In this document: positions 1-64,000 of the stretch, one piece after another
How the letters are laid out: every line of letters begins with the position of its first letter
How positions within the stretch are numbered: the stretch's first letter is position 1
Assembly: GCA_024711005.1 (NCBI GenBank)
Contig: JANJTQ010000182.1
Span: forward strand, 3,294 to 67,293
Origin: Opitutaceae bacterium
GTDB taxonomy: Bacteria; Verrucomicrobiota; Verrucomicrobiia; Opitutales; Opitutaceae
Direction: 5' to 3'
DNA length: 64,000 nt
Position numbers and translations under genes: made by a program
The notes under the pieces: model-generated
Seen by the model: only the letters and a program-made list of their open reading frames with translations
Databases searched by the model: none
Told to the model about the DNA's origin: nothing

Positions 1-1
1 C

Positions 2-3000
2 ATCGATCACACCCATCCCGATCTCGCGGCCAACATGTGGACCAATCCCGGCGAAATCGCCGGCAACAACATCGATGACGACGGCAACGGTTATGTGGAC
101 GACGTGCGCGGATGGGACTTTGTGAACGACGACAATAATCCCATGGACGACAACCGCCATGGCACCCACGTCGCCGGAACCATCGGAGGCGTTGGAGGCA
201 ATTCGCTTGGGGTCGTCGGGGTGAACTGGCAGGTCAGTCTCGTTGGACTCAAGTTCCTCTCCGGAAGCGGCTCCGGAACCCACTCCGATGCGGTGGAAGC
301 CGTCGCCTACGCCACTACGCTCGGCCTCGAACTCACCTCCAATTCCTGGGGCGGCGGAGGCTACTCCCAAGCCCTTTACGACGCCATCGCTGACGCCAAC
401 ACCGCCGGTCGCCTCTTCATCGCCGCCGCCGGGAACTCCTCCCGCAACACCGACACATCGCCCAATTACCCGTCCGGCTACAACCTCCCGAACATCATTG
501 CGGTCGCGGCGACCGATCACGCCGATCAACTCGCCTACTTTTCAAACTATGGAGCATCGACGGTCGATCTGGCCGCTCCTGGCGTTAACACGCTCAGCAC
601 GACACCCGGGGGAACTTACCAGAGCCTCAGCGGCACTTCCATGGCGACCCCACATGTGGCCGGAGCCGCCGCCCTCCTTTGGGCCCACCGCCCGTCTTTG
701 ACCGCAACCGACATCAAATCGGCCCTGCTGGTTTCGGTGGACACAAAAGCCCACCTCTTGACCAAAACGGTCTCGGGGGGACGGCTCAACGTCCACTCCG
801 CTCTCCTTTCCTTGGAAAATCTCCTCGTTTCTCCCAACTCCGGCTGGTCGGTCTCCGTTCCATCGGAAGGCCCCATTCCCTCGACCGGCGCTGCTTACAC
901 GCTACGGAATCTGTCTGACTCGGCCCTCGCATGGACCGCCACGGTCGATGTGCCTTGGGCGCAGCTGACCGTCGCCTCAGGGGTGGTCCAGCCCAATGGC
1001 ACCGCCACCACCACCGTTTCCCTTAATGCGGCCGCTGTGCAGAACCTGCCGACAGGCACCCATTCCGGTAAATTGCGAATCACCGATGTTGCCAGCGGAC
1101 TTATCCACGTCCGTCCGCTCTCTCTGAATATCACGCCTCCGGCAGTCTTCACCTTCGATCTGTCCTCCGATCCAGGTTGGACACGAACCGGTCAATGGGC
1201 ATTCGGCAAGCCCTCCGGGTTGGGTGGTGGTGCTTATGGCAATCCCGATCCCGCGTCGGGATACACAGGGAATAACGTCCTCGGGGTAAACCTGATGGGC
1301 AATTACTCTACCACGCCCGGCGGCCCCCACACCTTGACGGCCGGCCCCTTTAATTTCACCGGATACGCAGCGACCCGTCTCCAATTCCGTCGCTGGCTCA
1401 ATAGCGATTATGAGCCCTACGTATCGGCCAAAGTTGAACTCTCCACCAACGGCACCACTTGGCAGACCCTTTGGGCCAATGGATCAACGTTCGTCACCGA
1501 GTCCGCCTGGAGTCTTCAAGACATCGATTTGGCGGCTTACGCGGACAACAAGCCGTCGGTTTCGATCCGCTGGTCTTACACGATCAACGGCGGCGCCTGG
1601 CCGCTTTCCGGGTGGAACATCGACGACATTGTTATTTTGGGCGCCCCGCCCCAAACCCTCCGCTTCGATGCGGTCGGACCGCTCAACGAGGGAGCCGGTT
1701 CATCGAGTGCCACGCTCAATATCAAACCCGCACCGGCCGAGCCGCTCACCATCCAGTTCACCAGCGGAACGCCGGCCACCGTCGCTTCCCCCGCGTCGAT
1801 CATCGTTCCCGCCGGAGTCTCCTCCGTTGTCGTCCCCCTCTCCATTCTCGACAACACGGCGCTCGATGGCACCCGTACCGTTCTGATCTCTCCGTCCGCT
1901 CCGGGTTACAGCGCCGCACCCCTGTCGCTTACGATCCACGATAACGAGACCGCCACACTGACACTTGAATTGCCTGCGGTAGCGACCGAAGGCTCCACCG
2001 CCGTCGGACGCGTGTCCGTCGACACCGCGCCGACGGGCCCGATCACGGTGACATTGACATCGGATCTTGCCGACGCAGCCACCGTCCCTCCGACCGTCAC
2101 CATCCCAACCGGCGCCACGAGTGCCGATTTCACCCTCTCTTTCCCCGACAACACGAGGATCGAGAACTCTCGCGACGCCACGATCGACGCCAGCGTCACC
2201 GGCTGGATCGGCGCACAAGAAACCGTGTCGGTCGCCGACAATGACCTTCGCGCACTTTCCCTCAGCCTCGTTGGTGTTCTCGCCGAAGGCCGCGGCACGG
2301 TGACCGATGGCGGCACGCTGGCGCTCAGCGGCACGTTAACCACGCCCCTTACCGTCACTCTGGTCAGCTCTGCTCCGGACCAACTCTCTGTCGCGGCCTC
2401 GGTGGTCGTTCCCGCCGGCGCGACCTCCGTCAAGTTCCCGATTTCCCTGCCCGACGACGCGAATCTGGATGGAGCCCAGACAGTCACACTCACCGCCTCG
2501 GAAGCCACTTTTGCATCCGGAGAGACCACCGCGTCAGTGGCGGACAACGATCCCGCCTCGTTTGCCTTCGACACGATCCCTTCGCCGCAATACGTGAACC
2601 AAGCATTCTCGGCGCGGATCGTTGCTCTTGATATCAACGGCGCACCCGCCCTCGGGTTCACCGGTGCGGCCAACCTCAGCGGCACGATCGACGCCACGCC
2701 ATCGTCGCTGCAACCTTCGCAGACCAACGCGTTCGTCGCAGGCGAATGGACCGGTGCCATCACGACTCTGGCCGCGGGTGAAAACTGGACGTTACAGGCC
2801 ACCTACGGCTCGGTCTCCGGTGCATCCAACGCGTTCACCGTGCGCGTGCCCGTGGTGCAAATCGTCAACCTGGCCAACAACGACATCGTCTACGACGCCG
2901 GCACGAATCGCCTCTACGCCAGCACGCCTTCCGGCACCATCGTGCCGATCGACCCGGCGACGGGCGCCCTCGATCCGGCCATCACCATCGCCACCACCCC

Positions 3001-6000
3001 CGCCACCCTGCTCGCCCGCGCCACCGACGGCAGCCGCCTCTGGGTCGCGCACGATGCCAACGCGCAAATCATTCCGGTTTCCCTTCCTGATCTGACGGTG
3101 GGCGCGAGTTTCAACCTCGGCACGGGAAGCTACGGCCAGACTCGAGCCGAAGACATCGTCGCTCTCCCCGGCAGTCCCGACAGCCTGGCTGTTGCCCGCT
3201 ACCGCTCTGGCGTCTCCCCCCGCCACGATGGCGTCAGCGTTTACGTTAACGGTAGTCGACTCACCTCATCGACCCCCAATCATACCGGCAGCAACTCCAT
3301 CGAACCTGGCTCCGCTCCAGGCCGGATTTTCGGTTATAACAACGAGAGCACGGAGTTCGGATCCCGACGCCTTCAGGTGTCGGAAACCGGCATCACCAAT
3401 CTCGATGTCAGATCGGAAATCGCGACTGGCTTCGGTATAACCATCCACGCAAGCGACGATATCGTCGCAGCCAGCAGCGGCCGTATCTACGATGGTGAAT
3501 CCTATCGTATCCTCGCGTCGCTCCCCTATTCCGGACTCGTCCGCCCCGACGCCACCGCCAAGCGCATCTACCTGCTCTCCGACCAAGGCGGCGGTGTGCG
3601 CCGGTTGCGTTCCTACGATACCGACCGTTTCGCCGAAATCGGATCAATCAACGTCTCCGGAGTCTCGGGCACGCCCGGCACCTTGGTCCGCTGGGGCGAA
3701 GCCGGACTGGCCTTCCGCACCCCCACCCAAATTTTCATTCTCAACACCGTCGTCGTCCCCACAGCCGACTCCGCCAACCTTCAAGTCACCCAACTCGCCA
3801 CCCCAACATCTCCCGTGGTCGGAGCGCCGATCAATTATCTGGTCTCCGTACGCAATCTCGGAGGCGGTGATGCCGTTTCCGTGGTGCTCACCGACACCCT
3901 TCCCGCAGGATCAACGTTGGTCGAAGCCGTTGCCAGCCAGGGCTCGGTTGATTCCTCCGTTAGCGGACAGGTCAGCGCCAACATCGGCACGATTGCGGCC
4001 GGCGAGGAAGCCACCCTGCGCCTGCGACTCAGCCTCGCGTCCCCCGGGACCGTCACCCACACCGCCATCGCAACCGCCACCACCGGCGATCCCGACACGT
4101 CCAACAACCAGTCGGTCTCCACCCTCACCGCCTCCGCCCCCGGCACACTCTCCCTGCGACGGCTGTCCATCGGGGCACGTGACATCGCCTATGACAACAT
4201 CACGGATCGCCTGATGGTGACGACGAGCAACACCGCTTCGACGCCCAACTCACTGCTCCGCATCGACCCGGTCACACTCGCCCCGTATTCGGCCGATTAT
4301 CTCGGCGACAATCCGGGCCGACTCAAACTCACCAACGACGGACAATATGCCTATGCCATCCTGAACGGCACATTCGGTCTGGCCCGCGCCCCCATCGTGG
4401 CCGGCACGTCCCCTTTCCTCAATTTCCCCGTCGGTCACACGGGATCGACCTATGGGCTGATGCAAGCATACGATATCGTCCCCGTAAACGGACGTCCCGA
4501 AGCCTTGGCCGTGGCTCGCGACCAAGCGTCCGGCACCGTGGCCATCTATGAAAACGGGATTCAATTAAGCACATCAACAGCCTACTACAACGCAACATCC
4601 GTGCTGGTCGATAGTCCCACTGCCCAGCGTATATATGGCTATAATTCCAACAATACCGGCTTCGATTTTTATCAGCTCAACGTGCTCGCCAATGGCGTAA
4701 GCACGGGAGCCACGAAACAGGACCTTATCGAGTCGTTTAGCGTCAACCGGCTAAAACGCGCCGGAAATCTCATCTATACGAACAACGGCCGCATCATCGA
4801 TCCCGAAGCTCTCACACTCGTCGCCAACTTGGCCATCTCCGGCCCGGTAGAGCCCTCCTTCGACGACGATGTCTTCTACATCCTCGAAGGCTCCACCCTT
4901 CGCGCCTACGACCTCGTCACCCGCCAGCCCCTCGGCACCCTCGCGCTCGGCACCCTCGATGGCACACCCACCAACCTCGTCCGCTGCGGCGGCCGCCATC
5001 TCGCCTTCACCACCAGCACCGGACAGCTTTACGTGCTCGATGCTCCCTCGGTTGTCCCTCCTCCTCCGCTCCGCGTCGTCCTGCCGGCCCGCCTGACTGA
5101 AGGTGTCGGAACCGTCCCCGGTGTTGGCCAGGTGGAAATTCTCCGACCTTCCGACACCGACATCAGCTTCCAGCTTACCACGTCGGCCCCCGACGTGCTT
5201 GATGTCACCCGTAACCTCATCATCCCCGCCGGCCAAACCTCGGTAACCTTCGACGTCACCGTGACCGACAACGCCGGCCTCAACGGCACGCGCTCCGTGG
5301 TCATCACGCCCGCGACCACCGCCACCTATACGCCGAAACCAGCCACCGTGGAGGTCGACGATGACGAGACCGGCACGCTCTCCCTCTCGCTTCCCGACAT
5401 CTTGCTCGAAGGCTCCGGCGTAATCGGCGACATCGCCACCCTCACGCTTTCCGCGGCTCCCATCGCACCCGTGTCCATCGCCCTCTCCTCCTCCGATACC
5501 ACCGAGGTGCAGGTGCCAGCCACGGTCATCCTGCCCGCCGGAGAAACGTCCGTCACGTTCGCCGTCACGTTGCCCGATGACGATCTGCTGGACGGTCCCC
5601 AAGCCGCCACGATCACCGCCGCCGTTCCAGGCTACACAGCCGCCGTCATCGAGGCCCAGGTGCTGGATAATGAGGGAACCACGATCACGCTCACCCTGCC
5701 GGTGTCGGCCACGGAGGGATCTTACGTCTACGCGAATGTCACTCTGCCTGGCAAAGCCGTCTCGCCCGTCACCGTGACTCTCAGTTCCAGTGACACCACC
5801 GAACTCGGAAACGCCACCGGCACCATTCCCGCCGGGCAAAGCTCCGGCAGCTTCTACGTCGGCGGCGTGAATGATACTCTCACCGACGGTGCACAAACCG
5901 TCACGCTCACCGCTTCCTCACCGGGCTTCACCAGTGGCAGCGCCACCATCTCCATCACCGATAACGATGCCGCCACCGCATCCTGGTCCACGATCATCGG

Positions 6001-8488
6001 CTCTCAAACCGCCGGCACCGCGTTCAACGCCACGCTCACTTTTAAGACGATCGATGGACAAACCGCCACGGGCTACAACGGCAACGTGCCCGTCACCGCT
6101 CTGAATGCCGACGGCGCCGCCACGCTGAAAAATGCCCCCATCAATGTCTATGTTTCAGGTGGCGTCAGCACCGCCAGCTACACCGTGCTCACCGCCGGAA
6201 CCGACACCCGGTTGCGTGCCCAGCCCGTCAACTTTGCCGCGGTTGACAGCAATCTCTTCAAGGTAAACCCAGGCCCCGTTGCGGCTCTTCAGGTTGGAAC
6301 CATCCCGGCAACCCAGATCACGGCACAACCGACGACCCTCGCTCTCACCGCGCAGGACGCCTACGGCAACACCGTTACTTCGTTTACCGGCTCGGCCTCG
6401 CTGAGCATCGGCGGCGCGTTCCGCCAGGCAGGCTCGGGTACCCAATCATCCAAGTATCCGCTCCACCCCTACCACGACGAGGATCGCACCCAGATCATCT
6501 ACCTCGCGTCCGAACTCGGAGGAGCCGCCAAGCTGACGGGCGTCGCGCTCAAGGTGACCGCGCCGCTCAATGTCGCGCTGAACAATTGGACGATCCGCAT
6601 CAAGCCCACCGCTGCCGCCAGCTACGCCACCTCCGCCTCCTGGCAAGGATCGGGCTGGACCATCGTCCATCAAGGCACACCGCTGCCTTCAAGTCCCGGC
6701 TGGATCGAGTTCCCGTTCGCAACGCCCTACGACTACAACGGCACCGACAACCTGCTGGTCGATTTCAGCATCAAGAACTCCGGACACCCCAGCACCTACG
6801 GGATGGTCGAGGCAACGACCTCGGCCGACTATCGTGTTATGCACGGTTATGCCGATGGCGCCTACGGCGACCCCCTGAATTGGAACGGTGCCTCCCCGTC
6901 CTATGAACTCAGCACCGTGCGTCCGAACCTTCGTTTCCGCACACAACCGGTTGGCGGCGTCGTCACTCCGGGCAACACGGGCGCCTTCACCGCCGGCGCG
7001 TGGACCGGCCCCGTCACCTTCCTGCAACCGGGCGTCGGCGTTTCCATTCTGGCCACGTCGGGCGTCATCGCTGGGAACTCCAACACACTCGATATCCAAC
7101 TCGCGGCCCCCGTGCTCGCCCCTGAGCCTGCCATCACCGGCGGCACCGCCAATACCCTCGCGTGGACTCCGCCCTCGTTTATCACCGGCACCGCAACCAC
7201 TCAGGTGCAAGCCTCCCCGGAAGACACCTTCGCAGCCCCCGTCACCAGCCCTTGGCTCGACGCAACCACCCACACCGTCTCTCCCTTGACCGAGACCACC
7301 TGGCACTACCGCGCCCGCACCCGGCTGACCGTGCCCTTCACGGACACATGGGAGCAAACCAGCCTGGCAGACTTCTCCACCGGCACGCTCTCGCAGACCT
7401 CCGTGCAAACGAGCCCCGGCAACGTCGTCCTCGCGCTCAACGGCTCCACCTATTTCACGACGGGATCCATTACTTCTCCGCTTATCCAGCCCGCCAATCG
7501 CCAAAGCTGGGGCAAACTCGCCTACGACATCTCCACCCCTAACGGCACCACCCTCACCATCGATGTGCTCGACGGCATCGGCAACCTCCTCGCAGCGGAC
7601 GTGAGTTCAGACATCGATCTCAACCAGTTGCCCGGCGTCAGCGGCCAAATAAACCTGAAGCTCCGCGCCAATCTGCAAACGACCAGCCCATTCCTGACAC
7701 CGAGCCTGCGCGCTTGGACTCTCGGCTGGATCACCCCGCAAAGCCCCGCCATTTACGACAGTGCATGGAGCACCATCCTCACCTCGCTCCAAGACGCCAC
7801 CGCACCGGCGCTTGCGGTCACCTCCTCCGCCAACACCACCACCGCCGCCTACACGCTCACCGGTACAGCCGCGGATGCCAACGGCATTGTCTCCGTGTCC
7901 ATCAACGGACTCACCGCCACCACCGCCGACGGTTACGTAACATGGAACCAGGCCGTGACCCTGCATCCTGGAGCCAATGAATTCTCGCTCGTTGCCTCCG
8001 ATCCGGCCGCTCCCGCCAACACCATCACCACGCCCTTCACCGTCACCTACACACCTCCCGACGTCGATACCGACGGCATGCCCGATGCCTGGGAAGTTGC
8101 GCACGGCCTGGATCCGGAATCCCCCGCCAGCATCAACGGAAGCCTGGGCGACCCCGACAAAGACGGCTTACCCAATCTTCTCGAATACGCCTTCAATCTG
8201 AATCCTTCGCAGCCCGACGCCACGCCGCCCTACTCCACCCAAACCGTCGAGGATCCCGACAGCGGCCACCTCGCGCTCGGGTTCACCTACCGCCGCCTCA
8301 TTCATCCGGGCACGCTCACCTACAGCCTGCTGATTTCATCCAACTTGACCACATGGACCGCGCCCGTTCCCACGCCGGAAGAACTCTCCGTCACGCCCAA
8401 CCCCGACGGTCTCACCGAAACCGTGGTCGTGCGCATCCCGCTGAGTTCCGAACCGGCGTTTGTGCGACTCCAAATCGCAAATCCTTAA
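2..8488 (+). CDS. Giant secreted S8 (subtilisin-like) serine peptidase with Calx-beta/Ig-like repeats, two beta-propeller modules, a DUF11-like domain and a C-terminal D-x-D-x-D-G repeat domain; 5'-truncated by the window edge
   Basis: The frame is open from base 2 (IDHTHPDLAANMW), so the catalytic Asp motif lies just upstream. HGTHVAG, AAGN and GTSMATPHVAG motifs are present. Repeated 'VIPAGxTSVTF' Calx-beta-like units; C-terminal DVDTDGMPDAWE...DPDKDGLPNLLEYA. Confidence 0.92.
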   Translation: MDHTHPDLAANMWTNPGEIAGNNIDDDGNGYVDDVRGWDFVNDDNNPMDDNRHGTHVAGTIGGVGGNSLGVVGVNWQVSLVGLKFLSGSGSGTHSDAVEAVAYATTLGLELTSNSWGGGGYSQALYDAIADANTAGRLFIAAAGNSSRNTDTSPNYPSGYNLPNIIAVAATDHADQLAYFSNYGASTVDLAAPGVNTLSTTPGGTYQSLSGTSMATPHVAGAAALLWAHRPSLTATDIKSALLVSVDTKAHLLTKTVSGGRLNVHSALLSLENLLVSPNSGWSVSVPSEGPIPSTGAAYTLRNLSDSALAWTATVDVPWAQLTVASGVVQPNGTATTTVSLNAAAVQNLPTGTHSGKLRITDVASGLIHVRPLSLNITPPAVFTFDLSSDPGWTRTGQWAFGKPSGLGGGAYGNPDPASGYTGNNVLGVNLMGNYSTTPGGPHTLTAGPFNFTGYAATRLQFRRWLNSDYEPYVSAKVELSTNGTTWQTLWANGSTFVTESAWSLQDIDLAAYADNKPSVSIRWSYTINGGAWPLSGWNIDDIVILGAPPQTLRFDAVGPLNEGAGSSSATLNIKPAPAEPLTIQFTSGTPATVASPASIIVPAGVSSVVVPLSILDNTALDGTRTVLISPSAPGYSAAPLSLTIHDNETATLTLELPAVATEGSTAVGRVSVDTAPTGPITVTLTSDLADAATVPPTVTIPTGATSADFTLSFPDNTRIENSRDATIDASVTGWIGAQETVSVADNDLRALSLSLVGVLAEGRGTVTDGGTLALSGTLTTPLTVTLVSSAPDQLSVAASVVVPAGATSVKFPISLPDDANLDGAQTVTLTASEATFASGETTASVADNDPASFAFDTIPSPQYVNQAFSARIVALDINGAPALGFTGAANLSGTIDATPSSLQPSQTNAFVAGEWTGAITTLAAGENWTLQATYGSVSGASNAFTVRVPVVQIVNLANNDIVYDAGTNRLYASTPSGTIVPIDPATGALDPAITIATTPATLLARATDGSRLWVAHDANAQIIPVSLPDLTVGASFNLGTGSYGQTRAEDIVALPGSPDSLAVARYRSGVSPRHDGVSVYVNGSRLTSSTPNHTGSNSIEPGSAPGRIFGYNNESTEFGSRRLQVSETGITNLDVRSEIATGFGITIHASDDIVAASSGRIYDGESYRILASLPYSGLVRPDATAKRIYLLSDQGGGVRRLRSYDTDRFAEIGSINVSGVSGTPGTLVRWGEAGLAFRTPTQIFILNTVVVPTADSANLQVTQLATPTSPVVGAPINYLVSVRNLGGGDAVSVVLTDTLPAGSTLVEAVASQGSVDSSVSGQVSANIGTIAAGEEATLRLRLSLASPGTVTHTAIATATTGDPDTSNNQSVSTLTASAPGTLSLRRLSIGARDIAYDNITDRLMVTTSNTASTPNSLLRIDPVTLAPYSADYLGDNPGRLKLTNDGQYAYAILNGTFGLARAPIVAGTSPFLNFPVGHTGSTYGLMQAYDIVPVNGRPEALAVARDQASGTVAIYENGIQLSTSTAYYNATSVLVDSPTAQRIYGYNSNNTGFDFYQLNVLANGVSTGATKQDLIESFSVNRLKRAGNLIYTNNGRIIDPEALTLVANLAISGPVEPSFDDDVFYILEGSTLRAYDLVTRQPLGTLALGTLDGTPTNLVRCGGRHLAFTTSTGQLYVLDAPSVVPPPPLRVVLPARLTEGVGTVPGVGQVEILRPSDTDISFQLTTSAPDVLDVTRNLIIPAGQTSVTFDVTVTDNAGLNGTRSVVITPATTATYTPKPATVEVDDDETGTLSLSLPDILLEGSGVIGDIATLTLSAAPIAPVSIALSSSDTTEVQVPATVILPAGETSVTFAVTLPDDDLLDGPQAATITAAVPGYTAAVIEAQVLDNEGTTITLTLPVSATEGSYVYANVTLPGKAVSPVTVTLSSSDTTELGNATGTIPAGQSSGSFYVGGVNDTLTDGAQTVTLTASSPGFTSGSATISITDNDAATASWSTIIGSQTAGTAFNATLTFKTIDGQTATGYNGNVPVTALNADGAATLKNAPINVYVSGGVSTASYTVLTAGTDTRLRAQPVNFAAVDSNLFKVNPGPVAALQVGTIPATQITAQPTTLALTAQDAYGNTVTSFTGSASLSIGGAFRQAGSGTQSSKYPLHPYHDEDRTQIIYLASELGGAAKLTGVALKVTAPLNVALNNWTIRIKPTAAASYATSASWQGSGWTIVHQGTPLPSSPGWIEFPFATPYDYNGTDNLLVDFSIKNSGHPSTYGMVEATTSADYRVMHGYADGAYGDPLNWNGASPSYELSTVRPNLRFRTQPVGGVVTPGNTGAFTAGAWTGPVTFLQPGVGVSILATSGVIAGNSNTLDIQLAAPVLAPEPAITGGTANTLAWTPPSFITGTATTQVQASPEDTFAAPVTSPWLDATTHTVSPLTETTWHYRARTRLTVPFTDTWEQTSLADFSTGTLSQTSVQTSPGNVVLALNGSTYFTTGSITSPLIQPANRQSWGKLAYDISTPNGTTLTIDVLDGIGNLLAADVSSDIDLNQLPGVSGQINLKLRANLQTTSPFLTPSLRAWTLGWITPQSPAIYDSAWSTILTSLQDATAPALAVTSSANTTTAAYTLTGTAADANGIVSVSINGLTATTADGYVTWNQAVTLHPGANEFSLVASDPAAPANTITTPFTVTYTPPDVDTDGMPDAWEVAHGLDPESPASINGSLGDPDKDGLPNLLEYAFNLNPSQPDATPPYSTQTVEDPDSGHLALGFTYRRLIHPGTLTYSLLISSNLTTWTAPVPTPEELSVTPNPDGLTETVVVRIPLSSEPAFVRLQIANP

Positions 8489-8526
8489 GCCCCCACGCCC
8501 CGATCCTGCAGGTCCCACAACCCAAC

Positions 8527-8547
8527 TTGTCACTTATTAAGTTACAA
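8527..8547. repeat. AT-rich palindromic repeat (family A, TTGTCACTTAWTAAGTGACAA), slightly degenerate copy
   Basis: ttgtcacttattaagttacaa, one mismatch to the other four copies. Confidence 0.8.
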
Positions 8548-8582
8548 AATGACGTCGCAACGAGACGGAGCGCCCAAGCAGG

Positions 8583-8605
8583 TTTGTCACTTAATAAGTG
8601 ACAAA
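8583..8605. repeat. Palindromic repeat family A; overlaps the stop codon of the methyltransferase gene
   Basis: tttgtcacttaataagtgacaaa; on the minus strand it reads FVTY* with TAA at 8591-8593. Confidence 0.9.
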
Positions 8606-9376
8606 ATCGGCTTGTTTCACCCGCCTCTCCAAAACCAGCGTCGTGTCGCTGCCTCTGAAGAACTCGTAGTTGACCGCCACCACTTGCGAACGAATGCCGG
8701 CTGCCGCGAGGTCGGTGCGCAGACGTTCGAGTTCCGCGTACGGTCGCCCATCCGGTCCGCATACCGGATGGATCCGCACCTCGTCCCGGCTCACCCGCAC
8801 CAGTTCGCGACACGCCGCGAGGTGAAACGCATAATCAAACAGCCGTTCGTAAATGAAGAGCAGGTGCGCACACAGCACCACGTCGAAACTCCCATCGGCA
8901 AATGGAAGCCGCGGCAACGCACCGCCCACATAACGGTTGTCCAAAAACCCCGCCTCATAGTCCGCTAAAAACTCCTCCGCCGCAGCACGTCGATCGCGCT
9001 CGGCTTCGTCAATCGAACTGAACGACTTCAGCCGAAAGATCTCCGGCTTCGCCCGCATCTGCGCCACCGTCCGCACATAATCAAGCCGCACATACGCCGC
9101 CAAGGTTTCCGCCCGACATCCATAAAGCGGATCAACCGCGGTCGCCCGGATGCCCAGCCGCGTGGCCGCCGACGTGAAGGACGATGGTCCCGCCGCCACA
9201 TCAAGCACCGAGCGCCCGGGCAACGCTTCAAGATCGAGCGGGAAAAACTGTGTATACTCGGCCAGCGAACGGCCAAAAAATGCGACGGAGGATAATTCAA
9301 ACGAAGACAAAACGCCGGACGCGGCGGAGGTAAAAACCGAAGAAGAAACGGATGAGGGATTCGAAAAAGAGTTCAT
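8591..9376 (-). CDS. Class I SAM-dependent methyltransferase, function unknown
   Basis: SAM motif I 'VLDVAAGPSSF', 'LPRLPFADGSFDVVLCAHLLF', N-terminal 'FFGRSLAEY'. Start placed at ATG 9376, downstream of the leader terminator. Confidence 0.85.
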   Translation of the reverse strand: MNSFSNPSSVSSSVFTSAASGVLSSFELSSVAFFGRSLAEYTQFFPLDLEALPGRSVLDVAAGPSSFTSAATRLGIRATAVDPLYGCRAETLAAYVRLDYVRTVAQMRAKPEIFRLKSFSSIDEAERDRRAAAEEFLADYEAGFLDNRYVGGALPRLPFADGSFDVVLCAHLLFIYERLFDYAFHLAACRELVRVSRDEVRIHPVCGPDGRPYAELERLRTDLAAAGIRSQVVAVNYEFFRGSDTTLVLERRVKQADFVTY

Positions 9377-9419
9377 GACGAAGTGGTGATGGAGTTGTGG
9401 ATACACGCCAAAAGGCATG

Positions 9420-9447
9420 AAAAAACCCGGCTCGATTGAGTCGGGTT
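9420..9447 (-). terminator. Intrinsic terminator in the 5' leader of the methyltransferase (attenuator terminator)
   Basis: Minus strand AACCCGACUC-AAUC-GAGCCGGGUU (one mismatch) running into a 6-U tract, about 45 nt before the ATG. Confidence 0.8.
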
Positions 9448-9487
9448 CGGCGGGTTGGAAAACGATGCGGGCGAACAAACGCGCGCG

Positions 9488-9568
9488 TCACCATCGCCCA
9501 CCCGCGCTCCGCCACCACGCACCCAAGCGGGCAAGTGGGGTCAACAAGGACTGCGGGCGGGACGTCAT
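9488..9568 (-). CDS. Putative Trp leader peptide (26 aa) MTSRPQSLLTPLARLGAWWRSAGGRW
   Basis: Read manually. ATG at 9568, tandem UGG UGG plus a final UGG before UGA at 9490-9488, about 40 nt upstream of the terminator. Confidence 0.7.
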   Translation of the reverse strand: MTSRPQSLLTPLARLGAWWRSAGGRW

Positions 9569-9671
9569 GCCGTCACCGTTGTCTCCGCCGGGCCGTTCTC
9601 GCAACCCCGAAAATGCGACGGCTGCTCCCCACGTCGGGGGCAACGTGCCGACATCAACCGTTCCTCACGCC

Positions 9672-10580
9672 TCAAAACAATCGCTCGGGATACTCTCCGC
9701 GCGCCACCAACTCCGCCAGCGCCGCCTGCACGCGGGGCTTGTCCTCGCGATACGTCACGCCGAACCAGTTCGCACTCGTCGGGCGCACCTCGACCGTCAC
9801 CAGCCCTTGCGCAACTTGTTCCGATACCGCCTCGGGCAGATAAAACTCCGACTTCAACTCCCCGCCGCGCGCCTCAAGAAAGCTTTCGAACTGCTCGTTC
9901 AGCCCCGTGAAAAACACCGGCGTAAACGCCCAGCAGTTCATCGAGACGGTTTCCTCGCCCGTATACTTTTTCCCCGCCTCCGGACCGACCTCCTCCCGAC
10001 GAATGCCCGTGTGCTCGACCACCTTCTCCAGGCAGCCATCCCCGCCCGTGGCGCAGACGCCGCGCGACACCGCGCCGTTTTCCGAAAGCGTATTCGAAAG
10101 CCGATACCCAATCATCGCGAAGTTCGGCGCGATATCCTCGTCCGTTCGACCCGCCGCTTCCTCCCGCAAAAACGCCGCAAGCTGCCGGAATGCGTCACGC
10201 CCGAAAAAGTCATCCGCTCCGATCACCGCGAAGGGTTCCATGATCGCATCGCGCGCACACCACACCGCGTGCCCCGTCCCCCAGGGTTTTTCACGACCCG
10301 CCGACACCGCGAAACCCGGCGGCAATGCGTCGAGCGACTGGAACACGAAATCCACCTTCACCTTGTCCGCATACTTCGCGGCAACCTGCGTCCGAAACGC
10401 CTCCTCGAACTCTTTCCGGATAACAAACACCACGCGGCCGAACCCTTCGCGGATCGCGTCGAACACCGCATAATCCAAAATCGTTTCACCCGAAGGACCA
10501 ACCGGGTCGACCTGCTTCAGTCCGCCATAGCGGGAACCCATGCCGGCGGCCAAAATAAGGAGAGTGGGAGCGGTACTCAT
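9672..10580 (-). CDS. Sugar-phosphate nucleotidyltransferase family protein
   Basis: LILAAGMGSRYGGLKQVDPVGPSGETILDY; 'KPWGTGHAV'. Confidence 0.88.
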   Translation of the reverse strand: MSTAPTLLILAAGMGSRYGGLKQVDPVGPSGETILDYAVFDAIREGFGRVVFVIRKEFEEAFRTQVAAKYADKVKVDFVFQSLDALPPGFAVSAGREKPWGTGHAVWCARDAIMEPFAVIGADDFFGRDAFRQLAAFLREEAAGRTDEDIAPNFAMIGYRLSNTLSENGAVSRGVCATGGDGCLEKVVEHTGIRREEVGPEAGKKYTGEETVSMNCWAFTPVFFTGLNEQFESFLEARGGELKSEFYLPEAVSEQVAQGLVTVEVRPTSANWFGVTYREDKPRVQAALAELVARGEYPERLF

Positions 10581-10659
10581 GATCCCGGAATGCAAACCGG
10601 ATCGATGAACCTCGCGCGATGAAATACTCGCACTTCAGCCCGGAAACCTAACTCCGCCC

Positions 10660-11967
10660 CTACCTCCCCACCAACACGTAAACATACCCCGCCGTCATCA
10701 GCGCGAAGAAGATCAACCCCGACCAGCTCAACACCCGCATCATCCACCCCGGCTGGTCGCCCGCCGGCACGTTGTCGCCCGTCATCACCTTGTAGTTGAT
10801 CCACGCCAGCACCGGCGAAGTCAGGAACGATACCACCGCCGCGAACGTCAACAGTTCCAGCAGATTCTTCACGAAGAACAGCACGACCACCGCCGCCGAC
10901 ACCGTCGCCACGACCATCCACACCCGGTGCATCATCTTGAACCGGTCCTCCGGCAACACCTTCAACAGCACGCAGCACGCCGCCAGCGAGCGCGGATAAC
11001 CGTCCACGCAGGTCAACGTAGTGCTGAACATCGTGATGAACGCCGCGGACAAAATCAGCGGCCGCGACCATTCGCCGATCGTCGCCGTGTAGAGCGTCAC
11101 CAGTTGATTCGAGAATCCGATGCCGCTCTCCGAAAATGCCTGGCCCGAACCAAACATCACCAACGCGCCCAGCGCCACAAACAACACCGCCAGCACCACC
11201 GCCGCGACGTAGCCCAGATAAAAATCGATCGAGGTCTCCCGCACCGTGGCCATGTGCCCGGTTTGCTCCTTGCGACTGAACATCCACAACGACGACCACG
11301 CCGACAAATCCACCGGCGCCGGCATCCATCCCATCAGACTGATCAAAAATGCGAACGACGCCCAGGTCCACGGACTCGGCGCCACGAAGTCCGCCGCGAT
11401 CTCCGGCCGGTTCGGCACCGCCAGCGCCACCGCCACCGCCGTGCTCACGGCCAGCGCGATGATCACCACCTTGGCCATGCCATCGAGCAGTTTGTAGTGC
11501 CCCAGCAACAACAGCGCCGCACACCCCCCGATCAGCCCGACCGTCAGATGCGCGATCGACAGCCCGGTCAATCCGTAACCCGCGAGAAGCGCTCCGCTCA
11601 ACATGCCCACGCCCGCGATGTTGATCGTGCCGGTGAGAATATTGATCAGCAGGAAAATCCACACGTACCTCCGTCCATGCCGCCGATAACCGGCCAGCAA
11701 ACTCTCACCCGTGGCCGCCGTGTAACGCTGGCCGAAGAGGAAGAACGGGTACTTGAACAAATTGGTCAGCAAGATCAGCCCGACGAGGCTCCAGCCAAAG
11801 TCCGCGCCCGCCCGCGTCGACCACACCAGATGCGAGCCGCCGACCGCCGCGCACGAAACCAAAATCCCCGGCCCAAGCGCCTTCCACAGGTTGGCTCTCC
11901 GCTCGGCGGCGGAAAGCGGTTGCGAGGCGGGGCCGGTCGGAGCGACGGATGAAAATAAATCGGACAT
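10660..11967 (-). CDS. Nramp-family-like divalent metal transporter
   Basis: 'LGPGILVSCAAVGGSHLV...AGADFGWSL' and about 11 hydrophobic segments. Confidence 0.8.
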   Translation of the reverse strand: MSDLFSSVAPTGPASQPLSAAERRANLWKALGPGILVSCAAVGGSHLVWSTRAGADFGWSLVGLILLTNLFKYPFFLFGQRYTAATGESLLAGYRRHGRRYVWIFLLINILTGTINIAGVGMLSGALLAGYGLTGLSIAHLTVGLIGGCAALLLLGHYKLLDGMAKVVIIALAVSTAVAVALAVPNRPEIAADFVAPSPWTWASFAFLISLMGWMPAPVDLSAWSSLWMFSRKEQTGHMATVRETSIDFYLGYVAAVVLAVLFVALGALVMFGSGQAFSESGIGFSNQLVTLYTATIGEWSRPLILSAAFITMFSTTLTCVDGYPRSLAACCVLLKVLPEDRFKMMHRVWMVVATVSAAVVVLFFVKNLLELLTFAAVVSFLTSPVLAWINYKVMTGDNVPAGDQPGWMMRVLSWSGLIFFALMTAGYVYVLVGR

Positions 11968-12032
11968 GGCAAGATATGCGGACCGCGAGCCGAAGAACCG
12001 ACCCCGTCAAAGTCAAGCGATGGCCGCCAAAC

Positions 12033-12140
12033 GGAGAGCACGACGGAAGCCGTGGCTTTATTGACGGTTACGCTGGCGATGCCGTTCTGACCGGAACCGG
12101 TGTCGGTGGCGGTGACAGTGTAGGGCCCGCCCGCCGAGGT
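12033..12140 (-). pseudogene. Possible short remnant of an Ig-like/MBG-type adhesin repeat
   Basis: The translation TSAGGPYTVTATDTGSGQNGIASVTVNKATASVVLS resembles adhesin repeat junctions; the flanks do not look coding. Confidence 0.35.
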
Positions 12141-12388
12141 GTGATTGTCGAGCTGCTGGTTCCCGATCAGGGCAATACACACGACAACGTCTGGTGATCC
12201 GTTGCCTTGCCTTCGCAACCCAATTCACCGGCAACCACGTCGGGTTTATCGGTCTTTATCGGCGGTCGTCCGCTGCCGCCAATCACCCGCTTTTATGGTG
12301 GGTTAAAAGTGCGTAAGCTTTTGCGCGGCGGAGGAATTCGCTTGCGAGTCCCCCCCAGTCAAACCTGCCTCCCTGATAGCTGTTCCGT

Positions 12389-13978
12389 ATGCTCTCACCG
12401 ACGAGAAGCCTGCTCACCGTAGGCGCCAGTTTTTTGACCACTCGCACCGCTCGCAAACTGCGCCGCGCAGTCGACGCCGTGCCTGCGCAGAAACGCACCT
12501 TCACCAGCCTGTGCACGCGACTCGCCGAAACCGCTTACGGACGCACCCACGGTATCACGCCGGATATCACTTACGCCCAATTTCAAGCGCGTGTCCCCCT
12601 GCAAACCCACGAGGGGTTCGCTCCGTTCATTGAGCGCATGCAACAAGGGGAGACGGATGTGCTCTGGCCCGGACGCTGCAATTTTTATGCGGTCTCCTCG
12701 GGCACCAACGACGCGCACCCCAAATACCTGCCCGTCACCGACGACCTGCTGGAGCACTTCCGTCATGCCGGCCGCGAGTCCCTGCTCTATTATACCGCCC
12801 GTGTGGGCCATGCCGGGGTGTTTCGCGGCAAACAACTCCTCCTTGGTGGCTGCACCACCCTAAGCCGCCTCGGCGAATCCAAGGCCGCGGCCTATGCCGG
12901 ACCCATCAGCGGCATCACCGCCCTCAACCTGCCGGGATGGGTCGAAAAACACCTCTACGAACCCGGACCCGAAGTCGCACGGATTGCCGATTGGTCCACC
13001 CGCATCACGGCCATCGCCGAGCGTACTTGGCACAGTGACATCACCCTGATTGCCGGGATGCCCACGTGGGTGATCATGCTCGCCGAGGCGATCAAAGCCC
13101 GCGCCTCCCACGGCCACCCCGTCCCCGCCAACCTCCAAAGCGTATGGCCCAACTTGGAATGCTTTGTGCACGGCGGCGTGCCCATCGGCCCCTACGCCGA
13201 CGAACTGCGCACACTCATCGGCCCCAAGGTCAACTTCCACGAGGTCTATCCCGCATCCGAAGGCTTCATCGCCACGCAGGATACCGAGTCCGTTTTTGGC
13301 CTGCGCCTGATGACGGATGCCGGCCTGTTTTTCGAATTCCTGCCCATGCAGGTCCACGATGAAGGCAAGCTTGCCCAACTCGGCCAGCGCACCGTGACCC
13401 TCGAAGGGGTTCAAGTCGGGGTGGACTATGCCTTGGTGCTCACCACACCGGCCGGGCTCACCCGTTATGTGATCGGCGATGTCGTGCGCTTCCTCTCGAC
13501 CGATATTCCCCGCCTCGTTTACCTCGGCCGCACCGCCCTTCAATTGAACACCTTTGGCGAGCGAGTGATCGAAAAAGAGCTCACCGACGCCCTCGTCGCC
13601 GTGTGCCAGCGCCATGGCTGGACCACCGTCAACTTCCATGCGGCCCCTTTCGTGAACGACAGCACCGCCGGCCTGCGTCGCGGCTCCCACGAGTGGTGGG
13701 TCGAACTCAAGCCCTATACCGCCGAGACTCCCACCGGGCCGGTCATTGCCCTCGAGTTGGACGTCGAGCTCAAACGCCTTAACAAGGTCTACGAAGCCAA
13801 GCGTAAGGAGGGCGGACTCGACGCCCCGCTCGTGAAGCTCGTCATGCCCGGTGTATTCGAACACTGGATGCGCGCCAAAGACAAATGGGGCGACCCGCAC
13901 AAGATGCCCCGCTGCCGCAGCGACCGCCGGATCGCCGACGAACTCGCCCAAGTCGCACGCTTCTCCTCGGAGGCCTGA
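12389..13978 (+). CDS. GH3 auxin-responsive promoter family acyl-adenylate/amido synthetase-like protein
   Basis: 'AVSSGTN...KYLP', 'EVYPASEGF', 'RYVIGDVVRF', C-terminal 'KMPRC'. Confidence 0.88.
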   Translation: MLSPTRSLLTVGASFLTTRTARKLRRAVDAVPAQKRTFTSLCTRLAETAYGRTHGITPDITYAQFQARVPLQTHEGFAPFIERMQQGETDVLWPGRCNFYAVSSGTNDAHPKYLPVTDDLLEHFRHAGRESLLYYTARVGHAGVFRGKQLLLGGCTTLSRLGESKAAAYAGPISGITALNLPGWVEKHLYEPGPEVARIADWSTRITAIAERTWHSDITLIAGMPTWVIMLAEAIKARASHGHPVPANLQSVWPNLECFVHGGVPIGPYADELRTLIGPKVNFHEVYPASEGFIATQDTESVFGLRLMTDAGLFFEFLPMQVHDEGKLAQLGQRTVTLEGVQVGVDYALVLTTPAGLTRYVIGDVVRFLSTDIPRLVYLGRTALQLNTFGERVIEKELTDALVAVCQRHGWTTVNFHAAPFVNDSTAGLRRGSHEWWVELKPYTAETPTGPVIALELDVELKRLNKVYEAKRKEGGLDAPLVKLVMPGVFEHWMRAKDKWGDPHKMPRCRSDRRIADELAQVARFSSEA

Positions 13979-14000
13979 AAAGGACCATTCCAGATACAGT

Positions 14001-14079
14001 TGTAGCCGCGGTCGTGTCGGCCGCGTGGTTCGAAACTTGAGACAAATCCCGAAGCGCGCCCGGCACGGGTGCTGCTACA
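14001..14079. repeat. GTAG-type REP-like doublet
   Basis: TGTAGC followed by the hairpin CGCGGTCG/CGGCCGCG, with an inverted GCTACA end; lies between convergent genes. Confidence 0.55.
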
Positions 14080-14107
14080 AGACCAAATAGGAGAGTGGTC
14101 GCCGATA

Positions 14108-14497
14108 TTACTTGGAAGCGCGCTGAATCAACTCGATCTCGTAGCCTTCGGGCGCATCGATAAACCCGATCACCGAACCGCTGCCCGTGGTCGTGGGGCC
14201 GTCACTCAGTTCATAGCCCTTCTTCTTCAACCCGGCGGCGAAGTCCGCGAGGTTCTCCACCTCGAACGCAAGATGGGTCAGGTCGGGTTGCACCTGCACG
14301 GGCGGCGCACCCGCCGGCATTTGGCAGAGTTCGATCTCCTCGTCGCTGTTGGGCGTGGCGAGAAACACCAATTGCGCGCCACGCGGCGAGGTGTGGCGGC
14401 GGGACACCGTGAGTTCGAGCGCCTCCTCGAAAAACTTAACCATGCGGTCGAGGTCGTTTACGCGGTAGCGAGTGTGCAGAAGTTTTTTAACAGCCAT
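14108..14497 (-). CDS. VOC family protein / lactoylglutathione lyase-like
   Basis: 'LLHTRYRVNDLDRMVKF', 'HLAFEV', 'FIDAPEGYEIELI'. Confidence 0.85.
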   Translation of the reverse strand: MAVKKLLHTRYRVNDLDRMVKFFEEALELTVSRRHTSPRGAQLVFLATPNSDEEIELCQMPAGAPPVQVQPDLTHLAFEVENLADFAAGLKKKGYELSDGPTTTGSGSVIGFIDAPEGYEIELIQRASK

Positions 14498-14584
14498 GGC
14501 ACCCACCAAAACGCCCGGGGGCACGTGCGGCAAGCGCGGGCGCGAGCGCACGCATCCACGGCCCCGCCCATCGGCGTGGGATCG

Positions 14585-16183
14585 TCAGCTCTTCCGCAGG
14601 CGCGAGTCTCGCGCCACCTTCCGGGTCTTCGGATAGTCCGCGATGGCGTGCAGTCCCCGGCTTTCCTTGCGCTGCAGCGCGCAGGCCACGATCAGCTCGG
14701 CGACCTGGGTGAGGTTGCGCAGCTCAAGCAGATGCGCATCGAGGGAGAAATTCCAGTAATAGTCGTGAATCTCCCTCGTGAGGTTGGCAATGCGGGTACG
14801 CGCACGCTCCAGCCGGCGCGTTGTGCGCATGATGCTCACGTAATCCCACATCGTGCGGCGCAACTCGTCCCAATTGTGCGCAATCACCACGCGCTCATCG
14901 ATGTCACCGCCTCCGAGATCGACCCAATCCGGGATCTTCGGAGCCGGCAGACGTCGCGCTTTCTTCAGATAGGCATCCACCGAGATTGCCCCGCGATGCG
15001 CCATGACCACCGCCTCAAGCAGCGAATTCGACGCGAGTCGATTGGCTCCATGCAACCCGGTGCAGGCGACTTCGCCGCAGGCGTAGAGCCCCGAGAGCGT
15101 GGTCTCGGCCGAAAGATTCGTGGCCACGCCGCCGCAGGTATAATGCGCGGCGGGCACGACGGGAATCATGTCCGTCGCGATGTTGATCCCGATTTCCTTG
15201 CAGGTCTTGTAAATCTGCGGGAAGCGCGTGCGCAAAAAGGCCGCGTTGCGATGCGTGATGTCGAGCCAAACGTGCGGCGCACCGCTCTTCTTCATCTCCG
15301 TGTCGATGGCTCGCGCCACAATATCGCGCGGAGCGAGATCGGCCATCGGGTGGTAATCCTTCATGAACGCAACGCCCTCGGCATTCCGCAGGATGGCGCC
15401 TTCACCACGCACCGCCTCGCTGATGAGGAAACGTTTGCCCGTGATCGAGTATAGGGCGGTCGGATGGAACTGGATAAACTCCATGTTGCGCACCTCGACA
15501 CCCGCGCGGTATGCCATGGCGATGCCGTCGCCGGTGGCGATATCGGGATTGGTCGTATAAAGATAGGCCTGTCCCGCACCGCCCGTGGACAACATCACCA
15601 CGGGCGCCTGAAACGTGAGCACGCGACCATCGCGCACGTCGAACGCGTAGACACCGAGCACGCGGTCCGGACCACGCGAGGTCGGGCCGGCGACCTTGCG
15701 GCGCGTGATCACATCGATCGCGAACATGTGCTCGAACATCGCGATGCGCGGCTCGCGCGAAAGCGCCTTGATCAATGCGCTCTCGATCGCCTTGCCGGTG
15801 ATGTCCTTCACATGAAGCACGCGTCGCTCGGTATGCCCGCCCTCGCGGCCGAGGTCGTAGCCGCCGGCATTGTCGCGAGAAAATTCGAGTCCCAAGTCCA
15901 CCAGTTCCTGCACCCGGGCAGGGCCGTCGCGAACGATCTCGCGCACGACCTTTTCGTTGCACAGGCCGTCGCCGGCCACGAGCGTGTCCTTCACGTGCTT
16001 GCCAAAATCATCGGTCTGCGCCGTGACCACCGCGATGCCGCCCTGCGCGTAGTTGGTGTTGGAATCGGCCTGGTTCTTCTTGGTGAGAATCGCGACCGAA
16101 TGCCCGAGCCGCGCCACCTTGAGCGCAAAGCTCAGGCCCGCGATACCGCTGCCGATCACCAAGACATCGAATTCGTATCCCAT
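14585..16183 (-). CDS. nadB: L-aspartate oxidase
   Basis: GSGIAGL FAD motif, YAQGGIA, REGGH, MEFIQFHPT, LAPRDIVAR, HGANRLASNSLLE, ESRGLH. Confidence 0.95.
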   Translation of the reverse strand: MGYEFDVLVIGSGIAGLSFALKVARLGHSVAILTKKNQADSNTNYAQGGIAVVTAQTDDFGKHVKDTLVAGDGLCNEKVVREIVRDGPARVQELVDLGLEFSRDNAGGYDLGREGGHTERRVLHVKDITGKAIESALIKALSREPRIAMFEHMFAIDVITRRKVAGPTSRGPDRVLGVYAFDVRDGRVLTFQAPVVMLSTGGAGQAYLYTTNPDIATGDGIAMAYRAGVEVRNMEFIQFHPTALYSITGKRFLISEAVRGEGAILRNAEGVAFMKDYHPMADLAPRDIVARAIDTEMKKSGAPHVWLDITHRNAAFLRTRFPQIYKTCKEIGINIATDMIPVVPAAHYTCGGVATNLSAETTLSGLYACGEVACTGLHGANRLASNSLLEAVVMAHRGAISVDAYLKKARRLPAPKIPDWVDLGGGDIDERVVIAHNWDELRRTMWDYVSIMRTTRRLERARTRIANLTREIHDYYWNFSLDAHLLELRNLTQVAELIVACALQRKESRGLHAIADYPKTRKVARDSRLRKS

Positions 16184-16295
16184 GGAAAAATCGCTTTAAG
16201 TTAGCGCGACCAACGCCGCCACGTCCTGCCCGGAAGCCCGGAGCAGCGATGCGGATCCATCATGCCCGCCAAGAGAAGGAGCCGTGCGCCAGCCT

Positions 16296-17141
16296 TCACA
16301 GGATCTCGTTGTCGATCAACCGCACCTCGTCGACCCACACGGCGATCGCCATGACCGCCCTGCCCGGCGTGATCTCGCCTTTGATCGCCTCCATCGTGAG
16401 ACGATCAACGACGGACACATAAATGATGCGCACACGCCGGTGCTGACCGATGAGGTGGGTTGCCTCGGCGATAAGCCGGTCCACGCGACACTCCCCGGAC
16501 GCAACCATCTCGACGGCCTTGCGCAACGCCCGGTTGATCACCAGCGCCTCGACCCGCTGCGTGTTGGTGAGGTAACGATTGCGCGAACTCATCGCCAAAC
16601 CGTCCGGCTCGCGAAGCGTCGGCGCGACGACGATCTCCACGTCAAAATTCAGGTCGGCCGCCATCTTGGTGATCACCGCGACCTGCTGCGCATCCTTCTG
16701 CCCAAAGATTGCGACATGCGGGCGGGCGATATTAAACAACTTCGCCACCACCGTGGTGACGCCACGGAAATGCGCCGGACGCGATGCGCCTTCCAGCGGT
16801 TTGGCGATGTGCTCCTCGATGACGAAGGTCGAATAGCCTTTCGGATAGATTTCCTCCACCTCCGGCGCAAAAACGTAGTCCACGCCCGCCGCCTCGCAGG
16901 CCGCCAGATCGGCTTCGAGCACCCGCGGATACTTGGTGAAATCCTCGCTCGGCCCGAACTGCGTCGGGTTTACAAAAATCGTAACCACAACCACATCCGA
17001 CTTTTCCTTCGCAAGTTTGACCAAGCTCAAGTGGCCCTCGTGCAACGCGCCCATGGTGGGCACCAGGCCGATGCGTTGACCCTGGATGCGCAGTCGCTCG
17101 GCCAGCGACTGCATCTCGGAAACCGATGTGATTGTTTGCAT
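16296..17141 (-). CDS. panC: Pantoate--beta-alanine ligase
   Basis: VPTMGALHEGH, IFVNPTQF, FGQKDAQQ, GLAMSSRN, RLIDN. Confidence 0.97.
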   Translation of the reverse strand: MQTITSVSEMQSLAERLRIQGQRIGLVPTMGALHEGHLSLVKLAKEKSDVVVVTIFVNPTQFGPSEDFTKYPRVLEADLAACEAAGVDYVFAPEVEEIYPKGYSTFVIEEHIAKPLEGASRPAHFRGVTTVVAKLFNIARPHVAIFGQKDAQQVAVITKMAADLNFDVEIVVAPTLREPDGLAMSSRNRYLTNTQRVEALVINRALRKAVEMVASGECRVDRLIAEATHLIGQHRRVRIIYVSVVDRLTMEAIKGEITPGRAVMAIAVWVDEVRLIDNEIL

Positions 17142-17246
17142 GAAACGAAGGGGCTCGCGCGAAAACGCGAGGCTTGAACAAAACTCCGGCCCTCCGCTTA
17201 TTCAAGTTTTTCACCCGTTTAGACGCATTTTCAAACAACGCTTACC

Positions 17247-18476
17247 ATGATCCGTATCAACGAAAACTACCTGAAGCTGAAGGCTTCCTACCTTTTCTCC
17301 GACATCGCCAAACGCGTGACGGCCTACACCCAGGCCAATCCCGACAAGCCCGTCATCCGCCTCGGCATCGGCGATGTCACCGAGCCTTTGCCCCAGGCGT
17401 GCATCGAGGCGTTCCACGCCGGTGTCGATGAGATGGCCAATCGCGCCACCTTCAAAGGCTACGGTCCCGAGCAGGGCTACGCGTTCCTCCGCGAAGCCAT
17501 CGCCGCCAACGACTACGCCGCCCGTGGCTGCCCCATCGCGGCCGATGAGGTCTTCGTCTCCGACGGTTCCAAGTGCGACTGCGGCAACATCCAGGAGATC
17601 TTCGCCACCGAAGGTCTGAAGCTCGCCATCCCGGATCCCGTGTATCCGGTTTACGTCGACACCAACGTCATGGCCGGCCGCACCGGCGCCAACCTCGACG
17701 GCCGCTACGCCGGCATCACCTACCTCGATTCCACGCCCGCCAACGGGTACGTGCCCGCCATCCCGGCTGTTGCCACGGACCTCATCTACCTCTGCTTCCC
17801 GAACAACCCGACCGGCGCCGTCGCCACCAAGGAACAGCTCGCCGCCTGGGTCGCCTATGCGAAGGCCAACAAGGCGATCATCCTCTTCGATAGCGCCTAC
17901 GAGGCCTACATCACCGACCCGACGATCCCCCACTCCATTTACGAGATCCCGGGCGCCGACGAAGTCGCCATCGAGTTCCGCAGCTTCTCGAAGACCGCCG
18001 GCTTCACCGGCACGCGCTGCGCCTACACCGTGGTCCCCAAGAAGCTCGTTGCCTACGACGTGGCCGGCAACGCCCACCCCGTGCACGCGCTTTGGAACCG
18101 TCGCCACACGACCAAATTCAACGGCGTTTCCTATCCCGTACAGAAGGCCGCCGCCGCGATCTACACCGAGGCCGGCAAGGCGCAGGTGAAGGAAAAAATC
18201 GCGTACTACCTGGCCAACGCGGCCCTCATCCGAAAGGCGGTCACCGACCTCGGATTCTCCTGCATCGGCGGCGACAACGCGCCCTACATCTGGATCAACA
18301 CCGGAACGGACTCGTGGGCGTTCTTCGACAAGCTCCTCAACGAAGCCCAGGTGGTCTGCACCCCGGGCGCCGGCTTCGGCAAGTGCGGCGAAGGCCACGT
18401 CCGCATCAGCGCCTTCAACAGCCGCGAGAACGTCGAAAAAGCCCTCGCCCGCATCGCCGCCGCGCTGAAGGCGTAA
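17247..18476 (+). CDS. dapL: LL-diaminopimelate aminotransferase
   Basis: [51 protein letters not shown]. Confidence 0.95.
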
Positions 18477-18521
18477 GCGCGGATCCAAAGTCAACGCGGT
18501 GAAATGCCGCATCTACTCTGG

Positions 18522-18550
18522 AGCCCCGACGACCCCGTCGGGGCTTTTTT
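18522..18550 (+). terminator. Intrinsic terminator after dapL
   Basis: agccccgacg-accc-cgtcggggct followed by ttttt. Confidence 0.85.
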
Positions 18551-18592
18551 GCATAGGCATTTCAGCTTCAACAAACCATACACTTTGGCCCC

Positions 18593-20482
18593 ATGCGTTT
18601 ACCGTATTTTTCGCGGCTGCTCGCTATCGTCCTCTCGATTTCGAGCTACCCCCTCTTCGCCCAGAGCGCTCCGAAGCCGAACGCGTCGTTCTCGCCGCGG
18701 TTTCTCCTCGAAACCAGCCAGGCATATCACTCAGGCGTCGCCCGCCCCGAACTTGGCTTTGTGGTGCGATGCGGCGCGGAGTTTTTTATTCCCAAATGCA
18801 TACCATCACAGGCAACAGCCAATACCTTGTTGCGCGTAAATCCCCTCGGCCTGCCTTCAGGACTGGGGTTCAGCACAAACTCACTGCAAGGCACCCACCC
18901 GGCCACCTTTGGCAAGGTTGCACTCTACAAGGTGGCCCCACCCGACGGGCTTCAGCCTCTGTCGATTGCATCCAGCCGGCCGCAAGCGGGTACTGCGGTC
19001 AAAGTCTGGCTGTGGGACAAGGAACGCCGTCAAGCCGTTGAGTTGGCGGCAACCATCGACGCGAAGTATCCCGACAGGCTGGCCCTCTCACGTCGCGTCG
19101 AACAACGCCAGGTGATCGGCGCGCCGATCTGCAATGAAGCCGGCGAGGTGTTCGCGATCGGTTTCAGCCAGCGCATGGGCGTGCCCGCCGCGGACATGTT
19201 GATATTCCTGCCATTAAAACCCGAGTGGTGCGGCCCTCTTGACGGTGCCTCCACCACAGGCGTCCGCCAAATCCCCGCTACTTGGCGCACGTGGACGTTT
19301 GACGGAAAAAACAAACATCAAGCGGTTGCCTCGTCGGCGACGGTATCGGGTGACTCGATCATGCTCGGACTGTGGCACGACGCCAAATGGATCCAGAAAT
19401 CCATACAAATCGACCGACTCTCCAAATCCGACCGGGACTGGATCAAGGCCATGATCAATCCCATCGCCGGAACCCGCTCCCCCGTGCCAATCAGTCACGC
19501 CCCCACCCCGCTCGCAATCACCGCCCCGAACCCCGGACAGTTTCCTTGGCCACTCTCCAAAGCCCCTCGCCGACCCTGCCTGGAGATCGACGTCGTGGCG
19601 GGCACCGTAACGTTTCGCGGCCGCATCAAGACCGCCGACCGGGTGTTTTCAATGACCGACCCATCGTTCCAAACCGCCGTAAAAACCCGCACCCTCGATC
19701 AGCTGCTCGACCAGCACTACGTCAAATATACCCAGCTCGGCACCCTGACCATTCCCGCCAAGCTGATGAACTTCCCGCTCCTCGGCCAGGACAACACCGG
19801 GACATGTTACGTATCCCACTATCGCGAATGGCTCGTTTATTATCTGGGCGATCGCGCCTTGCTTTTGCCCTGCCTGGAAAATCTGCGCGGATACCTCAAT
19901 TTTCTGCTCCACGATAACCCTTCGCTGCCCGAGCTGTTTGCCACCCGTGACGGGAAAAGCGCCGTCGCCTTCGATGCGAGAACTCGGATGGCTCGGGCTC
20001 GCAGCCGCGACTTTCTCAACAACGTCGGCTTCTTCTGTCGCAATTTCCTGATCGGTGCCGACACCCTGCCCTACGTGGAGTTCGCCGACATCAACAACTC
20101 CCATCAAAACTGGCGGTTCTCCAATAAAACACGGCAATTTTCGGAAGCCTTATTCGGATCACTTCTCGAAGGACTGCTTCTCGGACACATGACACTCGGG
20201 GAAAGTGAGTCCCATGTGATGAACATTATTGGAATCGACGGCGACCGGCTCTCCGTTTCCACATGGGCCAAGGAGTATGAAGGGACATTGCGCGAGCTGG
20301 CCCGGATGGATGCACGCGGGGCTTTGCTCGCGCCGACCGTATTCGCTCAATTCCCGGTTGTCGCACGAAACAATGAAGGCCGCATCGTAATCCCGAGCCT
20401 CGAACCGGCGATCTCATCAGCCCTTACTCCTGCGCAACTGAAAGCGATCACTCGCTTTAATCTCGGCTCCGGAGCCAAGTGA
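18593..20482 (+). CDS. Secreted multidomain hypothetical protein: degenerate trypsin-like region, SHD1-like domain, papain-like C-terminal domain
   Basis: Signal peptide; 'GAPICNEAGEVFAIG'; 'RTWT...IDRLSKSDRDWI'; 'GQDNTGTCY' ... 'SHVMNIIGID...VSTW'. Confidence 0.7.
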   Translation: MRLPYFSRLLAIVLSISSYPLFAQSAPKPNASFSPRFLLETSQAYHSGVARPELGFVVRCGAEFFIPKCIPSQATANTLLRVNPLGLPSGLGFSTNSLQGTHPATFGKVALYKVAPPDGLQPLSIASSRPQAGTAVKVWLWDKERRQAVELAATIDAKYPDRLALSRRVEQRQVIGAPICNEAGEVFAIGFSQRMGVPAADMLIFLPLKPEWCGPLDGASTTGVRQIPATWRTWTFDGKNKHQAVASSATVSGDSIMLGLWHDAKWIQKSIQIDRLSKSDRDWIKAMINPIAGTRSPVPISHAPTPLAITAPNPGQFPWPLSKAPRRPCLEIDVVAGTVTFRGRIKTADRVFSMTDPSFQTAVKTRTLDQLLDQHYVKYTQLGTLTIPAKLMNFPLLGQDNTGTCYVSHYREWLVYYLGDRALLLPCLENLRGYLNFLLHDNPSLPELFATRDGKSAVAFDARTRMARARSRDFLNNVGFFCRNFLIGADTLPYVEFADINNSHQNWRFSNKTRQFSEALFGSLLEGLLLGHMTLGESESHVMNIIGIDGDRLSVSTWAKEYEGTLRELARMDARGALLAPTVFAQFPVVARNNEGRIVIPSLEPAISSALTPAQLKAITRFNLGSGAK

Positions 20483-20599
20483 TTACTCACGATCCAACGC
20501 GGCAGGATGCCGCCCTCTCAATTGAATTGTTACGGCTGAGTTCACCGACCAGCGCCGCCGTCGTTTCTTACGCCGCCTTGAGCGGAGGATCTAATCCAA

Positions 20600-21229
20600 T
20601 CACTCCGCCGGCAACGCCGCGACCACCTCGGCGCCGAGCGCATCGACGGCGGCGCTAAGCGCCGTGGCGAGTTCGCCGAAATCACGACCGTCCCACTCCG
20701 CCTCGGGGGCGACGAACTCTTTGCTCAACACCAGCGCGCCACCCGGCTTCGCCTCGGTCACTTCGATCAGCGCGGAAAAACTGGCGACGGCTTTGCCGCC
20801 TTTCTTCTTCTCTCCTTCGCACCGCAGTACGCGGATGCTCACATCGTAGTCGCGTTCGGCGTCAAACGGGAAGGGTTGCGCATACACGCGGCCAACCTTG
20901 TCGGCGCGGGCAATGCTTCCGACCAACTCACGGCCGATGCTGGTCGTGAGCGGCTCGGCCCAGCGCGCAAAATCCTGATAGGCGATCTCGTTGCCCCCTT
21001 CGCGCACGACCATGTCCTTGCCGTCCAAATACGGCGCGATCTCGATGCGTTTCAGGCCGAGCACCAGCGAGCCCGCCTCCGCAGCCCCGCCATCAACAGC
21101 GCCGGCGGATGCATCGCCCGTGAGCACATAATACCGCGTCGGATCGGACTGGGGCTTGGGCACCAGCGAACACCCGGCGAGCAACACCACGACCCCCAAC
21201 CACCCTGCATATCGTAAATTCATTTTCAT
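20600..21229 (-). CDS. PqiC-like ABC transport auxiliary lipoprotein
   Basis: Lipobox LLAGC, 'TRYYVL', 'APYLD', 'RWAEPL'. Start is uncertain (21223-21271). Confidence 0.85.
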   Translation of the reverse strand: MKMNLRYAGWLGVVVLLAGCSLVPKPQSDPTRYYVLTGDASAGAVDGGAAEAGSLVLGLKRIEIAPYLDGKDMVVREGGNEIAYQDFARWAEPLTTSIGRELVGSIARADKVGRVYAQPFPFDAERDYDVSIRVLRCEGEKKKGGKAVASFSALIEVTEAKPGGALVLSKEFVAPEAEWDGRDFGELATALSAAVDALGAEVVAALPAE

Positions 21230-21291
21230 AAACATAACTCCCATTCGTTCCATGCTTCCCATAAATCCCATTCAGTCCCGCCGCCGCACGC

Positions 21292-22296
21292 TCACTTCTC
21301 CGGCTGCTTGCGACCGGTGATAAGCGCGCTCGGATTACGCTCCAAAAAGTCGGCCAGCTGCCGCACCGCGGTGGCGGCATCGCCCAACTGGATGAGCGCC
21401 CGGGACGCATCGTCACCGAGATGCTGCTGGGCGTTGATAAATTTCTGCACGGTCGCCGCCGTCGTATTGAACGCGACGACGGTCTCGCGGATGTCTTCGA
21501 TCGTCTTCGTCAGACTTTCGCCGTTCGGGCCGTTCTTGATGAACTCGGCCAGGATGCCGTCCAGCTTCTGAGAGGCGTTGTTCAGGTTGACCATCGTTTC
21601 CTTCAACTCGGGCGAGGTAACGAGTTCGCGCACGGAGGCGCCGGCCTTCGTCCATTCCGCGGCAATCGCGGCGGTGTCGACCGCGTTCACTTTTTTACGG
21701 ACATCCACCAGCAGACCGTTCACCTCGCGGGACAAGGCCACGAAATCGATGCCCTTGATGTCGGTGAGAATTTCATCGAGGTTGCGCAGAAACTCGGCGC
21801 TCTTCGAAGGCACGGCGGGCATCTCGACGTATTTTGAAATCAGATCCGCACGCAACGTCGCCGGATAGGTCGCGGGATCGAGAAAATCCAGCTCCACATA
21901 CAAGAGCCCGGTCGCGTAACCGATCACCCCGAGTTGCGCGCGCATGCCGCGGTCGACCAAGCCCTGTAGTTTCCCGGGCTCGGTCACGTCGATCTCCTCG
22001 CCTTTTTCATCCGTGATGAGGTTGCGATTGAGTTCGCAGGCGACGGCGACGACCGACTGGTTGCTCGCCGGCACATAGCGGAGGCTGATGTTGACCACGC
22101 GGCCGACACGCACGCCGCGCAACTTCACCGGCGAGCCCAAATCAAGGCCGTGGATCGACTCGTCGAAATACACGACAAACCGCTCGGGCTTGGAAAAGAA
22201 GTTGATGCCGCCGAACGAAAACAACGCGACGAGGCCGAGGACAAGCGCTCCCAGAACGAACAAACCGACGACGGCGGGACTGACTTTGGTCTTCAC
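21292..22296 (-). CDS. MCE/MlaD (PqiB-like) protein
   Basis: N-terminal TM helix, 'GLDLGSPVKLRGVRVGRV', 'TGLLYVELDF', C-terminal 'LERNPSALITG'. Confidence 0.9.
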   Translation of the reverse strand: MKTKVSPAVVGLFVLGALVLGLVALFSFGGINFFSKPERFVVYFDESIHGLDLGSPVKLRGVRVGRVVNISLRYVPASNQSVVAVACELNRNLITDEKGEEIDVTEPGKLQGLVDRGMRAQLGVIGYATGLLYVELDFLDPATYPATLRADLISKYVEMPAVPSKSAEFLRNLDEILTDIKGIDFVALSREVNGLLVDVRKKVNAVDTAAIAAEWTKAGASVRELVTSPELKETMVNLNNASQKLDGILAEFIKNGPNGESLTKTIEDIRETVVAFNTTAATVQKFINAQQHLGDDASRALIQLGDAATAVRQLADFLERNPSALITGRKQPEK

Positions 22297-22324
22297 AAGA
22301 AAAGAGGGTTAGGCGGGAGCGTGG

Positions 22325-23113
22325 TCAAGGGGAAGGCTCCTTTTGACGGGCGTCTTCGCCGCGACCGAGGAATTCGCGCACCCGCACGTCCTTGCTGTCG
22401 GTGACGAGCACGCGGGGGTCGCCTTCGGCGATGATGCCCTTTTGCTGCTTGTCGAGCATGACGACCCGGTCGGCGATGGCAAAAATCGAGGCGAGTTCGT
22501 GCGAAACGACGACGCAGGTCATCCCGAGCAAATCGCGCAGGTTGACAATCAACTCGTCCAAACGGCGCGAGGTCAGCGGATCCAGGCCGGCGGAGGGTTC
22601 GTCAAAGAAGACAATCGTCGGATCAAGCGCCAATGCGCGGGCAAGGCCGGCGCGTTTCCGCATGCCGCCGCTGATCTCGGCCGGATAATACCCGTCGTAG
22701 CCCGAGAGGCCCACCTGCGTGAGTTTCATACAGGCGAGTTCCGCGCGTTCGGCGGCGTTAAGCGGCGTGTATTCCTCCAGCGGCAGCATGACGTTTTCGA
22801 GCAGGTTGAGGGAACTCCACAACGCGCCGCCCTGATACAGCACACCAATGCGTTTGAGCATCTCGCGCTGACGCTCGCCCGTCGCCGAGTTGAAACATTC
22901 GCCGAAAAACTTCACCGCGCCGGCGGTTGGCATGTTCAGGCCAACCAGATGGCGCAGCAGCGTGCTCTTGCCGCAACCGGAGCCGCCGATGATGAAGAAA
23001 ATCTCCCCGCGCTTTACTTGGAATGAGACGTTCTTGAGCAACACGTTTCCATCGTAGCCGCACTCCAGGCCGGAGACGTCGATCGCGGGAGCATTCAGGT
23101 CGGCTGTGTTCAT
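22325..23113 (-). CDS. MlaF-like ABC ATPase
   Basis: Walker A GGSGCGKS, signature ISGGMRKRAGLARA, FFDEPSAGLDP. Confidence 0.92.
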   Translation of the reverse strand: MNTADLNAPAIDVSGLECGYDGNVLLKNVSFQVKRGEIFFIIGGSGCGKSTLLRHLVGLNMPTAGAVKFFGECFNSATGERQREMLKRIGVLYQGGALWSSLNLLENVMLPLEEYTPLNAAERAELACMKLTQVGLSGYDGYYPAEISGGMRKRAGLARALALDPTIVFFDEPSAGLDPLTSRRLDELIVNLRDLLGMTCVVVSHELASIFAIADRVVMLDKQQKGIIAEGDPRVLVTDSKDVRVREFLGRGEDARQKEPSP

Positions 23114-23123
23114 GCGCGCGGGC

Positions 23124-24254
23124 TCACCATCCAAGAACGTTAAAGGCCACCGCAAAAAGGGCGTCGGCCACAATGATCAACAACAGGCCCATCACCACCG
23201 CCGAGGTGGTTGCCCGGCCCACGCCGACCGCGCTGCGCTCCGCGCGCAAACCGCGATGACAACCCGCCAGCCCCACCAGCACGCCGAAGGTCGCGGCTTT
23301 GATCAGACCCGTGGAGATGTCCGACATGTCGATCGCGGTCTGGGTTTCCACCCAGTAGGCGGTCGGCGGGATGTCCAGCAACCCAAGCGAGACAATCATG
23401 CCGCCGAAAATGCCCAGACCGTTCGCGTAGAGTGCAAGCAGCGGCATCATCACGCCGAGCGCAACCAGACGCGGCATCACCAAGAACTCCACCGGTCGGA
23501 TACCGAGCGTTTGCAGGGCGTCGATCTCCTCGCCCGCCTTCATATTGCCCAGCGTCGCCGCGAACGCCGCGCCCGTCCGGCCCGCGAGAATAATCGCCGT
23601 CATCATCGCGCCCATTTCGCGCACCATCATGAGGCCGACCGCATCGGCCACATAAATATCCGCGCCGAACTGCCGCATGAGCACCGCGGACTGGTAAGCC
23701 ATGATCACACCCACCAAAAGGCTGATGAGACCGACGATCGGCAGGGCCATCGCACCGCATTGCTGCATCTCGTCGACACAGTCGCGCCACCTGAACTTGT
23801 GGGGCTTTTTAATCAGCGCGATCCCGCCGATCACGCACTCGCCGAGAAACGTGGAGCTCTCCCGGGTCTTCCCCCAGACATCCTGGACGGCGAGTCCGAC
23901 AAACGTGAGAAAATCGCGCGAGTGGTCGGAAACGATCCGGGTCTCGTTCACCACCTCGAGTTGGTGCAACAGTTTCTGCATCGCATCCGGCAGGGCGGAC
24001 AGGTCGCACGGAACGTTTTTCGTCCGACACCATTGGCGCACCTCGTAGACGAACAACAGCAGCGCGCTGTCCCAATCCGCCAGACGTCCCCAGACGAGCT
24101 TGATCTGTGTTGGGTCGGGACCGTCGAGCACCGCCGGCCAGGTCGGCCGCGTCTCGGTGATGTGCCAGGCGCCTTGCAACTCGATCAACATGCACCCTCC
24201 GTCCGTGCGCAGTTGCACACGGGTCTCGGCTGGGGTGGTGATCGTCTCGGGCAT
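23124..24254 (-). CDS. MlaE-like permease with N-terminal STAS domain
   Basis: 'REMGAMMTAIILAGRTGAAFAATLG', 'VGRATTSAVV'; STAS-like 'DWDSA' N-terminus. Confidence 0.9.
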   Translation of the reverse strand: MPETITTPAETRVQLRTDGGCMLIELQGAWHITETRPTWPAVLDGPDPTQIKLVWGRLADWDSALLLFVYEVRQWCRTKNVPCDLSALPDAMQKLLHQLEVVNETRIVSDHSRDFLTFVGLAVQDVWGKTRESSTFLGECVIGGIALIKKPHKFRWRDCVDEMQQCGAMALPIVGLISLLVGVIMAYQSAVLMRQFGADIYVADAVGLMMVREMGAMMTAIILAGRTGAAFAATLGNMKAGEEIDALQTLGIRPVEFLVMPRLVALGVMMPLLALYANGLGIFGGMIVSLGLLDIPPTAYWVETQTAIDMSDISTGLIKAATFGVLVGLAGCHRGLRAERSAVGVGRATTSAVVMGLLLIIVADALFAVAFNVLGW

Positions 24255-24339
24255 CGGAGCTACGCTGAGGGCGCGGACGGCATGAAGGAACGAAAATTTT
24301 ATGTCGTTTGACCGAAAGCCCGCTGCGTAGTCTGACCGG

Positions 24340-24993
24340 ATGCGCTTCCGCACCGTGCTCTTCGATTTGGATGGTACCTTGATGGACCACCTCCCCGCGA
24401 TCCACCGTAGCTACTCGCACACGCTGCCGCAGCTCGGACTGCCCGCGCCGACCTACCAGCAGGTCAAACGCGCCATCGGGGGCGGCCTCGAAAACGCCAT
24501 GCTCAACTTCGTCCCCCAGGCGCGTCTCGACGAAGCCCTCGCGATCTATCGCCCGTTCTGGGACGCCACCATGCTCTCGGGCGCCGAACCCATGCCGGGC
24601 GCACTCGCGCTGCTCGAACACCTGAACGCCCGTGGCGTCACTTGCGCCGTGTTTACCAACAAACATGGTCCGTCCGCGCGCGCGGTCTGCGCCCAACTCG
24701 GCCTCACGCCCCGCCTCCGCGAGGTGTTTGGAGCAAAGGACACCCCGTGGCTCAAACCGGACCCCGCGTTCACCGCGCATGCCCTGAAAACCTTGGAGGC
24801 CGATGCTGCCACGACCTGCCTCGTCGGCGACTCGCCGTGGGACGTGCAGGCCGCGCACAATGCGGGGTTCCCCTGTTTCGCCGTCACCACCGGCACGCAC
24901 ACCGCCGACGAGTTACAGGCGGCCGGCGCGGATGCAGTCTATGAGGACCTCGCCACGCTCGGCGCGGCGCAGTTCGGCACTTCCGCAAGGTAG
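24340..24993 (+). CDS. HAD hydrolase (phosphoglycolate phosphatase-like)
   Basis: FDLDGTL, KPDP, VGDSPWD. Confidence 0.9.
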   Translation: MRFRTVLFDLDGTLMDHLPAIHRSYSHTLPQLGLPAPTYQQVKRAIGGGLENAMLNFVPQARLDEALAIYRPFWDATMLSGAEPMPGALALLEHLNARGVTCAVFTNKHGPSARAVCAQLGLTPRLREVFGAKDTPWLKPDPAFTAHALKTLEADAATTCLVGDSPWDVQAAHNAGFPCFAVTTGTHTADELQAAGADAVYEDLATLGAAQFGTSAR

Positions 24994-25042
24994 GGCGATC
25001 CCTCCGGGTGAGCCGCGGCTCGGCGGGACGCCTCGCCCTACC
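24989..25042. repeat. GTAG-type REP-like inverted repeat overlapping the HAD stop codon
   Basis: GGTAGGGCGA ... TCGCCCTACC terminal inverted repeat. Confidence 0.75.
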
Positions 25043-25057
25043 CTCTGCCGCCCGACG

Positions 25058-25525
25058 TCACCTGAACGGCGGATGATCGAGTGCTCGCTCCACTTCCACG
25101 CCGAGCGCCTTGAGCGAAAGAAAGATGTCCCGCAAAAAAGCCGCCAGCGATGCCAGCAACAGGAGCACGCTCACGACAAACACGCCCAGAATCGGCGCCG
25201 TCAGCGAGATCGCCAGCAACGCCGCAAGAAAAATCATCACCACCAGCAGGCCCGAGAAAAACATGCTCGATGCCACCAAGGTCACCGCGAGCCGGATAAT
25301 CTTCGCGCGCCGATAAAGGATGCGCAGCTGCGACTCGAAATGCGCCCGTTCGCCGACCGCCGTCGCCGTACGAGCCTGGCCGGCGAGCGCACGCGTACGA
25401 TCCACAATCCGCCCCATTCGATTGGTCATCGTCAGCAACAACGAGCCGAGACCCGTGATGAGAATCACCGGGGTGATCGCCAGCTGGATCATTGGAAGCA
25501 GTGAGTTGGAAATCGGGCCCGCCAT
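25058..25525 (-). CDS. DUF2721-like membrane protein
   Basis: 'IQLAITPVILITGLGSLLLTMTNRMGRIVDR', three TM segments. Confidence 0.8.
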   Translation of the reverse strand: MAGPISNSLLPMIQLAITPVILITGLGSLLLTMTNRMGRIVDRTRALAGQARTATAVGERAHFESQLRILYRRAKIIRLAVTLVASSMFFSGLLVVMIFLAALLAISLTAPILGVFVVSVLLLLASLAAFLRDIFLSLKALGVEVERALDHPPFR

Positions 25526-25575
25526 TCCCCGACACGGTCACAACCGACCAACGCTGGCAACACCGACCATTCCAC

Positions 25576-25657
25576 CTCTTTCCTCGTTCTCTTAATCTTT
25601 CTCTTTCGTCCGGAACTTCGGATGGGATAAAGAGAAAAATTAAGAGGAAAGAGAAAG
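25576..25657. repeat. Pyrimidine-arm/purine-arm inverted repeat (family B)
   Basis: TCTTTCCTCGTTCTCTTAATCTTTCTCTT ... AAGAGAAAAATTAAGAGGAAAGAGAAAGA. Confidence 0.8.
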
Positions 25658-25751
25658 AATCCTGAACGGCGCCGTGCCCGGATTTTTCCGATCCGACGCA
25701 CGCCCGCGTTTGATTTTTCCCCGGAAGCCGTGTTCATCGTCGGCGAAACAC

Positions 25752-27983
25752 GTGGCCGCCTCTCCCGCCAACTCCGACACCCTGACCGGCGTTCTCGAAC
25801 GCATCATTTTCTTCAACGAGGAAAATCACTACACGATCGCGGAATTTCGCCCCGACGAAAGCGAGGGCAAGGAGGCCAAAGTCACCATCACCGGCCCCCT
25901 CCCCGGCGTCCAATGCGGCGAAACCCTCCACCTGCACGGCACGTGGACCAAACACGCGCAACACGGCGACCAGTTCAAGATCGACAGCTTTCGCTCCGAG
26001 CTTCCGTCGAGCGTGTATGGAATTCGCAAATACTTAGGCAGCGGCCTCGTCGAAGGCATCGGCAAGGTTTACGCCAACAAGATCGTCGATGCCTTCGGAA
26101 CCGCCACCCTCCGCGTACTCAGCGAGGAATCGGGCAAACTCCGCGACGTTCCGGGCATCGGAAAAAAACGAGCCACCGCCATCAAGAAGGCCTGGGATGA
26201 CCAGCGCGCTTTCCGTGAACTCTACATTTTCCTCCAGACCTACGGCGTCACCACCGGCCAGTGCGTGAAGTTGATCAACAAATATGGCGGCAACGCCAAA
26301 CACATCCTCACCACCGAGCCCTACAAGGTCGCCCGCGAAATCGACGGCATCGGGTTCAAGACCGCCGATCGCATCGCGATCAATCTCGGCTATGCCAACG
26401 ATGCCCCGCCTCGCCTCGACGCCGGACTGCTCTACGCGATGGAAACGCTCCAGGAGGAGGGCCACACCGCGCTTCGCGAAGCCGATCTCGTCGACTACGC
26501 CGCCCCGCTTCTCGAAACCGAGGCCCGTTTCCTCGAAGCCCGCATCAACGCGCTCGTCGATGCCCGCCAACTCGTCCGCCAGCCGCCCGCCGGCGAAGAC
26601 AACCCCCTGCCCGGTTCCGCGTTGATCCAACTCCCCGTCAACGACCGCGCCGAACAAAAGATCGCCGCCACGATCTCCCGCCTCGGGAAAGTCGGCAGCG
26701 GACTTCCCCCGATCAAAACCGACGCCGCCGTCGAGTGGGCCGAACAAAAAGCCGGCTTTGAATTCGCCGAGCAACAACGCGCCGGACTCAAGAACGCGCT
26801 TGTATCCAAAATTTCGATTCTCACCGGAGGACCAGGTACCGGTAAGACTACCATCCTCCGCGCGCTCGTCGAGATTCTGAAGGCCAAGAAGGTTCGCGTG
26901 CACCTCGCCGCGCCCACCGGTCGCGCCGCCCAGCGTCTCGCCGAAACCACCGGCGGCTTCGCTTCCACCATCCACCGCCTTCTCAAATACGATCCGGCCA
27001 AGGGCGGTTTCGTTGCGAACGAACACCAGCCCCTCGCCACCGACTTCCTCGTCGTTGACGAGGCTTCGATGCTCGATACGCGTCTCGCCGCGGCACTCCT
27101 CCAAGCCGTGCCGTCACGCGCCCACCTCTTGCTCGTCGGTGACATCGATCAGCTCCCCAGCGTCGGCGCCGGCAACGTCCTCAAGGACCTCATCGCCACG
27201 CAGCAGGTGCCCGTCACCCGTCTCAACGTCATCTATCGCCAAAAGGGCCAAAGCCAGATCGTCACCACCGCCCACGCCATCAACGCCGGCGAACCCGCCC
27301 TTCCGCCCTCCGTCAACGAGGTCTCCGCGGCACAGGCATGGTCCGACTTGACGTTCATCGTCGCCGAATCCGCCGAAGACTGCGTGCGAAAAACCATCCA
27401 GCTCTGCACCGAATTCATCCCCGCGCACTACCCGTGGTTCAACCCGATCAACGATGTCCAAATTCTCGCGCCAATGCACAAGGGCGTGGCCGGTGTGGGC
27501 AATTTCAACACCCAGCTCCAAGCCGCGCTGAACCCCCACGCACGCGGACTTCGCGGCCCGCACGGCGAGTACCGTCCGGGCGACAAAGTCATCCAGCTCC
27601 GCAACAACTACGACAAGAACCTGTTTAACGGGGACATCGGCATAATCGCGTCCGTCGATGTCGAGGCGGGAACGCTCACCGCCAAATTCGACAACGAGAC
27701 CCACACCTTCGATCGCGGCGAGTTCCTCAACCTCGCGCCCGCCTACGCGATCAGCATCCACAAGTCCCAAGGCAGCGAATACCCCGTCGTGATCGTCCCA
27801 CTCCTGAAGGCCCACTTCATGATGCTCCAGCGCAACCTGATTTACACGGCGATCACGCGCGGAAAGAAAAAGGTCTTCATCGTCGGCGAACCCGCGGCCT
27901 ACGGCATGGCCGTCCGTGCCAACGAGGCCCGCCTCCGCACCACCCACCTGCGCGAAAAAATCGCGGCGATCGCGATGGGGTAA
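25752..27983 (+). CDS. recD2: RecD2-like ATP-dependent SF1 helicase
   Basis: GSGLVEGIG HhH motif, TGGPGTGKTT, APTGRAA, VDEASM, GDIDQLPSVG, YAISIHKSQGSE. GTG start inferred. Confidence 0.92.
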   Translation: MAASPANSDTLTGVLERIIFFNEENHYTIAEFRPDESEGKEAKVTITGPLPGVQCGETLHLHGTWTKHAQHGDQFKIDSFRSELPSSVYGIRKYLGSGLVEGIGKVYANKIVDAFGTATLRVLSEESGKLRDVPGIGKKRATAIKKAWDDQRAFRELYIFLQTYGVTTGQCVKLINKYGGNAKHILTTEPYKVAREIDGIGFKTADRIAINLGYANDAPPRLDAGLLYAMETLQEEGHTALREADLVDYAAPLLETEARFLEARINALVDARQLVRQPPAGEDNPLPGSALIQLPVNDRAEQKIAATISRLGKVGSGLPPIKTDAAVEWAEQKAGFEFAEQQRAGLKNALVSKISILTGGPGTGKTTILRALVEILKAKKVRVHLAAPTGRAAQRLAETTGGFASTIHRLLKYDPAKGGFVANEHQPLATDFLVVDEASMLDTRLAAALLQAVPSRAHLLLVGDIDQLPSVGAGNVLKDLIATQQVPVTRLNVIYRQKGQSQIVTTAHAINAGEPALPPSVNEVSAAQAWSDLTFIVAESAEDCVRKTIQLCTEFIPAHYPWFNPINDVQILAPMHKGVAGVGNFNTQLQAALNPHARGLRGPHGEYRPGDKVIQLRNNYDKNLFNGDIGIIASVDVEAGTLTAKFDNETHTFDRGEFLNLAPAYAISIHKSQGSEYPVVIVPLLKAHFMMLQRNLIYTAITRGKKKVFIVGEPAAYGMAVRANEARLRTTHLREKIAAIAMG

Positions 27984-28010
27984 GGGCGGGCCGAAGCCTC
28001 CTCTTCGCGC

Positions 28011-28484
28011 TCACACCAACGTCGGTTCGGCGAAAGCCAACACCCGCGGGCGCACCAATCGCTCAAAATCCTCGTAGGCCATCGTCATGATCTCGTTGTG
28101 CGTACAGGCGTTGAAGGAGATGACCTCGTCGTGAGTGAGTGACTCCGCGACTAACACCTCCATGTCGTAAAGATTTCCGAACGGCGGCATCGCACCGGTG
28201 GCGCACTGATCAAAACGGGCGACAAACTCCTCTTCCCGGGCCAGTCGAACATTCCGGGCGCCGGTCAACTCGCGCAGGTGAGCGAGGTTGATGTGCTCCG
28301 TGGACGGCAACACGGCCATCGCCAGATGAGTATCAATCCAGACGATCACCACCTTGGCCAATTCGCGGCCGGGAACATGCGCGGCTTCGGCTATGCGAGA
28401 TGCACTAAAGGCCGGCCGGTGGGGTTGCACCGTGTAGTCGACGTGCGCTCGGTCGAGGTAGGCGCGAAGCAGTTTCGGTGACAT
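28011..28484 (-). CDS. YbaK/EbsC family aminoacyl-tRNA deacylase
   Basis: 'LAKVVIV', 'GAMPPFG', 'ISFNACTH'. Confidence 0.88.
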   Translation of the reverse strand: MSPKLLRAYLDRAHVDYTVQPHRPAFSASRIAEAAHVPGRELAKVVIVWIDTHLAMAVLPSTEHINLAHLRELTGARNVRLAREEEFVARFDQCATGAMPPFGNLYDMEVLVAESLTHDEVISFNACTHNEIMTMAYEDFERLVRPRVLAFAEPTLV

Positions 28485-28735
28485 GACAGACTCCTTTTTT
28501 TGGGGTTGCGGATACGTGTCGGAAGCGACCGGAAGCGGCCGTTTTTCACAGCGTCAGCATGACAAAATTCCGAATGAACGCAACCGTCCCGACAGCCCGC
28601 CCCCCTGTCGCCCGCTCCGTCGCAATGGGTTGCGACAACTCATGAGGTGTCGAATGCCCCCACGCCTCCAGACGATCGATTTTACGGCGCAACTCATCTC
28701 CATCGGCGACTTTAACGCCCCCTTCAATTCAACCC

Positions 28736-29842
28736 TTGGCAAGGCCGGACCGGACCGCCTTCACTCGTTGCTCCATGCCTTGGTCAACCCCTGTCGCTCC
28801 CCGCGGACGCCGCGCCACGCCCGCCCGACCGGCAGTTTCACACACCCGCTGCCGCACGCTGCTGATCATTGACAATCGGCCGCTCCAGAACGCCGCGTGG
28901 TCGGAGTTTCACGCCGCCCGAAAACGCGCCGAAAAAGCCGCCCGGGATCTTCACCGTCACGAACAAACGGATACGGTCGCCTATCAAGCCTGGCTTCACG
29001 GCACCTTCCCTGTTCTGGTCACCACATTGCGCGAACTGCACGAGCAGGTCACCACGAAGGCCCGGCAGGTCGATTCCGTCCAATGGATGGCCGCCCTGAC
29101 CGGCCGGTCACTCAAGAAGCTCTGGCGCGAACTCAAGGAGCGCGAAGCCAATCCCGGGGCATTCGAAGACGAGCCGGATCCCGGCCCTGACGCAGATTCC
29201 GCCCACCCCCGATCGAGAACCTCTGCCGACGACGATGACTTCGATCCGTTCGGAGACGACTTTTTCAACGGACTTTTTGGCGAAGGACCCGGCGAACCGT
29301 TCACCGGTCCCGGTCGCTCACCTGGTGGATCGCACAACGATGCGGACGAACACTCCGTCCCGAGCCGGCGGCGTCCGGCGCCGCCCACCAACGTCGAAGC
29401 GCGAGACCTCTACCGGCGCCTCGTGCAGCACCTGCACCCGGATCGCGGCGGCGACTGGACGCCGGCGCGTGAACGCCTCTGGCATGAAGTCCAGCAAGCT
29501 TGGGCCGCCCGTGACGTAGACTGGCTCTCCCGCCTCGAAATCGATTGGGAAACCGCCAACGACACCCTCCGCCCCGATTCGTCGCTCAGCCGCCTGAGAC
29601 GCGCCATCGCGGAACTCCACGCCGCCCGACGCGACACCGAACGCAAGCTCCGTGATTACCGCAGGTCATTCGCGTGGCGCTTCACGGATTCGGAGAAAAA
29701 ACGTCCCCAGCTTCACCGGCGTGTGGAGACGGATCTCAACGAAGATCTCATCGCGCTCCAGCGGCAGCTCGCCTACCTCAACGCCACCATCGCCGCCTGG
29801 GAAGCCCTGCAGCCTAAACGCCGCCGCCCCGCCCGCCGCTAA
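28736..29842 (+). CDS. Coiled-coil protein with an internal J-like (HPD) domain; start uncertain
   Basis: 'ARDLYRRLVQHLHPDRGG'; acidic/Gly linker. Confidence 0.7.
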   Translation: MARPDRTAFTRCSMPWSTPVAPRGRRATPARPAVSHTRCRTLLIIDNRPLQNAAWSEFHAARKRAEKAARDLHRHEQTDTVAYQAWLHGTFPVLVTTLRELHEQVTTKARQVDSVQWMAALTGRSLKKLWRELKEREANPGAFEDEPDPGPDADSAHPRSRTSADDDDFDPFGDDFFNGLFGEGPGEPFTGPGRSPGGSHNDADEHSVPSRRRPAPPTNVEARDLYRRLVQHLHPDRGGDWTPARERLWHEVQQAWAARDVDWLSRLEIDWETANDTLRPDSSLSRLRRAIAELHAARRDTERKLRDYRRSFAWRFTDSEKKRPQLHRRVETDLNEDLIALQRQLAYLNATIAAWEALQPKRRRPARR

Positions 29843-29893
29843 CGCCCCGCCTGCCGGAAAACCACTCCGAAGCGACTCGTTCCCACCAAGCCA

Positions 29894-29918
29894 GTTTGTC
29901 ACTTATTAAGTGACAAAC
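29894..29918. repeat. Palindromic repeat family A
   Basis: gtttgtcacttattaagtgacaaac. Confidence 0.9.
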
Positions 29919-29962
29919 CCGTCCGCTCGCGGCGCAGCACCGCTTGCGCATCCTCTCGGGCA

Positions 29963-30178
29963 TCATTGCGCCGCCTCGCCGACCGAGCACTCATGCCCGA
30001 CGCTGAACACCTCGCCGTGACGCAAGCTGAGGGGATGCACACAACGCCCAAAGCCCGCCCATCGATCCAGATCAAGCGGCTCGAAATGCCGACACCAATC
30101 CCCGCAGCGCTGCACTCCCGCACTCCCCCGATAAGGTACGCGAGAGGCGATGGGATCGGCCCGCTGGTCTTCATTCAT
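29963..30178 (-). CDS. Putative small Cys-rich protein (71 aa)
   Basis: C-G-D-W-C-R-H-F ... G-R-C-V-H-P ... H-E-C, four Cys in a metal-site-like spacing. Confidence 0.5.
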   Translation of the reverse strand: MNEDQRADPIASRVPYRGSAGVQRCGDWCRHFEPLDLDRWAGFGRCVHPLSLRHGEVFSVGHECSVGEAAQ

Positions 30179-30587
30179 CTGGCTCACCGGGAATGGACAA
30201 ACGGCACGCACCGAATGCCTCGCATCAAATCATAGCGCGTCGGACCGCGGGCTGTGTTTATTAAAAGTGAGAAGATAAGCACGGAAAAACCATCACACTA
30301 AGGACATCGAGTCATTCGGGCGATTCACGGATTTGAACAGCGGCTCGTTAATTCTCCTCCTGATGCATTCAAGAATGTTACCTGTCGGGTGCAGAACTCA
30401 CAGGATCTGACGCGATATAATCCGAACAAACGCGCAGCGACGACGACGTGGCGTGTGGTGGATGCCGGCAAGCTGTTCCCAAGTCTTTCGTCCGCAAGAG
30501 CGTTGACTACCCGTCACCTCCCCCATGACGTGCCACACGAGGATTGCCACTCTCCGACAGTATCGCCGTTCCATCATCTCTCACACT

Positions 30588-31103
30588 ATGCCCGGTCGCC
30601 TCCTTTTGTTCTTGGGAATGTTAATCATGATCAGTCTCGGCTATTTCATGTTGAGGAGCTCATCCCGCGTGACGCCTTCAGTCTCCGAAACGGTTTCAGC
30701 TCCCGCCTCGCCCACCAATCCAGACGAAACCGTACAGCCGCGTCCCGTATCCGAAAATGCCACGGCGGACGTGCAGCCACCCGTGCCTACGCACCGCCCC
30801 ACCTCCGTCCGGATCCGCGCCGGCCAGGCGATTCCCGAAATTTTCCCTCATCAAGCCGAGCGAGATATCATCCAAGCTCTCGTGAGCAAGTATGAGGTGC
30901 GTCAGGTGCCGGAAATTGCGAGCTATCTGAGCCACAAGGACGCCACTGTTCGTGAGGCGGCCCGTCTGGGACTGATGCAGTTGGGCTATAGCGAAGCCGT
31001 GCCCTACCTAAAAGCAGCCCTGATCAAAGCTTCGGATGAAGAAGCCGAACAACTTCAGGCTGATATCGAATTCCTATCACTTCCGACCGCAGAGATACGC
31101 TAG
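30588..31103 (+). CDS. Membrane-anchored HEAT-repeat-like protein
   Basis: N-terminal TM helix, Pro/Thr linker, 'LSHKDATVREAARLGLMQLGYSEAVPYL'. Confidence 0.7.
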   Translation: MPGRLLLFLGMLIMISLGYFMLRSSSRVTPSVSETVSAPASPTNPDETVQPRPVSENATADVQPPVPTHRPTSVRIRAGQAIPEIFPHQAERDIIQALVSKYEVRQVPEIASYLSHKDATVREAARLGLMQLGYSEAVPYLKAALIKASDEEAEQLQADIEFLSLPTAEIR

Positions 31104-31312
31104 GCCGTAGGCTTGGTGTTTAGCAGTACACTGCTTGGTTTCGCGGGCCTGACGGAGTGCGAGCAAGCAAGGTAGGAGACCTGTCGCTACGCCTAGGCGC
31201 CGTCTTCCGAAGGAAACCACGGCTTTGCTAACGAAACTTTTACATTGCAATTACCTGCAATTAACTCGCCTGTCGCGCAACCACCCAATTAGAAAAGCGA
31301 TACATTTTTCCT

Positions 31313-32128
31313 ATGCCAAACTCCTCATCCTATCGATCACTCGCTCTCATCGCGGCAGTTCTAGGCTCGGCGTTGAGTGCTTCCGCACAATTCGTCGACC
31401 TCGTGACCGAGGCTCCTGTCACGATTCAAGTCACGATGCAGAGCACCGTAACCGCGATCACGACGACCGCCGCTACTCGTACCGCTCCCGCCACAACCTC
31501 TCGCAAGACCACTACGAAAAGCACCCGGCTTACCAATCTGCAAGTCCTCCAGGAACTCGTGGCTGAAGGAATCATTCCCGGCAACTCCGCGATCGGATGG
31601 AGTCTTGTCGCCGTGCGTGATGCGCCGGCGGACCTTGCTTTCGTAGATGCAGGCTTCAACCTCTATGCGGTCAAGGGCACCACGCGAGTAGCCGTACCCA
31701 AGAGCAAGTTCGAAGTCACCGCCCTCGGCGTTGTCGCCAAATACGTCGAAAGACATCAAGGCCGCTACGTCTACAGCTCAAAGGGGACAGTCACTAATCA
31801 CGCGTCTTATGCATACACGCCTGCCTACAGAGTCGGGAGCTCCGACTACGTCGTTACCGAATCCGCAAGCGACGGGTTCGCCAAGGTGAACTTCGTCACA
31901 AAGGACTTCTCCGATGGCCATGAGGTTTTCTTTTATGCCATCAACTCGGCTTCGGTGACCAGCAAAGGCGGTTTTTCAGGAACAGTGACCGTGGGAGAAG
32001 GAGATCCGGAACCAACCTCGGGATTATTCTCCATCTCGGTCAGCGTCGGCGCGGCGAAGCTGGTTCCTGCCTCTCTGTATCCGGACGTGGCAACTTTTCT
32101 CGTGAATGAATACGAATGGGTTTACTGA
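31313..32128 (+). CDS. Secreted beta-rich hypothetical protein
   Basis: Signal peptide ending SASA-Q; Thr-rich; no recognisable family. Confidence 0.75.
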   Translation: MPNSSSYRSLALIAAVLGSALSASAQFVDLVTEAPVTIQVTMQSTVTAITTTAATRTAPATTSRKTTTKSTRLTNLQVLQELVAEGIIPGNSAIGWSLVAVRDAPADLAFVDAGFNLYAVKGTTRVAVPKSKFEVTALGVVAKYVERHQGRYVYSSKGTVTNHASYAYTPAYRVGSSDYVVTESASDGFAKVNFVTKDFSDGHEVFFYAINSASVTSKGGFSGTVTVGEGDPEPTSGLFSISVSVGAAKLVPASLYPDVATFLVNEYEWVY

Positions 32129-32168
32129 CCTGCGGCCACATTCACCCCAACACACACTTCTTCATACC

Positions 32169-33125
32169 ATGAAATCAATTTCACGTATCTTATTGGCCGG
32201 GTTTATCACGGCTTCGGCGCACTCGTTGGCCCCAGCCGCATCCACTCCGTATTTGGAAACGATGCCGGCCACGTTTCTCTGGAAGTTTAACATCACCGGA
32301 GTCGGCTCCAGCCGCATCCCAGAACCGATCGAGACCACGGTCATCGAAGATCCCGAAGCCCTCATCCCCACCGATCGCATCACCACGGATACGGGCGCTC
32401 CCGTCACCTATTCAGGAGGTAATGGCAATCAGGCATTCTTCGTTCAACACCTGCTTCGGGCGGTTCTGGAAGACTATGCCGTACGGTCGGTAGAAACAGA
32501 AGATGCCGATGAAGCCACCAGACTCGAAGGCGAAATCGAATACTTGAAAAAACACCTGAACGACAAATGGGAACTCACGCTGGTGCGCCTCCCTCAAGCC
32601 TCGGTCGCCGAAGCGCTAAATTCGCCTTATTGGGTGTTTCTCAGCAAGATCGACTTCCTTCAGAACCGTGCTTTGAGAGCTTACGATACCGGTATGCGCA
32701 TTGTTCCGAAATACTCCGCCGGCACCATCACGGAAACGCTTGGTTCCGAAACCGTGGTAAAGGTCGCCGGGAACGTGACCACTTATTTCCAACTTGAGTT
32801 CGAAAGCACTTATGGAGCCGATCCGCTCCATGCGGTAGATCTCGACGCCCGTAGAACAAACTACGAAACGAAGTCTTACAACACCTCCGGCGAACGGTGG
32901 CATGCCTTCGGTCGCGGCTATATGACCTATACGTTGCGCAGCACCGCAGGCGCCCCCCTCGCGGTTGCCCCCGCCAAGATGAAAGCCACCGCCTTCGGAA
33001 GCTGGATCCACACCATTTTCTCAACCGAGGACTTTGAGACGTTCGGCGGAACCGCCCCGCTCAGCATTCGCATGGGCGAAGTAAAGTACCAGCGGAGTGA
33101 GTTCTTTCCCGACTTCACGCTCTGA
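32169..33125 (+). CDS. Secreted hypothetical protein, distant paralog of the upstream gene
   Basis: Signal peptide; colinear motifs shared with 31313..32128. Confidence 0.75.
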   Translation: MKSISRILLAGFITASAHSLAPAASTPYLETMPATFLWKFNITGVGSSRIPEPIETTVIEDPEALIPTDRITTDTGAPVTYSGGNGNQAFFVQHLLRAVLEDYAVRSVETEDADEATRLEGEIEYLKKHLNDKWELTLVRLPQASVAEALNSPYWVFLSKIDFLQNRALRAYDTGMRIVPKYSAGTITETLGSETVVKVAGNVTTYFQLEFESTYGADPLHAVDLDARRTNYETKSYNTSGERWHAFGRGYMTYTLRSTAGAPLAVAPAKMKATAFGSWIHTIFSTEDFETFGGTAPLSIRMGEVKYQRSEFFPDFTL

Positions 33126-33163
33126 ACGGACGTAGTAGAGCCCACAGACTATTCAAACAGCAC

Positions 33164-33202
33164 AACCCGATTCGACGCCAAGGGCGCGAATCGGGTTTTT
33201 TA
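33164..33202 (+). terminator. Intrinsic terminator
   Basis: aacccgattcg ... cgaatcgggtt followed by a T-run. Confidence 0.85.
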
Positions 33203-33392
33203 TGCCAGTTGGATACCCGTCCCATCTGGATGATTGCCTATCGGGGCAGATGCATTCCGGTTTGATGAAACCCCCTTCATTGCGGGAAGTGTCCCGAATC
33301 GTCCCGTTTCCAACCTTTCCGATTCTTAACCCTTCGCCAACTTTCACTGAACCTCGACTCTGACGCAGAGTCACACGCCCATTCCTTTTCCA

Positions 33393-34781
33393 ATGAATCT
33401 CATCCGCCTTTTTCTGTGCGCGCTGACCGTATCGGCCTTCACCCTCCACGCCGCCGATACTCCTCCCCCGGTCGCACCTGTCATCGTCGACGGTTTCACC
33501 TACGTTAAAACCCTCGGCGGCATCTCCGAATACACGCTCAACGCCAACGGCCTTCAGGTCCTCGTCCTGCCGGAACACTCCGCGCCCGTCGCCACCTTTA
33601 TGGTGACCTATCGCGTCGGCTCACGCAACGAAGTCACCGGCACCACCGGGGCGACCCATCTGCTCGAACACCTTATGTTCAAGGGCACGCCCAACTTCAA
33701 CCGCGAGAAGGGCAACAGCGTCGACCAACTCCTCGAACGCGTCGGTGCCCAATACAACGCCACCACTTGGCTCGATCGCACCAACTATTACGCCAATCTC
33801 GGCAAGGATCACCTTGAGGCCTACATCGCCATCGAGTCCGACCGCATGCGCAACCTCTGGCTGCGCGAGTCCGACCGCCGCCCCGAGATGACCGTCGTGC
33901 GCAACGAATTCGAGATCGGCGAAAACAACCCGATCCAAGCCCTCGACAAAGAGATCAACGCGGCCGCTTTCGTCGCCCATCCCTACCATCATTCGACCAT
34001 TGGCTGGCGCAGCGACATCGAGAACGTCTCCATCGAAAAGCTGAAGGAGTTCTACGACACCTTCTACTGGCCCGACAACGCCACCGTCACGATCATCGGC
34101 GATATCCAGCCCGCCAACGCGCTCGCCCTTGTCAAAGAATACTACGGCGCCATCCCCAAGTCTCCGGAACCCATCCCGCAACTCTACACCGAGGAACCCG
34201 CGCAATCCGGTCCGCGCCGCGTCGTCGTCAAACGCGCCGGCCAGCTCGGCGTGGTCGGCATCGCCTACAAGACGCCCGCCGCACGGCATCCCGACATGCC
34301 CGCCCTTCAAGTTCTCGGCACGATCCTCACCTCGGGTAAAAACAGCCGTCTCTATCGCGCACTCACCGACAAGAACCTCACCACCAGCGCAAGCGCCGAC
34401 GTCGGATTTTTCCACGACCCATCGCTCACCACGATCTACGCCAGCCTCGCCCCCGGTGCCTCGCATGAGGAGGTCGAAAAAATCACCCTCGCCGAACTCG
34501 ACCGCGTGAAAAAGGACGGCGTGAGCGACATCGAAGTCGCCTCGGCCATCAGCCAGTTGATCGCCTCCTCGGCCTACGCCCGCGACGGTGCCTTCGCCGT
34601 TGCAAGCACCCTCAACGAATACATCTCCAGCGGAGACTGGACGCTCTACACGACCCTTGATGACGCAATCAAGCAGGTCACGCCCGACGACGTAAAACGC
34701 GTGGCCAACACCTACCTCGGCGAAGATCACAGCACCACCGGCTGGTTTGTCCCGATCCGCACACCCGAAGCCACCGAATAA
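33393..34781 (+). CDS. M16B zinc peptidase, catalytic subunit
   Basis: HLLEH (HxxEH) motif, 'YNATTWLDRTNYY', 'VVRNE'. Confidence 0.92.
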   Translation: MNLIRLFLCALTVSAFTLHAADTPPPVAPVIVDGFTYVKTLGGISEYTLNANGLQVLVLPEHSAPVATFMVTYRVGSRNEVTGTTGATHLLEHLMFKGTPNFNREKGNSVDQLLERVGAQYNATTWLDRTNYYANLGKDHLEAYIAIESDRMRNLWLRESDRRPEMTVVRNEFEIGENNPIQALDKEINAAAFVAHPYHHSTIGWRSDIENVSIEKLKEFYDTFYWPDNATVTIIGDIQPANALALVKEYYGAIPKSPEPIPQLYTEEPAQSGPRRVVVKRAGQLGVVGIAYKTPAARHPDMPALQVLGTILTSGKNSRLYRALTDKNLTTSASADVGFFHDPSLTTIYASLAPGASHEEVEKITLAELDRVKKDGVSDIEVASAISQLIASSAYARDGAFAVASTLNEYISSGDWTLYTTLDDAIKQVTPDDVKRVANTYLGEDHSTTGWFVPIRTPEATE

Positions 34782-34790
34782 CTCCGCCCC

Positions 34791-34893
34791 TCTTTCTCTT
34801 TCCTCTTTATCTTAATCTTTCTCACTCCGCTCCCACCGGTGCCGAAGCCGGCCGGAGCCCGACGAAAGAAAAAGATTAAGATAAAGAGAAAGA
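34791..34893. repeat. Family B inverted repeat
   Basis: TCTTTCTCTTTCCTCTTTATCTTAATCTTTCTC ... GAAAGAAAAAGATTAAGATAAAGAGAAAGA. Confidence 0.8.
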
Positions 34894-34941
34894 ACCGGAA
34901 AACACCGACCAACTGCCTCCGCCCCCACTCTTTCCCGTTCC

Positions 34942-36273
34942 ATGAAACGCCTCCACCTTCCCCTTCTTGCCTCCTGCCTGCTCCTTATCGCCCCTCTTCA
35001 CGCCGGTGTCGCCGATCAAGCCGTTCGCACCCGTGTCGCCAGCGTCGACGTGATCGCCTGCAAAACCGGTGTGCAGGACGTCGTCACGTTCCGCGGCTCG
35101 CTCCCCGCCGGCGATTCATTCGCACCCAAAGACAATCTCGCCGTCGCCTCCCTGGTCGGCGGCATGCTGGACAAAGGCACCACCACGCAGGACAAATTCG
35201 CCATCGCCCAAAAGCTCGACGCCGTCGGCGCCGGTCTCTCGTTTTCGGTCGGCGACACAATGGTCGTCTTCAACGGCAAGTGCTTGCGCAAAGATGTGCC
35301 CCTCGTCGTCGGTCTTCTCGCCGAACAACTCCGCTCTCCCGCCTTTTCCGAAGAGGAGTTTTCCAAGCTCAAAAAACAAATCGCCGGCCGCCTCCAACGC
35401 GCGCTCGAACAGACCGGCTACCGTGCCGGCCAGGCCTTCGCCGCGACGATCTACCCGCCCGATCACCCCAACTACGAACCCTCCACCGAGACGTTCCTCG
35501 CCGCGCTCGAAACCGCCACCGTCGCGGACCTCCGCGCCTTTCACCAAAAACACTACGGCCCCGCCGAACTCACCCTCGTCGCCGTCGGCGATGTTGATAT
35601 CGACGGCCTGAAAACCGAAATCGAAAAGTCCTTCGCCGGCTGGAACGGCGGCGTAAAGCGCCCCGATTATCCGCGCACCACCGCCAGGACCGACGCCGAT
35701 CGCGACCAGACGATCTTCATGGCCGACAAGCCCAACATCAGCGTGATCCTCGGCCAGGCCAGCGGACTTCGCTACACCGACCCCGATGCGCTTCCGTTGC
35801 GTATTGCCACGACGATTCTCGGCAGTGGTTTCACCGGACGCCTGATGGCGACGGTGCGTGATCAAGAAGGCCTCACCTACGGCATCGGCGCGCGCATCGG
35901 CAACGACACGTTCACCGACGGCGACTGGCGCATCGTCGCCAACTTCGCGCCCAACCTCCTCGAACAAGGCCTCGCGTCGACACGCCGGGAATTGAAGTCC
36001 TGGTATGAACAAGGAGTCACCGCCGCCGAAGTCGAACGAACCAAAACGAACCTCGCCGGCAGTTTCCAAGTCGGCTTGGCGACCACCGACGGACTCGCCG
36101 GCACGATTCTCTCGGCCGTCCATTACGGGTATCCGTTGACCTGGATCGATGAATATCCTCAACGGCTCAACGCCGTGACTCTGGAACAGGTCAACTCCGC
36201 GATCAAAAAGCACCTCACCCCGGACAACTTCGTCCTCATCAAAGCCGGCACCGTGCCGACCGCGGCAAATTGA
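34942..36273 (+). CDS. M16B peptidase, non-catalytic partner subunit
   Basis: No HxxEH; 'ILGSGFTGRLMATVRDQEGLTYGI' (R/Y pair). Confidence 0.9.
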   Translation: MKRLHLPLLASCLLLIAPLHAGVADQAVRTRVASVDVIACKTGVQDVVTFRGSLPAGDSFAPKDNLAVASLVGGMLDKGTTTQDKFAIAQKLDAVGAGLSFSVGDTMVVFNGKCLRKDVPLVVGLLAEQLRSPAFSEEEFSKLKKQIAGRLQRALEQTGYRAGQAFAATIYPPDHPNYEPSTETFLAALETATVADLRAFHQKHYGPAELTLVAVGDVDIDGLKTEIEKSFAGWNGGVKRPDYPRTTARTDADRDQTIFMADKPNISVILGQASGLRYTDPDALPLRIATTILGSGFTGRLMATVRDQEGLTYGIGARIGNDTFTDGDWRIVANFAPNLLEQGLASTRRELKSWYEQGVTAAEVERTKTNLAGSFQVGLATTDGLAGTILSAVHYGYPLTWIDEYPQRLNAVTLEQVNSAIKKHLTPDNFVLIKAGTVPTAAN

Positions 36274-36303
36274 AAAAGAAAACACGGCGTCCCGCCGTTC
36301 CGA

Positions 36304-36372
36304 CTCTTTCGCTTTCCTCTTTATCTTTCTCCCTCCCTGACCAAAGCGAACGATTAAGAGAAAGACGAAAGA
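36304..36372. repeat. Family B inverted repeat (degenerate)
   Basis: TCTTTCGCTTTCCTCTTTATCTTTCTC ... GATTAAGAGAAAGACGAAAGA. Confidence 0.65.
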
Positions 36373-36456
36373 CGGGGACGCCCTATTGAGGGGTCGTTTC
36401 CGTCCTACCTCCGGAGTTGGCTTTTGCCTGACGACCTGAGAGCGTGCCCGCCGCAT

Positions 36457-37245
36457 ATGAAGTCCGTCCTCGATTTTAAAGCGCGCAAGGGCAAGGGCCG
36501 TATCAGCATGTCCACCGCGTATGCGCATTGGGAAGCTCGCTTCCTCGCCGCCTCACCGGTCGACTGTGTACTCGTGGGCGATAGCGTCGCCACCGTCGTC
36601 GACGGCGAACCGACAACCTTCGCGACCACGCCCGAAATCATGGCTCGTCACACCGCGGCTGTCGCCCGCGGCCTCGCCGGAAGCAAGTTCATCATCGCCG
36701 ATTTCCCCTTCCTCGCCGTGCGCAAGGGCATCGTCGCCGCCGTCGAATGCGCCAGCCTCCTCATGCGCGCCGGAGCCCACGCCGTCAAAATCGAGGGCAT
36801 CGACGGACACGAGGATGTCGTCCGCCACCTCGTCCAGTCCGGCGTGCCGGTCATCGGACATCTCGGCCTCACCCCTCAATCCGTCAACGCGCTCGGAGGT
36901 TACAAAGTCCAGGGCAAAACGGATGCCTCCGCCGCCGATCTCCTGCGGCAGGCCCGCGCGGTCGAAGCCGCCGGCGCCTCCGGCCTGGTGATCGAATGTA
37001 TCCCCGCCGAGCTCGCCCGCGATATCACCGAGGCGCTCACCCTTCCCGTGATCGGCATCGGCGCGGGTCCGCATACCGACGGGCAGGTGCTCGTCTTCCA
37101 CGACATGCTCGGCCTTAACCCCGGGTTCTCGGCGAAGTTTGTCCGCACCTTCGCCGACGGAAACAAAACCGTTTCCTCCGGTCTCGCCGCCTTCGCCGAA
37201 GCCGTCGCCGACGGCAGTTTCCCGAGCAAAAAAGAATCCTACTGA
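36457..37245 (+). CDS. panB: 3-methyl-2-oxobutanoate hydroxymethyltransferase
   Basis: LVGDS, ADFPF, AVKIEG, GHLGLTPQ, IGIGAG..DGQVLVFHDMLG. Confidence 0.95.
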   Translation: MKSVLDFKARKGKGRISMSTAYAHWEARFLAASPVDCVLVGDSVATVVDGEPTTFATTPEIMARHTAAVARGLAGSKFIIADFPFLAVRKGIVAAVECASLLMRAGAHAVKIEGIDGHEDVVRHLVQSGVPVIGHLGLTPQSVNALGGYKVQGKTDASAADLLRQARAVEAAGASGLVIECIPAELARDITEALTLPVIGIGAGPHTDGQVLVFHDMLGLNPGFSAKFVRTFADGNKTVSSGLAAFAEAVADGSFPSKKESY

Positions 37246-37303
37246 GCCCGCCAAATAAGCCTGATCGGTCTTGCTTGGTCTCACCAGTTCCCATCCGCCT
37301 TCC

Positions 37304-37870
37304 ATGATCCCCTCCGACCGCAAGCCCCGCCTGCTCATCCTGCTCTCCGGCTCGATCTCCTGTTATAAGGCCTGCTTCGTGATCTCGCATCTCGTGCAGT
37401 CCGGCATCGAGGTGCGCACCGTGGCCACTCCCTCCGCACTCCAATTCATCGGGAAGGCCACGCTCGAGGGCCTCACCGGACACCCGGTCGCCAGCGACAT
37501 GTGGGAATCGGGTCGGGCGATGGAGCACATCAACCTCGCTCGCTGGGCCGATCTCGCCCTCGTTTGTCCGGCCACGGCGAATACCATCAACCGCCTCTCC
37601 GCCGGCATGGCCGACGACTTGGTCGGCAGCTTGTTCCTTGCCTGGGAGATCCAGAAAAAACCATGGTGGATCGCCCCCGCGATGAATGTCGCGATGCTCA
37701 ACCACCCGCTCACCCAGGCATCGCTTCAAAAACTGTCCAACGTCGGCGTGCGCGTGCTTCCCACCGATTCGGGCCCGCTCGCCTGCGGCGAGGAAGGCGC
37801 CGGCCGCCTGCTTGAACCCGGGAAAATCATCACCGAAGTCCTCGTGCAGCTCGGCACCAAGATCGCGTAA
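37304..37870 (+). CDS. coaC: Phosphopantothenoylcysteine decarboxylase (stand-alone CoaC, HFCD flavoprotein)
   Basis: SGSISCYKA, HINLARWAD, PATAN, APAMN, LACGEEGAGRL. Confidence 0.9.
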   Translation: MIPSDRKPRLLILLSGSISCYKACFVISHLVQSGIEVRTVATPSALQFIGKATLEGLTGHPVASDMWESGRAMEHINLARWADLALVCPATANTINRLSAGMADDLVGSLFLAWEIQKKPWWIAPAMNVAMLNHPLTQASLQKLSNVGVRVLPTDSGPLACGEEGAGRLLEPGKIITEVLVQLGTKIA

Positions 37871-37876
37871 GATTCC

Positions 37877-37978
37877 TTCTCGTTCTCTTACTCGTTCTTC
37901 GTTCTCGTTCTCGAGTTCCGCACCCTCCGCCCGCCGGGCAACCCGAGAACGAGTAAGAGAACGAAGAACGAGAACGAT
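37877..37978. repeat. Family B-like inverted repeat built of CTCGTT/AACGAG hexamers
   Basis: TTCTCGTTCTCTTACTCGTTCTTCGTTCTCG ... CGAGAACGAGTAAGAGAACGAAGAACGAGAACGA. Confidence 0.8.
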
Positions 37979-37985
37979 TCTAACC

Positions 37986-38624
37986 ATGCGCATCCTGATC
38001 ACCTCCGGTGCAACCCGTGAACCCATCGATGCCGTGCGGTTCCTGTCCAACATCAGCACCGGCCGCACCGGCGCGCTGTTGGCCGAAGCCCTCGCGCAAT
38101 ACGGACACGCTGTGACCTTGCTCCACGGAGAAGGTGCGGTGCGCCCGACATCCGCGAGTGTCTTGGCCACCGAAGCATTCTCCTCCACCGAAAATCTTCA
38201 GAAACAGCTCAGACGCCTGCTCGGCACGGGCAATTACGACGCCGTCATCCACGCCGCCGCCGTCTCCGATTATCGACCGGCCCAGACGCGCGACGGCAAG
38301 ATGTCGTCCTACGCCCCCGAGCTCACGCTGCATCTCGTGCCCACTCCGAAGCTCCTGCCCGAGCTCAAACATTTCGCCCCGCGTCCACTCACAGTGATCG
38401 GTTTCAAACTCACCGCCGGCGCCAACGCGGAGGAACGGGGTTCCGCCGTGAAGAAGCTCTTCGCCGCCGGAACCGTGGACGCCGTCATTCACAACGACAT
38501 GGACGACCTCGCCACGGGGGACGCGCGCCCCTTCCACGCCTGGCGCGCAAAACACCCCGCGCCCGAACCGCTCGCTGGCATCGACGCGCTGGCCGCCTGG
38601 CTGCACGCGTTCATCGAAACGTAG
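37986..38624 (+). CDS. coaB: Phosphopantothenate--cysteine ligase (stand-alone CoaB)
   Basis: ITSGATREPIDAVRFLSNISTG, HAAAVSDY, PTPKLL, IGFKL. Confidence 0.9.
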   Translation: MRILITSGATREPIDAVRFLSNISTGRTGALLAEALAQYGHAVTLLHGEGAVRPTSASVLATEAFSSTENLQKQLRRLLGTGNYDAVIHAAAVSDYRPAQTRDGKMSSYAPELTLHLVPTPKLLPELKHFAPRPLTVIGFKLTAGANAEERGSAVKKLFAAGTVDAVIHNDMDDLATGDARPFHAWRAKHPAPEPLAGIDALAAWLHAFIET

Positions 38625-38629
38625 CGTGG

Positions 38630-39826
38630 TCAGCCCAGCGTGCGAACGCGTGCCCAAAACGGCGCGAGGTCCAAGACCCGACGTTCGCGCATCGCGTTGT
38701 CGATCGCTTCGCACACCACGAGGGAGTTCAGACCTTCCTGAAAACCGGCTGAAGGCGGACGGAATCCGGCCATGCACTCGGCAAGTTCGCGAGCCATCGG
38801 ATCGTCGGCTCCGGCATGGCCATCGATCGTAATCGGCTCGATGATCTCGACCGGATCATCCCACCCCACCCGGCGCAGTTCGATCCGGCCGGTGTACGCG
38901 TCGAGACGAAGGGTGCCTTCGCTCCCGAGCAGATAAAAGCGTCGCTCCGGAATGGCGGCCATGCAATGCGTGTGAAACGTCGCGCGAATCCCGCCGCCGA
39001 ATTCAAGCAGCGCAACCTGGTGATCCACGATGTCCTTTTCGGCCGTGAAGGGGTTTTCCCTGTTCGGGTCCACCCAGCTCTCGAAAGCGGCCTTGCCCTC
39101 GGGCGACGGACCAATGCGCGTTTGATGAAACGCGTTTTCGGGTGTGAAAAAAGTGCAGCCACCAAAACTGGCGACGCGCGCCGGCAGATCACCGGAAAGC
39201 CACAAGGCTATATCGATATCATGGCAGCACTTCTCGAGAAGATGCGATCCGGCGTTCTTCGTGAACCGGCGCCAGTTGCCATGAATGTAACCGCCGTGAT
39301 TGAAACCGAGCGTCTCGTTGAATTCGAACGACAGCAGCCGGCCAATGCGTCCCTCGTCGATCAGCCGGCGGGCCATCCGATAAAGTGGCGAGTAGCGCAG
39401 TACCAGCCCGAGCGCGAAGAGACGTCCGGAGGCGCGCCAGGCCGCGTGCATCCGCGCCGCGTCGTCGAGCGAAAGGGCCAGCGGTTTTTCACAAAAGACA
39501 TGTTTGCCCGCGGCGAAAGCGGCGACGGCGTGATCCGCGTGGTGGCAATTCCACGAACCGATGAAAACCCAATCAACATCCTCGCGGGCGCAAAGGCCGG
39601 CGGCATCGGCACAGTCGGCGGCATCCGGAGCGCCCAGGCATTCACGCGCCCGCTCGCGAGCCGCAGTATCCGGATCGCAGAGCGCCACCACCGTCACCCC
39701 GGGCGCGTGGCGGCGGATGTTTTCAATGACCGTGCAAATACGGCGACCGGAGCCGATCACCCCGATGCGAGCCGTGGCAGGAATGACTGAAGTCGAGGAC
39801 GGAAGGGATGCGACGGAAGACGACAT
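38630..39826 (-). CDS. Gfo/Idh/MocA oxidoreductase
   Basis: HVFCEKPLA, 'LLEKCCHDID'. Confidence 0.9.
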   Translation of the reverse strand: MSSSVASLPSSTSVIPATARIGVIGSGRRICTVIENIRRHAPGVTVVALCDPDTAARERARECLGAPDAADCADAAGLCAREDVDWVFIGSWNCHHADHAVAAFAAGKHVFCEKPLALSLDDAARMHAAWRASGRLFALGLVLRYSPLYRMARRLIDEGRIGRLLSFEFNETLGFNHGGYIHGNWRRFTKNAGSHLLEKCCHDIDIALWLSGDLPARVASFGGCTFFTPENAFHQTRIGPSPEGKAAFESWVDPNRENPFTAEKDIVDHQVALLEFGGGIRATFHTHCMAAIPERRFYLLGSEGTLRLDAYTGRIELRRVGWDDPVEIIEPITIDGHAGADDPMARELAECMAGFRPPSAGFQEGLNSLVVCEAIDNAMRERRVLDLAPFWARVRTLG

Positions 39827-39898
39827 GGAGTCAAACTACCACAACCCGACCGCTTCCACGATGGACAGCGCGGCGTTTCATTTGGCAAAACCGATGAT

Positions 39899-40750
39899 AT
39901 GAAACGTCGAATCAAGACCACGACGGAACGCCTGATCGCCGGCATGCCGGATCCGGACGACTACTTTCGCGGGTTGCGTCGCCCGGCGGACGCCCTGCCG
40001 GACAACGTGCTGCTTTTTACGCGGCGTGACGCCCGTTGGCTCAGACCGACCAGCGTCACGTCGGCCTTTCATCAGCGCTGGGTGTTGATCGTGGCGTTGG
40101 CCGGCCGAGGCACGGTCGTGTTGGACCGAAAACCGTATTCGCTTCGGGCGGGAGAGGTGCTCCTCGTGCCGCCGCTGCATCTACACGCCTATGACAACCT
40201 GGATGGGCGACTGACCTGGCTGTTCACGACCTTTGAGTGGCCGGGTCACACCGCGATGGGTGAGGCGTGGCGCAGCGCACGCCGGCTGGATGCGACGGCG
40301 CGCACGCGGCTCGACGCGTTGATCAAAGAATGGCGCGCGCGCCAGCCGGATGGGTTGCTGGCCGCGGCGCATTTGCTGACGTTGTTGCGCCGGCTGTTTC
40401 CGCGAACGGAGAAACCCCGGCAATCCGAGCCGGCGGCGCAAGGAGGATTGATCGCAGCTGTGCGCGCGGCGGCGGAGGCCGAGCCGACGGGCAAGCTGCG
40501 CGCACTCGCCCGCCGGGTGGGCCTGAGCGAGAGCCACTTGCGGGCACGGTTCAGAAGCGAGGCGGGCATCAGCTTGGGTCGCTACCTGCGGGAATCGCGG
40601 TTACGACAGGCGGCAATCTGGCTGCGCGAGGAAAACATCAGCGTCAAAACGGCGGCCGAGCGGGCCGGCTACCCGGACATTTATGCGTTTAGCCGGGCGT
40701 TTCGACGTTCGCTAGGAGTGCCGCCATCCCAAGTGCGCATCCCTAAATAG
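39899..40750 (+). CDS. AraC-family transcriptional regulator, divergent from the oxidoreductase
   Basis: C-terminal double HTH 'GLSESHLRARF...AGYPDIYAFSRAFRR'. Confidence 0.9.
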   Translation: MKRRIKTTTERLIAGMPDPDDYFRGLRRPADALPDNVLLFTRRDARWLRPTSVTSAFHQRWVLIVALAGRGTVVLDRKPYSLRAGEVLLVPPLHLHAYDNLDGRLTWLFTTFEWPGHTAMGEAWRSARRLDATARTRLDALIKEWRARQPDGLLAAAHLLTLLRRLFPRTEKPRQSEPAAQGGLIAAVRAAAEAEPTGKLRALARRVGLSESHLRARFRSEAGISLGRYLRESRLRQAAIWLREENISVKTAAERAGYPDIYAFSRAFRRSLGVPPSQVRIPK

Positions 40751-40836
40751 AAAAGGAAGGACCCCGAATCGGGCCCCCCACCCGGTCCAAGGTGGCCAAA
40801 ATGAGGTTAGCTATCTTATTCCACACCAGATGAGCA

Positions 40837-40871
40837 ATCCAGTTTGTCACTTATTAAGTGACAAACTGGAT
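40837..40871. repeat. Palindromic repeat family A, longest copy
   Basis: atccagtttgtcactta-t-taagtgacaaactggat, perfect 17-bp arms. Confidence 0.92.
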
Positions 40872-40958
40872 CGAGTGTTGGGCTTCAACACGGCACCGAG
40901 AATCAGGCAGGCGGTAGCAGATCAGCCTCCAAGAGTAGGGCAAAATTCACCCGCTGCG

Positions 40959-40988
40959 TTGACACTGAAACTGAGTCTCAGTCATAAC
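40959..40988 (+). promoter_or_regulatory. Putative sigma70 promoter of feoA with a Fur-like 7-1-7 operator in the spacer
   Basis: TTGACA (40959-64), N18, CATAAC; TGAAACT-G-AGTCTCA at 40966-40980. Confidence 0.6.
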
Positions 40989-40998
40989 TGAGCTTCAC

Positions 40999-41253
40999 AT
41001 GAACACCGATCCGCGACTCCAACGTCCGCGTATGCCCCTCACCGAGCTCCCCACCGGGGCGGCTGGTCGCGTATGCGCGTTGGACGGAGCGGCCGACGTC
41101 TGTCAGCGACTCCGCGAAATGGGCTTTTGCGAATCCGCGATCATCCAAAAAATCTCCGGTCACAGCACGCTCCTTTGCCAAGTCTGCGACATGCGAGTCG
41201 CTCTCGGCGAAGGCGTCGCCCGGCATGTCACCGTGGAACTCATCCGCGGCTGA
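40999..41253 (+). CDS. feoA: Ferrous iron transport protein A
   Basis: 'QRLREMGF', SH3-like size, upstream of feoB. Confidence 0.85.
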   Translation: MNTDPRLQRPRMPLTELPTGAAGRVCALDGAADVCQRLREMGFCESAIIQKISGHSTLLCQVCDMRVALGEGVARHVTVELIRG

Positions 41254-41293
41254 GTTTCTGATGCGGATGTCAACCCACAGGCCCGCCTCCGAG

Positions 41294-41376
41294 GCAGGGA
41301 TGGACCGCCGGGCCGTCCGCTTCGTGTTGCACGCCCGTCCAGTGATTCCCGGCGGGCCCAGCGGTTCCGCCCTACC
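41294..41376. repeat. GTAG-type REP-like doublet between the two feoA genes
   Basis: GCAGGGATGGACCGCCGGGCCGTCC ... CGGCGGGCCCAGCGGTTCCGCCCTACC. Confidence 0.6.
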
Positions 41377-41384
41377 CGTTTACC

Positions 41385-41654
41385 ATGGCTGATCTCGTCA
41401 CGCTTTCGTCCCTCGCCGTCGGCTCCAGCGCCGTGTTGCGAGAGTTCCCCAAGCAAGGCGTCGCCTTTCTTCGCCTGCGCGAGATGGGCATGCTACCCGG
41501 CACCACGCTCACCCTCGTCCGCACCGCCCCGCTCGGCGACCCGATCGAGATCAAGGTGCGCGGCTACAGCCTCACCCTTCGCAAATCCGAGGCCGATCAC
41601 GTCATGGTCGAGCCGGCCGCCGGCTCGACCATGAAAATGACCAATTTCCAATGA
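41385..41654 (+). CDS. feoA: Ferrous iron transport protein A (second copy)
   Basis: 'RLREMGMLPG...APLGDPIEIKVRGYSLTLRKSEA'. Confidence 0.93.
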   Translation: MADLVTLSSLAVGSSAVLREFPKQGVAFLRLREMGMLPGTTLTLVRTAPLGDPIEIKVRGYSLTLRKSEADHVMVEPAAGSTMKMTNFQ

Positions 41655-41773
41655 CCACTGCCCAATGGACCATCACGTGAATCTCCGACCTGCTTCGCTC
41701 ACGCCACTCACGCGGCCACGCACTCCACACACAACCCCGTCCACGGGTCATTGGTCATTGGACATTGGTCATT
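41638..41773. repeat. Heptamer (AATGACC/GGTCATT) tandem-repeat inverted element (family D)
   Basis: ATGACCAATTTCCAATGACC ... GGTCATTGGTCATTGGACATTGGTCATT. Confidence 0.75.
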
Positions 41774-41798
41774 CCTGCTCAACCGGCGAGGCGCGCAC

Positions 41799-43928
41799 AT
41801 GAACCCTCCGCCCACCCAACCCGCTCCCGCGCGCGCCCCGGCTTCGGTCTACGCTCTTGTCGGCAATCCGAACTGCGGCAAATCCACGCTCTTCAACGCA
41901 CTCACCGGCCTGAAACAAAAGGTGGGCAACTACCCGGGCGTCACCGTCGAACGCAAGGTCGGCACCACCTATACGCAACACGGGCATCCGCTCACGCTCA
42001 TCGACCTGCCGGGAACCTACTCCCTCGCCGCGCGCTCCCCCGACGAGGCCGTGACCCGCGACGTGCTTCTGGGTCGTCGAGCCGACACCGCGATGCCGGA
42101 TCGCATTGTCTGCGTCGTCGATGCCACCAACCTCGAACGCAATCTCTACCTCGTTCACCAGATCCTCGATCTCGGTCGTCCCGTAATTCTCGTCCTCAAC
42201 ATGATGGACGTCGCCGAGCAGGCCGGACTCAAGATCCACACCTCGCGCCTCGAGCACATCCTCGGCATCCCGGTGATCGCCTGCGCCGCCTCGAGCGGAC
42301 GCGGTCTCATCGATCTCAAGCTCGCCCTCAGCCGCACCGACCTGCCGCTCTCGCGTCATGCGTGGGACATCCCGCCGGCGATCGCGCCCGCGGTTTCGGA
42401 GTTGCAGGCCTCGCTCCAGGACAACGACGACAAGCCTCCGCTCATCGCCCGGGCCGAGGCGTTGTTGCTCCTCACCGACCAGGACAGCGTGCGCGTGGCC
42501 GGCTCGACCCCGCTCTCCGCCCGCACGCGGGAAATCCTCCAGCACTGGGAAAACCGCTGGGCTGCGGACGGCACCGACTGGGCCGCCGCGCTCGTCAACG
42601 CCCGCTACGACAGCATCGGCCTTCTCACCGCCGACATCGTCAGCACCGCCTCGACCGCACCGGTCGGCCCAAGCCGCAGCGATCGCATCGACGCCTGGGT
42701 CACGCATCCCGTCTGGGGCTGGTGCATCTTCGGCGTGATCATGGCGACGATGTTTCTGAGCATCTTCACCTTCGCCGGCATTCCGATGGGCTGGATCGAA
42801 AGCCTCGTCGCCACGATCTCGGCAGGCGTCTCCGATCTTATTCCGCCCGGCGAGTTGCATGACCTGATCATCGACGGCGCCATCTCCGGCGTGGAAGGCG
42901 TGATCATTTTTCTCCCTCAGATTCTGATTTTGTTTCTCTTCATCGGACTGTTGGAGAGCACGGGCTACATGGCGCGCGCCGCCTTCATCATGGACCGCCT
43001 GATGAGCAAAGTGGGCCTCAACGGCCGCAGCTTTATTCCGCTGCTCGGCTCCTATGCCTGCGCGATTCCCGGCATCATGGCGGCGCGCACGATCGAGCAA
43101 CCCAAGGACCGTCTCGTCACCATCCTTGTCGCGCCTTTCATGAGTTGCTCGGCGCGCCTGCCCGTTTACCTGCTGCTGATCGCCGCGCTCGTACCCGAAG
43201 AGCAAGTGCCCGTCGGACCGAAGATCCTCATCATGCTGCTCATGTATGCGCTCGGCACCTTCGGCGCGTTTGGGTTCGCGTGGTTGTTTAAGAAGACACT
43301 CCTGCGCGGCGCGCCTCCGCTGATGATCATGGAGCTGCCGCCTTATCGTCTGCCGCGGATACGCGACGTGTTGCTGCAGATGATCGAGCGCGGCGGTTTG
43401 TTCGTGAAGCGCGCGGGCACGATCATTCTCGGCCTCTCCATCGTGCTCTGGTTCTTGGCCAATTATCCGAAGGTTCCTGAGAACCAGCCCGAGGTGGATC
43501 CACTCTCCTACAGCATGGCGGGTCGCGCCGGCCATGCCCTTGAGCCGGTGATCGCCCCGCTGGGCTTCGATTGGCGCATCGGCATCGGACTCATCCAATC
43601 GTTCGCCGCGCGCGAGGTGTTCAACAGCGCGATGGGCGTGATTTTCGCGGTCGAAGAAACCGGCGACGAAGAGGAAACCCGCACCCATCTGCGCGACGCG
43701 TTGCGCGCCGCCGAACGACCGGACGGGAGCAAGCTCTTTACCCCGTTGATCTGTCTCAACCTGATGGTGTTTTATGTCTTCGCGATGCAGTGCATCAGCA
43801 CGATCGCCGTCGTCAAGCGCGAGACCAACTCCTGGCGCTGGCCGTTGTTCCAACTGGGATACATGACGGGCTTCGCGTGGTTCGTCTGCCTGCTCATCTA
43901 CCAAGTCGGCCACACGTTGGGCTATTGA
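41799..43928 (+). CDS. feoB: Ferrous iron transporter B
   Basis: GNPNCGKS, GNYPGVTVE, DLPG, NMMD, 'PFMSCSARLP', 'AREVF'. Confidence 0.96.
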   Translation: MNPPPTQPAPARAPASVYALVGNPNCGKSTLFNALTGLKQKVGNYPGVTVERKVGTTYTQHGHPLTLIDLPGTYSLAARSPDEAVTRDVLLGRRADTAMPDRIVCVVDATNLERNLYLVHQILDLGRPVILVLNMMDVAEQAGLKIHTSRLEHILGIPVIACAASSGRGLIDLKLALSRTDLPLSRHAWDIPPAIAPAVSELQASLQDNDDKPPLIARAEALLLLTDQDSVRVAGSTPLSARTREILQHWENRWAADGTDWAAALVNARYDSIGLLTADIVSTASTAPVGPSRSDRIDAWVTHPVWGWCIFGVIMATMFLSIFTFAGIPMGWIESLVATISAGVSDLIPPGELHDLIIDGAISGVEGVIIFLPQILILFLFIGLLESTGYMARAAFIMDRLMSKVGLNGRSFIPLLGSYACAIPGIMAARTIEQPKDRLVTILVAPFMSCSARLPVYLLLIAALVPEEQVPVGPKILIMLLMYALGTFGAFGFAWLFKKTLLRGAPPLMIMELPPYRLPRIRDVLLQMIERGGLFVKRAGTIILGLSIVLWFLANYPKVPENQPEVDPLSYSMAGRAGHALEPVIAPLGFDWRIGIGLIQSFAAREVFNSAMGVIFAVEETGDEEETRTHLRDALRAAERPDGSKLFTPLICLNLMVFYVFAMQCISTIAVVKRETNSWRWPLFQLGYMTGFAWFVCLLIYQVGHTLGY

Positions 43929-43952
43929 ATGATTTGGGTGTAGATTGGAACC

Positions 43953-44108
43953 ATGGATAACTGGCAAACACCGCTCGCGCTTCTGGTGGTGGCCGTGACC
44001 ATGGCGCTGTTGGTGCGCGGCGTGTGGAAACGCCGCCACAAACCCGGTTCCGGCTGCGGCGGCGGCTGCTGCCCGACGGATGATTTCAAGACGAAGCTAA
44101 AGAAGTAG
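43953..44108 (+). CDS. FeoB-associated Cys-rich small membrane protein (51 aa)
   Basis: Read manually: MDNWQTPLALLVVAVTMALLVRGVWKRRHKPGSGCGGGCCPTDDFKTKLKK. Confidence 0.85.
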   Translation: MDNWQTPLALLVVAVTMALLVRGVWKRRHKPGSGCGGGCCPTDDFKTKLKK

Positions 44109-44200
44109 TCGGGGAACGCGTCCAGTCTGAGGAGGGCGCTTTCCCTTACTTAACAGAGCGTGGAGTTGCCATCATCGGATGGCGGAGTTTTATCCCTGTC

Positions 44201-44410
44201 ATGAATCAGAAGACCACTGAAGCCGACCGCATCCAGGCGGCCATTTACCGCAAAATGGCACCGGAACAGCGGCTGGCCCAAGCGGTGCGCATGAACCGGC
44301 AGATGAGGGCTTTGATGGACGCGGGCCTGCGTCAGCAAAAACCTTCTTGGACGGAAACCGAGCGCCATCGTGAAATCGCCCGCCGTATTCTGCATGCCTC
44401 CACAGGATGA
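44201..44410 (+). CDS. Small helical protein, putative partner of the downstream nucleotidyltransferase
   Basis: 'IYRKMAPEQRL...AGLRQQKPSWTETE'; overlaps the next gene. Confidence 0.7.
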   Translation: MNQKTTEADRIQAAIYRKMAPEQRLAQAVRMNRQMRALMDAGLRQQKPSWTETERHREIARRILHASTG

Positions 44411-44939
44411 GATTGCTCTGTTTGCGAGCCGGCTCAACCGGCTTGGCGTGCCTTACATGGTGACGGGAGCCACCGCAGCGATCGTTTACGGCCAACCGCG
44501 TGTAACCAACGACATCGACGTCGTGCTGGCCCTAGACTCCGCAGCCGTGTTCCGACTGGAAGAATGTTTTCCCGAAACCGAATTTTACATCCCTCCCGAG
44601 TCTGTCGTCCGCGTAGAGCAAGGCCGCCGGCAACGCGGGCACTTCAACATCATTCATCATGAAAGCGGCTACAAAGCCGACGTCTATCTTGCGGGTGAGG
44701 ACCCGCTGCATACGTGGGCACTGCCCCTGCGCCGTGAACTCACTTGGGGTGACGAAATCATGATGGTGGCCCCGCCCGAATACGTAATCGTGCGCAAGCT
44801 GGAGTATTTCCGAGAAGGCGGATCGCCCAAGCATCTACTGGATATTCGCGCGATGCTGGCGGTCACCGACGTGGACCGCACCGATATCACCCACTGGGTT
44901 GATATCCGCGGGCTGGCTGGAGAGTGGGCGCAGGTTTAA
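44394..44939 (+). CDS. Pol-beta superfamily nucleotidyltransferase (toxin-antitoxin-associated type)
   Basis: 'PYMVTGATAAIVYGQPRVTNDIDVV', 'KADVY', 'PEYVIVRKL...KHLLDI'. Confidence 0.8.
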   Translation: MPPQDEIALFASRLNRLGVPYMVTGATAAIVYGQPRVTNDIDVVLALDSAAVFRLEECFPETEFYIPPESVVRVEQGRRQRGHFNIIHHESGYKADVYLAGEDPLHTWALPLRRELTWGDEIMMVAPPEYVIVRKLEYFREGGSPKHLLDIRAMLAVTDVDRTDITHWVDIRGLAGEWAQV

Positions 44940-44956
44940 CGGCCCCAAAACCCCCT

Positions 44957-45382
44957 TCATCGCCGGTTATCCAAATCGTGAGCCGACTCGGGATGCTCGC
45001 GCATGTAGTTGCTGATTTCCCGACGCACGATTTGCACCTCCCACGGGTCGAAGCCGGGCTTGCCCCGTCGTTGCTCCAGGACCTCACGTCGCTCCAGCAA
45101 CGCATCCAGACCCGCGCCTTCTTCAGGCGTCACCTCTCCGCTGAACATCGCATCAAGCGCCCGATCACATTCCTCCAACTTCCCGCGGGATTTCAGCCAC
45201 CAGTGCCCGGCGGCCATCGCGGCGAAAAATCCCATCGCCTTCAAACTCTCCAAAATCGATCCATTGCGCAGCGCGATCACCCCGAACAGCAGGCCGCAAA
45301 AAAAGAAGACGTACCGGGCGGCAAAGATAAACCGCACCAGCATCTCGGCCGGGGTATTAAGACGGGAATCGCGTCGGCTCAT
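44957..45382 (-). CDS. Hypothetical membrane protein
   Basis: Two hydrophobic segments followed by a helical C-terminus. Confidence 0.55.
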   Translation of the reverse strand: MSRRDSRLNTPAEMLVRFIFAARYVFFFCGLLFGVIALRNGSILESLKAMGFFAAMAAGHWWLKSRGKLEECDRALDAMFSGEVTPEEGAGLDALLERREVLEQRRGKPGFDPWEVQIVRREISNYMREHPESAHDLDNRR

Positions 45383-45558
45383 GGCGTTGCGCGGGAAGTG
45401 AAAGAGTTGGGTTCGCGGGCTGCCCGAAAGAATAAACCGCCTCCTTTCCGGCGCAAATTCGAGGGGGCGTTACCGCCATGAAAAGAACGAATCCATGCGG
45501 TCACTACGTGGCGGAACAAAATCGCGAAGCGCTTCCACTGCGAGAGACCGCCGCACGA

Positions 45559-45585
45559 GAGACCCGACGATTTCCGTCGGGTCTC
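45559..45585. terminator. Hairpin downstream of PPi-PEPCK (no clear U-tract)
   Basis: gagacccgacg-atttc-cgtcgggtctc. Confidence 0.5.
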
Positions 45586-45598
45586 CGGCTTATGATAA

Positions 45599-48500
45599 TT
45601 ACTCCAGCGGCTGGACGCCGAGGGTGCCGTCGAGGCTCTTACGATAATCGGCGGTCTGCACACGGGCCAACTCGGTCTTGGCGCGGATCAACCGCGGCTT
45701 GAGCGCGAGGCGGGCCGCCACATCGGAATAGCCATCTTGATCCAGAACGGTTTCCAAACTCTTGACGTGATGCGTCCAGAGCGTGGTCTCGGCCTTCTGC
45801 TTCGCATCCAAGCGGGCACGATACCAGTCGCTGCCCAGCAGGTGCTCGCGCGTGAACAGGCCGCGTACTTCGGGAGCGTCGAGTCCATGGCCGGCGGCGG
45901 TCTTGCCCTTGGCCATGATTTCGAGAAGCGCCTTCAGCGGCGGGCAGGCCATCGCAATGCTTCCGTCGGCGAAGTAACTTTCGGCGACGCGCTGGTGGGT
46001 CGTGACAATCGTGTCCACGCCATCGGCGAAGATGTCCATGTCCTGCTGCTCGGGACGGAGCATCTCGTCGGTGAAGACGACGTGCGGATGCGGGAACACG
46101 CGACCGAAGTAAATGCGCACGAAACGCGTGGTGATACGATAGCCGAGACGGCTGGCGTAGACCATCTTTCCGCGGTGCTCGAAGTCGAGGAGCTGTTCAA
46201 AGCAGCCGTCGGCGATGAGGGCGGCGGCGGAACGCTCCTGCTCGGTCATGCGCGAGAAGATCTCGGGCACAAGAAGGGAGACGTCATGGTCGACGCGGAC
46301 CTTCGGGCCGACGCAGCCGGCGGAGGAGAGGAACACGTCGTGGCCGGTGAGGATCGACGAAACGAGCGCGGCGTTGAGATCGATGATCGGAGGGAGCGCG
46401 TTGAAGGGCCCCTTGGTCAGCGCACCTTCACTGCCGGCGCCGGTCGTCGAAGGCGATTTGCCCGTCATCGAGCTGATGAACTCCATGAAGAGTTCAGGCA
46501 GTTCGAGGTGATGGATCGGATTGAAGCAGCAGAGCGCGCGAACACCGGGTTCGGGCGGATTGTTGCGTCGGCCGGGAACGACCACGTTGACCGGCGTGAG
46601 CACCGGCGCGTCGGCGGACAGGCGGCGGTGCAGGCGCAGCCCGAGGTGGGCGAGCGCGGTGGCACGCGGGTTGGCCACATCCGGACGGAGTTGCAGATAG
46701 CGCGGATTTTTCGAGGGTTTGCCACCAACGATGCGCGGATGTGCGCTCGACACGAAGTAAGCGGGCGAGCCCTTGGTGGCCGCGGCCTTGCGAACCAGAT
46801 TTTGCATCGGCTCGGTGTAGGCCGAGAAGCCAACCGCGTCCTCGATGAATGCATGCGCATCACCGGCGGTGAGCGGCTCGTAATTCGAGAGAAACGTGCC
46901 GGGCGTCGAAATGTCGGCCTCGGCCTGCTTGTCGTAGCCGCGATGAATGGCGTCGTCGGGGCGCTGGAAGAGACGAGCCTCGCAGTTCTGGACGAACTTG
47001 AGGGAGCGCGCCGGGACTGAGGAAGACGGGGTGCTCGCGACGCCCACGTTTACCGCGGATGCGGGAGCGACCACGCTCGCGGTGATGTCGTCTTCCATCT
47101 GCACCTTGGCCGCCGGATGGAAGTCGTGGCGGAGGCCGAACACGCGCCAGGAGCCGTCTTCTTCGTAGCCGACACGGAGGGTGTTCACGACAAGCTTGCG
47201 ACCATCGAGCTTCAGCTCGTAACCGGGCCGGCCGTTGATGGTGTCGACCGAGAAGTGATCGCGCCAGGTGCTGCCCCACTCGGCCTTGTGGTAACGCTTC
47301 ACCACGAAGACGAGTTCCTTGACGTGGCGGGGAATCGCATTGAGCCAGGAATTGTAGGCGTCCGTATAGTCGCGGCGGGACGGCGTGAGGAGTTTGATCA
47401 CGCTGCCAAGCGTACGTTCGGGACTGAGGATAGGACGTTTGTCGGTGCCGGCGCGGGCAGGATCACGGAAACGATCGGAATAGTCGCGAGCGAGGAGCGC
47501 GGTCACGTTATCGAAGTCGCGTTCGAAGTCGGCAAGGAAGACGTGGCCGGGCAGAATGGCGTCGGAGATGGCCTTGGATATCTCGGATTTGCCGCCGCCG
47601 GAAACGGTGCAGGGTTTGTGGCAGAGGGTGGTTTCGGCGACGGTGCCGACGAGACGCCACTGACCGCGTTCACCACGGATGGGCTCCATATGGACGCGGT
47701 AACCGCTGGGGCGCACGTAGGTTTTCCCGGCGAGAAGTTTGATCTGGCGGGCAGCACCAGTGTTGTCGGTCCAGGAGATGCGCTGTTTGCGCAGGTCGAA
47801 GTGCGTGGCCTCGGGAACGAGGAGGGTATCCGAGTCCTTCACCGAAACGGCGTGGCCCTCGGGCAGCGGAGTCCATTCTCCGGGATCACGGGCGAGAACG
47901 GCGCCGATCGTGTAGTCTCCGGACTTCTCGGTGTAGCCGGCAAAATCTTCGCCGAGATCGTAGCTGGGGAACACCAGGGCGCCGCCGGCGTGTTCCTCTT
48001 CGGCGAGACCGTAGAGGTTGGCGGCATAGCTGATCTGCGTCTTCACCTCTTTCTTGCAGTACCCGTAATAGTTGTCGGCGATGAGGGTGACAATGATGCC
48101 GCGAGCATCGCGGGCGCAGAGTTTGAATGCGCTGCCGTTATTGTAGAGTTCGTCCTCGGTCTTCCAGCACATGCCATCGCGGCGCTGGCGCGGAGTCGCA
48201 AGGTCCCAATGCGGCAGACCAACGAGATGCTTGCGCACACCGACGAGGTGCGGCGCGAGAATCACGCACCCCGTGTGACCCGTCCAGCCGTCGACATCGA
48301 GGGCGGCATCGTTTTCCGCCAGGTAGGGGTCGCCGGCGTTGCCGAAGATGTTCTCAATGAAGTCCAGATTGGAGACGAGGGAGCCGGGGGCGAAGAAGCG
48401 AACTTCCATACGCTTTTCCCCGATGAACCCCGGAACGGCCGGCACGACAAGCGGCCGGAGGAGGAGCGAAACGATGCACTCGGCAGGGACCGCCTGGCCT

Positions 48501-49036
48501 GCGGTATAGGGCAGACGGAGCAAGTCGGAGGGATGGCGCAGCGCAAAACCCAGCATGCGCGAAAAGGTGAGCTTGGGCACGGCGAGTTTGTCGTCGGGCA
48601 CAGGCAAACCACCCTCGGCGATGTGGAAAACACCCTGGGTGGTGCGGCGGTCGTTGGCGGGGTTGTGAAGAACGCCGTTGTGCAGACGGAAGCTCTTCAG
48701 AAGCGGAGAGTCGACCGTGTCGCCATCGGCCGGTAACGAGAGTTCACGGGCAAGTCCGGGCTGATCGAGCACGAAGGTATGCGCGGGAAGACTGGGTGCC
48801 GGACCGGTTTCGGAGAGGTACGCATTGAGAAAATGCTGAATACGCTCGTCGACCGGCGGGAGCTGATGGGCGAGCCGGCGAGTGATCTCGCGCTGCTGCG
48901 CAAACAGAGGAGCGGCGACTCCGGTGAGATCAACCCCGGCACCACCGGCGACGGGGGAACAACCAAGGAGGCCCAATCGAAGATTGATGGCGAGGCGAAG
49001 CTGTTCAGGCGTGAGGGAGTTGGTCGTCGTGGTCAT
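45599..49036 (-). CDS. PPi-dependent phosphoenolpyruvate carboxykinase (PEP carboxytransphosphorylase type)
   Basis: About 1145 aa; '[16 protein letters not shown]...EEEHAGGA', '[17 protein letters not shown]', '[23 protein letters not shown]', recognised from the PPi-PEPCK family. Confidence 0.85.
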   Translation of the reverse strand: [1145 protein letters not shown]

Positions 49037-49188
49037 TGCGCAGAGGATGTCTGTAGTTGAAGCGAAAGGATTTTAAAGCAAACACCGAGCCTCAACCACG
49101 CATGTATTGTAAAGAACTGCGCATTCTTGGGGGGACGATGAACCGAAGCAAAACGCGTCGTCATATCGCATCCGATTCACGACCCATT

Positions 49189-49914
49189 TCACCCGGTGAT
49201 CGCGTTCCAGATCAGCTGATATAACTTCTGTCCGAAGATCGCAAAGAGGGCGAAAAACACGCCGTTAAGCGCGAAGGCCAGATAGCCCGCGAGAATGAAG
49301 CGGCCGTCGCGTTCGAGCAGGCCGCCGGCCATGATGACGATGCAGAGTGCGGGCGGAAAATTCGCTCCGGGCGGCAACGGCAACAACAACACGAGCGCGG
49401 CGACGAAAATGATGAAGGCGTGCAACTGCCCGAGCAACGGAGAGGCGGTGAGCCAGAGCTGGCGCGGCTTCAACATCACTTCAAGTAAACGCAGAATGCG
49501 GCGTGCTCCACCGAGGAGCGTGGGGAAAAACTTCGGCGGCAGCGGTCGATCCAGCAGACGTGCGGGGAGCCAGGGTTTTTGTCCGAGGGTCAGACGCAGC
49601 GCAATGACCGCGATCACCAGGCCGAGCACACTGGAAAGCCCCGGGAGCGGCATCGGCAGCAAGAACGGCAACGACAGCAAAAGCATGAGGAGATTATAGG
49701 CGCGCCCATGAAGGACGCCGATCACCTCGCGCAGCGTCACGCTGCGCATGTGGAACTCGAGAATGAGCTGATCCATGACCTCGGACAGCTTGCGCGGAGG
49801 GGGTCCGGGAAAACGCACGATAACGTTTTCCTCGCTCGCGGCCCCCGCCGCATCCGTCGCCGGGTCGGTCGGTGATCGCAGGGCGCCCAAATCAGGTTCC
49901 TCGTTTGTTGCCAT
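49189..49914 (-). CDS. ExoD-family exopolysaccharide biosynthesis protein
   Basis: 'LSLPFLLPMPLPGLSSVLG', 'KPWLPARLL', 'NFPPA..GGLLERDG'. Confidence 0.85.
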   Translation of the reverse strand: MATNEEPDLGALRSPTDPATDAAGAASEENVIVRFPGPPPRKLSEVMDQLILEFHMRSVTLREVIGVLHGRAYNLLMLLLSLPFLLPMPLPGLSSVLGLVIAVIALRLTLGQKPWLPARLLDRPLPPKFFPTLLGGARRILRLLEVMLKPRQLWLTASPLLGQLHAFIIFVAALVLLLPLPPGANFPPALCIVIMAGGLLERDGRFILAGYLAFALNGVFFALFAIFGQKLYQLIWNAITG

Positions 49915-50584
49915 ACAGCTCGATGTGCAGGCGATGAGCGTAACGATAACCGCGGGTTTTGCAAAATTCACCCAGCCACGCCGCGCGTTCGCGCATCTGC
50001 TCGAGCGAGGTCGCCTCCGGCATCAGCAGGATTTTGTGCGGAGGGATCACGCGCCCAAGGGAGGCGAGAAGACTTTCGAGTTCCGAGATATCGGCGGGGG
50101 TCGAGACAACGAACTTGAACTGATATGCATAGCCATCGACCCAGGCGCGAACAGCATCGGGATTCCACCGGGTGGCTTCATGGCGTTCCTGCCACGCGAT
50201 GGGCAGGCGTCCGTCGGGCGTGGAGTTGGCCAACTTCGGTGAAAGCGAGGCGAGGTCGCAGGCGATCCCTCCGGGAGCAACCGTCGCGGCGGTTTCAATC
50301 GTGATATGGCGTCCGTCGTCACGCAGCGCGGCGGCGAGTTCACGAATGTTCTTGGCGATCATCGGCTCGCCCCCGGTGAGGACGACGTGGTGAGCGGGAT
50401 GCGTGCGGACTTCGGCGACCAGATCGTCAATCGAGCGCTCGGCGCCCTCGGGATTCCACGAGGCGTAAGGCGTGTCGCACCAATTACAGCGCAGGTTACA
50501 GCCAGCGGTGCGGATAAAAACCGACGGAACTCCCGTGAGCTCACCTTCGCCTTGCAGGGAATAAAATGTTTCTGAAATCAACAT
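49892..50584 (-). CDS. queE: 7-carboxy-7-deazaguanine synthase (radical SAM)
   Basis: FYSLQGEG, GCNLRCNWCDT, LTGGEP, SLSPKL, RLHIELY. Confidence 0.93.
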   Translation of the reverse strand: MLISETFYSLQGEGELTGVPSVFIRTAGCNLRCNWCDTPYASWNPEGAERSIDDLVAEVRTHPAHHVVLTGGEPMIAKNIRELAAALRDDGRHITIETAATVAPGGIACDLASLSPKLANSTPDGRLPIAWQERHEATRWNPDAVRAWVDGYAYQFKFVVSTPADISELESLLASLGRVIPPHKILLMPEATSLEQMRERAAWLGEFCKTRGYRYAHRLHIELYGNKRGT

Positions 50585-50681
50585 GGGGAAATAGGGAGCG
50601 GTAGGCGGAGGACGATTCTTCTACAAAACACCGAATCATCCCCGCCGCCACACAAGTCACGCGCGCCAAAAAGCCGGCCGC

Positions 50682-51371
50682 TCACGCCTGCGTCGGCCGC
50701 TCCGGAAGCGGCCCGTTTTCAATGTAGACCGTGGGATCGGTGAGGCCGGCCGCGAGAAAGGCCTCGCGGCGCTCCACGCACGTGCCGCACGTGCCACAAT
50801 GGACGGCGCCGCCTTTGTAACAGGACCAGGTTTGCGCAAAATCGACACCGAGCCGCACTCCGGTCGTCGCAATCTCGGCCTTGTTCATGGCAATGAAGGG
50901 CCGGAGCAATTGAATGCCCGCATAGGTGCCCAGTTTCATCGCGTCAGCCATCGCGCGCATAAAGTCCTCGCGGCAATCCGGGTAGATCGCGTGGTCGCCG
51001 CCATGCGCGGCGATGACAAGGCCCTCGGCCCCCGCGCTCTCGGCAAATCCGGTGGCGATGGAAAGCATCACCGCATTCCGAAACGGCACGACGGTCTGCT
51101 TCATGTTTTCAGCCTCGTAGTGTCCGTCGGGAATGGGCCCGCCCGACGTAAGCAGATCGGAGGCAAAAAGCCGGTTGACGAAGTCCAGCTTCACAATCTC
51201 GTGGCGCAAACCGAGTCGTGCTGCGTGGTCGGCGGCAAAGGGCAACTCGCGAGGGTTATGCTTGGCCCCGTAATCAAAACTGATGACCGCGGCCACGACA
51301 TGGTGAACCTGCGCCCAGTAGAGCGCGGCCACCGAATCCATCCCGCCGGAACATAACACCACAACCTTCAT
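50682..51371 (-). CDS. queC: 7-cyano-7-deazaguanine synthase
   Basis: SGGMDS, VPFRN, YPDCR, TWSCY..HCGTCGTC. Confidence 0.96.
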   Translation of the reverse strand: MKVVVLCSGGMDSVAALYWAQVHHVVAAVISFDYGAKHNPRELPFAADHAARLGLRHEIVKLDFVNRLFASDLLTSGGPIPDGHYEAENMKQTVVPFRNAVMLSIATGFAESAGAEGLVIAAHGGDHAIYPDCREDFMRAMADAMKLGTYAGIQLLRPFIAMNKAEIATTGVRLGVDFAQTWSCYKGGAVHCGTCGTCVERREAFLAAGLTDPTVYIENGPLPERPTQA

Positions 51372-51513
51372 GTTCCCGTGATCGCGGCAAACTGCGCCCC
51401 AAAGCGCAAAGGCAAATTCACCCGTCTGCCGCGCCGTTCCGGCCCACCCGGCCCTGAAACCAAGTATTTCACGCTTCCGTCCGCCGCCGCTTCCCCGTTT
51501 CTTTGGCGGCACG

Positions 51514-52635
51514 TTGAACGAGCAGACCCTTCCCGCCTACATCCTCATCGAGACCCCCAACCAGCTCGAACCGCTGCTGGCGGCGCTCGACCGCGTCGAC
51601 GAAGTCGCCCTCGATACCGAGGCGGACAACATGTTCCACTACCGCACCCGCGTGTGCCTTCTCCAGTTCCTGGTGGACGGACATATTTTCCTCGTCGATG
51701 TGCTCGCTCCGCTCCCGCTCGATGCACTCTGGGAAAAGCTCGCGACCAAGCACCTCTTGATGCACGGCAGCGACTTCGACCTTCGCCTGCTGGCCGATCT
51801 GTGCCAGTTTCGACCCAAAAGCATCTTCGATACCATGCTGGCCGCCCAGCTCCTCAACCGCCAGCGCATCGGTCTCGCCGCGCTCCTGGAGCAACACTTC
51901 GGCGTGATCCTCGACAAGGAAGGCCAGAAGGCCAACTGGTCCAAACGCCCGCTCACCAAAAAACTCCTCGATTACGCCGCGCTCGACGTGTGGCACCTGC
52001 CCGCCCTCCGCGACATTCTTACCCGCGAACTCGCCCAACTCGATCGCCTCGACTGGCTGGACCAACAATGCCAGCGACAGATCGAATCCGGTCTTTTGGG
52101 ATTCCCTCGCGATGATGAAAATGACTGGCGCATCGGCCGCGCCGAACGCCTCCGTGGGCGCGGGCTGGGCGTGCTTCATGCCGTCTGGCACTGGAGGGAA
52201 GAATGGGCGCAGAACCTTGATGTCCCTCCTTTTAAGGTCTGCAGTTCCGACCTTCTCCTCAGCATCGCCTACGCCGCCGAGGACGGCGACTCCCTCGAAG
52301 GTATCATGGCGAAGGTCAATCTCGGCAAGCGCCACGACCGCCTCGCCCCCACGCTCACCACCGCGCTCCGCCAAGGTATGGGTCGCGATCCACAAACGCT
52401 TCCCCGTCGCCGCCGCTCGGATACGGCGCCGCTCACTCAAGCCGAGGTCGCTCTTCAGGACCGCATCAAAGCCGATCGCGACCGCATCGCCGCCGGTCTC
52501 GCGATCGAAGCCACCCTCATCGCCAATCGCGCCCAGCTCGCCTTGATCGCCCGCGATCCCGCCAAGCTCGACGAGATTCTCCTGCCCTGGCAGGCGGACC
52601 TCCTCCGCGACGAACCGTCGCTCAAATCCGTTTGA
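51514..52635 (+). CDS. rnd: Ribonuclease D family 3'-5' exonuclease with HRDC domain
   Basis: ALDTEAD, LMHGSDFD, FDTMLAA, ANWSKRPL, YAALDV. Confidence 0.88.
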   Translation: MNEQTLPAYILIETPNQLEPLLAALDRVDEVALDTEADNMFHYRTRVCLLQFLVDGHIFLVDVLAPLPLDALWEKLATKHLLMHGSDFDLRLLADLCQFRPKSIFDTMLAAQLLNRQRIGLAALLEQHFGVILDKEGQKANWSKRPLTKKLLDYAALDVWHLPALRDILTRELAQLDRLDWLDQQCQRQIESGLLGFPRDDENDWRIGRAERLRGRGLGVLHAVWHWREEWAQNLDVPPFKVCSSDLLLSIAYAAEDGDSLEGIMAKVNLGKRHDRLAPTLTTALRQGMGRDPQTLPRRRRSDTAPLTQAEVALQDRIKADRDRIAAGLAIEATLIANRAQLALIARDPAKLDEILLPWQADLLRDEPSLKSV

Positions 52636-52709
52636 AAGACGTCCCTTAATTTCTCCGTTTCCTACGCTTGCCAAAGCCCCGGCCAACTCACACGTTCCCC
52701 CATTCCCCT

Positions 52710-52967
52710 ATGAAATCCAAGACCCTCCTTACCCTTGCGATTTGCGCTGTAGCCGCCTCTTTGTTCTCCGGCTGCTCCACGCAGAAAACTCGCACAGGCC
52801 GCAACAACAGCTTCCTCGGCGGTTTGGTCACCTACGACACCGGCAGCTACCGCTCGGTCAGCGCCAACACCATTGACGTGGACGCCACCCAGTTTCTCGG
52901 GCGTGTCAATCCCTCCGGCGACAAGCTGTCGTTGGGTTGGGGTGCCCTCACCCTGCACGACTACTGA
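52710..52967 (+). CDS. Small lipoprotein of unknown function
   Basis: Lipobox LFSG-C. Confidence 0.75.
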   Translation: MKSKTLLTLAICAVAASLFSGCSTQKTRTGRNNSFLGGLVTYDTGSYRSVSANTIDVDATQFLGRVNPSGDKLSLGWGALTLHDY

Positions 52968-52993
52968 GCCGTCTGCACCTCCATCCCTTCCCG

Positions 52994-53033
52994 ACCCCGC
53001 GTCCGGCCTTTGCGCCGCGCGGGGTTTTTCTTT
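52994..53033 (+). terminator. Intrinsic terminator
   Basis: accccgcg ... cgcggggt followed by ttttcttt. Confidence 0.7.
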
Positions 53034-53070
53034 GCCTCCGCACGCCGATACGTGAGGTTTTCCGCCACCC

Positions 53071-54747
53071 GTGTCTCCGGATAACGCCAACATCGCCCGT
53101 CACCTCGCCCACATGGCTGCGCGGCAGCCTCACACCCCCGCGCTGAAAATTCCCCGCGGCCGCACCCGCTCGGGCGACATCGACTATCTCTCGCTCTCCT
53201 TCGCCGAACTGGCCGCCGAAGTCGCCGCCTGGCGGGCCACGTTGGTCGCGCGCAACGTGCGCTCCGGCGACCGCGTCCTCGTGATGGTAAAGCCCGGCCT
53301 GCCCCTCATTGCCGCCGCCTTCGCCCTTTTCAGCCACGGCGCCGTACCGGTCGTCATCGACCCTGGCATGGGACGCAAAAGCTTCCTCGCTTGCGTCGAA
53401 CGCTCCGCCCCCCGCGCGCTTCTCGGCATCCCGCTGGCCCGCATCATCAGCCATATTTATCGAAAAGCCTTCCGCTCCGTCGAGGTGCGCATCCCCGCCA
53501 GCAGTTCCCCCACCGCGCGGATGCGCACCGAATCTGCTCCTTCGAACGCAAAACTCCAGATGGTCGAGAGCGCCCCTTCCGATCTCGCCGCCATTCTTTT
53601 CACCTCCGGCTCCACCGGGACACCCAAAGGCGTGCGCTACTCGCACGGCATGTTCAACGCGCAAGTGGAGCTCATCCGCGCCGCCTACAACATCCAGCCC
53701 GGCGAGATCGACCTGCCCATGCTGCCGGTATTCGCCCTGTTTAATCCCGCCCTTGGCATGACCACCATCGTGCCGGAGATCGACCCGAGCCACCCGGCCT
53801 CGGTCGATCCCCAAAAAATCATTCAGGCCATCCGCCAGGAACACGTCACCAGCTCCTTCGGTTCCCCCACCCTCTGGCGCAAGATCGCCGTCCACTGTCA
53901 CCGACATCAGATCGGGTTGCCCACCATGAAACGCGTGCTCTGCGCCGGAGCGCCCGTGCCGCCGGACCTGTGGAGCCTGATGATCCCGGTGCTGCCCAAC
54001 GGCGCCCTCCACAGTCCCTACGGAGCAACCGAATCGCTTCCCGTCAGCACCATCAGCGCCGAGGAAATTCTCGCCGGCCCCGCCGAGGCCGCCCAACACG
54101 GCGCCGGCACGTGCATCGGCCGCCCCCTTCCCGCCAACGAGGTCAGGATCATCGCGCTCACCGACACGCCCATCGCCCACCTCGCCGACACCCGCGAACT
54201 CCCCGTCGGCCAGATCGGCGAAATCATTGTCCGCGGCCCGACCGTGACCCACGCCTACGATGGCCTGCCCGAAGCCACCGCCGCCGCCAAAATCACGAAC
54301 TCCGCAAACGGCGAAATCTGGCACCGCTTGGGCGACGCCGGTTATCTCGATGCCGACGGCCGACTCTGGTTCTGCGGACGCAAAGCCGAGCGCGTCGACA
54401 CCACCGCCGGCCCCCTCCACACCGAACAGGTTGAACCCATTTTCAACGCCCATGCCAACGTACGGCGCTCGGCGCTCATCGGCCTCGGCGAACGCGGACG
54501 CCAACGCCTCGCCGTCGTGATCGAACCGGTCTCCGCCGGGCTGATTCGCACCAGCACCGACTGTCGCCGGTTCGCGCGCGAGTTGCGCGAAATCGCCAAA
54601 CGCTTCCCGCACACCTCGGGGATCAAGCTCTACTATTTCCACGAACGCTTCCCGGTCGACGTACGCCACAACGCCAAAATCCATCGTCTCGCCCTCGCCC
54701 GCTGGGCCGTCACCGCAAAAGGCTACGAATCCGACCCCAAACGCTGA
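53071..54747 (+). CDS. oleC: OleC-like adenylating enzyme (olefin beta-lactone synthetase family)
   Basis: FTSGSTGTPKG, PYGATESLPV, 'GAGTCIG', 'WHRLGDAG', 'FPVDVRHNAKI'. Confidence 0.85.
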   Translation: MSPDNANIARHLAHMAARQPHTPALKIPRGRTRSGDIDYLSLSFAELAAEVAAWRATLVARNVRSGDRVLVMVKPGLPLIAAAFALFSHGAVPVVIDPGMGRKSFLACVERSAPRALLGIPLARIISHIYRKAFRSVEVRIPASSSPTARMRTESAPSNAKLQMVESAPSDLAAILFTSGSTGTPKGVRYSHGMFNAQVELIRAAYNIQPGEIDLPMLPVFALFNPALGMTTIVPEIDPSHPASVDPQKIIQAIRQEHVTSSFGSPTLWRKIAVHCHRHQIGLPTMKRVLCAGAPVPPDLWSLMIPVLPNGALHSPYGATESLPVSTISAEEILAGPAEAAQHGAGTCIGRPLPANEVRIIALTDTPIAHLADTRELPVGQIGEIIVRGPTVTHAYDGLPEATAAAKITNSANGEIWHRLGDAGYLDADGRLWFCGRKAERVDTTAGPLHTEQVEPIFNAHANVRRSALIGLGERGRQRLAVVIEPVSAGLIRTSTDCRRFARELREIAKRFPHTSGIKLYYFHERFPVDVRHNAKIHRLALARWAVTAKGYESDPKR

Positions 54748-54767
54748 ACACCCAATCGCCCATCAGA

Positions 54768-54886
54768 GGTAGGCCGCCTGCTTGCAGGCGCGGTTCGGAG
54801 CGCGAACCGATGATGGACTTTCGCCACGCCCGCAATACGGCCTTGCACGGAGAATTTATTACCGAAGACCACCCGTCACTCCCTAC
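54768..54886. repeat. GTAG-type REP-like doublet between oleC and oleD
   Basis: GGTAGG followed by CGCCTGC-TT-GCAGGCG; distal end CTCCCTAC. Confidence 0.6.
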
Positions 54887-54918
54887 TGCCAATTCAGTGG
54901 TTCGCCTCCGCTCTTCAC

Positions 54919-56073
54919 GTGTCCTCCACGCTTAACAGCACCTCCGCACTCGTCACCGGCGGCACCGGCTTCCTCGGTCGCCGCATCGTCGAGCGACTGC
55001 TTGCGCAAGGCCGTCCCGTCACCGTGCTCGGCCGCACACCCGCGCCCGACCTGGAAGCGCGCGGCGTGCGCTTTATCCGCGCCTCACTCGACGACACCCA
55101 GGCCGTGCAGGCCGCCTGCCGCGGGATAGCAACGGTGTTTCACGTCGCCGCAAAAGTAGGGGTATGGGGGCGCTACGAGGATTTTTATCGCACCAACGTC
55201 CTCGGCACACGCGCACTGCTCGCCGGTTGCCGCGAGCACGGCGTCACCCGTTTCGTCCACACGAGCACGCCCAGCGTAGTGTATAACGGATACGACCTTG
55301 CCGGTGCCGACGAAAGCCTCCCGCTCACCTCCCGTTGCCCCAGCCCGTATCCGTTGACCAAGGCCCTCGCCGAACGCGATGTGCTCGCCGCCAACACGGA
55401 GGCTCTGCGCACGGTGGCCCTTCGTCCCCATCTCATCTGGGGTGCGGGTGATCCGCATCTCGTTCCCCGGGTCCTCGCCCGTGCGCGCGCCGGCCGGCTC
55501 CGCATCATCGGCAAAGGACAAAACCGGGTCGACATGGTCCACGTCGAAAACGCCGTCGATGCCCACCTCGCCGCCGAACTCGCCCTCCTCGACCCCACCG
55601 GACATCGCCCATCCCAACCCGATCCCGCTTGTCACTTAATAAGTGACAAAACTCCGGAAGAGCTTGGATACAAAAAAGTAGATAGGGACAACCCGGGGCC
55701 ATGCGCGGCCGGAAAGGCTTATTTCATCACCAATGGCGAGCCCGTTGTGCTGTGGGATTGGATCAACGGCCTGCTCGTCGGGCTGGGTGAACCGCCGGTA
55801 ACCAAACGTATTCCGCTGGGCGCGGCCTCGGTGATCGGCGCTCTGTGCGAAGCCGCCTGGCGCGTGCAGCCCCTCAAAGGCGAACCACCCATGACCCGCT
55901 TCATCGCCGCCGAACTCGCAAAGGACCACTGGTTCTCCATCGACGCCGCCCGGCGCGATTTAAACTACGTTCCGCGCATCAGCATGGCGGAGGGCACGGC
56001 GGAGCTGATCGCGTCATTGAAGCGGCCTGGTTCCTCCGACCTGAGCACGGCGTCCGCGGGATTCTCAGTGTAA
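54919..56073 (+). CDS. oleD: OleD-like NAD-dependent 3-beta-HSD/epimerase family reductase, with an in-frame repeat insertion
   Basis: TGGTGFLG, HTSTPSV, YPLTK, LRPHLIWG, AGKAYFITNGEP, 'PPMTRF'; directly after oleC. Confidence 0.85.
   Translation: MSSTLNSTSALVTGGTGFLGRRIVERLLAQGRPVTVLGRTPAPDLEARGVRFIRASLDDTQAVQAACRGIATVFHVAAKVGVWGRYEDFYRTNVLGTRALLAGCREHGVTRFVHTSTPSVVYNGYDLAGADESLPLTSRCPSPYPLTKALAERDVLAANTEALRTVALRPHLIWGAGDPHLVPRVLARARAGRLRIIGKGQNRVDMVHVENAVDAHLAAELALLDPTGHRPSQPDPACHLISDKTPEELGYKKVDRDNPGPCAAGKAYFITNGEPVVLWDWINGLLVGLGEPPVTKRIPLGAASVIGALCEAAWRVQPLKGEPPMTRFIAAELAKDHWFSIDAARRDLNYVPRISMAEGTAELIASLKRPGSSDLSTASAGFSV
55629..55649. repeat. Palindromic repeat family A inside the oleD coding sequence
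   Basis: ttgtcacttaataagtgacaa, translated as CHLISDK. Confidence 0.9.
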
Positions 56074-56104
56074 CTCGCGACCAAATCCGCTGTCGTGTGC
56101 CCCG

Positions 56105-56620
56105 ATGGAAGCCTATCTCGTTTGGACCCTCACAATCGTGCTCACCGTGATCGGCGTGGCCGGCGTGGTGATTCCCGTGCTGCCCGGCACCACGTTGATC
56201 CTGCTGGCGATGATCGCCCATAAGTTTCTACGCCCCGAAGACATTTCGTGGATGGTCATCGGTTGGATCGCGGGGTTCTGGCTGCTGTCGGTCATCATCG
56301 ATTTCGCCGGCGTCATCCTCGGCACAAAACTCTTCGGCGGCGGCAAGTGGGGCATGATCGGCGCCGGTGGCGGAGCCGTCATCGGAATGTTTTTCTCCCT
56401 GCCCATGCTCATCCTGGGAACCGTGCTCGGAGCGGTCGCGGCGGAAAAATTCATCGCCCAAAAATCCCATCGCGCCTCCCTGATGGCCGGTGCCGGCGCG
56501 GCGGCGGGTTTCATCATCTCAACAGTCGGCCGCCTGGCGTGCGCCTTCGCGATGATCGCGCTTTTCCTTCTGGGCGCGTGGCACGCCATCGAGGCGACCC
56601 ATCTCAATCCAACGTTCTAA
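56105..56620 (+). CDS. DUF456-like membrane protein
   Basis: 'GVVIPVLPGTTLI', Gly-rich TM helices. Confidence 0.8.
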   Translation: MEAYLVWTLTIVLTVIGVAGVVIPVLPGTTLILLAMIAHKFLRPEDISWMVIGWIAGFWLLSVIIDFAGVILGTKLFGGGKWGMIGAGGGAVIGMFFSLPMLILGTVLGAVAAEKFIAQKSHRASLMAGAGAAAGFIISTVGRLACAFAMIALFLLGAWHAIEATHLNPTF

Positions 56621-56721
56621 ACACCGGGCAGGGCCGCCCCGGACGTGCTCACCCGAGGCCGCCACGCCGTCCGAAATGCCCGGCGCTCACCGCAAACAGC
56701 CGGAGGCGCCCGCGTTGGATT

Positions 56722-58101
56722 TCATTTCAGATATGCGTCGAAGCGCGCCGCCACCACGCGCAAAAAGGGCAGACCCGTATCCGTGATCTCAATACCCCTG
56801 TCGGTCCGATGCAAAATATCATCGGCCTCAAACTCGGTCAGCGAATCCAGCTCTTTTGCATACGTGCCTTTGACATCCACCCCGAGTTCGCGCGAAAGCG
56901 CCTCGAAATCCAGCCGGTGCTCGCACATCAGCTTCATGATAAGCGTCCGCCGACGGCGGTCCTCTTCGGTGAGACGCCAGCCGCGAGCCACGGGCAACTC
57001 ACCGCGTGCCAGCGCGTCACGATAAGCGGACAGGCTTGTGTGGTTTTGTCGGTAACCATCCGGGCTGCTGGAAATGGCTGATATTCCAAAGCCATACACC
57101 GATGCGCCCGCTCGCGTGCCGTAGCCTTGGAAATTGCGCTGAAGGCCGCCACTGCGCGCCGCGATTGCCAGTTCATCGCGCGGCCGGGCGTAATGATCCA
57201 TGCCAAGGTTGACGTAACCGGCGGCGAGCAACCGCTCCCTGGCGAGCACTTGCATCCGCATCCGTTCGTCGAGGCCCGGCAGCAGGCCCTGTTCGTCGGA
57301 GACGCGTCCAGGCGACTCGCTTTCGGAAACCGGCGTGTGGCCAAAAACAGAAAGTCGGTCGGGCCCGAGTCCGAGCACGTCGTCCAATGTGCGGGCAAAC
57401 GTTGAAACCGTCTGCTTCGGAAGTCCGTGCACCAGATCGATGTTGATCGAAGTAAAACCGGCGTTACGCAGCAGCGTGACCGCCCGCTCGTTCATCGCCG
57501 GCGGCTGCACCCGCTGAATGGCCATCTGCACCGCGGGATCCGTATCTTGAATACCGATGGACGCACGTCGCGCACCGATCTCGCACAGGGCGTCGACCTG
57601 CCCGACCTCAAGATAACGAGGATCGATTTCGACGGCGATCTCCGCATCCGCATCGAACTTGAATGCCGCATGCAGAATCCGGCCAAGCCGTCGCAGTTGG
57701 GCCGCGGACAGAAAGGTGGGCAGGGCACCGCCAAGATGGAGTTGGGTAACGGTGCGTGCCGCATCCATGAGGCGCCCGGTCAGCGCGATCTCACGCGCCA
57801 GGTCATCTAGGTACCCTTCGGCCGCGCCTTGATCCGTGGTGATGATATGAGCGCAATCGCAAAACCAGCAGTAGCTCCGGCAAAACGGCAGATGGACGTA
57901 GAGTGATAACGGCCCCGCCCCCGGGCGGTTGTCCTGCGTGACCAAGCTCGCGGGTCGCAACGCGGCCAGGTTGTCGATGAAGTGATCGGCCGTCGGATAG
58001 GACGTATAACGGGGAACGGGCCCCGCGTATTTTCTGAGCAAGGCAAGGCCTCCGGACGCAGACGGAACGTACAACGGAGAGGGAAGACGCGAAGGGGCCA
58101 T
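56722..58101 (-). CDS. hemN: HemN-like radical SAM protein (oxygen-independent coproporphyrinogen III oxidase family) with divergent motifs
   Basis: PRYTSYPT, YVHLPFCRSYCWFC, EIDPR, GMDHYA, RNFQGY. Confidence 0.78.
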   Translation of the reverse strand: MAPSRLPSPLYVPSASGGLALLRKYAGPVPRYTSYPTADHFIDNLAALRPASLVTQDNRPGAGPLSLYVHLPFCRSYCWFCDCAHIITTDQGAAEGYLDDLAREIALTGRLMDAARTVTQLHLGGALPTFLSAAQLRRLGRILHAAFKFDADAEIAVEIDPRYLEVGQVDALCEIGARRASIGIQDTDPAVQMAIQRVQPPAMNERAVTLLRNAGFTSINIDLVHGLPKQTVSTFARTLDDVLGLGPDRLSVFGHTPVSESESPGRVSDEQGLLPGLDERMRMQVLARERLLAAGYVNLGMDHYARPRDELAIAARSGGLQRNFQGYGTRAGASVYGFGISAISSSPDGYRQNHTSLSAYRDALARGELPVARGWRLTEEDRRRRTLIMKLMCEHRLDFEALSRELGVDVKGTYAKELDSLTEFEADDILHRTDRGIEITDTGLPFLRVVAARFDAYLK

Positions 58102-58255
58102 GGTCGAAAAAGGGGACCACAGCGTACCAGAAACCCGGAAAATCGGCTCCGCAGGGGTTGCCGAGGGCTCATCGGTTTTTGCCCGCTCTTTGCGCGAACA
58201 CTCAACTCAGGCGCACGCCGGACAACGACTTCGACCTTCCGCCAACGTCGTCAGG

Positions 58256-58294
58256 CATAAAAAACAAAAATCGCCCGCCTTTTAAAAGCGGGCG
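58256..58294 (-). terminator. Intrinsic terminator after the PEP-CTERM gene
   Basis: Minus strand cgcccgctttt-aa-aaggcgggcg followed by atttttgtttttt. Confidence 0.85.
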
Positions 58295-58328
58295 TCGAGG
58301 GATGTCAGCGAAACATCCGATCGTTCAC

Positions 58329-59294
58329 TCAGGCGCGTGAGCGACGGCGGCGAACCACCATCGCGCCGACGAGACCCAAACCACCGGCGATCATCGCGTA
58401 GGTGGAGGGCTCGGGGATGGCGGCGGTGATTACGCTGCCGAGGTCCGTTCCATAACGGAGCTCATCGATGAGACCGGTGAATTGGAATCCGTTCTGAGCA
58501 GGGGCGTTTGCGGCGAGAGAGAGATACTTGTCTGAATCGAAGGTATACGTGCCGCTGCCAACCGTGTCGGACACGACACGCAGTGCGTAGGCATTCAAAT
58601 TGGCTTCGAGACCGAGACCCGTCGTGAACCAATTATTGTAGCCGGCCTCGGTGAATACCCATGTGGTCGCAACACCCGACCCGGACGTCAGATCGGCCCC
58701 GACATTCGTGTACCGGGACAGTACCAGATAGTTGGTGCTGGTCGCGAACGCGGTGTTGGGAGAAGCAACGCCCGCGGTGTCGTAGGCGGCGACGACTTTG
58801 CGGTCGCTCGCGAGCGTATTGCTCGCGACACGATTCAAAAACTGCGTGGCTCGCGCCGTCCCAGAGGTTCCGACGCCTTGCTCCAAGTATCCTCCATTCG
58901 CGAGACTCATGGTGGTGTAGTTCGCCAGATAACTGCTCCACAGCGTGCCGGTTGCAGCCGTGTTTAATTTAACCGACGCAACCGTCAGGGCAGTGCCTCC
59001 GCTGTAAGTGGACGAGAGCAACAAGGCGCCACCCGAGCTGGTCGCGAAATTATCGCCGAAGCTTAAGCCCGCGGATTGGTATACGGCGGAGGCCGCTCCG
59101 GTGTTCGTCACCGCCCAAGCGCCGGTGGTTCCTGTCGCGGTGCTCGTCGCGCCGCTGATGCTGGCACCGTTCGTGACGCTGTAATTGAATCCTTCGTAAA
59201 CAAGCAGCTCAGCGTTTAGTGAGGCTTGGGATAACACAAAGGCGGCAGCAAAGACCGCCGGACAGACAAGTTTTGAGGAGTAGGGTGTCTTCAC
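58329..59294 (-). CDS. PEP-CTERM sorted surface protein
   Basis: Signal peptide; C-terminal IPEPSTYAMIAGGLGLVGAMVVRRRR. Confidence 0.93.
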   Translation of the reverse strand: MKTPYSSKLVCPAVFAAAFVLSQASLNAELLVYEGFNYSVTNGASISGATSTATGTTGAWAVTNTGAASAVYQSAGLSFGDNFATSSGGALLLSSTYSGGTALTVASVKLNTAATGTLWSSYLANYTTMSLANGGYLEQGVGTSGTARATQFLNRVASNTLASDRKVVAAYDTAGVASPNTAFATSTNYLVLSRYTNVGADLTSGSGVATTWVFTEAGYNNWFTTGLGLEANLNAYALRVVSDTVGSGTYTFDSDKYLSLAANAPAQNGFQFTGLIDELRYGTDLGSVITAAIPEPSTYAMIAGGLGLVGAMVVRRRRSRA

Positions 59295-59623
59295 GATTCC
59301 ATTCTCCCCCGATGATTAGCCATGCCAAGCCCGCCGTCGCCGTTTGTAGCTAAACTGTTTATCCAAAATCGAGTCGTTCAACTCGAACGAGTTCGACGAA
59401 TGAACGTAGTTAAAAGCTCATCATAAATTCGTTATGAAATTTAACCAAAAGCTTCGTGCGCCATCCCCATTCCAAATCCCGGGGACTCGATAGGGAATGA
59501 ACCTCACGTGCTCACACACGTCGATCGATCTCGCATCGTCGATCCGACGCTTCGCCATCGCTCCTTTAGCAAGGCCACCGCAGCGGGTTGCCCTGCCGCG
59601 GTGGCCGAATTCCGGTCTTCCGT

Positions 59624-61453
59624 TTACAGTCGGCAGATCAACAGCTCGCGCTCGTAGATCATCTCCTTCGGCAGATGTGCGTGCAGGTCGATGAAGAGCT
59701 CCTCGTGCCCGATGACCTCCGTTCGCCAGGCGGCGCGATCGACACGTTGCAGCTCCGTGAATCGTTCGCGGGTGAAGTCGCTGCCCGTCCAGTCGATCTC
59801 GTCATAGCGCGGTTGCCAGCCGATGGGCGTCTCCTTGGCGAGCGCACGACCGCGGGCACGGTCCACGATCCACTTGAGGATGCGCATATTTTCGCTGAAG
59901 CCGGGCCAGAGGAACTTCCCGTCGGCATCCTTGCGAAACCAATTCACGCTAAAGATGCGCGGGGTCTCGCTCAGCGATCGCTGCATCGAGATCCAATGGC
60001 GGAAATAATCCCCCATGTGGTAGCCGCAGAACGGCAGCATCGCGAACGGATCGCGGCGCACCTTGCCGATCGTGCCGGCCGCCGCCGCCGTCATTTCGGA
60101 ACCCATCGTGGCACCGACGTAAACCCCGGCGCTCCAGTTGAACGCCTGATAGACCAGCGGCACCGTGCTCGCACGACGTCCGCCGAAAATGATCGCGCTG
60201 ATGGGGACGCCTTCGGACGCCTCCCACGCCGGGTCGATCGTCGGGCACTGTCTGGCGGGCGCGGTGAACCGCGAATTCGGATGGGCGGCCTTCGCGCCCG
60301 TTTCCTTGGCAATGGCCGGCGTCCATTTTTTGCCCCGCCAGTCGATGAGCTTCGCGGGCGGAGTGTCAGTCATGCCCTCCCACCATACACCGCCGTCCGG
60401 CGTGAGTCCGACATTGGTGAAGATCGTGTTCTTCGACAGGGCCGCCATCGCGTTGGGATTGGTTTTCACCGAAGTGCCCGGAGCGACGCCGAAGAAGCCG
60501 GCCTCGGGATTGATCGCATGAAGACGCCCGTTCGCGTCCGGTTTGATCCACGCGATGTCGTCGCCCACGGTCCAGATTTTCCAGCCTTTCTCCTGGAGCG
60601 ACGGGGGCGGAATGAGCATGGCGAAGTTGGTCTTGCCGCACGCGCTCGGGAAGGCGGCGGCGACGTAGGTCTTCTCCCCCTTCGGGTCCTCCACGCCGAG
60701 AATGAGCATGTGCTCGGCCATCCAGCCTTCGTCTCGCGCCATGTTGGAGGCGATGCGCAGGGCGAAACATTTTTTGCCGAGCAACGCATTGCCACCGTAG
60801 CCCGAACCGTAGGACCAGATCTCGCGCGACTCGGGAAAGTGCACGATGTACTTTTCGGAATTGCAGGGCCACGGCACGTCGGACTGCCCCTTGGCCAGCG
60901 GCGCGCCGACGGAATGCATGCAGGGCACGACACGCTTTTCGTTTTTGTCGATTTCCTTGAAGACCGGCAGGCCGATGCGGGCCATGATGCGCATGTTCAC
61001 GACCACATAGGGCGAATCGGTCAACTCCACGCCGAGTTGCGAAAGCGGCGATCCCACGGGGCCCATGCTGAAGGGCAACACGTACATCGTGCGGCCCGCC
61101 ATGCAGCCCTTGAAGAGGGCCTTCAGCTTTTTGCGCATCTGAAACGGATCGACCCAGTTGTTGGTCGGGCCCGCGTTGTTTTTGGAGAGCGAACAGATGA
61201 AGGTGCGGTCCTCGACACGAGCGACGTCGTCGGGATTGGAACGCGCAAGATAACAACCCGGCCAAAGTTTCTCGTTCAGCCGCGTGAAGGTGCCCGCGTC
61301 CACCATCTGCTCGCACAGCGCGTCGTATTCTTCCTGCGATCCGTCCACCCAGTGAATCGCCGCCGGCTTGGTGAGTTCCGCCATTTTGGCGACCCACTTG
61401 AGCAGGTTCGGATTTTTAGTGAGTGGCCGGGCGGGGTTACGCGCTTTCATCAA
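59624..61453 (-). CDS. pckG: GTP-dependent phosphoenolpyruvate carboxykinase
   Basis: [60 protein letters not shown]. Confidence 0.97.
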
Positions 61454-61549
61454 CCCGGAAAGCTGGTTGCGATTCTCCCGTCAGTAAACTGCAAATCAGG
61501 CTCGGCTCGAAGCATAGGGTTATTCCCGTCGGCTCGAACGGAATCCCGC

Positions 61550-62476
61550 CTACTTGCCTCGCGCCGGCTCGATGTGCACCGACACATCCGTAATGCGCAA
61601 CGGCGAGTGCAGCAGCGCATCCTTCACCGCATGGGCGATCTCGTGGCCCTGATACACCGACAACCGCGGGTTCACCTCCACGTGAATATCCACGAGATGG
61701 CTCAAGCCGCTTTTGCGTACACGACACTTCTCCAGTCCGCACACTCCGGCCACGTTGCTCGCGACGGCGCGCACCTCGTTCTCGAACGCAAGCGGCACCG
61801 CCGTATCCATGACGTCTTGAAGCGCACGGTTTAAAATCGCCATGCCGTTGAAAACAATCACTCCGCACGCCAGCAACGCCGCCCAGTCGTCGGCCGCCTC
61901 GTAGCCCTTCCCGCAAATGACCGCGATCAGAATGCCGATGAACGCCGCCGCGGAGGTAAGCGCATCCGAATAATGGTGCCAGGCCTCCGCGCCGAGTCCC
62001 GTGCTGCCTTCGGCCTCGCCGGCCCGCGCCATCCGACGCGAAAACCACCACTTCACCGCCACGATGCCCGCCAGCAACGGCAGCGTCGCCCAATGCGGCG
62101 CCCGATGCGGCGTGACGATCTCGCGCACCGCATGCACGCCGATCCACACCGCCGCCCCAAGAACGACCAAACCCACCGCCATCGCCGCCAGTGGCTCGGC
62201 CTTGCCGTGACCATACGGGTGATCGTCGTCGGGCGGACGCGCCGCCACGCGAAACCCCGCCCACACCAACGCCGAGGAAAATACGTCGAGCAACGACTCG
62301 ATCCCGTCCGCGATCAACGCATACGTTCCGCCAAGAAACCCGCCGGCAAACTTCACGATCGCCAGCGTCAGGTTGAGCACGATCCCACGCAGCACCAACC
62401 CGGCGCTCGTCTCGGCGCGACGCTGGGTCTCGGTATGGGCGGTCGCTCCGGGCTTCTTCATCACAACGGCGCGCAT
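61550..62476 (-). CDS. Cation diffusion facilitator (FieF/MneP-like) transporter
   Basis: 'ALIADGIES', 'DDHPYGHGKAE', 'WHHYSDA', 'DVSVHIEP'. Confidence 0.9.
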   Translation of the reverse strand: MRAVVMKKPGATAHTETQRRAETSAGLVLRGIVLNLTLAIVKFAGGFLGGTYALIADGIESLLDVFSSALVWAGFRVAARPPDDDHPYGHGKAEPLAAMAVGLVVLGAAVWIGVHAVREIVTPHRAPHWATLPLLAGIVAVKWWFSRRMARAGEAEGSTGLGAEAWHHYSDALTSAAAFIGILIAVICGKGYEAADDWAALLACGVIVFNGMAILNRALQDVMDTAVPLAFENEVRAVASNVAGVCGLEKCRVRKSGLSHLVDIHVEVNPRLSVYQGHEIAHAVKDALLHSPLRITDVSVHIEPARGK

Positions 62477-62507
62477 GTCAGGTAACGCATCCGCCCGAAG
62501 CAAGTTG

Positions 62508-62523
62508 TTTAGCCGCGCCTAAA
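62508..62523. promoter_or_regulatory. Palindromic operator candidate TTTAG-N6-CTAAA upstream of the CDF gene
   Basis: tttagccgcgcctaaa, about 32 nt upstream of ATG 62476. Confidence 0.4.
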
Positions 62524-62744
62524 ATAGTTAGGGATTCGGAAGGAACTAAAATATCAAAGCTGCGCCGGGATTGGAGCGCCAGCCAAGGAGCCGACCAGGG
62601 AGTTTACCAAAAGGTAAATGACCGAAGACGGCGACGCCGGATCGCGCTCGAAGACCAAGCAGAATGGGCATTTAGTTTCGTCCGGGTCCCCACCCTCGCC
62701 AGATCAAGGTTGCCGCCCCGTGCCGTCGGAGAATCGTCGTAAAC

Positions 62745-63476
62745 GTGCCCGCCCGCATCCTCATCATCGAAGACGAACCATCCATTGCCGATACGCTGCT
62801 CTATGCGCTGGCGACGGAGGGTTTCTCGCCTCACTGGTGCGCCACCGGCCAGGCGGGAATCGCCGCGTTGCAGTCCCAGGCGTTCGACTTCGTCATCCTC
62901 GATATCGGACTCCCCGACGGCAGCGGTTTTGAATTCTGCAAACAGATCCGCGCCCGCTCGACGGTGCCGATTCTTTTTCTGACCGCCCGCAACGGTGAGA
63001 TCGATCGCGTCGTCGGGCTGGAGATCGGCGGGGACGACTACCTCGCCAAACCCTTCAGCCCGCGTGAACTCACCGCCCGCGTAAAGGCGATCCTGCGCCG
63101 CGTATCACCCACGCCCGCGCTCGATCAACAAGCCACCTCGCAGTCGCCCGCCTCGTCTTCCGGCGCATCTTCCGCCGCGCACCTCCCGTGGTTCTCGATC
63201 GACGAGGCGCGTTGTCTCATCCGTTTTCGCGGCCTCGCGCTCGAACTCACCCGTATCGAGTTCCGCCTGTGCAAGACCTTGATTTCCCATCCCGGACGCG
63301 TCTTCAGTCGCGAACAATTGCTGGACGCCGCCTGGGACGAACCGGAAGCGAGCATGGATCGCACCGTCGACGCCCACATCAAAACACTACGGGCCAAACT
63401 CCACGCCATCGATCCCGCCGCCGATCCGATCAAAACACACCGCGGCCTCGGCTACTCTTCACGCGAACTCCCGTGA
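62745..63476 (+). CDS. creB: OmpR-family response regulator (CreB-like)
   Basis: LDIGLPD, DDYLAKPFSPREL, 'DRTVDAHIKTLRAKL', THRGLGY. Confidence 0.8.
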   Translation: MPARILIIEDEPSIADTLLYALATEGFSPHWCATGQAGIAALQSQAFDFVILDIGLPDGSGFEFCKQIRARSTVPILFLTARNGEIDRVVGLEIGGDDYLAKPFSPRELTARVKAILRRVSPTPALDQQATSQSPASSSGASSAAHLPWFSIDEARCLIRFRGLALELTRIEFRLCKTLISHPGRVFSREQLLDAAWDEPEASMDRTVDAHIKTLRAKLHAIDPAADPIKTHRGLGYSSRELP

Positions 63477-64000
63477 CGATCCGCACCCGCATCCTGCTCG
63501 TCTACCTGCTGTTGATCGGCGGGAGCTACGTCTACTTGGTTTCGTGGATTCTCGAGGGCATCCGACCGCGCTACCTCGAATCGATGGAGGAGTCGTTGGT
63601 GGACACCGCCTCCTTGCTCGCCTCCGTCGTGGAAACACATTCCGCCGGCGGCACACCCGATACCGCCCGCCTTCGCGAGGCGGTCAACGCCGCTCATCGC
63701 CGCGAGTTGAATGCGCTCATCTACGGCATGCACAAGACCGCGATCGACCTGCGCGTTTATGTCACCGATGCGCACGGCATTGTGCTCTACGACTCCAATG
63801 GCGGCCTCGATGAGGGCGCGGACTATTCCCGCTGGCGCGATGTGCGCCTCACCCTCTCCGGAGCTTACGGCGCGCGCGCCACTCGCACCGATCCCGATGA
63901 CGAGTACTCCCTGGGCATCTACATCGCCGCTCCCATCCGTTCCGGTGACACGATCATCGGCGTGCTCTCCGTGGGAAAACCCACGCGCAACATCAACGAA
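63473..64000 (+). CDS. creC: CreC-like sensor histidine kinase, N-terminal part (runs off the window)
   Basis: GTGA overlap with the regulator stop; TIRTRILLVYLLL...'RPRYLESMEESLVDTASLLA', 'DYSRWRDVRLTL.GAYGARATR', 'GVLSVGKP'. Confidence 0.85.
   Translation, partial: MTIRTRILLVYLLLIGGSYVYLVSWILEGIRPRYLESMEESLVDTASLLASVVETHSAGGTPDTARLREAVNAAHRRELNALIYGMHKTAIDLRVYVTDAHGIVLYDSNGGLDEGADYSRWRDVRLTLSGAYGARATRTDPDDEYSLGIYIAAPIRSGDTIIGVLSVGKPTRNINE

Follow-up and report, generated by a model that had tools for sequence, protein, structure and literature searches.

Five copies of an AT-rich palindrome in a 64-kb window

The window, by which we mean the whole 64-kb stretch of Opitutaceae DNA analysed here, contains five copies of TTGTCACTTAWTAAGTGACAA, against an expectation of 0 and none in 100 dinucleotide shuffles (Table 1). 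All five had been listed in a first-pass annotation of the sequence and all were recovered, including the one with perfect 17-nt arms. The cores of the copies start at 8527, 8584, 29896, 40844 and 55629, and only the 8527 core is mismatched, at a single position (GTTAC for GTGAC). The positions given earlier for the other three copies (8583, 29894 and 40837) mark where the extended arms begin, so they are correct as well.

Table 1. Copies of the palindrome in the window and the two genes that they enter
Feature	Position	Strand	Description
Copy 1	8527..8547		TTGTCACTTATTAAGTTACAA; 1 mismatch in the right arm; DNA hairpin just -2.8 kcal/mol
Copy 2	8583..8605		arms perfect, 11 nt; between convergent genes 35..8488(+) and 8591..9478(-)
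Methyltransferase-domain ORF	8591..9478	-	final four codons and stop from copy 2: TTT GTC ACT TAT TAA = FVTY*
Copy 3	29894..29918		GTTTGTCACTTATTAAGTGACAAAC; arms perfect, 12 nt; edge of a lower-GC stretch
Copy 4	40837..40871		arms perfect, 17 nt
OleD-like NAD-dependent epimerase/3-beta-HSD family reductase	54919..56073	+	host gene of copy 5
Copy 5	55629..55649		within the OleD-like ORF; sole open frame translates as CHLISDK

Copy 1 is the left partner in a pair with a centre-to-centre distance of 57 bp. In copy 2, the minus-strand methyltransferase-domain ORF takes its TAA stop from the TTA at 8591-8593, and translation of this ORF bore out the earlier observation that the palindrome supplies the stop codon. 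Copy 3 lies 53 bp past the stop of an ORF at 28736..29842(+), while copy 4 is found 93 bp after an AraC-family gene (39899..40750, +) and 134 bp before feoA (40999..41253, +). Copy 4 is orthologous to a copy in a related locus (L006:5671), with 28 bp identical amid poorly conserved flanks.

Four of the five copies had been described as lying near gene 3' ends. Copy 5 lies away from gene ends: the OleD-like ORF reads through it in frame as ...PA-CHLISDK-TP..., within a loop insertion of ~36 residues; the same loop comprises 6 residues in 'empty' orthologues. The host gene is located downstream of an AMP-binding OleC-like gene (53071..54747). Some sources call OleD homologues 2-alkyl-3-oxoalkanoate reductase. 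Neither a transposase nor an integrase was detected among the window ORFs scanned, in agreement with the earlier statement that the window holds no mobilising enzyme.

The palindrome forms a dispersed family in Opitutaceae

A genome-wide motif search, which the first-pass annotation had proposed, located exact copies of TTGTCACTTAWTAAGTGACAA in at least 108 stretches of ~25 Opitutaceae genomes, with up to at least 15 loci per genome among the matches listed. Nearly all exact-match stretches belong to Opitutaceae or other Verrucomicrobiota MAGs; two Nocardioidaceae MAG contigs also carry the exact palindrome, ahead of a fic gene and without a nearby homologue of the small helix-turn-helix (HTH) gene described below. 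One matching locus, L001, bears actinobacterial genes (chaplin, F420 enzymes). A phage origin was discarded, there being no exact match in viral contigs, and a literature search found no paper describing the palindrome or the HTH family. Many of the contigs assembled from the metagenomes examined start or stop at the palindrome.

The family palindrome is perfect, AT-rich and 21-25 bp long, has a single-base centre, and is embedded in DNA of ~62% GC. Exact copies (122) far outnumber those with 1, 2 or 3 mismatches (13, 5 and 7), and some copies carry instance-specific arm extensions of up to 17-18 nt. Conservation falls off within 2-3 nt of the 21-mer, with a flank consensus of ..CCAGT/TTGTCAC...GTGACAA/ACTGG.., and the flanks of non-orthologous copies are unrelated beyond ~10 nt of a weak CCCAAnCCnGT-like consensus. 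The copies share ~40 bits of invariant sequence, far above independently evolved sites. Judged from the sequences, this exceeds the need of a binding site and points to copying.

Neither a GTAG nor a CGTC tag is present in the flanks, consistent with the earlier remark that the element lacks the GTAG foot of classical REPs. No solo half-sites were found, either alone or bounding any longer element, and doublet copies have spacers unrelated in sequence. A MITE or longer composite element was therefore rejected: there is no TIR-plus-TSD structure and no related IS, flanks and doublet spacers are unrelated, and half-sites are missing. Unlike a MITE, which spans 70-300 bp and has terminal inverted repeats, a target-site duplication and a related IS transposase, the unit here is ~24-25 bp and shows no target-site duplication at the OleD locus.

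Genomic context and in-frame copies

When the 122 exact copies from the window and the 108 related loci were classified by context, 33 were intragenic (27%), 50 tandem, 14 divergent and 13 convergent. The family shows no 3'-end bias, and the proximity to gene 3' ends noted earlier for the window is not general. Orientation was independent of the direction of transcription (25:25 in tandem contexts). As the dispersed copies are not enriched at promoters, with similar numbers of convergent and divergent contexts and more than a quarter of copies inside genes, a conventional regulon is unlikely. No recurrent neighbour family resembling a mobilising enzyme was found near the copies.

Intragenic copies use the one stop-free frame, xCHL[I/L]SDK, and are accommodated inside loops of housekeeping proteins. 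Besides OleD in the window, in-frame hosts elsewhere include a P-type ATPase, UvrA, PabB, MurC-MurB, Fmt, RsmE, TatD and an amidase, and Pfam domains span the inserts. A word-index search of the protein database for CHLISDK-type peptides gave 6 candidates, 0 of which were scored. In being inserted in frame into conserved genes, translated as extra loop peptides and represented by both filled and empty orthologues, the palindrome resembles the Rickettsia palindromic elements; unlike those proteobacterial elements, which measure ~100-150 bp, have conserved internal sequence and have no known cognate DNA-binding protein gene, its unit is ~24 bp.

Copies arise by insertion and persist at orthologous positions

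Comparison of filled and empty sites, also suggested earlier, established that both alleles exist at the OleD loop. Among 120 homologues, the palindrome encodes one or two hexapeptides in 79 and the loop has its minimal length of 6 residues in 19, and the empty alleles are scattered among the filled ones. At the DNA level, a filled allele (L117) differs from empty ones (L118, L119) by an insert of ~24-30 bp with no direct target duplication. Because orthologues of this loop contain 0, 1 or 2 copies, copies arise as ~24-bp insertions. In addition, insertion sites in the P-type ATPase gene differ between lineages.

Once in place, copies are retained. Relatives with diverged flanks keep them at orthologous positions, examples being the copy ahead of feoA, the one that follows the HTH gene and those within OleD and the ATPase gene. 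The first-pass annotation had taken fixed positions across distant relatives as favouring a conserved operator over a mobile element, and such fixed orthologous positions were found. Its proposal of a mobile, MITE- or REP-like palindrome stands in part. Filled and empty alleles, the differing ATPase insertion sites and the ~40 bits of shared identity all support mobility, while the definitions of a MITE and of a classical REP do not describe the element.

Species differ in the sequence of the palindrome, and these dialects are compensatory (CACTTA/TAAGTG, CACGTA/TACGTG, CATCTA/TAGATG and AACTTA/TAAGTT). At orthologous sites we found the dialect pairs TTGTCATCTA/TAGATGACAA, TTGTCACGTA/TACGTGACAA, GTGTCACCTA/TAGGTGACAC and TTGTAACTTA/TAAGTTACAA. 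Double changes occurred in 6 of 12 arm pairs and one-sided changes in none, in a set selected for perfect palindromes, and no G-U intermediates were seen among the dialects. Rariglobus hedericola (GCA_007559335.1) has a GTAAC dialect, TTGTAACTTAWTAAGTTACAA.

A small HTH gene is flanked by the palindrome

A small Xre-like HTH gene, absent from the window, is confined to these bacteria. Just 94 clusters among 5.8 billion proteins make up its family; the named members are all from Opitutaceae or Verrucomicrobiota, save one mislabelled entry. A palindrome of the family architecture lies within 320 bp of the HTH gene in 57 of 90 loci; the 33 loci without a detectable palindrome mostly encode HRQA-type distant homologues. 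In the 84 loci that were fetched via the protein alone, 78 palindromes were found within 320 bp of the gene compared to 25 in the other 596 kb, corresponding to densities of 1.62 and 0.042 per kb and a 38-fold enrichment. The palindromes typically sit at about -28 or -5 relative to the start codon and at +2 to +50 relative to the stop codon, and some 16-kb loci (for example L150, L152, L142 and L131) contain exactly two palindromes, both at the HTH gene. Synteny around the gene is stable within clades. The R. hedericola orthologue is P0189.

The HTH protein, of ~115-135 aa, is predicted to have a long N-terminal helix and, joined to it by a basic RPG/TPLW linker, a C-terminal helix-turn-helix of Xre/Cro type (AF2 model pLDDT 76.5). 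Using Foldseek, the C-terminal four helices matched HipB, CylR2, the controller protein C.Esp1396I and 434 Cro (E ~1-3, target TM about 0.5-0.6, rmsd 2.5-3 A), and there was a weak Pfam YdaS/Cro-like match over the HTH (E = 0.09). On the model, the protein resembles operator binders that act as dimers.

We also compared the start of the recognition helix with the adjacent half-sites, using counts that are uncorrected for kinship. Proteins with a PRQR helix start were accompanied by ..(C/A)AC. half-sites in 37 of 39 loci and by TCAAC in none, whereas those with DRQT or DRQA had TCAAC in 15 of 21 loci and CAC in none; for (S/P)RQQ, likewise without correction for kinship, the half-site is TCATC. 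Several dialects coexist within the PRQR class, one helix substitution (H to S) leaves the site unchanged, and the correlation between helix and dialect is confounded by phylogeny. The GTAAC dialect of R. hedericola was set against the HTH helix among close orthologues, while the split between PRQR and DRQT/A comes from the broader metagenome set. One MAG encodes two paralogues, each with a dialect of its own, namely PRQRV with TTGTCACTTA (L034) and PKQRL with AAGTAACCTA (L070).

The metagenomes that hold the window organism also hold a contig ~84% identical to the HTH gene, with depths of 7.5 and 6.2 in two metagenomes compared to 9.8 and 6.6 for the window. These depth-matched contigs suggest that the gene is present in the window's organism.

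The palindrome as a proposed amplified operator

That the same sequence brackets a small HTH gene in relatives makes the palindrome most likely the binding site of that protein. We therefore favour, with a probability of roughly 55%, the reading that the palindrome is the operator of a small, lineage-restricted HTH protein and that in one lineage this operator has multiplied throughout the genome, a proposal drawn from sequence comparison. The dyad-symmetric palindrome would serve as the putative binding site of the Xre-type protein. In most relatives the site is limited to one copy just upstream and one just downstream of the HTH gene, a layout that would suit an autoregulated local repressor. 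In a single Opitutaceae lineage (Rariglobus, 'Opitutus sp. GAS368', Oleiharenicola-like genomes and the window's organism), the ~24-25 bp site would have been copied widely, into all kinds of intergenic region and into in-frame loops, giving roughly one site every 10-13 kb. These copies persist at orthologous positions and stay perfect, and a shift in specificity would change both arms together. Binding by the HTH protein, or gene conversion between copies, would keep the copies perfect, and the occupied dispersed sites may function in nucleoid structuring, in repressor titration, or not at all. Earlier, a nucleoid- or recombinase-binding site had been offered as the other option. A protein-binding site is the better-supported option, with the small Xre-type HTH protein, and not a recombinase, as its likely partner.

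This organization has parallels among autoregulated Xre/Cro-type repressors and the controller (C) proteins of restriction-modification systems. There too, the protein is a small HTH protein of dimer type, palindromic sites lie directly upstream of its own start codon and are often paired, operator and recognition helix change together between lineages (here in counts uncorrected for kinship), and orthogonal paralogue-site pairs can share one genome. Unlike those operators, which are local and present in one to few copies, the palindrome also occurs after the gene, about once per 10-13 kb, and inside ORFs.

Alternative explanations

The palindrome could instead be a REP-type element that is moved as a single-stranded DNA hairpin by a Y1 transposase (RAYT or IS200/IS605-like) encoded elsewhere, with the copies flanking the HTH gene being two old insertions and the HTH protein unrelated. 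We regard this as unlikely, if the least unlikely of the alternatives. REP, BIME and REPIN elements with their RAYTs, such as the GTAG REPs of Opitutus terrae, are likewise short (20-40 bp), high-copy palindromes with species-specific stems that show compensatory changes; they occur as singles and dimers, and dimer spacers are alike in length and not in sequence (Di Nocera et al. 2013, PMC3733652). The O. terrae genome is the richest in intragenic REPs, which form singles as well as dimers, the latter with length-similar, sequence-unrelated spacers (PMC3733652). The single and dimer intragenic habits of the palindrome match those of this member of the same bacterial family, down to in-frame insertion in ORFs including uvrA, and a gene flanked by cognate repeats recalls the 'REPtron' layout.

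Other observations also suit a Y1 transposase. Perfect copies are predicted to form hairpins of -7 to -16 kcal/mol as single-stranded DNA, and empty alleles are scattered and lack a target duplication, as would suit seamless insertion and excision of the HUH type. Whether the centre base is A or T is correlated with the C-rich flank (66:27) and also with the GC skew of the region (74:33), the latter being what transposition on a lagging-strand template would produce, a hint of a strand-specific process, single-strand or replication-linked, as in HUH-transposase systems. We searched the window and the 108 loci (~0.84 Mb) by tblastn with 6 RAYTs (PMC3733652 supplement 5), and one of these genomes does encode a RAYT with a Y1_Tnp domain (L076:1399-1875).

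Against a Y1 transposase, RAYTs occur only in L076 and L033 in this ~0.84 Mb around copies, neither adjoins a palindrome, and no transposase family recurs near the copies, so that the copies beside a RAYT envisaged in the first-pass annotation were not encountered. The L076 RAYT was ruled out as a partner: it is flanked by another, GC-rich, GTGG-tagged REP (GGTGGAGCGCGTTGTCCCCAACGCGCT-type) that is absent from the window. In contrast to REPs, the palindrome is perfect and AT-rich with a single-base centre, lacks a GTAG or CGTC tag, and is not mostly extragenic and downstream of genes, given its intragenic and divergent copies; the gene flanked by the repeat encodes an Xre-like HTH protein and not a Y1 transposase. 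Furthermore, distant relatives have the palindrome only beside the HTH gene, with dialects that appear to track the recognition helix, which would be unexpected for incidental insertion.

Next in probability, and also improbable, is a selfish or neutral palindrome without a dedicated protein, whose copies stay perfect and species-specific through ectopic gene conversion and hairpin-templated (quasipalindrome) correction and persist because they are seldom lost. Nearly all copies are perfect and few are mismatched, arm changes are always two-sided, and template switching within the hairpin would make the arm extensions to 17-18 nt; doublets with unrelated spacers could come from conversion tracts bearing donor flank. 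Such a process leaves unexplained the 38-fold concentration at the HTH gene with fixed offsets across homologues of 40-50% identity, as well as the presence of exactly two copies at this gene and none elsewhere in distant genomes.

We consider it very improbable that the palindrome is the core site of a tyrosine recombinase, with inverted arms of 7-9 bp on either side of a 7-bp TTAWTAA crossover region, as in dif, pdif or lox, marking module boundaries or invertible or excisable segments. The architecture does fit 9-7-9 core sites, 113 bp separate the end of a Phage_integrase ORF in L001 from the copy that follows it, the homology shared by L001 and L094 begins exactly at the palindrome, and two sites bracket the HTH gene, as in an invertible or excisable cassette. 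Yet an integrase adjoins just 1 of ~122 copies, none was present among the window ORFs scanned and no recombinase recurs; the stable synteny around the HTH gene within clades and, in contig-level data, the absence of rearrangement joints in two metagenomes also argue against it, and recombination at copies lying in frame within essential genes (MurC-MurB, Fmt, UvrA) would be dangerous.

Least probable of all is a role in RNA, whether as a terminator working in both directions or as a hairpin for the stabilisation or processing of mRNA: although the palindrome forms a strong stem, several copies follow stop codons at 1-100 bp and one donates a stop codon, the stem is AT-rich with no U-tract, T-run or terminator-like match, no Rfam family matches, convergent and divergent contexts are equally frequent, orientation is balanced in tandem contexts, many copies lie inside ORFs, and the dialects lack G-U intermediates. 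A classical RAYT/REP, a terminator and a MITE each have defining features that the palindrome lacks.

A candidate genome-wide system

Returning to the operator of the HTH protein, a further and more tentative proposal is that protein and operator became a genome-wide system in which the ~24-bp operator itself replicates, colonising intergenic DNA and, in frame, loops of essential enzymes, and the protein co-evolves with more than 100 sites, which would give rise to the dialects and the orthogonal paralogue-site pairs. With the same reserve, the 'REPtron' gene of such a system would be a DNA-binding protein and not a transposase. The system might represent a new nucleoid-associated or site-titration system of Verrucomicrobiota. 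The parS/ParB, NBS/Noc, SBS/SlmA and matS/MatP systems each pair conserved palindromes of 13-16+ bp with a dedicated protein; the sites are scattered over the chromosome, often in coding regions, and range from 4 to ~70 confined to a macrodomain. The Opitutaceae palindrome is similarly highly conserved, scattered and partly coding, with a bound protein that is here putative. To our knowledge, an origin by insertion is not known for the parS, NBS, SBS or matS sites.

If the proposal is correct, a transcription-factor operator would have escaped its locus and multiplied like a mobile element in bacteria, and would allow the co-evolution of one protein with its more than 100 targets, all changing specificity together, to be studied as a natural experiment. 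The HTH protein would also be a candidate nucleoid-associated protein for Verrucomicrobiota, a group in which we know of none that has been characterised. Since the cultured R. hedericola carries both the HTH gene and the repeats, the idea is directly testable. In addition, the element adds 7-40 residues, as CHLISDK-type peptides, to housekeeping proteins, and by donating stop codons it shifts predicted gene ends.

Copies of an AT-rich palindrome in the window and its relatives

All five palindrome copies reported by the first-pass annotation are present in the window, and 100 dinucleotide-preserving shuffles of it gave no match to the 21-mer. The 17-bp arms described for the copy at 40837 were measured at 17 nt, with perfect arms of 11, 12 and 10 nt in the copies at 8583, 29894 and 55629, and the 8583 copy indeed supplies the final codons and the TAA of the methyltransferase-domain ORF. 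Since the window is ~62% GC, the palindrome (60-76% AT) is as conspicuous as had been noted. As single-stranded DNA, its perfect window copies have predicted folding energies of -7 to -16 kcal/mol (z-scores -6 to -9). The window is verrucomicrobial (Opitutaceae), with 82-85% nucleotide identity to Rariglobus and Opitutaceae MAG contigs; top named matches of its OleD-like protein are Opitutaceae and Opitutus.

Coordinates and sequences of the palindrome, its dialects and further features in the window and in related loci (L numbers)
Feature	Location	Sequence	Remark
AT-rich palindrome, 21-mer	window 8527, 8584, 29896, 40844, 55629	TTGTCACTTAWTAAGTGACAA	one mismatch at 8527
In-frame copy	window 55629		in OleD-like ORF 54919..56073; ...PDPA-CHLISDK-TPEE...
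Dialect	L109	TTGTCATCTA-T-TAGATGACAA	
Dialect	L110	TTGTCACGTA-W-TACGTGACAA	three copies, one intergenic
Dialect	L112, L117	GTGTCACCTA-T-TAGGTGACAC	
Dialect	L111	TTGTCACCTA	
Dialect	L113	TTGTAACTTA-T-TAAGTTACAA	Rariglobus hedericola isolate
HTH paralogue and sites	L034:193-588	TTGTCACTTA/TTGTAACTTA	helix PRQRV
HTH paralogue and sites	L070:7582-7833	AAGTAACCTA	helix PKQRL
Copy upstream of HTH gene	L016:3441-3461	TTGTAACTTAATAAGTGACAA	left arm GTAAC, right arm GTGAC
Contig ends in runs X1/X2	L016:3960-4000; window 55597-55678		
Palindrome upstream of fic	L001:1-2420; L094:6200-7440		Nocardioidaceae MAG contigs
REPtron	L076:1330-1980	GGTGGAGCGCGTTGTCCCCAACGCGCT	RAYT 1399..1875 (Y1_Tnp)
Giant ORF	window 35-8488		2817 residues
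Methyltransferase-domain ORF	window 8591..9478		minus strand
T/C-rich motif	window 25576-25603, 34796-34823, 36304-36331, 37872-37899	CTCTTTCCTCGTTCTCTTAATCTTTCTC	intergenic
Lower-GC stretch	window ~30000-34000		0.56 vs ~0.62
Block 5' of feoA	window 40954-40986	CGCGTTGACACTGAAACTGAGTCTCAGTCATA	includes TTGACA and dyad ACTGAGTCTCAGT
Second FeoA-domain ORF	window 41385..41654		
GC-rich palindrome	window 41602-41634	TCATGGTCGAGCCGGC-C-GCCGGCTCGACCATGA	33 bp, perfect, 16-nt arms
AbiEii-domain ORF	window 44370-44939		type IV toxin-antitoxin nucleotidyltransferase

Among species-representative genomes, at least 108 stretches in the matches listed carry the exact palindrome, almost all from ~25 MAGs of Opitutaceae or other Verrucomicrobiota, with at least 15 loci in the richest genome; these counts come from MAG fragments, not whole genomes. 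Across 121 copies, conservation extends only 1-2 bases past the 21-mer (T at -1 in 83%, A at +1 in 85%), with G/C at -2/+2 in ~60%, and the farther flanks show a weak CCCAAnCCnGT-like consensus and C-rich composition. Non-orthologous copies share no flank similarity, and there were no solo half-sites, each half-site belonging to a full palindrome. Exact copies numbered 122; one mismatch was seen in 13 others, two in 5 and three in 7. Fetching loci by exact match inflated the apparent perfection of orthologous copies, a bias from which the window and the protein-anchored loci are free. Twenty-four pairs of copies have spacings of 45-105 bp, with clusters at 45-47, 53-59 and 64-66 bp and no relation among the spacer sequences. 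Assembled (Logan) contigs of two metagenome runs often start or stop at the palindrome, where depth heaps up, indicating that the repeat disrupts metagenome assemblies.

Heuristic gene calls, from our own codon-usage caller trained on the loci, placed 33 copies inside genes, 50 in tandem, 14 in divergent and 13 in convergent contexts. The copies thus show no bias to promoters or to gene 3' ends, near which four of the window copies had been placed, and these statistics make a conventional regulon unlikely. With the centre base taken as the mark of orientation, copies in tandem contexts show no relation to the direction of transcription (25:25); orientation correlates with the C-rich flank side (66:27) and with regional GC skew (74:33).

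A small predicted HTH gene is flanked by the palindrome

In four orthologous loci (L016, L034, L060 and L104), a ~133-residue ORF is bracketed by two copies 440-520 bp apart. The small predicted helix-turn-helix (HTH) protein that it encodes belongs to a family of 94 clusters among 5.8 billion proteins; its named members come from Rariglobus, Opitutaceae and other Verrucomicrobiota, save one mislabelled entry, and a weak YdaS/Cro-type HTH match is its only link to a curated family. The gene keeps its synteny in Opitutaceae, with pdxH divergent from it and a CxxCxxCC gene downstream, indicating that it is not itself mobile, and its neighbourhoods in other clades are different but stable. Metagenomes searched with an alignment of the protein yielded 80 loci (39-80% identity) selected blind to palindromes. 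We scored palindromes of the architecture nTGTnAnnTA-W-TAnnTnACAn, allowing one mismatch and requiring an AT content of 50% or more. In the 84 loci anchored on the protein, which total 644 kb, 78 such palindromes lay within 320 bp of the HTH gene versus 25 in the other 596 kb, or 1.62 versus 0.042 per kb. Favoured offsets were near -28 or near -5 relative to the start codon and +2 to +50 relative to the stop, and several 16-kb loci (L150, L152, L142 and L131) had just the two flanking copies. The gene is absent from the window; both sediment metagenomes with the window's organism contain a contig ~84% identical to it at comparable depth.

The palindrome differs among species, invariably on both arms, in OleD orthologue DNA and at other loci: six of 12 arm pairs carried double substitutions and none a one-sided change, in sequences pre-selected as perfect palindromes. 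Sites at HTH genes fall into at least 10 dialects, and these divide according to the initial turn of the predicted recognition helix, a correlation made without phylogenetic correction. Helices starting PRQR accompany ..(C/A)AC. half-sites (37/39 loci), those starting DRQT or DRQA accompany TCAAC (15/21), and those starting (S/P)RQQ occur with TCATC; at most HRQA homologues no site could be detected. MAG JAQSWS01 encodes two paralogues, each amid its own dialect, that of the L070 paralogue being the one encoding SNLLGY in OleD of other genomes. Upstream of the HTH gene, the copy is asymmetric in at least seven genomes (L016, L034, L113, L116, L120, L122 and L123), and the downstream copy is symmetric.

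An AlphaFold model of the protein (pLDDT 76.5) has a long N-terminal helix, a four-helix C-terminal domain and a basic linker conserved as RPRKGxTLRPG..TPLW. Structurally, the C-terminal domain comes closest to the Xre-type operator binders HipB, CylR2, the C.Esp1396I controller protein and 434 Cro, as weak matches (E ~1-3, target TM 0.5-0.6, rmsd 2.5-3 A). We put the probability that the palindrome serves this protein as its operator slightly above one half (about 0.55). The first-pass annotation had offered a nucleoid- or recombinase-binding site; a protein-binding site is retained here with the HTH protein, whose gene the sites flank, as the proposed binder, and no integrase lies among the scanned window ORFs.

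Copies in coding sequences and empty alleles

The palindrome has one open reading frame per strand, encoding xCHL(I/L)SDK. Besides the OleD-like ORF of the window, Pfam-covered regions of UvrA, a MurC-MurB fusion, Fmt, RsmE, TatD, an amidase, an alpha/beta hydrolase, a DinG-like helicase and a P-type ATPase host copies, and PabB/TrpE-like enzymes carry two each in L061 and L108. The ATPase has a common insertion site in three species and a doublet at another site in a fourth.

Among 120 OleD homologues (68-82% identical to the window protein), 79 have one or two palindrome-encoded hexapeptides at the same loop (CHLISD, CHLLGD, CHLIDD, CHVLRD, CNPIGY, SNLLGY and others), 19 have a minimal six-residue loop (AL-x-G-x-A) and the remainder short unrecognisable inserts. 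A single insert adds eight codons. The ~24-30 bp that distinguish empty (L118, L119) from filled (L117) alleles consist of little more than the palindrome, and no direct duplication of the target accompanies them. The two kinds are intermixed on a masked neighbour-joining tree, which, being built on a single 330-residue protein at low resolution, hints at repeated gain or precise loss. The 21-kb windows around empty alleles held no palindrome of this kind, indicating that the family is present or absent genome by genome. Thus both filled and empty sites exist at the OleD loop, yet many copies are fixed at orthologous positions: the copy that precedes feoA (window 40844, L006:5671) is 28/28 identical between flanks that barely align, and ~10 further orthologous sets in the sample have diverged flanks.

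Comparison with mobile and structural repeats

A hidden transposase copying the 24-bp palindrome by single-strand (HUH-type) transposition stays a serious rival to the operator reading: no target duplication was seen, empty alleles are scattered, and the centre base correlates with GC skew, all of which recall such a mechanism. We found no recurrent transposase-like gene family near copies and, as had been stated, no transposase or integrase among the scanned window ORFs.

A RAYT-like REP, protein-independent concerted evolution of the copies, a recombinase site and an RNA hairpin share in the remaining probability. The palindrome resembles REPs in its habits but lacks their tag, as the earlier reading had it, their RAYT association and their extragenic 3' bias. 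RAYT queries from the supplement of PMC3733652 matched only L076 and L033 among the window and related loci, and the L076 gene is flanked by GC-rich GTGG-tagged REPs, unlike the AT-rich palindrome and absent from the window; copies flanking a RAYT gene, which were to be looked for, were not seen among these loci. That locus is a classical REPtron in 'Opitutus sp. GAS368' MAG CAMBLN01, which also has at least 13 palindrome loci, so two palindrome systems coexist there. Opitutus terrae was described as the genome richest in intragenic REPs, as singles and dimers, uvrA included (Di Nocera et al., PMC3733652); its GTAG REPs are GC-rich and unrelated but share the intragenic habit. The palindrome behaves like the Rickettsia RPE within ORFs and fails the defining features of MITEs; of the mobile miniature palindrome first suggested, the filled and empty OleD alleles speak for mobility, and the palindrome departs from the definitions of both a MITE and a classical REP. 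Scans found neither a terminator-like structure at the palindromes nor an Rfam family.

No exact copy occurred in viral contigs. Outside Verrucomicrobiota, the exact palindrome precedes an orthologous fic gene by ~50 bp in two contigs that also bear chaplin and F420 genes, with a degenerate second copy ~45 bp away and no HTH homologue in the 8 kb covered. Homology between the contigs starts at the palindrome, a Phage_integrase ORF terminates 113 bp before it in L001, and L001 is absent from runs containing the window; horizontal transfer or a mis-assembled join could explain these copies.

Other features of the window

The giant ORF stops 39 bp ahead of the first palindrome, and the lower-GC stretch, which may be a foreign island, begins directly after the 29896 copy, a HEAT-repeat protein being the sole Pfam match among its ORFs. 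The block just 5' of feoA is identical in L006 amid diverged intergenic DNA; its TTGACA and dyad make it a probable promoter or operator of feoA, perhaps one used by an iron regulator. The GC-rich palindrome, near the 3' end of the second FeoA-domain ORF, bears no sequence relation to the AT-rich family. The T/C-rich motif, ~100-120 bp 5' of plus-strand genes (25674, 34942, 36424), is a possible leader or promoter element. An AbiEii-domain ORF is also present.

A proposed history of the operator

We found no published description of the palindrome or of the HTH protein family. As a putative operator system it has the layout of a REPtron, a gene flanked by cognate repeats, with a predicted DNA-binding protein in place of the transposase; its local arrangement is that of autoregulated Xre/C-protein operators, which, however, do not disperse. 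On the simplest account of all these observations, two operator sites would ancestrally have lain at the HTH protein's own gene, and in one Opitutaceae lineage the operator would have been copied genome-wide. Copies would be tolerated where harmless, including in protein loops through the single open frame, their perfection being maintained through selection for binding or conversion between copies, and they would track specificity changes of the system. For these putative sites, a nucleoid-associated or titration role is possible.

Follow-up and report, generated by a model that had tools for sequence, protein, structure and literature searches.

Textbooks present leader-peptide attenuators as regulators of operons for amino-acid biosynthesis, and most of those characterised come from Proteobacteria, Firmicutes and Actinobacteria; for the Verrucomicrobiota, we know of almost no characterised cis-regulatory RNAs. 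TnaC detects free Trp through its nascent chain, with the ribosome at the stop codon, and prevents Rho-dependent termination. In mycobacteria, leaderless polycysteine sORFs exert attenuation in response to cysteine (Canestrari et al., bioRxiv 10.1101/834739). The yxjB leader of Bacillus subtilis, which precedes the gene for the known 23S rRNA methyltransferase YxjB (RlmA-II), responds to a tylosin-dependent stall and needs both NusG-dependent pausing and relief of a hairpin that sequesters the Shine-Dalgarno sequence (Yakhnin et al., 2019, PMC6851288).

Here we analyse a leader in Opitutaceae that has traits in common with each of these systems. With the E. coli-type trpL leader (Rfam Trp_leader) it shares a short leader ORF that carries Trp codons and is apparently translated, an antiterminator that uses a strand of an intrinsic terminator, a terminator favoured by the RNA alone and, in the model proposed below, a fold decided by the position of the ribosome. 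Like the polycysteine sORFs, it would begin with a leaderless sensory sORF as first cistron, in which the codons of one amino acid sense, a stalled ribosome remodels the downstream RNA and the peptide sequence is otherwise unimportant. As in yxjB and erm-type leaders, translation of a leader peptide followed by a stall would prevent termination before a SAM-dependent methyltransferase gene and, as in tnaC, a leader peptide with an essential Trp would regulate a gene outside trp biosynthesis according to Trp status. Unlike trpL, the leader controls an orphan methyltransferase rather than trp biosynthesis genes and has no Rfam match in sequence or structure. Comparison of its sequence among relatives documents selection on the ORF, an invariant Trp codon, covariation of the antiterminator, conservation of terminator and promoter, and linkage to the methyltransferase gene, and we consider it highly probable that the locus is a ribosome-dependent (leader-peptide) transcription attenuator dedicated to this enzyme and conserved throughout the Opitutaceae. 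What would make it unusual is the combination of an Opitutaceae-wide distribution, an apparently leaderless ORF, a sensing codon that abuts a coding antiterminator strand and the control of a single orphan methyltransferase.

Results

The same leader precedes a methyltransferase gene throughout the Opitutaceae

The window (the whole 64-kb stretch of DNA analysed) contains the following features of the leader and the regulated gene, listed in the order of transcription:

9599–9604, minus strand: −35-like hexamer TTGCGA of the leader–methyltransferase unit
9576–9581, minus strand: −10-like element CAACGG
9488–9568, minus strand: leader ORF (uORF) of 26 codons plus TGA, peptide MTSRPQSLLTPLARLGAWWRSAGGRW; ATG at 9568–9566, stop TGA at 9490–9488
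9553–9563, minus strand: candidate anti-antiterminator (segment 1), GUCCCGCCCGC, uORF codons 2–6, which pairs with strand A in the minimum free energy (MFE) fold of the window
9512–9517, minus strand: tandem Trp codons UGG UGG, the second of which (9514–9512) is the anchor that is invariant across the family
9493–9491, minus strand: third TGG of the window's uORF
9489–9510, minus strand: antiterminator 5′ strand (A), within the last 8 uORF codons
9438–9456, minus strand: antiterminator 3′ strand (B), flank plus terminator 5′ arm
9420–9447, minus strand: intrinsic terminator, AACCCGACUC / AAUC / GAGCCGGGUU plus U-run
9377–9419, minus strand: spacer between the terminator and the methyltransferase start codon, pyrimidine-rich, without a Shine-Dalgarno sequence
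8591–9376, minus strand: regulated gene, encoding a class I SAM-dependent methyltransferase of 261 aa with no Trp (Pfam Methyltransf_11)

A preliminary description of this DNA had placed here a 26-codon minus-strand ORF with tandem UGG codons, followed by a terminator and then the methyltransferase ATG, and all of these are present in the sequence where it put them. It also knew of no description of such a leader paired with a methyltransferase, and our literature searches found none for this leader. To examine conservation we used 80 leaders, namely that of the window and those of 79 related Opitutaceae loci with a complete leader. The same leader stands before an ortholog of the methyltransferase in 79 of the 79 related loci that include the region, whatever the upstream gene. 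Cultured carriers include Rariglobus hedericola, Opitutaceae bacterium EW11 and Horticoccus sp. Conservation in 80 leaders makes the observation more than a chance one, and the constant position before the methyltransferase argues for a real and undescribed attenuator, the signal of which we infer below. Among the metagenome matches listed in a scan with the terminator motif, four were true leaders, each of them followed by the methyltransferase (4/4), and the remaining matches listed were mostly chance or unrelated terminators. A search of window positions 8000–11000 against Rfam 15 (E <= 10) returned no relevant family and one spurious miRNA match elsewhere; at gathering score, 20 related loci gave no match, Trp_leader included. 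The alignment of the 80 leaders, with its covarying helix, suffices to define a new cis-regulatory RNA family.

If there were nothing special here, the hairpin would be the terminator of the upstream nucleotidyltransferase gene, whose stop at 9672 it follows at a distance of about 225 nt, and the WW ORF would be a chance frame, as DNA of 62% GC often contains long open frames. We give this explanation a negligible probability, since the same leader precedes the methyltransferase ortholog in 75 further species in which the upstream gene is different, the unit appears to have its own promoter, and conservation extends to the ORF, the Trp codon and the helix, the last of which also covaries. The upstream NTP-transferase is found only in the window and in four related loci (L001–L004), and the lack of upstream synteny, together with the leader's own promoter, refuted the reading of the hairpin as a terminator of the upstream gene. 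The preliminary assignment of the leader to the methyltransferase is borne out on the same grounds: the leader stays with this gene while the upstream genes differ.

The leader ORF has its own promoter and is probably leaderless

Conserved elements that keep a fixed distance to the uORF start indicate that the leader–methyltransferase unit has its own promoter. The −35-like hexamer has the family consensus CTTGC(G/A)C and is preceded by an A-tract in most relatives; in 67 of the 80 leaders, TTGC is found 35–39 nt ahead of the uORF start. In the window, the −10-like element (family consensus CATCAC) is separated from the −35 element by 17 nt and from the uORF ATG by 7 nt, and CAT(C/T) is found 13–15 nt upstream of the start codon in 58/80. 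This position of the −10-like element would place the transcription start at the start codon or a few nucleotides from it, so that the uORF is probably leaderless; no Shine-Dalgarno sequence precedes it.

Comparative evidence establishes that the uORF is under selection as an open frame. The evidence is evolutionary and consists of a start codon that is kept, indels that preserve the frame and a frame free of stops. Start and Trp codon share a frame in 78 of the 80 leaders, and the spacings between them (54, 60, 63, 66, 69, 72 and 75 nt) are all multiples of 3; stops occur in only 3/80 leaders in frame 0, compared with 71/80 and 40/80 in the other two frames. The ORF varies in length from 24 to 41 codons. 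The Trp codon is followed by the stop after 7–19 codons and the position of the stop is not conserved: it coincides with the end of strand A in some leaders and lies 8–35 nt beyond it in others. Variability within the uORF showed no periodicity by codon position, implying that the peptide sequence is not selected, with the exception of the invariant Trp. The conserved start, the frame-preserving indels and the scarcity of stops suggest that the uORF is translated.

The anatomy thus departs from that of trpL in that the uORF is apparently leaderless and runs through the entire 5′ strand of the antiterminator, and in that its stop is not fixed, with 25–67 nt, including hairpins, between the uORF stop and the terminator arm to separate the two antiterminator strands. 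The polycysteine sORFs, for their part, have runs of Cys codons, precede genes of Cys metabolism and do not act on an intrinsic terminator, whereas the leader described here combines one invariant Trp codon with a clear terminator and precedes a gene without a known link to Trp.

One Trp codon is invariant

The anchor codon encodes W in all 80 leaders (entropy 0), while neighbouring codons have entropies of 1.7–2.9 bits. The preliminary description had made conservation of the WW codons in orthologous leaders a test of its reading, and the leaders bear this out in a weakened form: one in-frame UGG is universal, but the tandem WW occurs in just 26/80 leaders. Leader peptides contain between one and five Trp residues, which make up 7.5% of all residues, and five leaders have a single W. 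In 24/80 leaders additional W codons lie upstream of the anchor, on what would be the permissive side. Other frequent UGGs sit within helices, and at one of these UGG is replaced by CGG in some leaders, in covariation with the partner strand, which indicates that it is constrained by the RNA. With one universal Trp codon and five leaders that contain a single W, the sensor would be weaker than in classical leaders; on balance, we lean towards the Trp codon being the sensor. The distance from the anchor UGG to the first paired base of strand A is 4–12 nt, with a mode of 6, in contrast to about 15 nt in trpL.

The uORF encodes one strand of a covarying antiterminator

Strand A pairs with strand B, which comprises the 5′ arm of the terminator and its flank. 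In the window the duplex (9510–9489 with 9456–9438) has a predicted energy of −19.8 kcal/mol and across all 80 leaders the values range from −16 to −31 kcal/mol. Strands from the same leader pair better than cross-paired strands in 69/80 cases (p 9e-10). The number of compensatory cells is 28 as against 8.3 in shuffles, with 0 of 500 shuffles reaching as high a value, and double-sided changes are found at 5 of 14 A:B pairs; examples of compensatory variants are GGCUUGGCG:CGCCAAGCC, GGCUCGACG:CGUCGAGCC and GGCCUGGCG:CGCCAGGCC. These analyses used per-sequence duplexes and a gapless mini-alignment. In the raw MAFFT alignment indels shift the strands out of register, and RNAalifold accordingly found no more there than the terminator and part of the antiterminator. 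Alternative pairings had been noticed from the sequence beforehand and do exist; however, the GGGCGA/UCGCCC pairing named at the time, although present in the window, is not the conserved helix, which is that between 9510–9489 and 9456–9438.

The DNA of the terminator reads AACCCGACTC (9447–9438), a loop AATC (9437–9434), GAGCCGGGTT (9433–9424) and a T-run (9425–9420). In the 80 leaders its consensus, GAGCCCGACUC-loop-GAGUCGGGCUUUUU, is nearly invariant and forms an 11-bp G+C-rich stem followed by the U-run. Within the 64-kb window there is a single occurrence of the hairpin motif CCCGACTC-N-GAGYCGGG, and shuffles contain none; the motif is present in exact form, once per locus, in 77/80 related loci, and the remaining three have one-base variants. 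A simple terminator scan of the window did not list the hairpin because of one A.C mismatch in the stem. In relatives with a placed methyltransferase start, the C/U-rich spacer between terminator and start codon measures 24–174 nt, usually 27–90 nt.

Folding predictions are consistent with a competition between the two structures. When the nascent RNA is folded up to the end of strand B, the terminator arm is paired with strand A in 77/80 leaders, whereas in the full-length leader the terminator is part of the MFE structure in 79/80, with a mean advantage of 6.2 kcal/mol; the region in the window folds better than shuffles (z −2.8). Strand A also pairs with upstream uORF sequence in both nascent and full-length folds. 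This pairing was no better than in shuffles (mean z −0.7) and did not differ significantly between own and cross-paired strands (p 0.16; 0.09 for the start-codon region). A 1:2 anti-antiterminator, which would enforce termination in the absence of translation, is energetically feasible; covariation across the family does not support it, which sets the leader apart from trpL, and segment 1 is a tentative candidate.

Leader RNA without the body of the methyltransferase gene was found as contigs in three metatranscriptomes representing two species; these are unstranded assembled contigs, without 3′ ends at read level, and they extend 34–97 nt beyond the U-run. The contig from the window's leader starts 44 nt ahead of the uORF, further upstream than the predicted transcription start. 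Searches of RNA runs for a third species found nothing. Transcription would be expected to terminate at the hairpin.

The A:B helix together with its inner hairpins (P2 and P3) resembles an aptamer in which a P1-type closing helix competes with the terminator, and several bases in and near the helix, e.g. GGCGACGAUGG, are highly conserved. We therefore considered an RNA-only switch, in which A:B would enclose a multi-stem junction, and binding of a ligand or a protein to this junction would block the terminator (as in a riboswitch or protein-binding leader), with the ORF being incidental. We regard this as very unlikely. The signals of the ORF are too strong for an incidental frame, the 25–67 nt that separate the terminator arm from the uORF stop differ among leaders in their sequence, their length and how many hairpins they contain, and neither the window region (E <= 10) nor the 20 relatives (gathering score) match Rfam. 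The variability of this segment leaves no conserved junction core for a ligand, and the conserved bases are those of the uORF and the helix strands.

Ribosome position and the direction of the switch

In the model that we propose, the promoter would start the transcript at, or adjoining, the start codon of a uORF of 24–41 codons. Roughly the last eight uORF codons (a longer stretch in about half of the leaders) would form the 5′ strand of a long-range antiterminator, the partner of which is predicted to be the 5′ arm of the intrinsic terminator and its flank, 25–67 nt past the uORF stop. Without a ribosome the RNA should prefer the terminator state, and a ribosome running through the uORF would unwind or cover the antiterminator strand, such that the terminator forms and the methyltransferase is off. 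A ribosome with the invariant UGG in its A site, awaiting Trp-tRNA, would stand just 5′ of strand A; strand A would then be left free to capture the terminator arm, and RNA polymerase would read through into the methyltransferase gene. Trp would accordingly be the signal, and its limitation would turn the methyltransferase on. Taken as a whole, as a Trp-codon attenuator with this direction of response, we judge the model to be evenly poised between right and wrong. The trpL-type reading of the preliminary description survives in part: the uORF of translated type with Trp codons, the antiterminator opposed to an intrinsic terminator and the gene behind it all stand, but the anatomy differs, with an apparently leaderless ORF, a coding antiterminator strand and a sensing codon about 6 nt away from it.

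The geometry was assessed with a ribosome-mask scan, which scores survival of the antiterminator for each A-site position along the uORF. The antiterminator is kept in 64–75% of leaders as long as the A site has not yet reached W; once W occupies it the figure falls to 44%, and a single codon further on to about 1%. The change from permissive to non-permissive therefore falls exactly at the anchor codon, which makes the geometry compatible with the model but borderline, and the survival of 44% with W in the A site implies that the direction of the switch hinges on plus or minus one codon.

Since a stall anywhere upstream of W has the same outcome in the scan, the switch need not be specific for Trp. 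It could instead be a general attenuator that senses translation stress or antibiotics, in which any slowing on the uORF frees strand A and induces a methyltransferase acting on rRNA, tRNA or a drug, as in erm and B. subtilis yxjB. In many leaders W is preceded by K-R-A-R, which we take to resemble the +x+ macrolide arrest motif. Drug-dependent arrest peptides, however, are selected at the amino-acid level, in contrast to this peptide, and the sole invariant residue and codon is Trp, the K-R motif being missing from the clade of the window and from several others. Leader-peptide antitermination before a SAM methyltransferase has a documented precedent in the 23S rRNA methyltransferase YxjB (PMC6851288), but in the present leader it is a Trp codon rather than an arrest motif that is conserved, and the enzyme has no Erm, RlmA or Cfr signature (see below). 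This explanation also leaves the Trp depletion of the methyltransferase unaccounted for, and we consider it unlikely.

The proximity of the anchor UGG to strand A, only about 6 nt, could also be read in the opposite sense. With reverse logic, or with sensing of a small-molecule effector by the Trp-containing nascent peptide as in TnaC and SpeFL, a stall at Trp would mask the start of strand A and cause termination, so that the methyltransferase would be made when Trp is plentiful, as would befit an enzyme that consumes Trp or indole. With W in the A site the terminator arm is sequestered in just 44% of leaders, a slightly larger ribosome footprint would leave this arm free, and the terminator state is always the thermodynamic minimum. 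We nevertheless find such a switch improbable. The variable distance from W to the stop (7–19 codons) and the variable position of the stop, at the end of strand A or 8–35 nt past it, argue against a TnaC-like arrest at the stop codon; tnaC differs in these respects, as it does in lacking an intrinsic terminator and in peptide selection at the amino-acid level, whereas no amino-acid conservation surrounds W here. The extra W codons of the 24 leaders lie upstream of the anchor, on the permissive side, and a Trp-free methyltransferase is better suited to expression in Trp shortage than in Trp plenty. An arrest peptide as the main model was dropped in view of the missing codon-position periodicity and the variable W-to-stop distance.

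The regulated methyltransferase

The start of the methyltransferase at ATG 9376 is fixed by the conserved MN... N-terminus of its orthologs, which are found across the Opitutaceae. Pfam assigns the protein to Methyltransf_11/25 only, no NCBIfam model matched at cutoff, and a sequence/profile search of the PDB found no relative. Foldseek comparison of an AlphaFold model (pLDDT 78) with the PDB retrieved only generic class I Rossmann methyltransferases (TM <= 0.44). Pfam, NCBIfam, the PDB sequence search and Foldseek gave no signature of Erm, RlmA or Cfr, and the enzyme has no detectable relation to the products of yxjB or erm genes. Weak Foldseek matches to the NNMT/PNMT family (TM about 0.38) were too poor to sustain a link to indole amines, which was dropped.

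Orthologs of the methyltransferase are depleted in Trp: W makes up 0.14% of residues and 83 of 120 homologs contain none, compared with 1.16% for the genes of the window. If the Trp codon is the sensor, Trp shortage becomes the physiological context for an enzyme family that has no other functional clue. We see it as possible, though doubtful, that the leader is a genuine sensor of Trp supply and that the Trp-free methyltransferase is an undescribed effector of Trp starvation in Verrucomicrobiota, modifying, for example, tRNA-Trp, the ribosome or a metabolite derived from Trp or indole. Were this to be the case, the leader would be the first amino-acid attenuator on a modification enzyme, rather than on a biosynthetic, transport or tRNA-synthetase gene, and would provide a direct handle on the function of this orphan enzyme family.

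Several points count against the model: other proteins encoded in the window are also Trp-poor, the Trp depletion of the methyltransferase is inherited by descent and, in at least 17 relatives, the methyltransferase gene is followed by a Trp-rich ABM gene.

Leader organisation and linkage to the methyltransferase gene

The preliminary description of this DNA proposed that a trpL-type tryptophan attenuator, comprising a short leader ORF (uORF) with tandem UGG codons and a terminator, precedes a gene for an orphan methyltransferase (MT). The window sequence bears this observation out: the 26-codon ORF with UGG UGG, the hairpin with its U-run and the MT start codon are all present, folding of the leader region beats shuffled sequence (z about -2.8), and the terminator hairpin motif occurs once in 64 kb. 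Since ortholog N-termini share MN..., we place the MT start at ATG 9376, and the same conservation rules out the ATG adjoining the U-run.

Features of the leader region in the window
9672, minus strand: 3' end of the nucleotidyltransferase gene, followed by a 296-nt gap before MT
9604-9599, minus strand: -35-like promoter element TTGCGA
9581-9576, minus strand: -10-like promoter element CAACGG
9568 to 9488, minus strand: uORF by ORF reading, ATG to TGA, 26 codons, peptide MTSRPQSLLTPLARLGAWWRSAGGRW
9517-9512, minus strand: tandem TGG TGG of the uORF
9510-9489 and 9456-9438, minus strand: antiterminator strands, predicted duplex -19.8 kcal/mol
9447-9424, minus strand: terminator hairpin AACCCGACUC / AAUC / GAGCCGGGUU, with one A.C mismatch
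9425-9420, minus strand: six-U run of the terminator
9376, minus strand: MT start ATG, opening the conserved MN... N-terminus

MT orthologs with 54-89% identity are found in the Opitutaceae (phylum Verrucomicrobiota), Rariglobus hedericola being the closest named species, and 80 species-level genome loci were used for comparison. A leader of about 200 nt lies 5' of MT in all 79 loci that include the region; in the eightieth (L051) the sequence is cut just 5' of its terminator. Its 3' end is a nearly invariant terminator, GCC(G/A)AGCCCGACUC-loop-GAGUCGGG(C/U)UUUUU, present as one copy per locus, and the upstream nucleotidyltransferase gene is common to only 4/80 loci. When this motif was used to scan metagenomes, the matches listed were mostly unrelated sequences and included at least four true leaders, each followed by MT.

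A promoter-like pattern is also conserved across these loci, comprising an A-tract with CTTGC(G/A)C some 37 nt 5' of the uORF start, a spacer of about 17 nt, and CATCAC about 14 nt 5' of the start, with 7-8 nt to the ATG/GTG. Because these elements leave 0-3 nt for a 5' UTR and no Shine-Dalgarno sequence was found before the uORF start in the 80 leaders, the uORF is probably leaderless. The pattern suggests leaderless initiation and, in CATCAC, an unusual -10-like hexamer in the Opitutaceae.

Selection on the uORF and its Trp codon

In 78/80 leaders an aligned start codon (ATG, GTG or TTG) shares its frame with a conserved UGG, at a distance of 54, 60, 63, 66, 69, 72 or 75 nt, so that all length changes are multiples of three. 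From the start to eight codons beyond the UGG, stops occur in the uORF frame of 3/80 leaders, compared with 71/80 and 40/80 in the other frames. These ORF statistics and the linkage of leader to MT contradict both a switch made of RNA only and a chance ORF beside the terminator of the upstream gene. The peptides have 24-41 residues and are rich in Ala, Arg and Trp (7.5% W). The conserved UGG, which we term the anchor, is invariant (80/80), and neighbouring codons have 1.7-2.9 bits of amino-acid entropy. The Trp codons seen in the window are thus kept in orthologous leaders as one UGG but not as a pair, tandem WW being found in only 26/80; where a second W adjoins the anchor, it lies directly upstream in 24/80. 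Selection appears to maintain the uORF and not its peptide, and since variability in the leader alignment has no codon-position periodicity, the pattern reads as the signature of a ribosome-positioning ORF rather than of a functional or sequence-specific arrest peptide.

A covarying antiterminator helix

The codons 3' of the anchor have the consensus CAC GGG UCG GCU UGG CGA CGA UGG, which is complementary to ACCACCGCCAAGCCCGACUC, that is, to the terminator 5' arm and its upstream flank. Duplexes of -16 to -31 kcal/mol were predicted for each of the 80 leaders, which supports alternative pairing, the conserved helix being that of the uORF 3' end with the terminator 5' arm; the GGGCGA/UCGCCC pair first noticed is present in the window but is a different helix. 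The strands vary in concert, with matched variants GGCUUGGCG:CGCCAAGCC, GGCUCGGCG:CGCCGAGCC, GGCUCGACG:CGUCGAGCC, GGCCUGGCG:CGCCAGGCC and GGCUCA:UGAGCC, and pairing within a leader is better than pairing with strands from other leaders in 69/80 (p 9e-10). In a gapless mini-alignment, both-sided changes affect 5 of 14 helix pairs and 75.5% of cells are paired in the helix register, compared with 27-45% in slid registers; compensatory cells number 28, against 8.3 +/- 2.3 in shuffles, none of 500 reaching as high. The frequent second UGG (GCU UGG CGA) gives way to CGG in some leaders, in step with A/G changes in the partner strand, so that its conservation reflects the RNA and not the Trp codon. 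Between the strands lies a segment of variable length and sequence with one or two hairpins, and this variability argues against a ligand-binding aptamer. A conserved 1:2 anti-antiterminator had no statistical support across leaders; in the window, 9563-9553 is predicted to pair well with the antiterminator strand.

Folding, ribosome geometry and proposed mechanism

The predicted fold of full-length leader RNA contains the terminator in 79/80 leaders, with an average advantage of 6.2 kcal/mol, and the antiterminator strand then pairs with upstream uORF sequence. In nascent RNA without the upstream part, the terminator arm pairs with the uORF 3' end in 77/80. Since the energy minimum is the terminator state in every case, switching has to be kinetic, as it is in classical attenuators.

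The uORF spans the whole antiterminator strand in every leader, its stop lying at the strand end in roughly 33/80 and 8-35 nt beyond in the others, and the anchor lies 4-12 nt 5' of the first paired base (mode 6 nt, 43/80). In a ribosome-mask scan, in which the ribosome covers mRNA to +11 from the P site, sequestration of the terminator arm persists in 64-75% of leaders when the A site is eight to one codons before the anchor; it falls to 44% when the anchor itself occupies the A site, and to about 1% at the next codon and beyond. Given this drop, the invariant Trp codon would be the last position at which a waiting ribosome still allows the antiterminator. A ribosome that meets no delay would destroy the antiterminator, and shortage of Trp-tRNA would lead to read-through into MT, following trpL-type logic. 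The predicted direction of the switch hinges on a margin of about one codon, the weakest link of the model.

The leader might instead sense translation stress in general or an antibiotic, because any stall upstream would likewise permit the antiterminator, and control of a methyltransferase by a leader peptide has a precedent in yxjB/RlmA-II (PMC6851288), but such a sensor leaves the invariant Trp codon unexplained. Reverse logic or nascent-chain sensing, while compatible with the leader geometry, sits uneasily with a W-to-stop distance that varies and a peptide that is not conserved. We consider it highly probable that the leader is a ribosome-dependent attenuator and somewhat favour the Trp codon as its sensor; for the full statement, in which Trp limitation turns MT on, the chances are about even.

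Leader transcripts in metatranscriptomes

In a metatranscriptome from the study that yielded the DNA, the locus is represented by one contig of 290 nt (window 9612..9323), which spans the leader plus 53 nt at the MT 5' end and starts upstream of the predicted transcription start. Two unrelated metatranscriptomes (soil and root) yielded leader-only contigs of another species (locus L018, 2758-2980 and 2798-2953; U-run end 2919, MT start near 2974). In the assemblies of all three studies, which consist of unstranded contigs, the leader is a separate short contig and adjoining coding regions are absent; leader RNA therefore appears to exceed MT mRNA in amount, in keeping with attenuation. The terminated leader may build up as a stable small RNA, as reported for rnTrpL of rhizobia (bioRxiv 10.1101/606483).

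Relation to known leaders

The leader would work like trpL but matches no Rfam family: searches with the window leader region and 20 related loci gave no relevant match. A leaderless sensory-sORF design is shared with the mycobacterial polycysteine attenuators, which act on translation, whereas the Opitutaceae leader would act on termination (bioRxiv 10.1101/834739). Our search of full-text literature found neither a description of this leader nor a Trp-codon leader before a methyltransferase, in line with the preliminary remark that no description of the pairing was known. Its mechanism class is familiar; the element itself is well established throughout the family, comes from a phylum that has been little studied, and offers a functional clue to the orphan enzyme.

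The methyltransferase and its gene neighbourhood

MT belongs to Pfam Methyltransf_11 (class I SAM-dependent); no NCBIfam model or PDB sequence relative was matched, and Foldseek with an MT model returned generic Rossmann methyltransferases only. No Trp is present in 83/120 homologs, and the overall composition is 0.14% W, 7.2% Phe and 3.4% Tyr; likely window genes average 1.16% W. Such poverty would fit a protein needed when Trp is scarce, with the proviso that it is inherited by descent and shared by other window proteins.

A small gene of the ABM (antibiotic biosynthesis monooxygenase) type lies within about 20 nt 3' of MT in at least 17 loci; 33 have a pyrimidine-nucleoside phosphorylase gene 3' of MT in the same orientation, and genes for an ABC-2 permease and a coiled-coil protein are often found 5' of MT. 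None of these is adjacent to the window MT, which stands alone. A complete GH3-family protein (N, M and C domains) of the acyl-acid amido synthetase type is encoded 3 kb away (12389-13978, plus strand) and is not conserved beside MT in other loci; this type is known from plant auxin conjugation, and a link to indole compounds is conceivable. Convergent with MT is a 2817-aa ORF (35-8488, plus strand) with a subtilase-like start and long repetitive regions, probably encoding a giant surface or secreted protein.

The window MT has a C-terminal extension (..RRVKQADFVTY; 8591-8620, minus strand) absent from most orthologs. The 21-bp AT-rich palindrome TTGTCACTTATTAAGTGACAA has five copies in the window (62% GC; 0 expected), at 8527-8547, 8584-8604, 29896-29916, 40844-40864 and 55629-55649, and looks like a dispersed REP-like element, bidirectional terminator or operator site. 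Two of the copies lie beside or across the MT stop codon, and the last MT codons and stop lie inside the copy at 8584-8604, as if insertion of an element had replaced the original stop. At 8573-8605, DNA sequencing run X1 has additional short contigs and roughly 4-fold greater depth.

Follow-up and report, generated by a model that had tools for sequence, protein, structure and literature searches.

Rickettsia palindromic elements (RPE), reportedly presented by Ogata et al. in 2000, are dispersed palindromic repeats located both in intergenic DNA and in protein-coding genes. Within genes they are read in a stop-free frame and add residues to loops of conserved proteins; the insertions are common to related species, and the encoded peptides are by-products. 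RPE-1, about 100-150 bp long, is a single unit that contributes 30-50 residues. RPE-1, RPE-4, and RPE-6 were mentioned by Di Nocera, De Gregorio and Rocco (2013; PMC3733652), who reported that Opitutus terrae had the most intragenic REPs among the genomes surveyed. Those repeats belonged to GC-rich GTAG families, and the intragenic REPs of GTAG-17/18/19 encoded the peptides GTGVPPV, VGPALAAG, and HGRHARAT (PMC3733652). In the 64-kb stretch of Opitutaceae DNA analysed here (the window), a palindrome was found in frame within a reductase gene. It probably belongs to a REP-like family of short, AT-rich, near-perfect palindromes that is dispersed in Opitutaceae and tolerated in permissive loops.

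The host ORF (54919..56073, +) encoded 384 residues in an intact frame and was assigned by Pfam, NCBIfam, and orthologue alignment to an OleD-like NAD-dependent reductase of the 3-beta-HSD/epimerase family. The protein matched Pfam 3Beta_HSD (PF01073, 8.2e-47) above the gathering score, with 160 bits against a cut-off of 22. OleD (NF042422) was the top-scoring family in NCBIfam despite a score of 379.5 bits, below the 580-bit cut-off, and the match was split in two by the insert. The TGxxGxxG NAD site (TGGTGFLG) and the YxxxK pair (Y144-x3-K148) of the extended SDR/3-beta-HSD proteins were both present, and the structure model matched NSDHL and GalE-type structures. Directly upstream was an OleC-like AMP-dependent ligase gene (53071..54747, +), which matched Pfam AMP-binding (2.7e-51) and NCBIfam NF006754 (652 bits, over the cut-off) and scored 571 bits with the olefin beta-lactone synthetase model, under its cut-off of 900 bits. 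RNase D-like, DUF456, and HemN-like genes were also neighbours, and neither the window nor the syntenic loci L201-L204 had an OleA or OleB homologue adjoining the OleD-like gene.

Orthologue loop lengths and the AlphaFold model delimited an expanded loop of 41 codons (123 bp; 55588..55710, +) between the helix ...AELAL and the strand GKAYFIT, and the ORF was read as ...AHLAAELALL DPTGHRPSQPDPACHLISDKTPEELGYKKVDRDNPGPC AAGKAYF... at this point. The initial annotation, made from the letters of the DNA, had placed the inserted peptide at 55590-55702, within 2 nt of its position at about 55591-55704. It had given about 10 residues as the usual length of this segment, and the distance between “AL” and “G[KR]AYF” was in fact 6-8 residues in 60 OleD loci from outside the clade (Lysobacteraceae, Geobacteraceae, Planctomycetota, and other Opitutales), compared with 41 in the window. 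The AT-richer composition that it had described was evident from a GC content that dropped to 0.47-0.52 at 55610-55729 but was 0.63-0.75 in both flanks. The core palindrome TTGTCACTTAATAAGTGACAA (55629..55649) formed a hairpin with a 9-bp stem and a 3-nt loop, with calculated energies of -11.6 kcal/mol as RNA (z = -3.6) and -7.4 kcal/mol as DNA. It was read C-H-L-I-S-D-(K), with CHLISD in frame 2 and CHLLSD from the opposite strand; TGA and TAA interrupted frames 1 and 3 in both orientations, so that only one frame was open, as had been noted. The degenerate outer arms (CCCAACCCGATCCCGC ... AAACTCCGG, 55609..55657) were recognised by complementarity to another copy and by the family consensus. 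The left flank showed 91% complementarity with the copy at 40843-40876, and a 43-bp near-perfect palindrome was kept at the same place in the orthologue L204. After the core, the loop continued as a unique AT-rich tail (TPEELGYKKVDRDNPGPCAA, 55650..55710, +) with no second copy. For neither the left 42 nt nor the right ~60 nt of the loop did the window or 204 fetched loci contain a further copy, and the whole 114-bp insert was ruled out as one repeat unit because its flanks were unique. Repeated DNA amounted to ~23-31 bp of the 123-bp loop. The claim that the palindrome added a loop of ~30 residues was thus correct for the expansion but not for its source, since the repeat supplied only ~8-10 of the ~33 extra residues and the rest was unique and fast-evolving. 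A tail of 20-21 residues with little sequence similarity followed the palindrome in P0003, P0004, P0006, P0009, and P0014, and was absent in L204. The AlphaFold model proposed as a check on a surface location predicted residues 224-264 as coil, mostly with pLDDT <50, between helix 203-223 and strand 266-270. Because this model was moderate to poor (mean pLDDT 64.8), the description as a surface loop rests on the model together with how extended SDR folds are generally arranged. The CHLISDK stretch and its flanks are predicted to form a disordered surface loop, which may be neutral for the enzyme.

The family of the palindrome TTGTCACTTAATAAGTGACAA had five copies in 64 kb (the reductase gene, 8527, 8584, 29896, and 40844), with none expected from shuffled sequences. 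The copy at 8527..8547, with one uncompensated change, was located downstream of a 2817-aa gene ending at 8488 and 57 bp from the next copy (8583..8605). The centre of the latter supplied the stop codon of the methyltransferase-like ORF 8591..9478 (-), which ended in ...DFVTY*, an ending that had been anticipated. The copy at 29894..29918 was intergenic, 54 nt past the stop of ORF 28736..29842. Between the gene of an AraC-family regulator and feoA, the copy at 40835..40873 was palindromic over 39 bp with a single mismatch, 35 bp of it being perfect, and its RNA hairpin had an energy of -23.3 kcal/mol (z = -7.5). The exact core was found in at least 120 metagenome contigs, and no exact copy of it was found in viral contigs. 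The family consensus was cCCAAnCCnnnT-core-AnnnGGnTTGGg, with a co-varying triplet adjoining the core and the flank CCAGT/ACTGG. The general form of the family was TGTMAY-NNW-W-WNN-RTKACA with a core of 21-23 bp and arms to 59 bp; the median palindrome length was 25 bp (interquartile range 23-33). Most copies were intergenic and most were single. At least 15 of the 97 solo copies were in frame inside other real proteins, as judged from translated metagenome contigs. Ten of these hosts were confirmed by Pfam, namely a P-type ATPase, a class-V aminotransferase, Fmt, an OmpR-type regulator, a methyltransferase, an M32 peptidase, an HhH-GPD glycosylase, a chorismate-binding enzyme, a DUF2071 protein, and a TPR protein. 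A synthetic motif query (PNPVCHLISDK...) against a protein database gave no match, with four candidates sharing words.

Several known kinds of element were considered for the family. An intrinsic terminator was rejected, since the stem was AT-rich, a T-run followed only 3 of 90 copies, and there was no 3'-end bias: by rough gene calls, one-sided copies stood before a 5' end in 22 cases and after a 3' end in 17. Doublets were spaced by 37-66 bp, and both the spacing and the spacer sequence were conserved only within one 210-bp MITE. This separate element, from another metagenome, had true terminal inverted repeats and carried two palindromes inside. A mini-CRISPR, suggested by the 57-bp pair at 8527/8584, was rejected because most copies were single and the mode at 54-56 bp stemmed from that MITE. 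An operator or parS-like site for a dimeric protein was considered unlikely, as the inner triplets co-varied as base pairs and several variants occurred per genome.

Like RPE, the Opitutaceae palindrome was found both between genes and in frame within conserved genes. The analogy with RPE drawn by the initial annotation was apt, because 14 or more further proteins contained in-frame copies, with Pfam confirming ten of these proteins, and empty orthologous sites were found. Unlike RPE-1, the repeat unit was only 21-45 bp (7-15 residues), with unique sequence making up the remainder of the loop. RPE belong to Alphaproteobacteria, whereas this family occurred in free-living Verrucomicrobiota with a high-GC genome, and its sequence was unrelated to RPE as far as could be judged without direct comparison with an RPE reference. 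It shared with the GTAG REPs of Opitutus terrae the bacterial family, a palindromic unit of 20-40 bp at high copy number, the occurrence as singles and dimers, the many in-frame copies in known proteins, and the presence of several families per genome. Unlike the GTAG/CGTC REPs, GTAG occurred within 15 nt of only 1 of 90 copies and CGTC of 3-4 of 90, and no preference for gene 3' ends was seen. The palindromes were AT-rich and near-perfect with a 1-3 nt apex instead of GC-rich stem-loops, and the encoded peptides (CHLISDK and similar) did not resemble those of the GTAG REPs. Similar to REPIN-RAYT systems (Bertels and Rainey 2011, PMC3116915), the copies were short hairpin-forming repeats, often doublets, with vertical inheritance and long persistence at orthologous positions; however, copies were mostly single, no RAYT or single-copy transposase was identified in the fetched loci, and doublet spacing and spacers were not conserved outside the 210-bp MITE. 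No paper was found that contained the core sequence or its peptide. The suggestion that the system was undescribed held in this respect but not for the phenomenon, since in-frame REPs of a different, GC-rich family had been reported in Opitutus terrae in 2013. The phenomenon was already known, but the palindrome family itself seems undescribed and unusually well conserved. It adds a second repeat family, unrelated and from free-living Verrucomicrobiota, to the known cases of RPE and REPs in proteins. For the annotation of Opitutaceae genomes, peptides of the CH[LPV][LIM][GSDR]D type, false N-terminal extensions, and repeat-supplied stop codons are to be expected.

The alignment of OleD orthologues, which had been proposed as a search for the empty site, showed that among 135 close orthologues the loop site was empty in 31, contained a single copy in 42 and a double copy in 38, and was a long loop without a recognisable motif in 24. 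Because 80 of the 135 had one or two palindrome variants at the same site, the insertion appears to be old, neither recent nor private to the genome of the window. Decayed relics were found in L004 and L006, and L203 differed from L201 and L202 by a deletion between the two copies. A natural series in one enzyme loop (empty, one copy, two copies, hybrid, and decayed) was thus available in more than 130 orthologues, in which the birth, decay, inter-copy deletion, and compensatory change of an in-frame palindrome become measurable. Between L201 and L202, an otherwise identical copy differed by a compensated pair (GTTTG..CAAAC to GATTG..CAATC), which indicates a change in place. Intergenic orthologous copies were also retained in these two loci, each with its own variant; the variant followed the locus rather than the genome, which speaks against homogenisation across the genome.

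Analysis of the arms at orthologous sites revealed that 80% of cells were paired, compared with 66% in shuffles, and that 39 cells carried a double change, compared with 16 in shuffles (0 of 500 shuffles in both cases). The same pattern was visible in the loop peptides, where H..D was found 101 times, N..Y 12 times, and H..Y never, and V..R occurred in 10 of 13 cases against none of 79 for L/P..R. The core of the window was identical to that of L204 at 20 of 21 positions, whereas fourfold sites were 0.53 identical; for L201 and L202, the core was identical at 41 of 42 positions, while identity was 0.71 for fourfold sites and 0.61 for the spacer. At the fourfold-site identities, the chance of at least 20/21 was ~3e-5 and that of at least 41/42 was ~1e-5. 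Simple junk DNA does not predict a core conserved above neutral sites, and the question is raised of what maintains such elements. In the Ripley model, template-switch correction of quasi-palindromes during replication copies the change of one arm into the other arm. Such a process would give compensated pairs as seen here without selection, but it alone cannot explain 20/21 in the core against 0.53 at fourfold sites, because symmetry is kept while divergence is not slowed. Since the arms co-varied and the core was conserved far above fourfold sites, the constraint appears, from these comparisons, to act on nucleic-acid pairing rather than on the peptide. CHL(I/L)SDK, put forward as the product of the system, was instead a by-product, because the variants CNLIGY, FHVIRE, and CHVIRD tracked base pairing.

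Tentatively, the palindromes may be a structure-constrained element that has been kept at orthologous positions, genic and intergenic, long enough to saturate synonymous sites and that evolves by compensated pairs. It could be either a new persistent intragenomic replicator without the GTAG signature and with its own putative enzyme, or a hairpin or cruciform site used by the host. In both cases, protein loops would bear the imprint of a constraint on nucleic acid. It is rather doubtful that the family is a functional site, in the form of a DNA cruciform or hairpin or of an RNA hairpin to which a host factor or an element-encoded one binds, with selection fixing the positions, including that in oleD, and the loop merely accommodating it under a dual constraint. 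The co-varying arms and the core conservation between syntenic relatives would fit such a site, as would the retention of the intergenic L201/L202 copies and of a recognisable copy in 80 of 135 orthologues while the spacers drifted. However, the 31 empty and 24 motif-less orthologues imply that the element is dispensable for OleD. The copies also stood in every type of context (by rough gene calls, 19 tandem, 10 divergent, and 8 convergent, and within unrelated genes) with no apparent positional logic, several variants per genome would poorly fit a single sequence-specific binding protein, no match to Rfam was found in the whole window at gathering thresholds, and the conservation could also be due to gene conversion by other copies.

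According to the preferred reading, a tolerated REP-like repeat, an intragenic copy would survive only in the single stop-free frame and where a loop or linker can accommodate additional residues. Its point of entry into the reductase would have been the loop that joins the final helix of the Rossmann half to the β-strand after it; the element was probably a doublet on arrival, which would have taken place in an ancestor shared by a large clade of Opitutaceae. Copies at the site would later have been kept, decayed, lost by deletion between copies, or altered by paired substitutions that kept the arms complementary, while the spacer and tail of the loop drifted freely. In the lineage of the window, the second copy would be intact and the first gone or unrecognisable. 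We infer the mobility of the element indirectly, because direct repeats flanking the palindromes were no commoner than chance and thus gave no sign of a target-site duplication, reading of the ORFs in the fetched loci and genome fragments revealed no small transposase between palindrome pairs 0.4-2.5 kb apart, and no clean presence/absence polymorphism was found between near-identical genomes.

A single ancient entry into the OleD loop is likewise an indirect part of this reading, and the loop could instead be a hot spot that was entered many times independently, for example because ancestral loop DNA (…AAC AAC CCC GG…, ENNPG) resembles the outer arm CCCAAnCC. This is unlikely. The variants at the site differed between lineages, copies started 2, 5, or 14-16 residues past “AL”, many loops had two copies, and the short loops of more distant Opitutales kept “NP” (DRLENNPG, DKSENNPG, and DANPIAAS), all of which would suit repeated entry. 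On the other hand, the first copy began at the identical offset of two residues past “AL” in 63 of 105 long loops, related sequences shared both variant and architecture (the TV-CHLLDD...CHLIDD-KPSGAGAEP group), and the compensated pair of L201/L202 lay in an otherwise identical copy. Same-site copies in pairs of orthologues for Fmt, the P-type ATPase, and the glycosylase would again suit repeated entry, although these pairs were ascertained by exact core match and are biased.

That the loop is an ordinary lineage-specific variable loop, with the palindrome a coincidence or a peptide-level motif such as a Cys/His metal site, is highly improbable: C-H-x-x-x-D recurred in many orthologues, but the identical 21-mer was also found in intergenic DNA and unrelated genes, and the residue pairs changed as base pairing predicts (H..D to N..Y, L..G to V..R, and C..T/K to F..E), which would destroy any common chemistry. 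Selection on Cys/His at the peptide level was ruled out by the N..Y, F..E, and V..R variants.

The notion of a pseudogene, named in the initial annotation as what would overturn it, or of an assembly artefact has next to no probability, because the sub-threshold, two-part NCBIfam match is outweighed by the intact 384-codon frame, by the retention of every column invariant among 32 orthologues (including TGGTGFLG and Y144/K148), by same-site inserts in orthologues from many samples, and by the identity to L204 of 0.91 at codon positions 1+2 against 0.58 at position 3. The gene thus appears to be under purifying selection, and the annotation was right to see an in-frame palindrome of a dispersed repeat family in a real, constrained enzyme. 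The insert was found without differences in two independent sediment-metagenome assemblies, which argues against an artefact of assembly.

A 41-residue stretch (LDPTGHRPSQPDPACHLISDKTPEELGYKKVDRDNPGPCAA; 55588..55710, plus strand) was found between ...AHLAAELAL and GKAYFIT of the OleD-like protein, and the GC content across it was 0.47-0.52 versus 0.63-0.75 on both sides. The core palindrome TTGTCACTTAATAAGTGACAA (55629-55649) was located in the middle of this loop; frame 2 read CHLISD, the opposite strand read CHLLSD, and the remaining two frames contained TGA and TAA in both orientations, just as the initial annotation had described the insert. The OleD region, including the insert, was identical without any difference in two independent sediment-metagenome assemblies, and the insert is not an assembly artefact; the read depth peaked over the palindrome in both samples because other contigs in the same samples also carry it.

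The host gene (54919..56073, plus strand, 384 aa) encoded an extended-SDR protein of the 3-beta-HSD/epimerase family (Pfam PF01073, 8.2e-47). The best NCBIfam match was OleD (2-alkyl-3-oxoalkanoate reductase), but the match was split in two and its score of 379.5 bits was below the curated cut-off of 580 bits, so the protein was named OleD-like. An OleC-like AMP-dependent ligase gene (53071..54747) lay directly upstream, and this gene pair was conserved, with RNase D-like, DUF456 and HemN-like genes around it, in the window (53071-56073) and in its syntenic relatives L201-L204; no OleA or OleB homologue adjoined the pair in any of these loci. Neither gene reached the curated NCBIfam cut-offs of the olefin pathway, which leaves the assignment to that pathway uncertain. 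The window protein retained every column that did not vary among 32 orthologues, the NAD-binding and YxxxK motifs among them; the identity was 0.91 at codon positions 1 and 2 versus 0.58 at position 3, and the gene is under purifying selection. Contigs of related OleD genes, diverging at the loop, were present in a soil metatranscriptome. In the AlphaFold model, which was of moderate quality (mean pLDDT 64.8) and whose fold matched NSDHL and GalE-type structures, residues 224-264 formed a coil, mostly with pLDDT <50, between helix 203-223 and strand 266-270. The alignment of PDB homologues ran to residue 222 and ended at the insert. This model and the general layout of extended SDRs would place the loop on the surface.

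To locate the empty site, which the initial annotation had proposed to seek among orthologues, the products of 80 OleD-like loci from species-representative genomes were aligned. The segment from 'AL' to 'G[KR]AYF' measured 6-8 residues in 60 loci (Lysobacteraceae, Geobacteraceae, Planctomycetota and other Opitutales) and 5 to 82 residues in close Opitutaceae relatives. Among 135 close orthologues, with at most 26% amino-acid difference from the window protein, the site was empty in 31 (5-9 residues, e.g. ALDGPAAGRAYF); one recognisable palindrome-encoded motif was present in 42, two in 38, and 24 had a long loop in which no motif was recognised. An equally long loop in orthologues lacking the palindrome, which the initial annotation had named as refuting its reading, was thus absent from those with an empty site. 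The first palindrome copy began exactly two residues past 'AL' in 63 of 105 long loops, and related sequences shared an architecture, for example TV-CHLLDD-K...CHLIDD-KPSGAGAEP in about a dozen. At the DNA level, the OleD loops of L201 and L202 contained two copies each, and that of L203 contained a single hybrid copy with the left flank of copy 1 and the right flank of copy 2, which points to a deletion between the two copies. GC-enriched relics of the palindrome were found in L004 and L006. A near-perfect palindrome of 43 bp occupied the corresponding position in the closest syntenic relative, L204 (86% amino-acid identity); the window copy had decayed outer arms and an intact 21-bp core. 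Judged from these sequences, the OleD insertion appears to be old and dynamic.

The initial annotation had described a palindromic repeat that adds a loop of about 30 residues. A repeat unit was indeed present, but only about 23-31 bp of the loop DNA was repeated, and the 42 nt to the left and roughly 60 nt to the right of the core had no second copy in the window or the 204 fetched loci. The 20-21-residue tail following the palindrome in P0003, P0004, P0006, P0009 and P0014 showed little sequence similarity among these orthologues and was absent in L204. The insert is therefore a composite of one repeat unit and fast-evolving sequence accumulated at the same place. The explanation that we consider probable is an ancient, in-frame, REP-like palindrome that would reside in a permissive loop and undergo birth-and-death turnover.

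The main point that this proposal leaves unexplained is why the core is conserved beyond the neutral rate. In the comparison of the window with L204, 0.53 of the OleD fourfold-degenerate sites were identical, whereas the core was identical at 20 of 21 positions and differed solely at the centre base. Between L201 and L202, the identity was 0.71 at fourfold sites and 0.61 in the inter-palindrome spacer, versus 20/21 and 21/21 in the two cores. By our own arithmetic, the probability of such core identity under the fourfold-site identities was about 3e-5 for the first pair and 1e-5 for the second. L201 and L202 also shared, at an orthologous intergenic position, a copy that belonged to another variant, indicating that the variant tracks the locus and not the genome, and one compensated pair (GTTTG..CAAAC versus GATTG..CAATC) was found between them in an otherwise identical copy. 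Arm-to-arm correction can preserve symmetry but cannot slow divergence, so selection or conversion from other copies must also be at work. The main rival, in which the palindrome itself is a selected nucleic-acid element, was considered rather unlikely.

An alignment of 17 OleD-loop copies at orthologous codon positions, relics included, revealed that 80% of the cells were paired, versus 66% in shuffles (0/500) and 29-40% with slid partners, and that 39 cells had changed on both sides versus 16 expected (0/500). Residue pairs were then counted in a protein alignment whose sequences were chosen by OleD homology only. H at codon 2 occurred with D at codon 6 in 101 cases and N with Y in 12, whereas H..Y never occurred; V at codon 3 occurred with R at codon 5 in 10 of 13 cases, and L or P with R in 0 of 79. 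These pairs (H..D, N..Y and V..R) were exactly those predicted from the palindrome, and the constraint is on base pairing and not on the peptide. Selection on a Cys/His motif was ruled out by these pair-wise residue changes.

The 21-mer core recurred in the window at 8527, 8584, 29896 and 40844 with at most 2 mismatches, and did not occur in shuffled sequence. The exact core was present in at least 120 metagenome contigs, and 135 copies were analysed. The extended consensus of solo copies was cCCAAnCCnnnT-TTGTCACTTAWTAAGTGACAA-AnnnGGnTTGGg, with a median palindrome length of 25 bp (interquartile range 23-33, maximum 59), and the core-adjacent triplet varied among copies while remaining complementary inside each (agt/act, cat/atg, ggt/acc, cac/gtg). 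Related variants (TGTCACGTAATACGTGACA, TGTCACCTAATAGGTGACA, TGTAACCTAATAGGTTACA, TGTCATCTAATAGATGACA and TTTCACGTAATACGTGAAA) coexisted with the window core, sometimes on one contig. The gene context of copies, based on rough gene calls, showed no clear bias (tandem 19, divergent 10, convergent 8). Among 90 copies, a GTAG tag was adjacent in 1, a CGTC tag in 3-4 and a following T-run in 3, and flanking direct repeats were absent. The family had no match in Rfam, and the core had none in viral contigs. Metagenome Ga0163144 contained about 38 copies (L082, L085, L090, L099, L109, L113 and about 30 other loci) of a 210-bp element that has terminal inverted repeats (GGGGTGCAACTGAAAGTGAAGTCA / TGACTTCACTTTCAATTACACCC); two family palindromes, TTTGTCACGTAATACGTGACAAA and TTTGTCACTTAATAAGTGACAAA, lie inside it at a distance of 55 bp, and it looks like a MITE that took up family palindromes.

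The family resembled both Rickettsia palindromic elements (RPEs) and intragenic REPs in its mode of working, but it is a member of neither the RPE nor the GTAG/CGTC families. The system had been called apparently undescribed. In-frame REPs in Opitutaceae were already described by Di Nocera et al. (PMC3733652), whose table has about 70 rows and includes the peptides GTGVPPV and VGPALAAG; the present core sequence and peptide had no match in the literature searched. Unlike those REPs, the present family lacked the GTAG/CGTC tag and the 3'-end bias, was a near-perfect, AT-rich palindrome whose apex measured 1-3 nt, and encoded different peptides. The initial observation was thus confirmed, and its interpretation was supported in part.

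At least 15 of 97 solo copies lay within genes in the open frame, and ten host proteins were confirmed with Pfam, which supports the suggested RPE-like process across the proteome. These hosts were a P-type ATPase, a class-V aminotransferase, methionyl-tRNA formyltransferase, an OmpR-type response regulator (copy in the inter-domain linker), a methyltransferase, an M32 carboxypeptidase, an HhH-GPD glycosylase, a chorismate-binding enzyme (copy between its two domains), a DUF2071 protein and a TPR membrane protein with two copies. Rough gene calls covered 76% of the window; if the coding density is at the usual bacterial level, genes are strongly depleted of copies, a pattern to be expected where selection removes most genic insertions. 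One case of the anticipated 'FVTY*' protein ends was found: the palindrome at 8583-8605 supplied the last four codons and the TAA stop of a methyltransferase-like ORF (8591..9478, minus strand; Pfam Methyltransf_11, 5.4e-07; ...KQADFVTY*), so the repeat can also set the C-terminus of a gene. The class-V aminotransferase of locus L088 (about 397 aa) carried two palindromes in frame, separated by about 500 bp and differing in variant, which were translated as CHLLSDK and SNPIGYF.

Several other features accompanied the OleD orthologues. That of L032 (10001-11231), whose match was divided between two frames and broken around residue 200, had a loop of 82 residues with several degenerate units (…NPNSQLLDPKSQLSGSKS…CQLIDA…CNVIRDK); it may stem from an assembly error or be a pseudogene. 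An extra palindrome was located just upstream of the OleD start in several relatives (L001 9978-10006, L008 9979-9999), and was translated by gene callers as an N-terminal extension (...NPKCHLIGDTS...) in P0007, P0008, P0009, P0018, P0030 and P0034; these extensions are probably annotation artefacts.

Other repeats were also present in the window. A second, unrelated AT-rich family, CTCTTTCCTCGTTCTCTTAATCTTTCTC, was present in several intergenic regions (25571-25658, 34791-34891, 36304-36378 and 37872-37977) as inverted pairs with a spacing of about 40-50 bp. A 35-nt inverted repeat of CCAATGACCA-like units (41636-41670 / 41739-41773, 86% complementary) reached from the end of the second feoA gene into the beginning of a 725-aa ORF (41751..43928), probably feoB; a similar unit formed tandem repeats in metagenome locus L165, with the translation GHWSLVIGHWSLVIG. 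GC-rich palindromes starting with GGTAGG were located at 24989-25042 and 54770-54810 (GGTAGGGCGA...TCGCCCTACC; GGTAGGCCGCCTGCTTGCAGGCG then CGGTTCGGAGCGCGAACCG in the OleC-OleD spacer), and since they resembled the GTAG-tagged REPs reported for Opitutus terrae, the genome probably carries that family as well. Another GC-rich palindrome, CGCCCGCCTTTTAAAAGCGGGCG (58272-58294), had a central A/T run and was unrelated to the family palindrome; it adjoined the 3' end of the minus-strand ORF 58329..59294 and may thus be a terminator.
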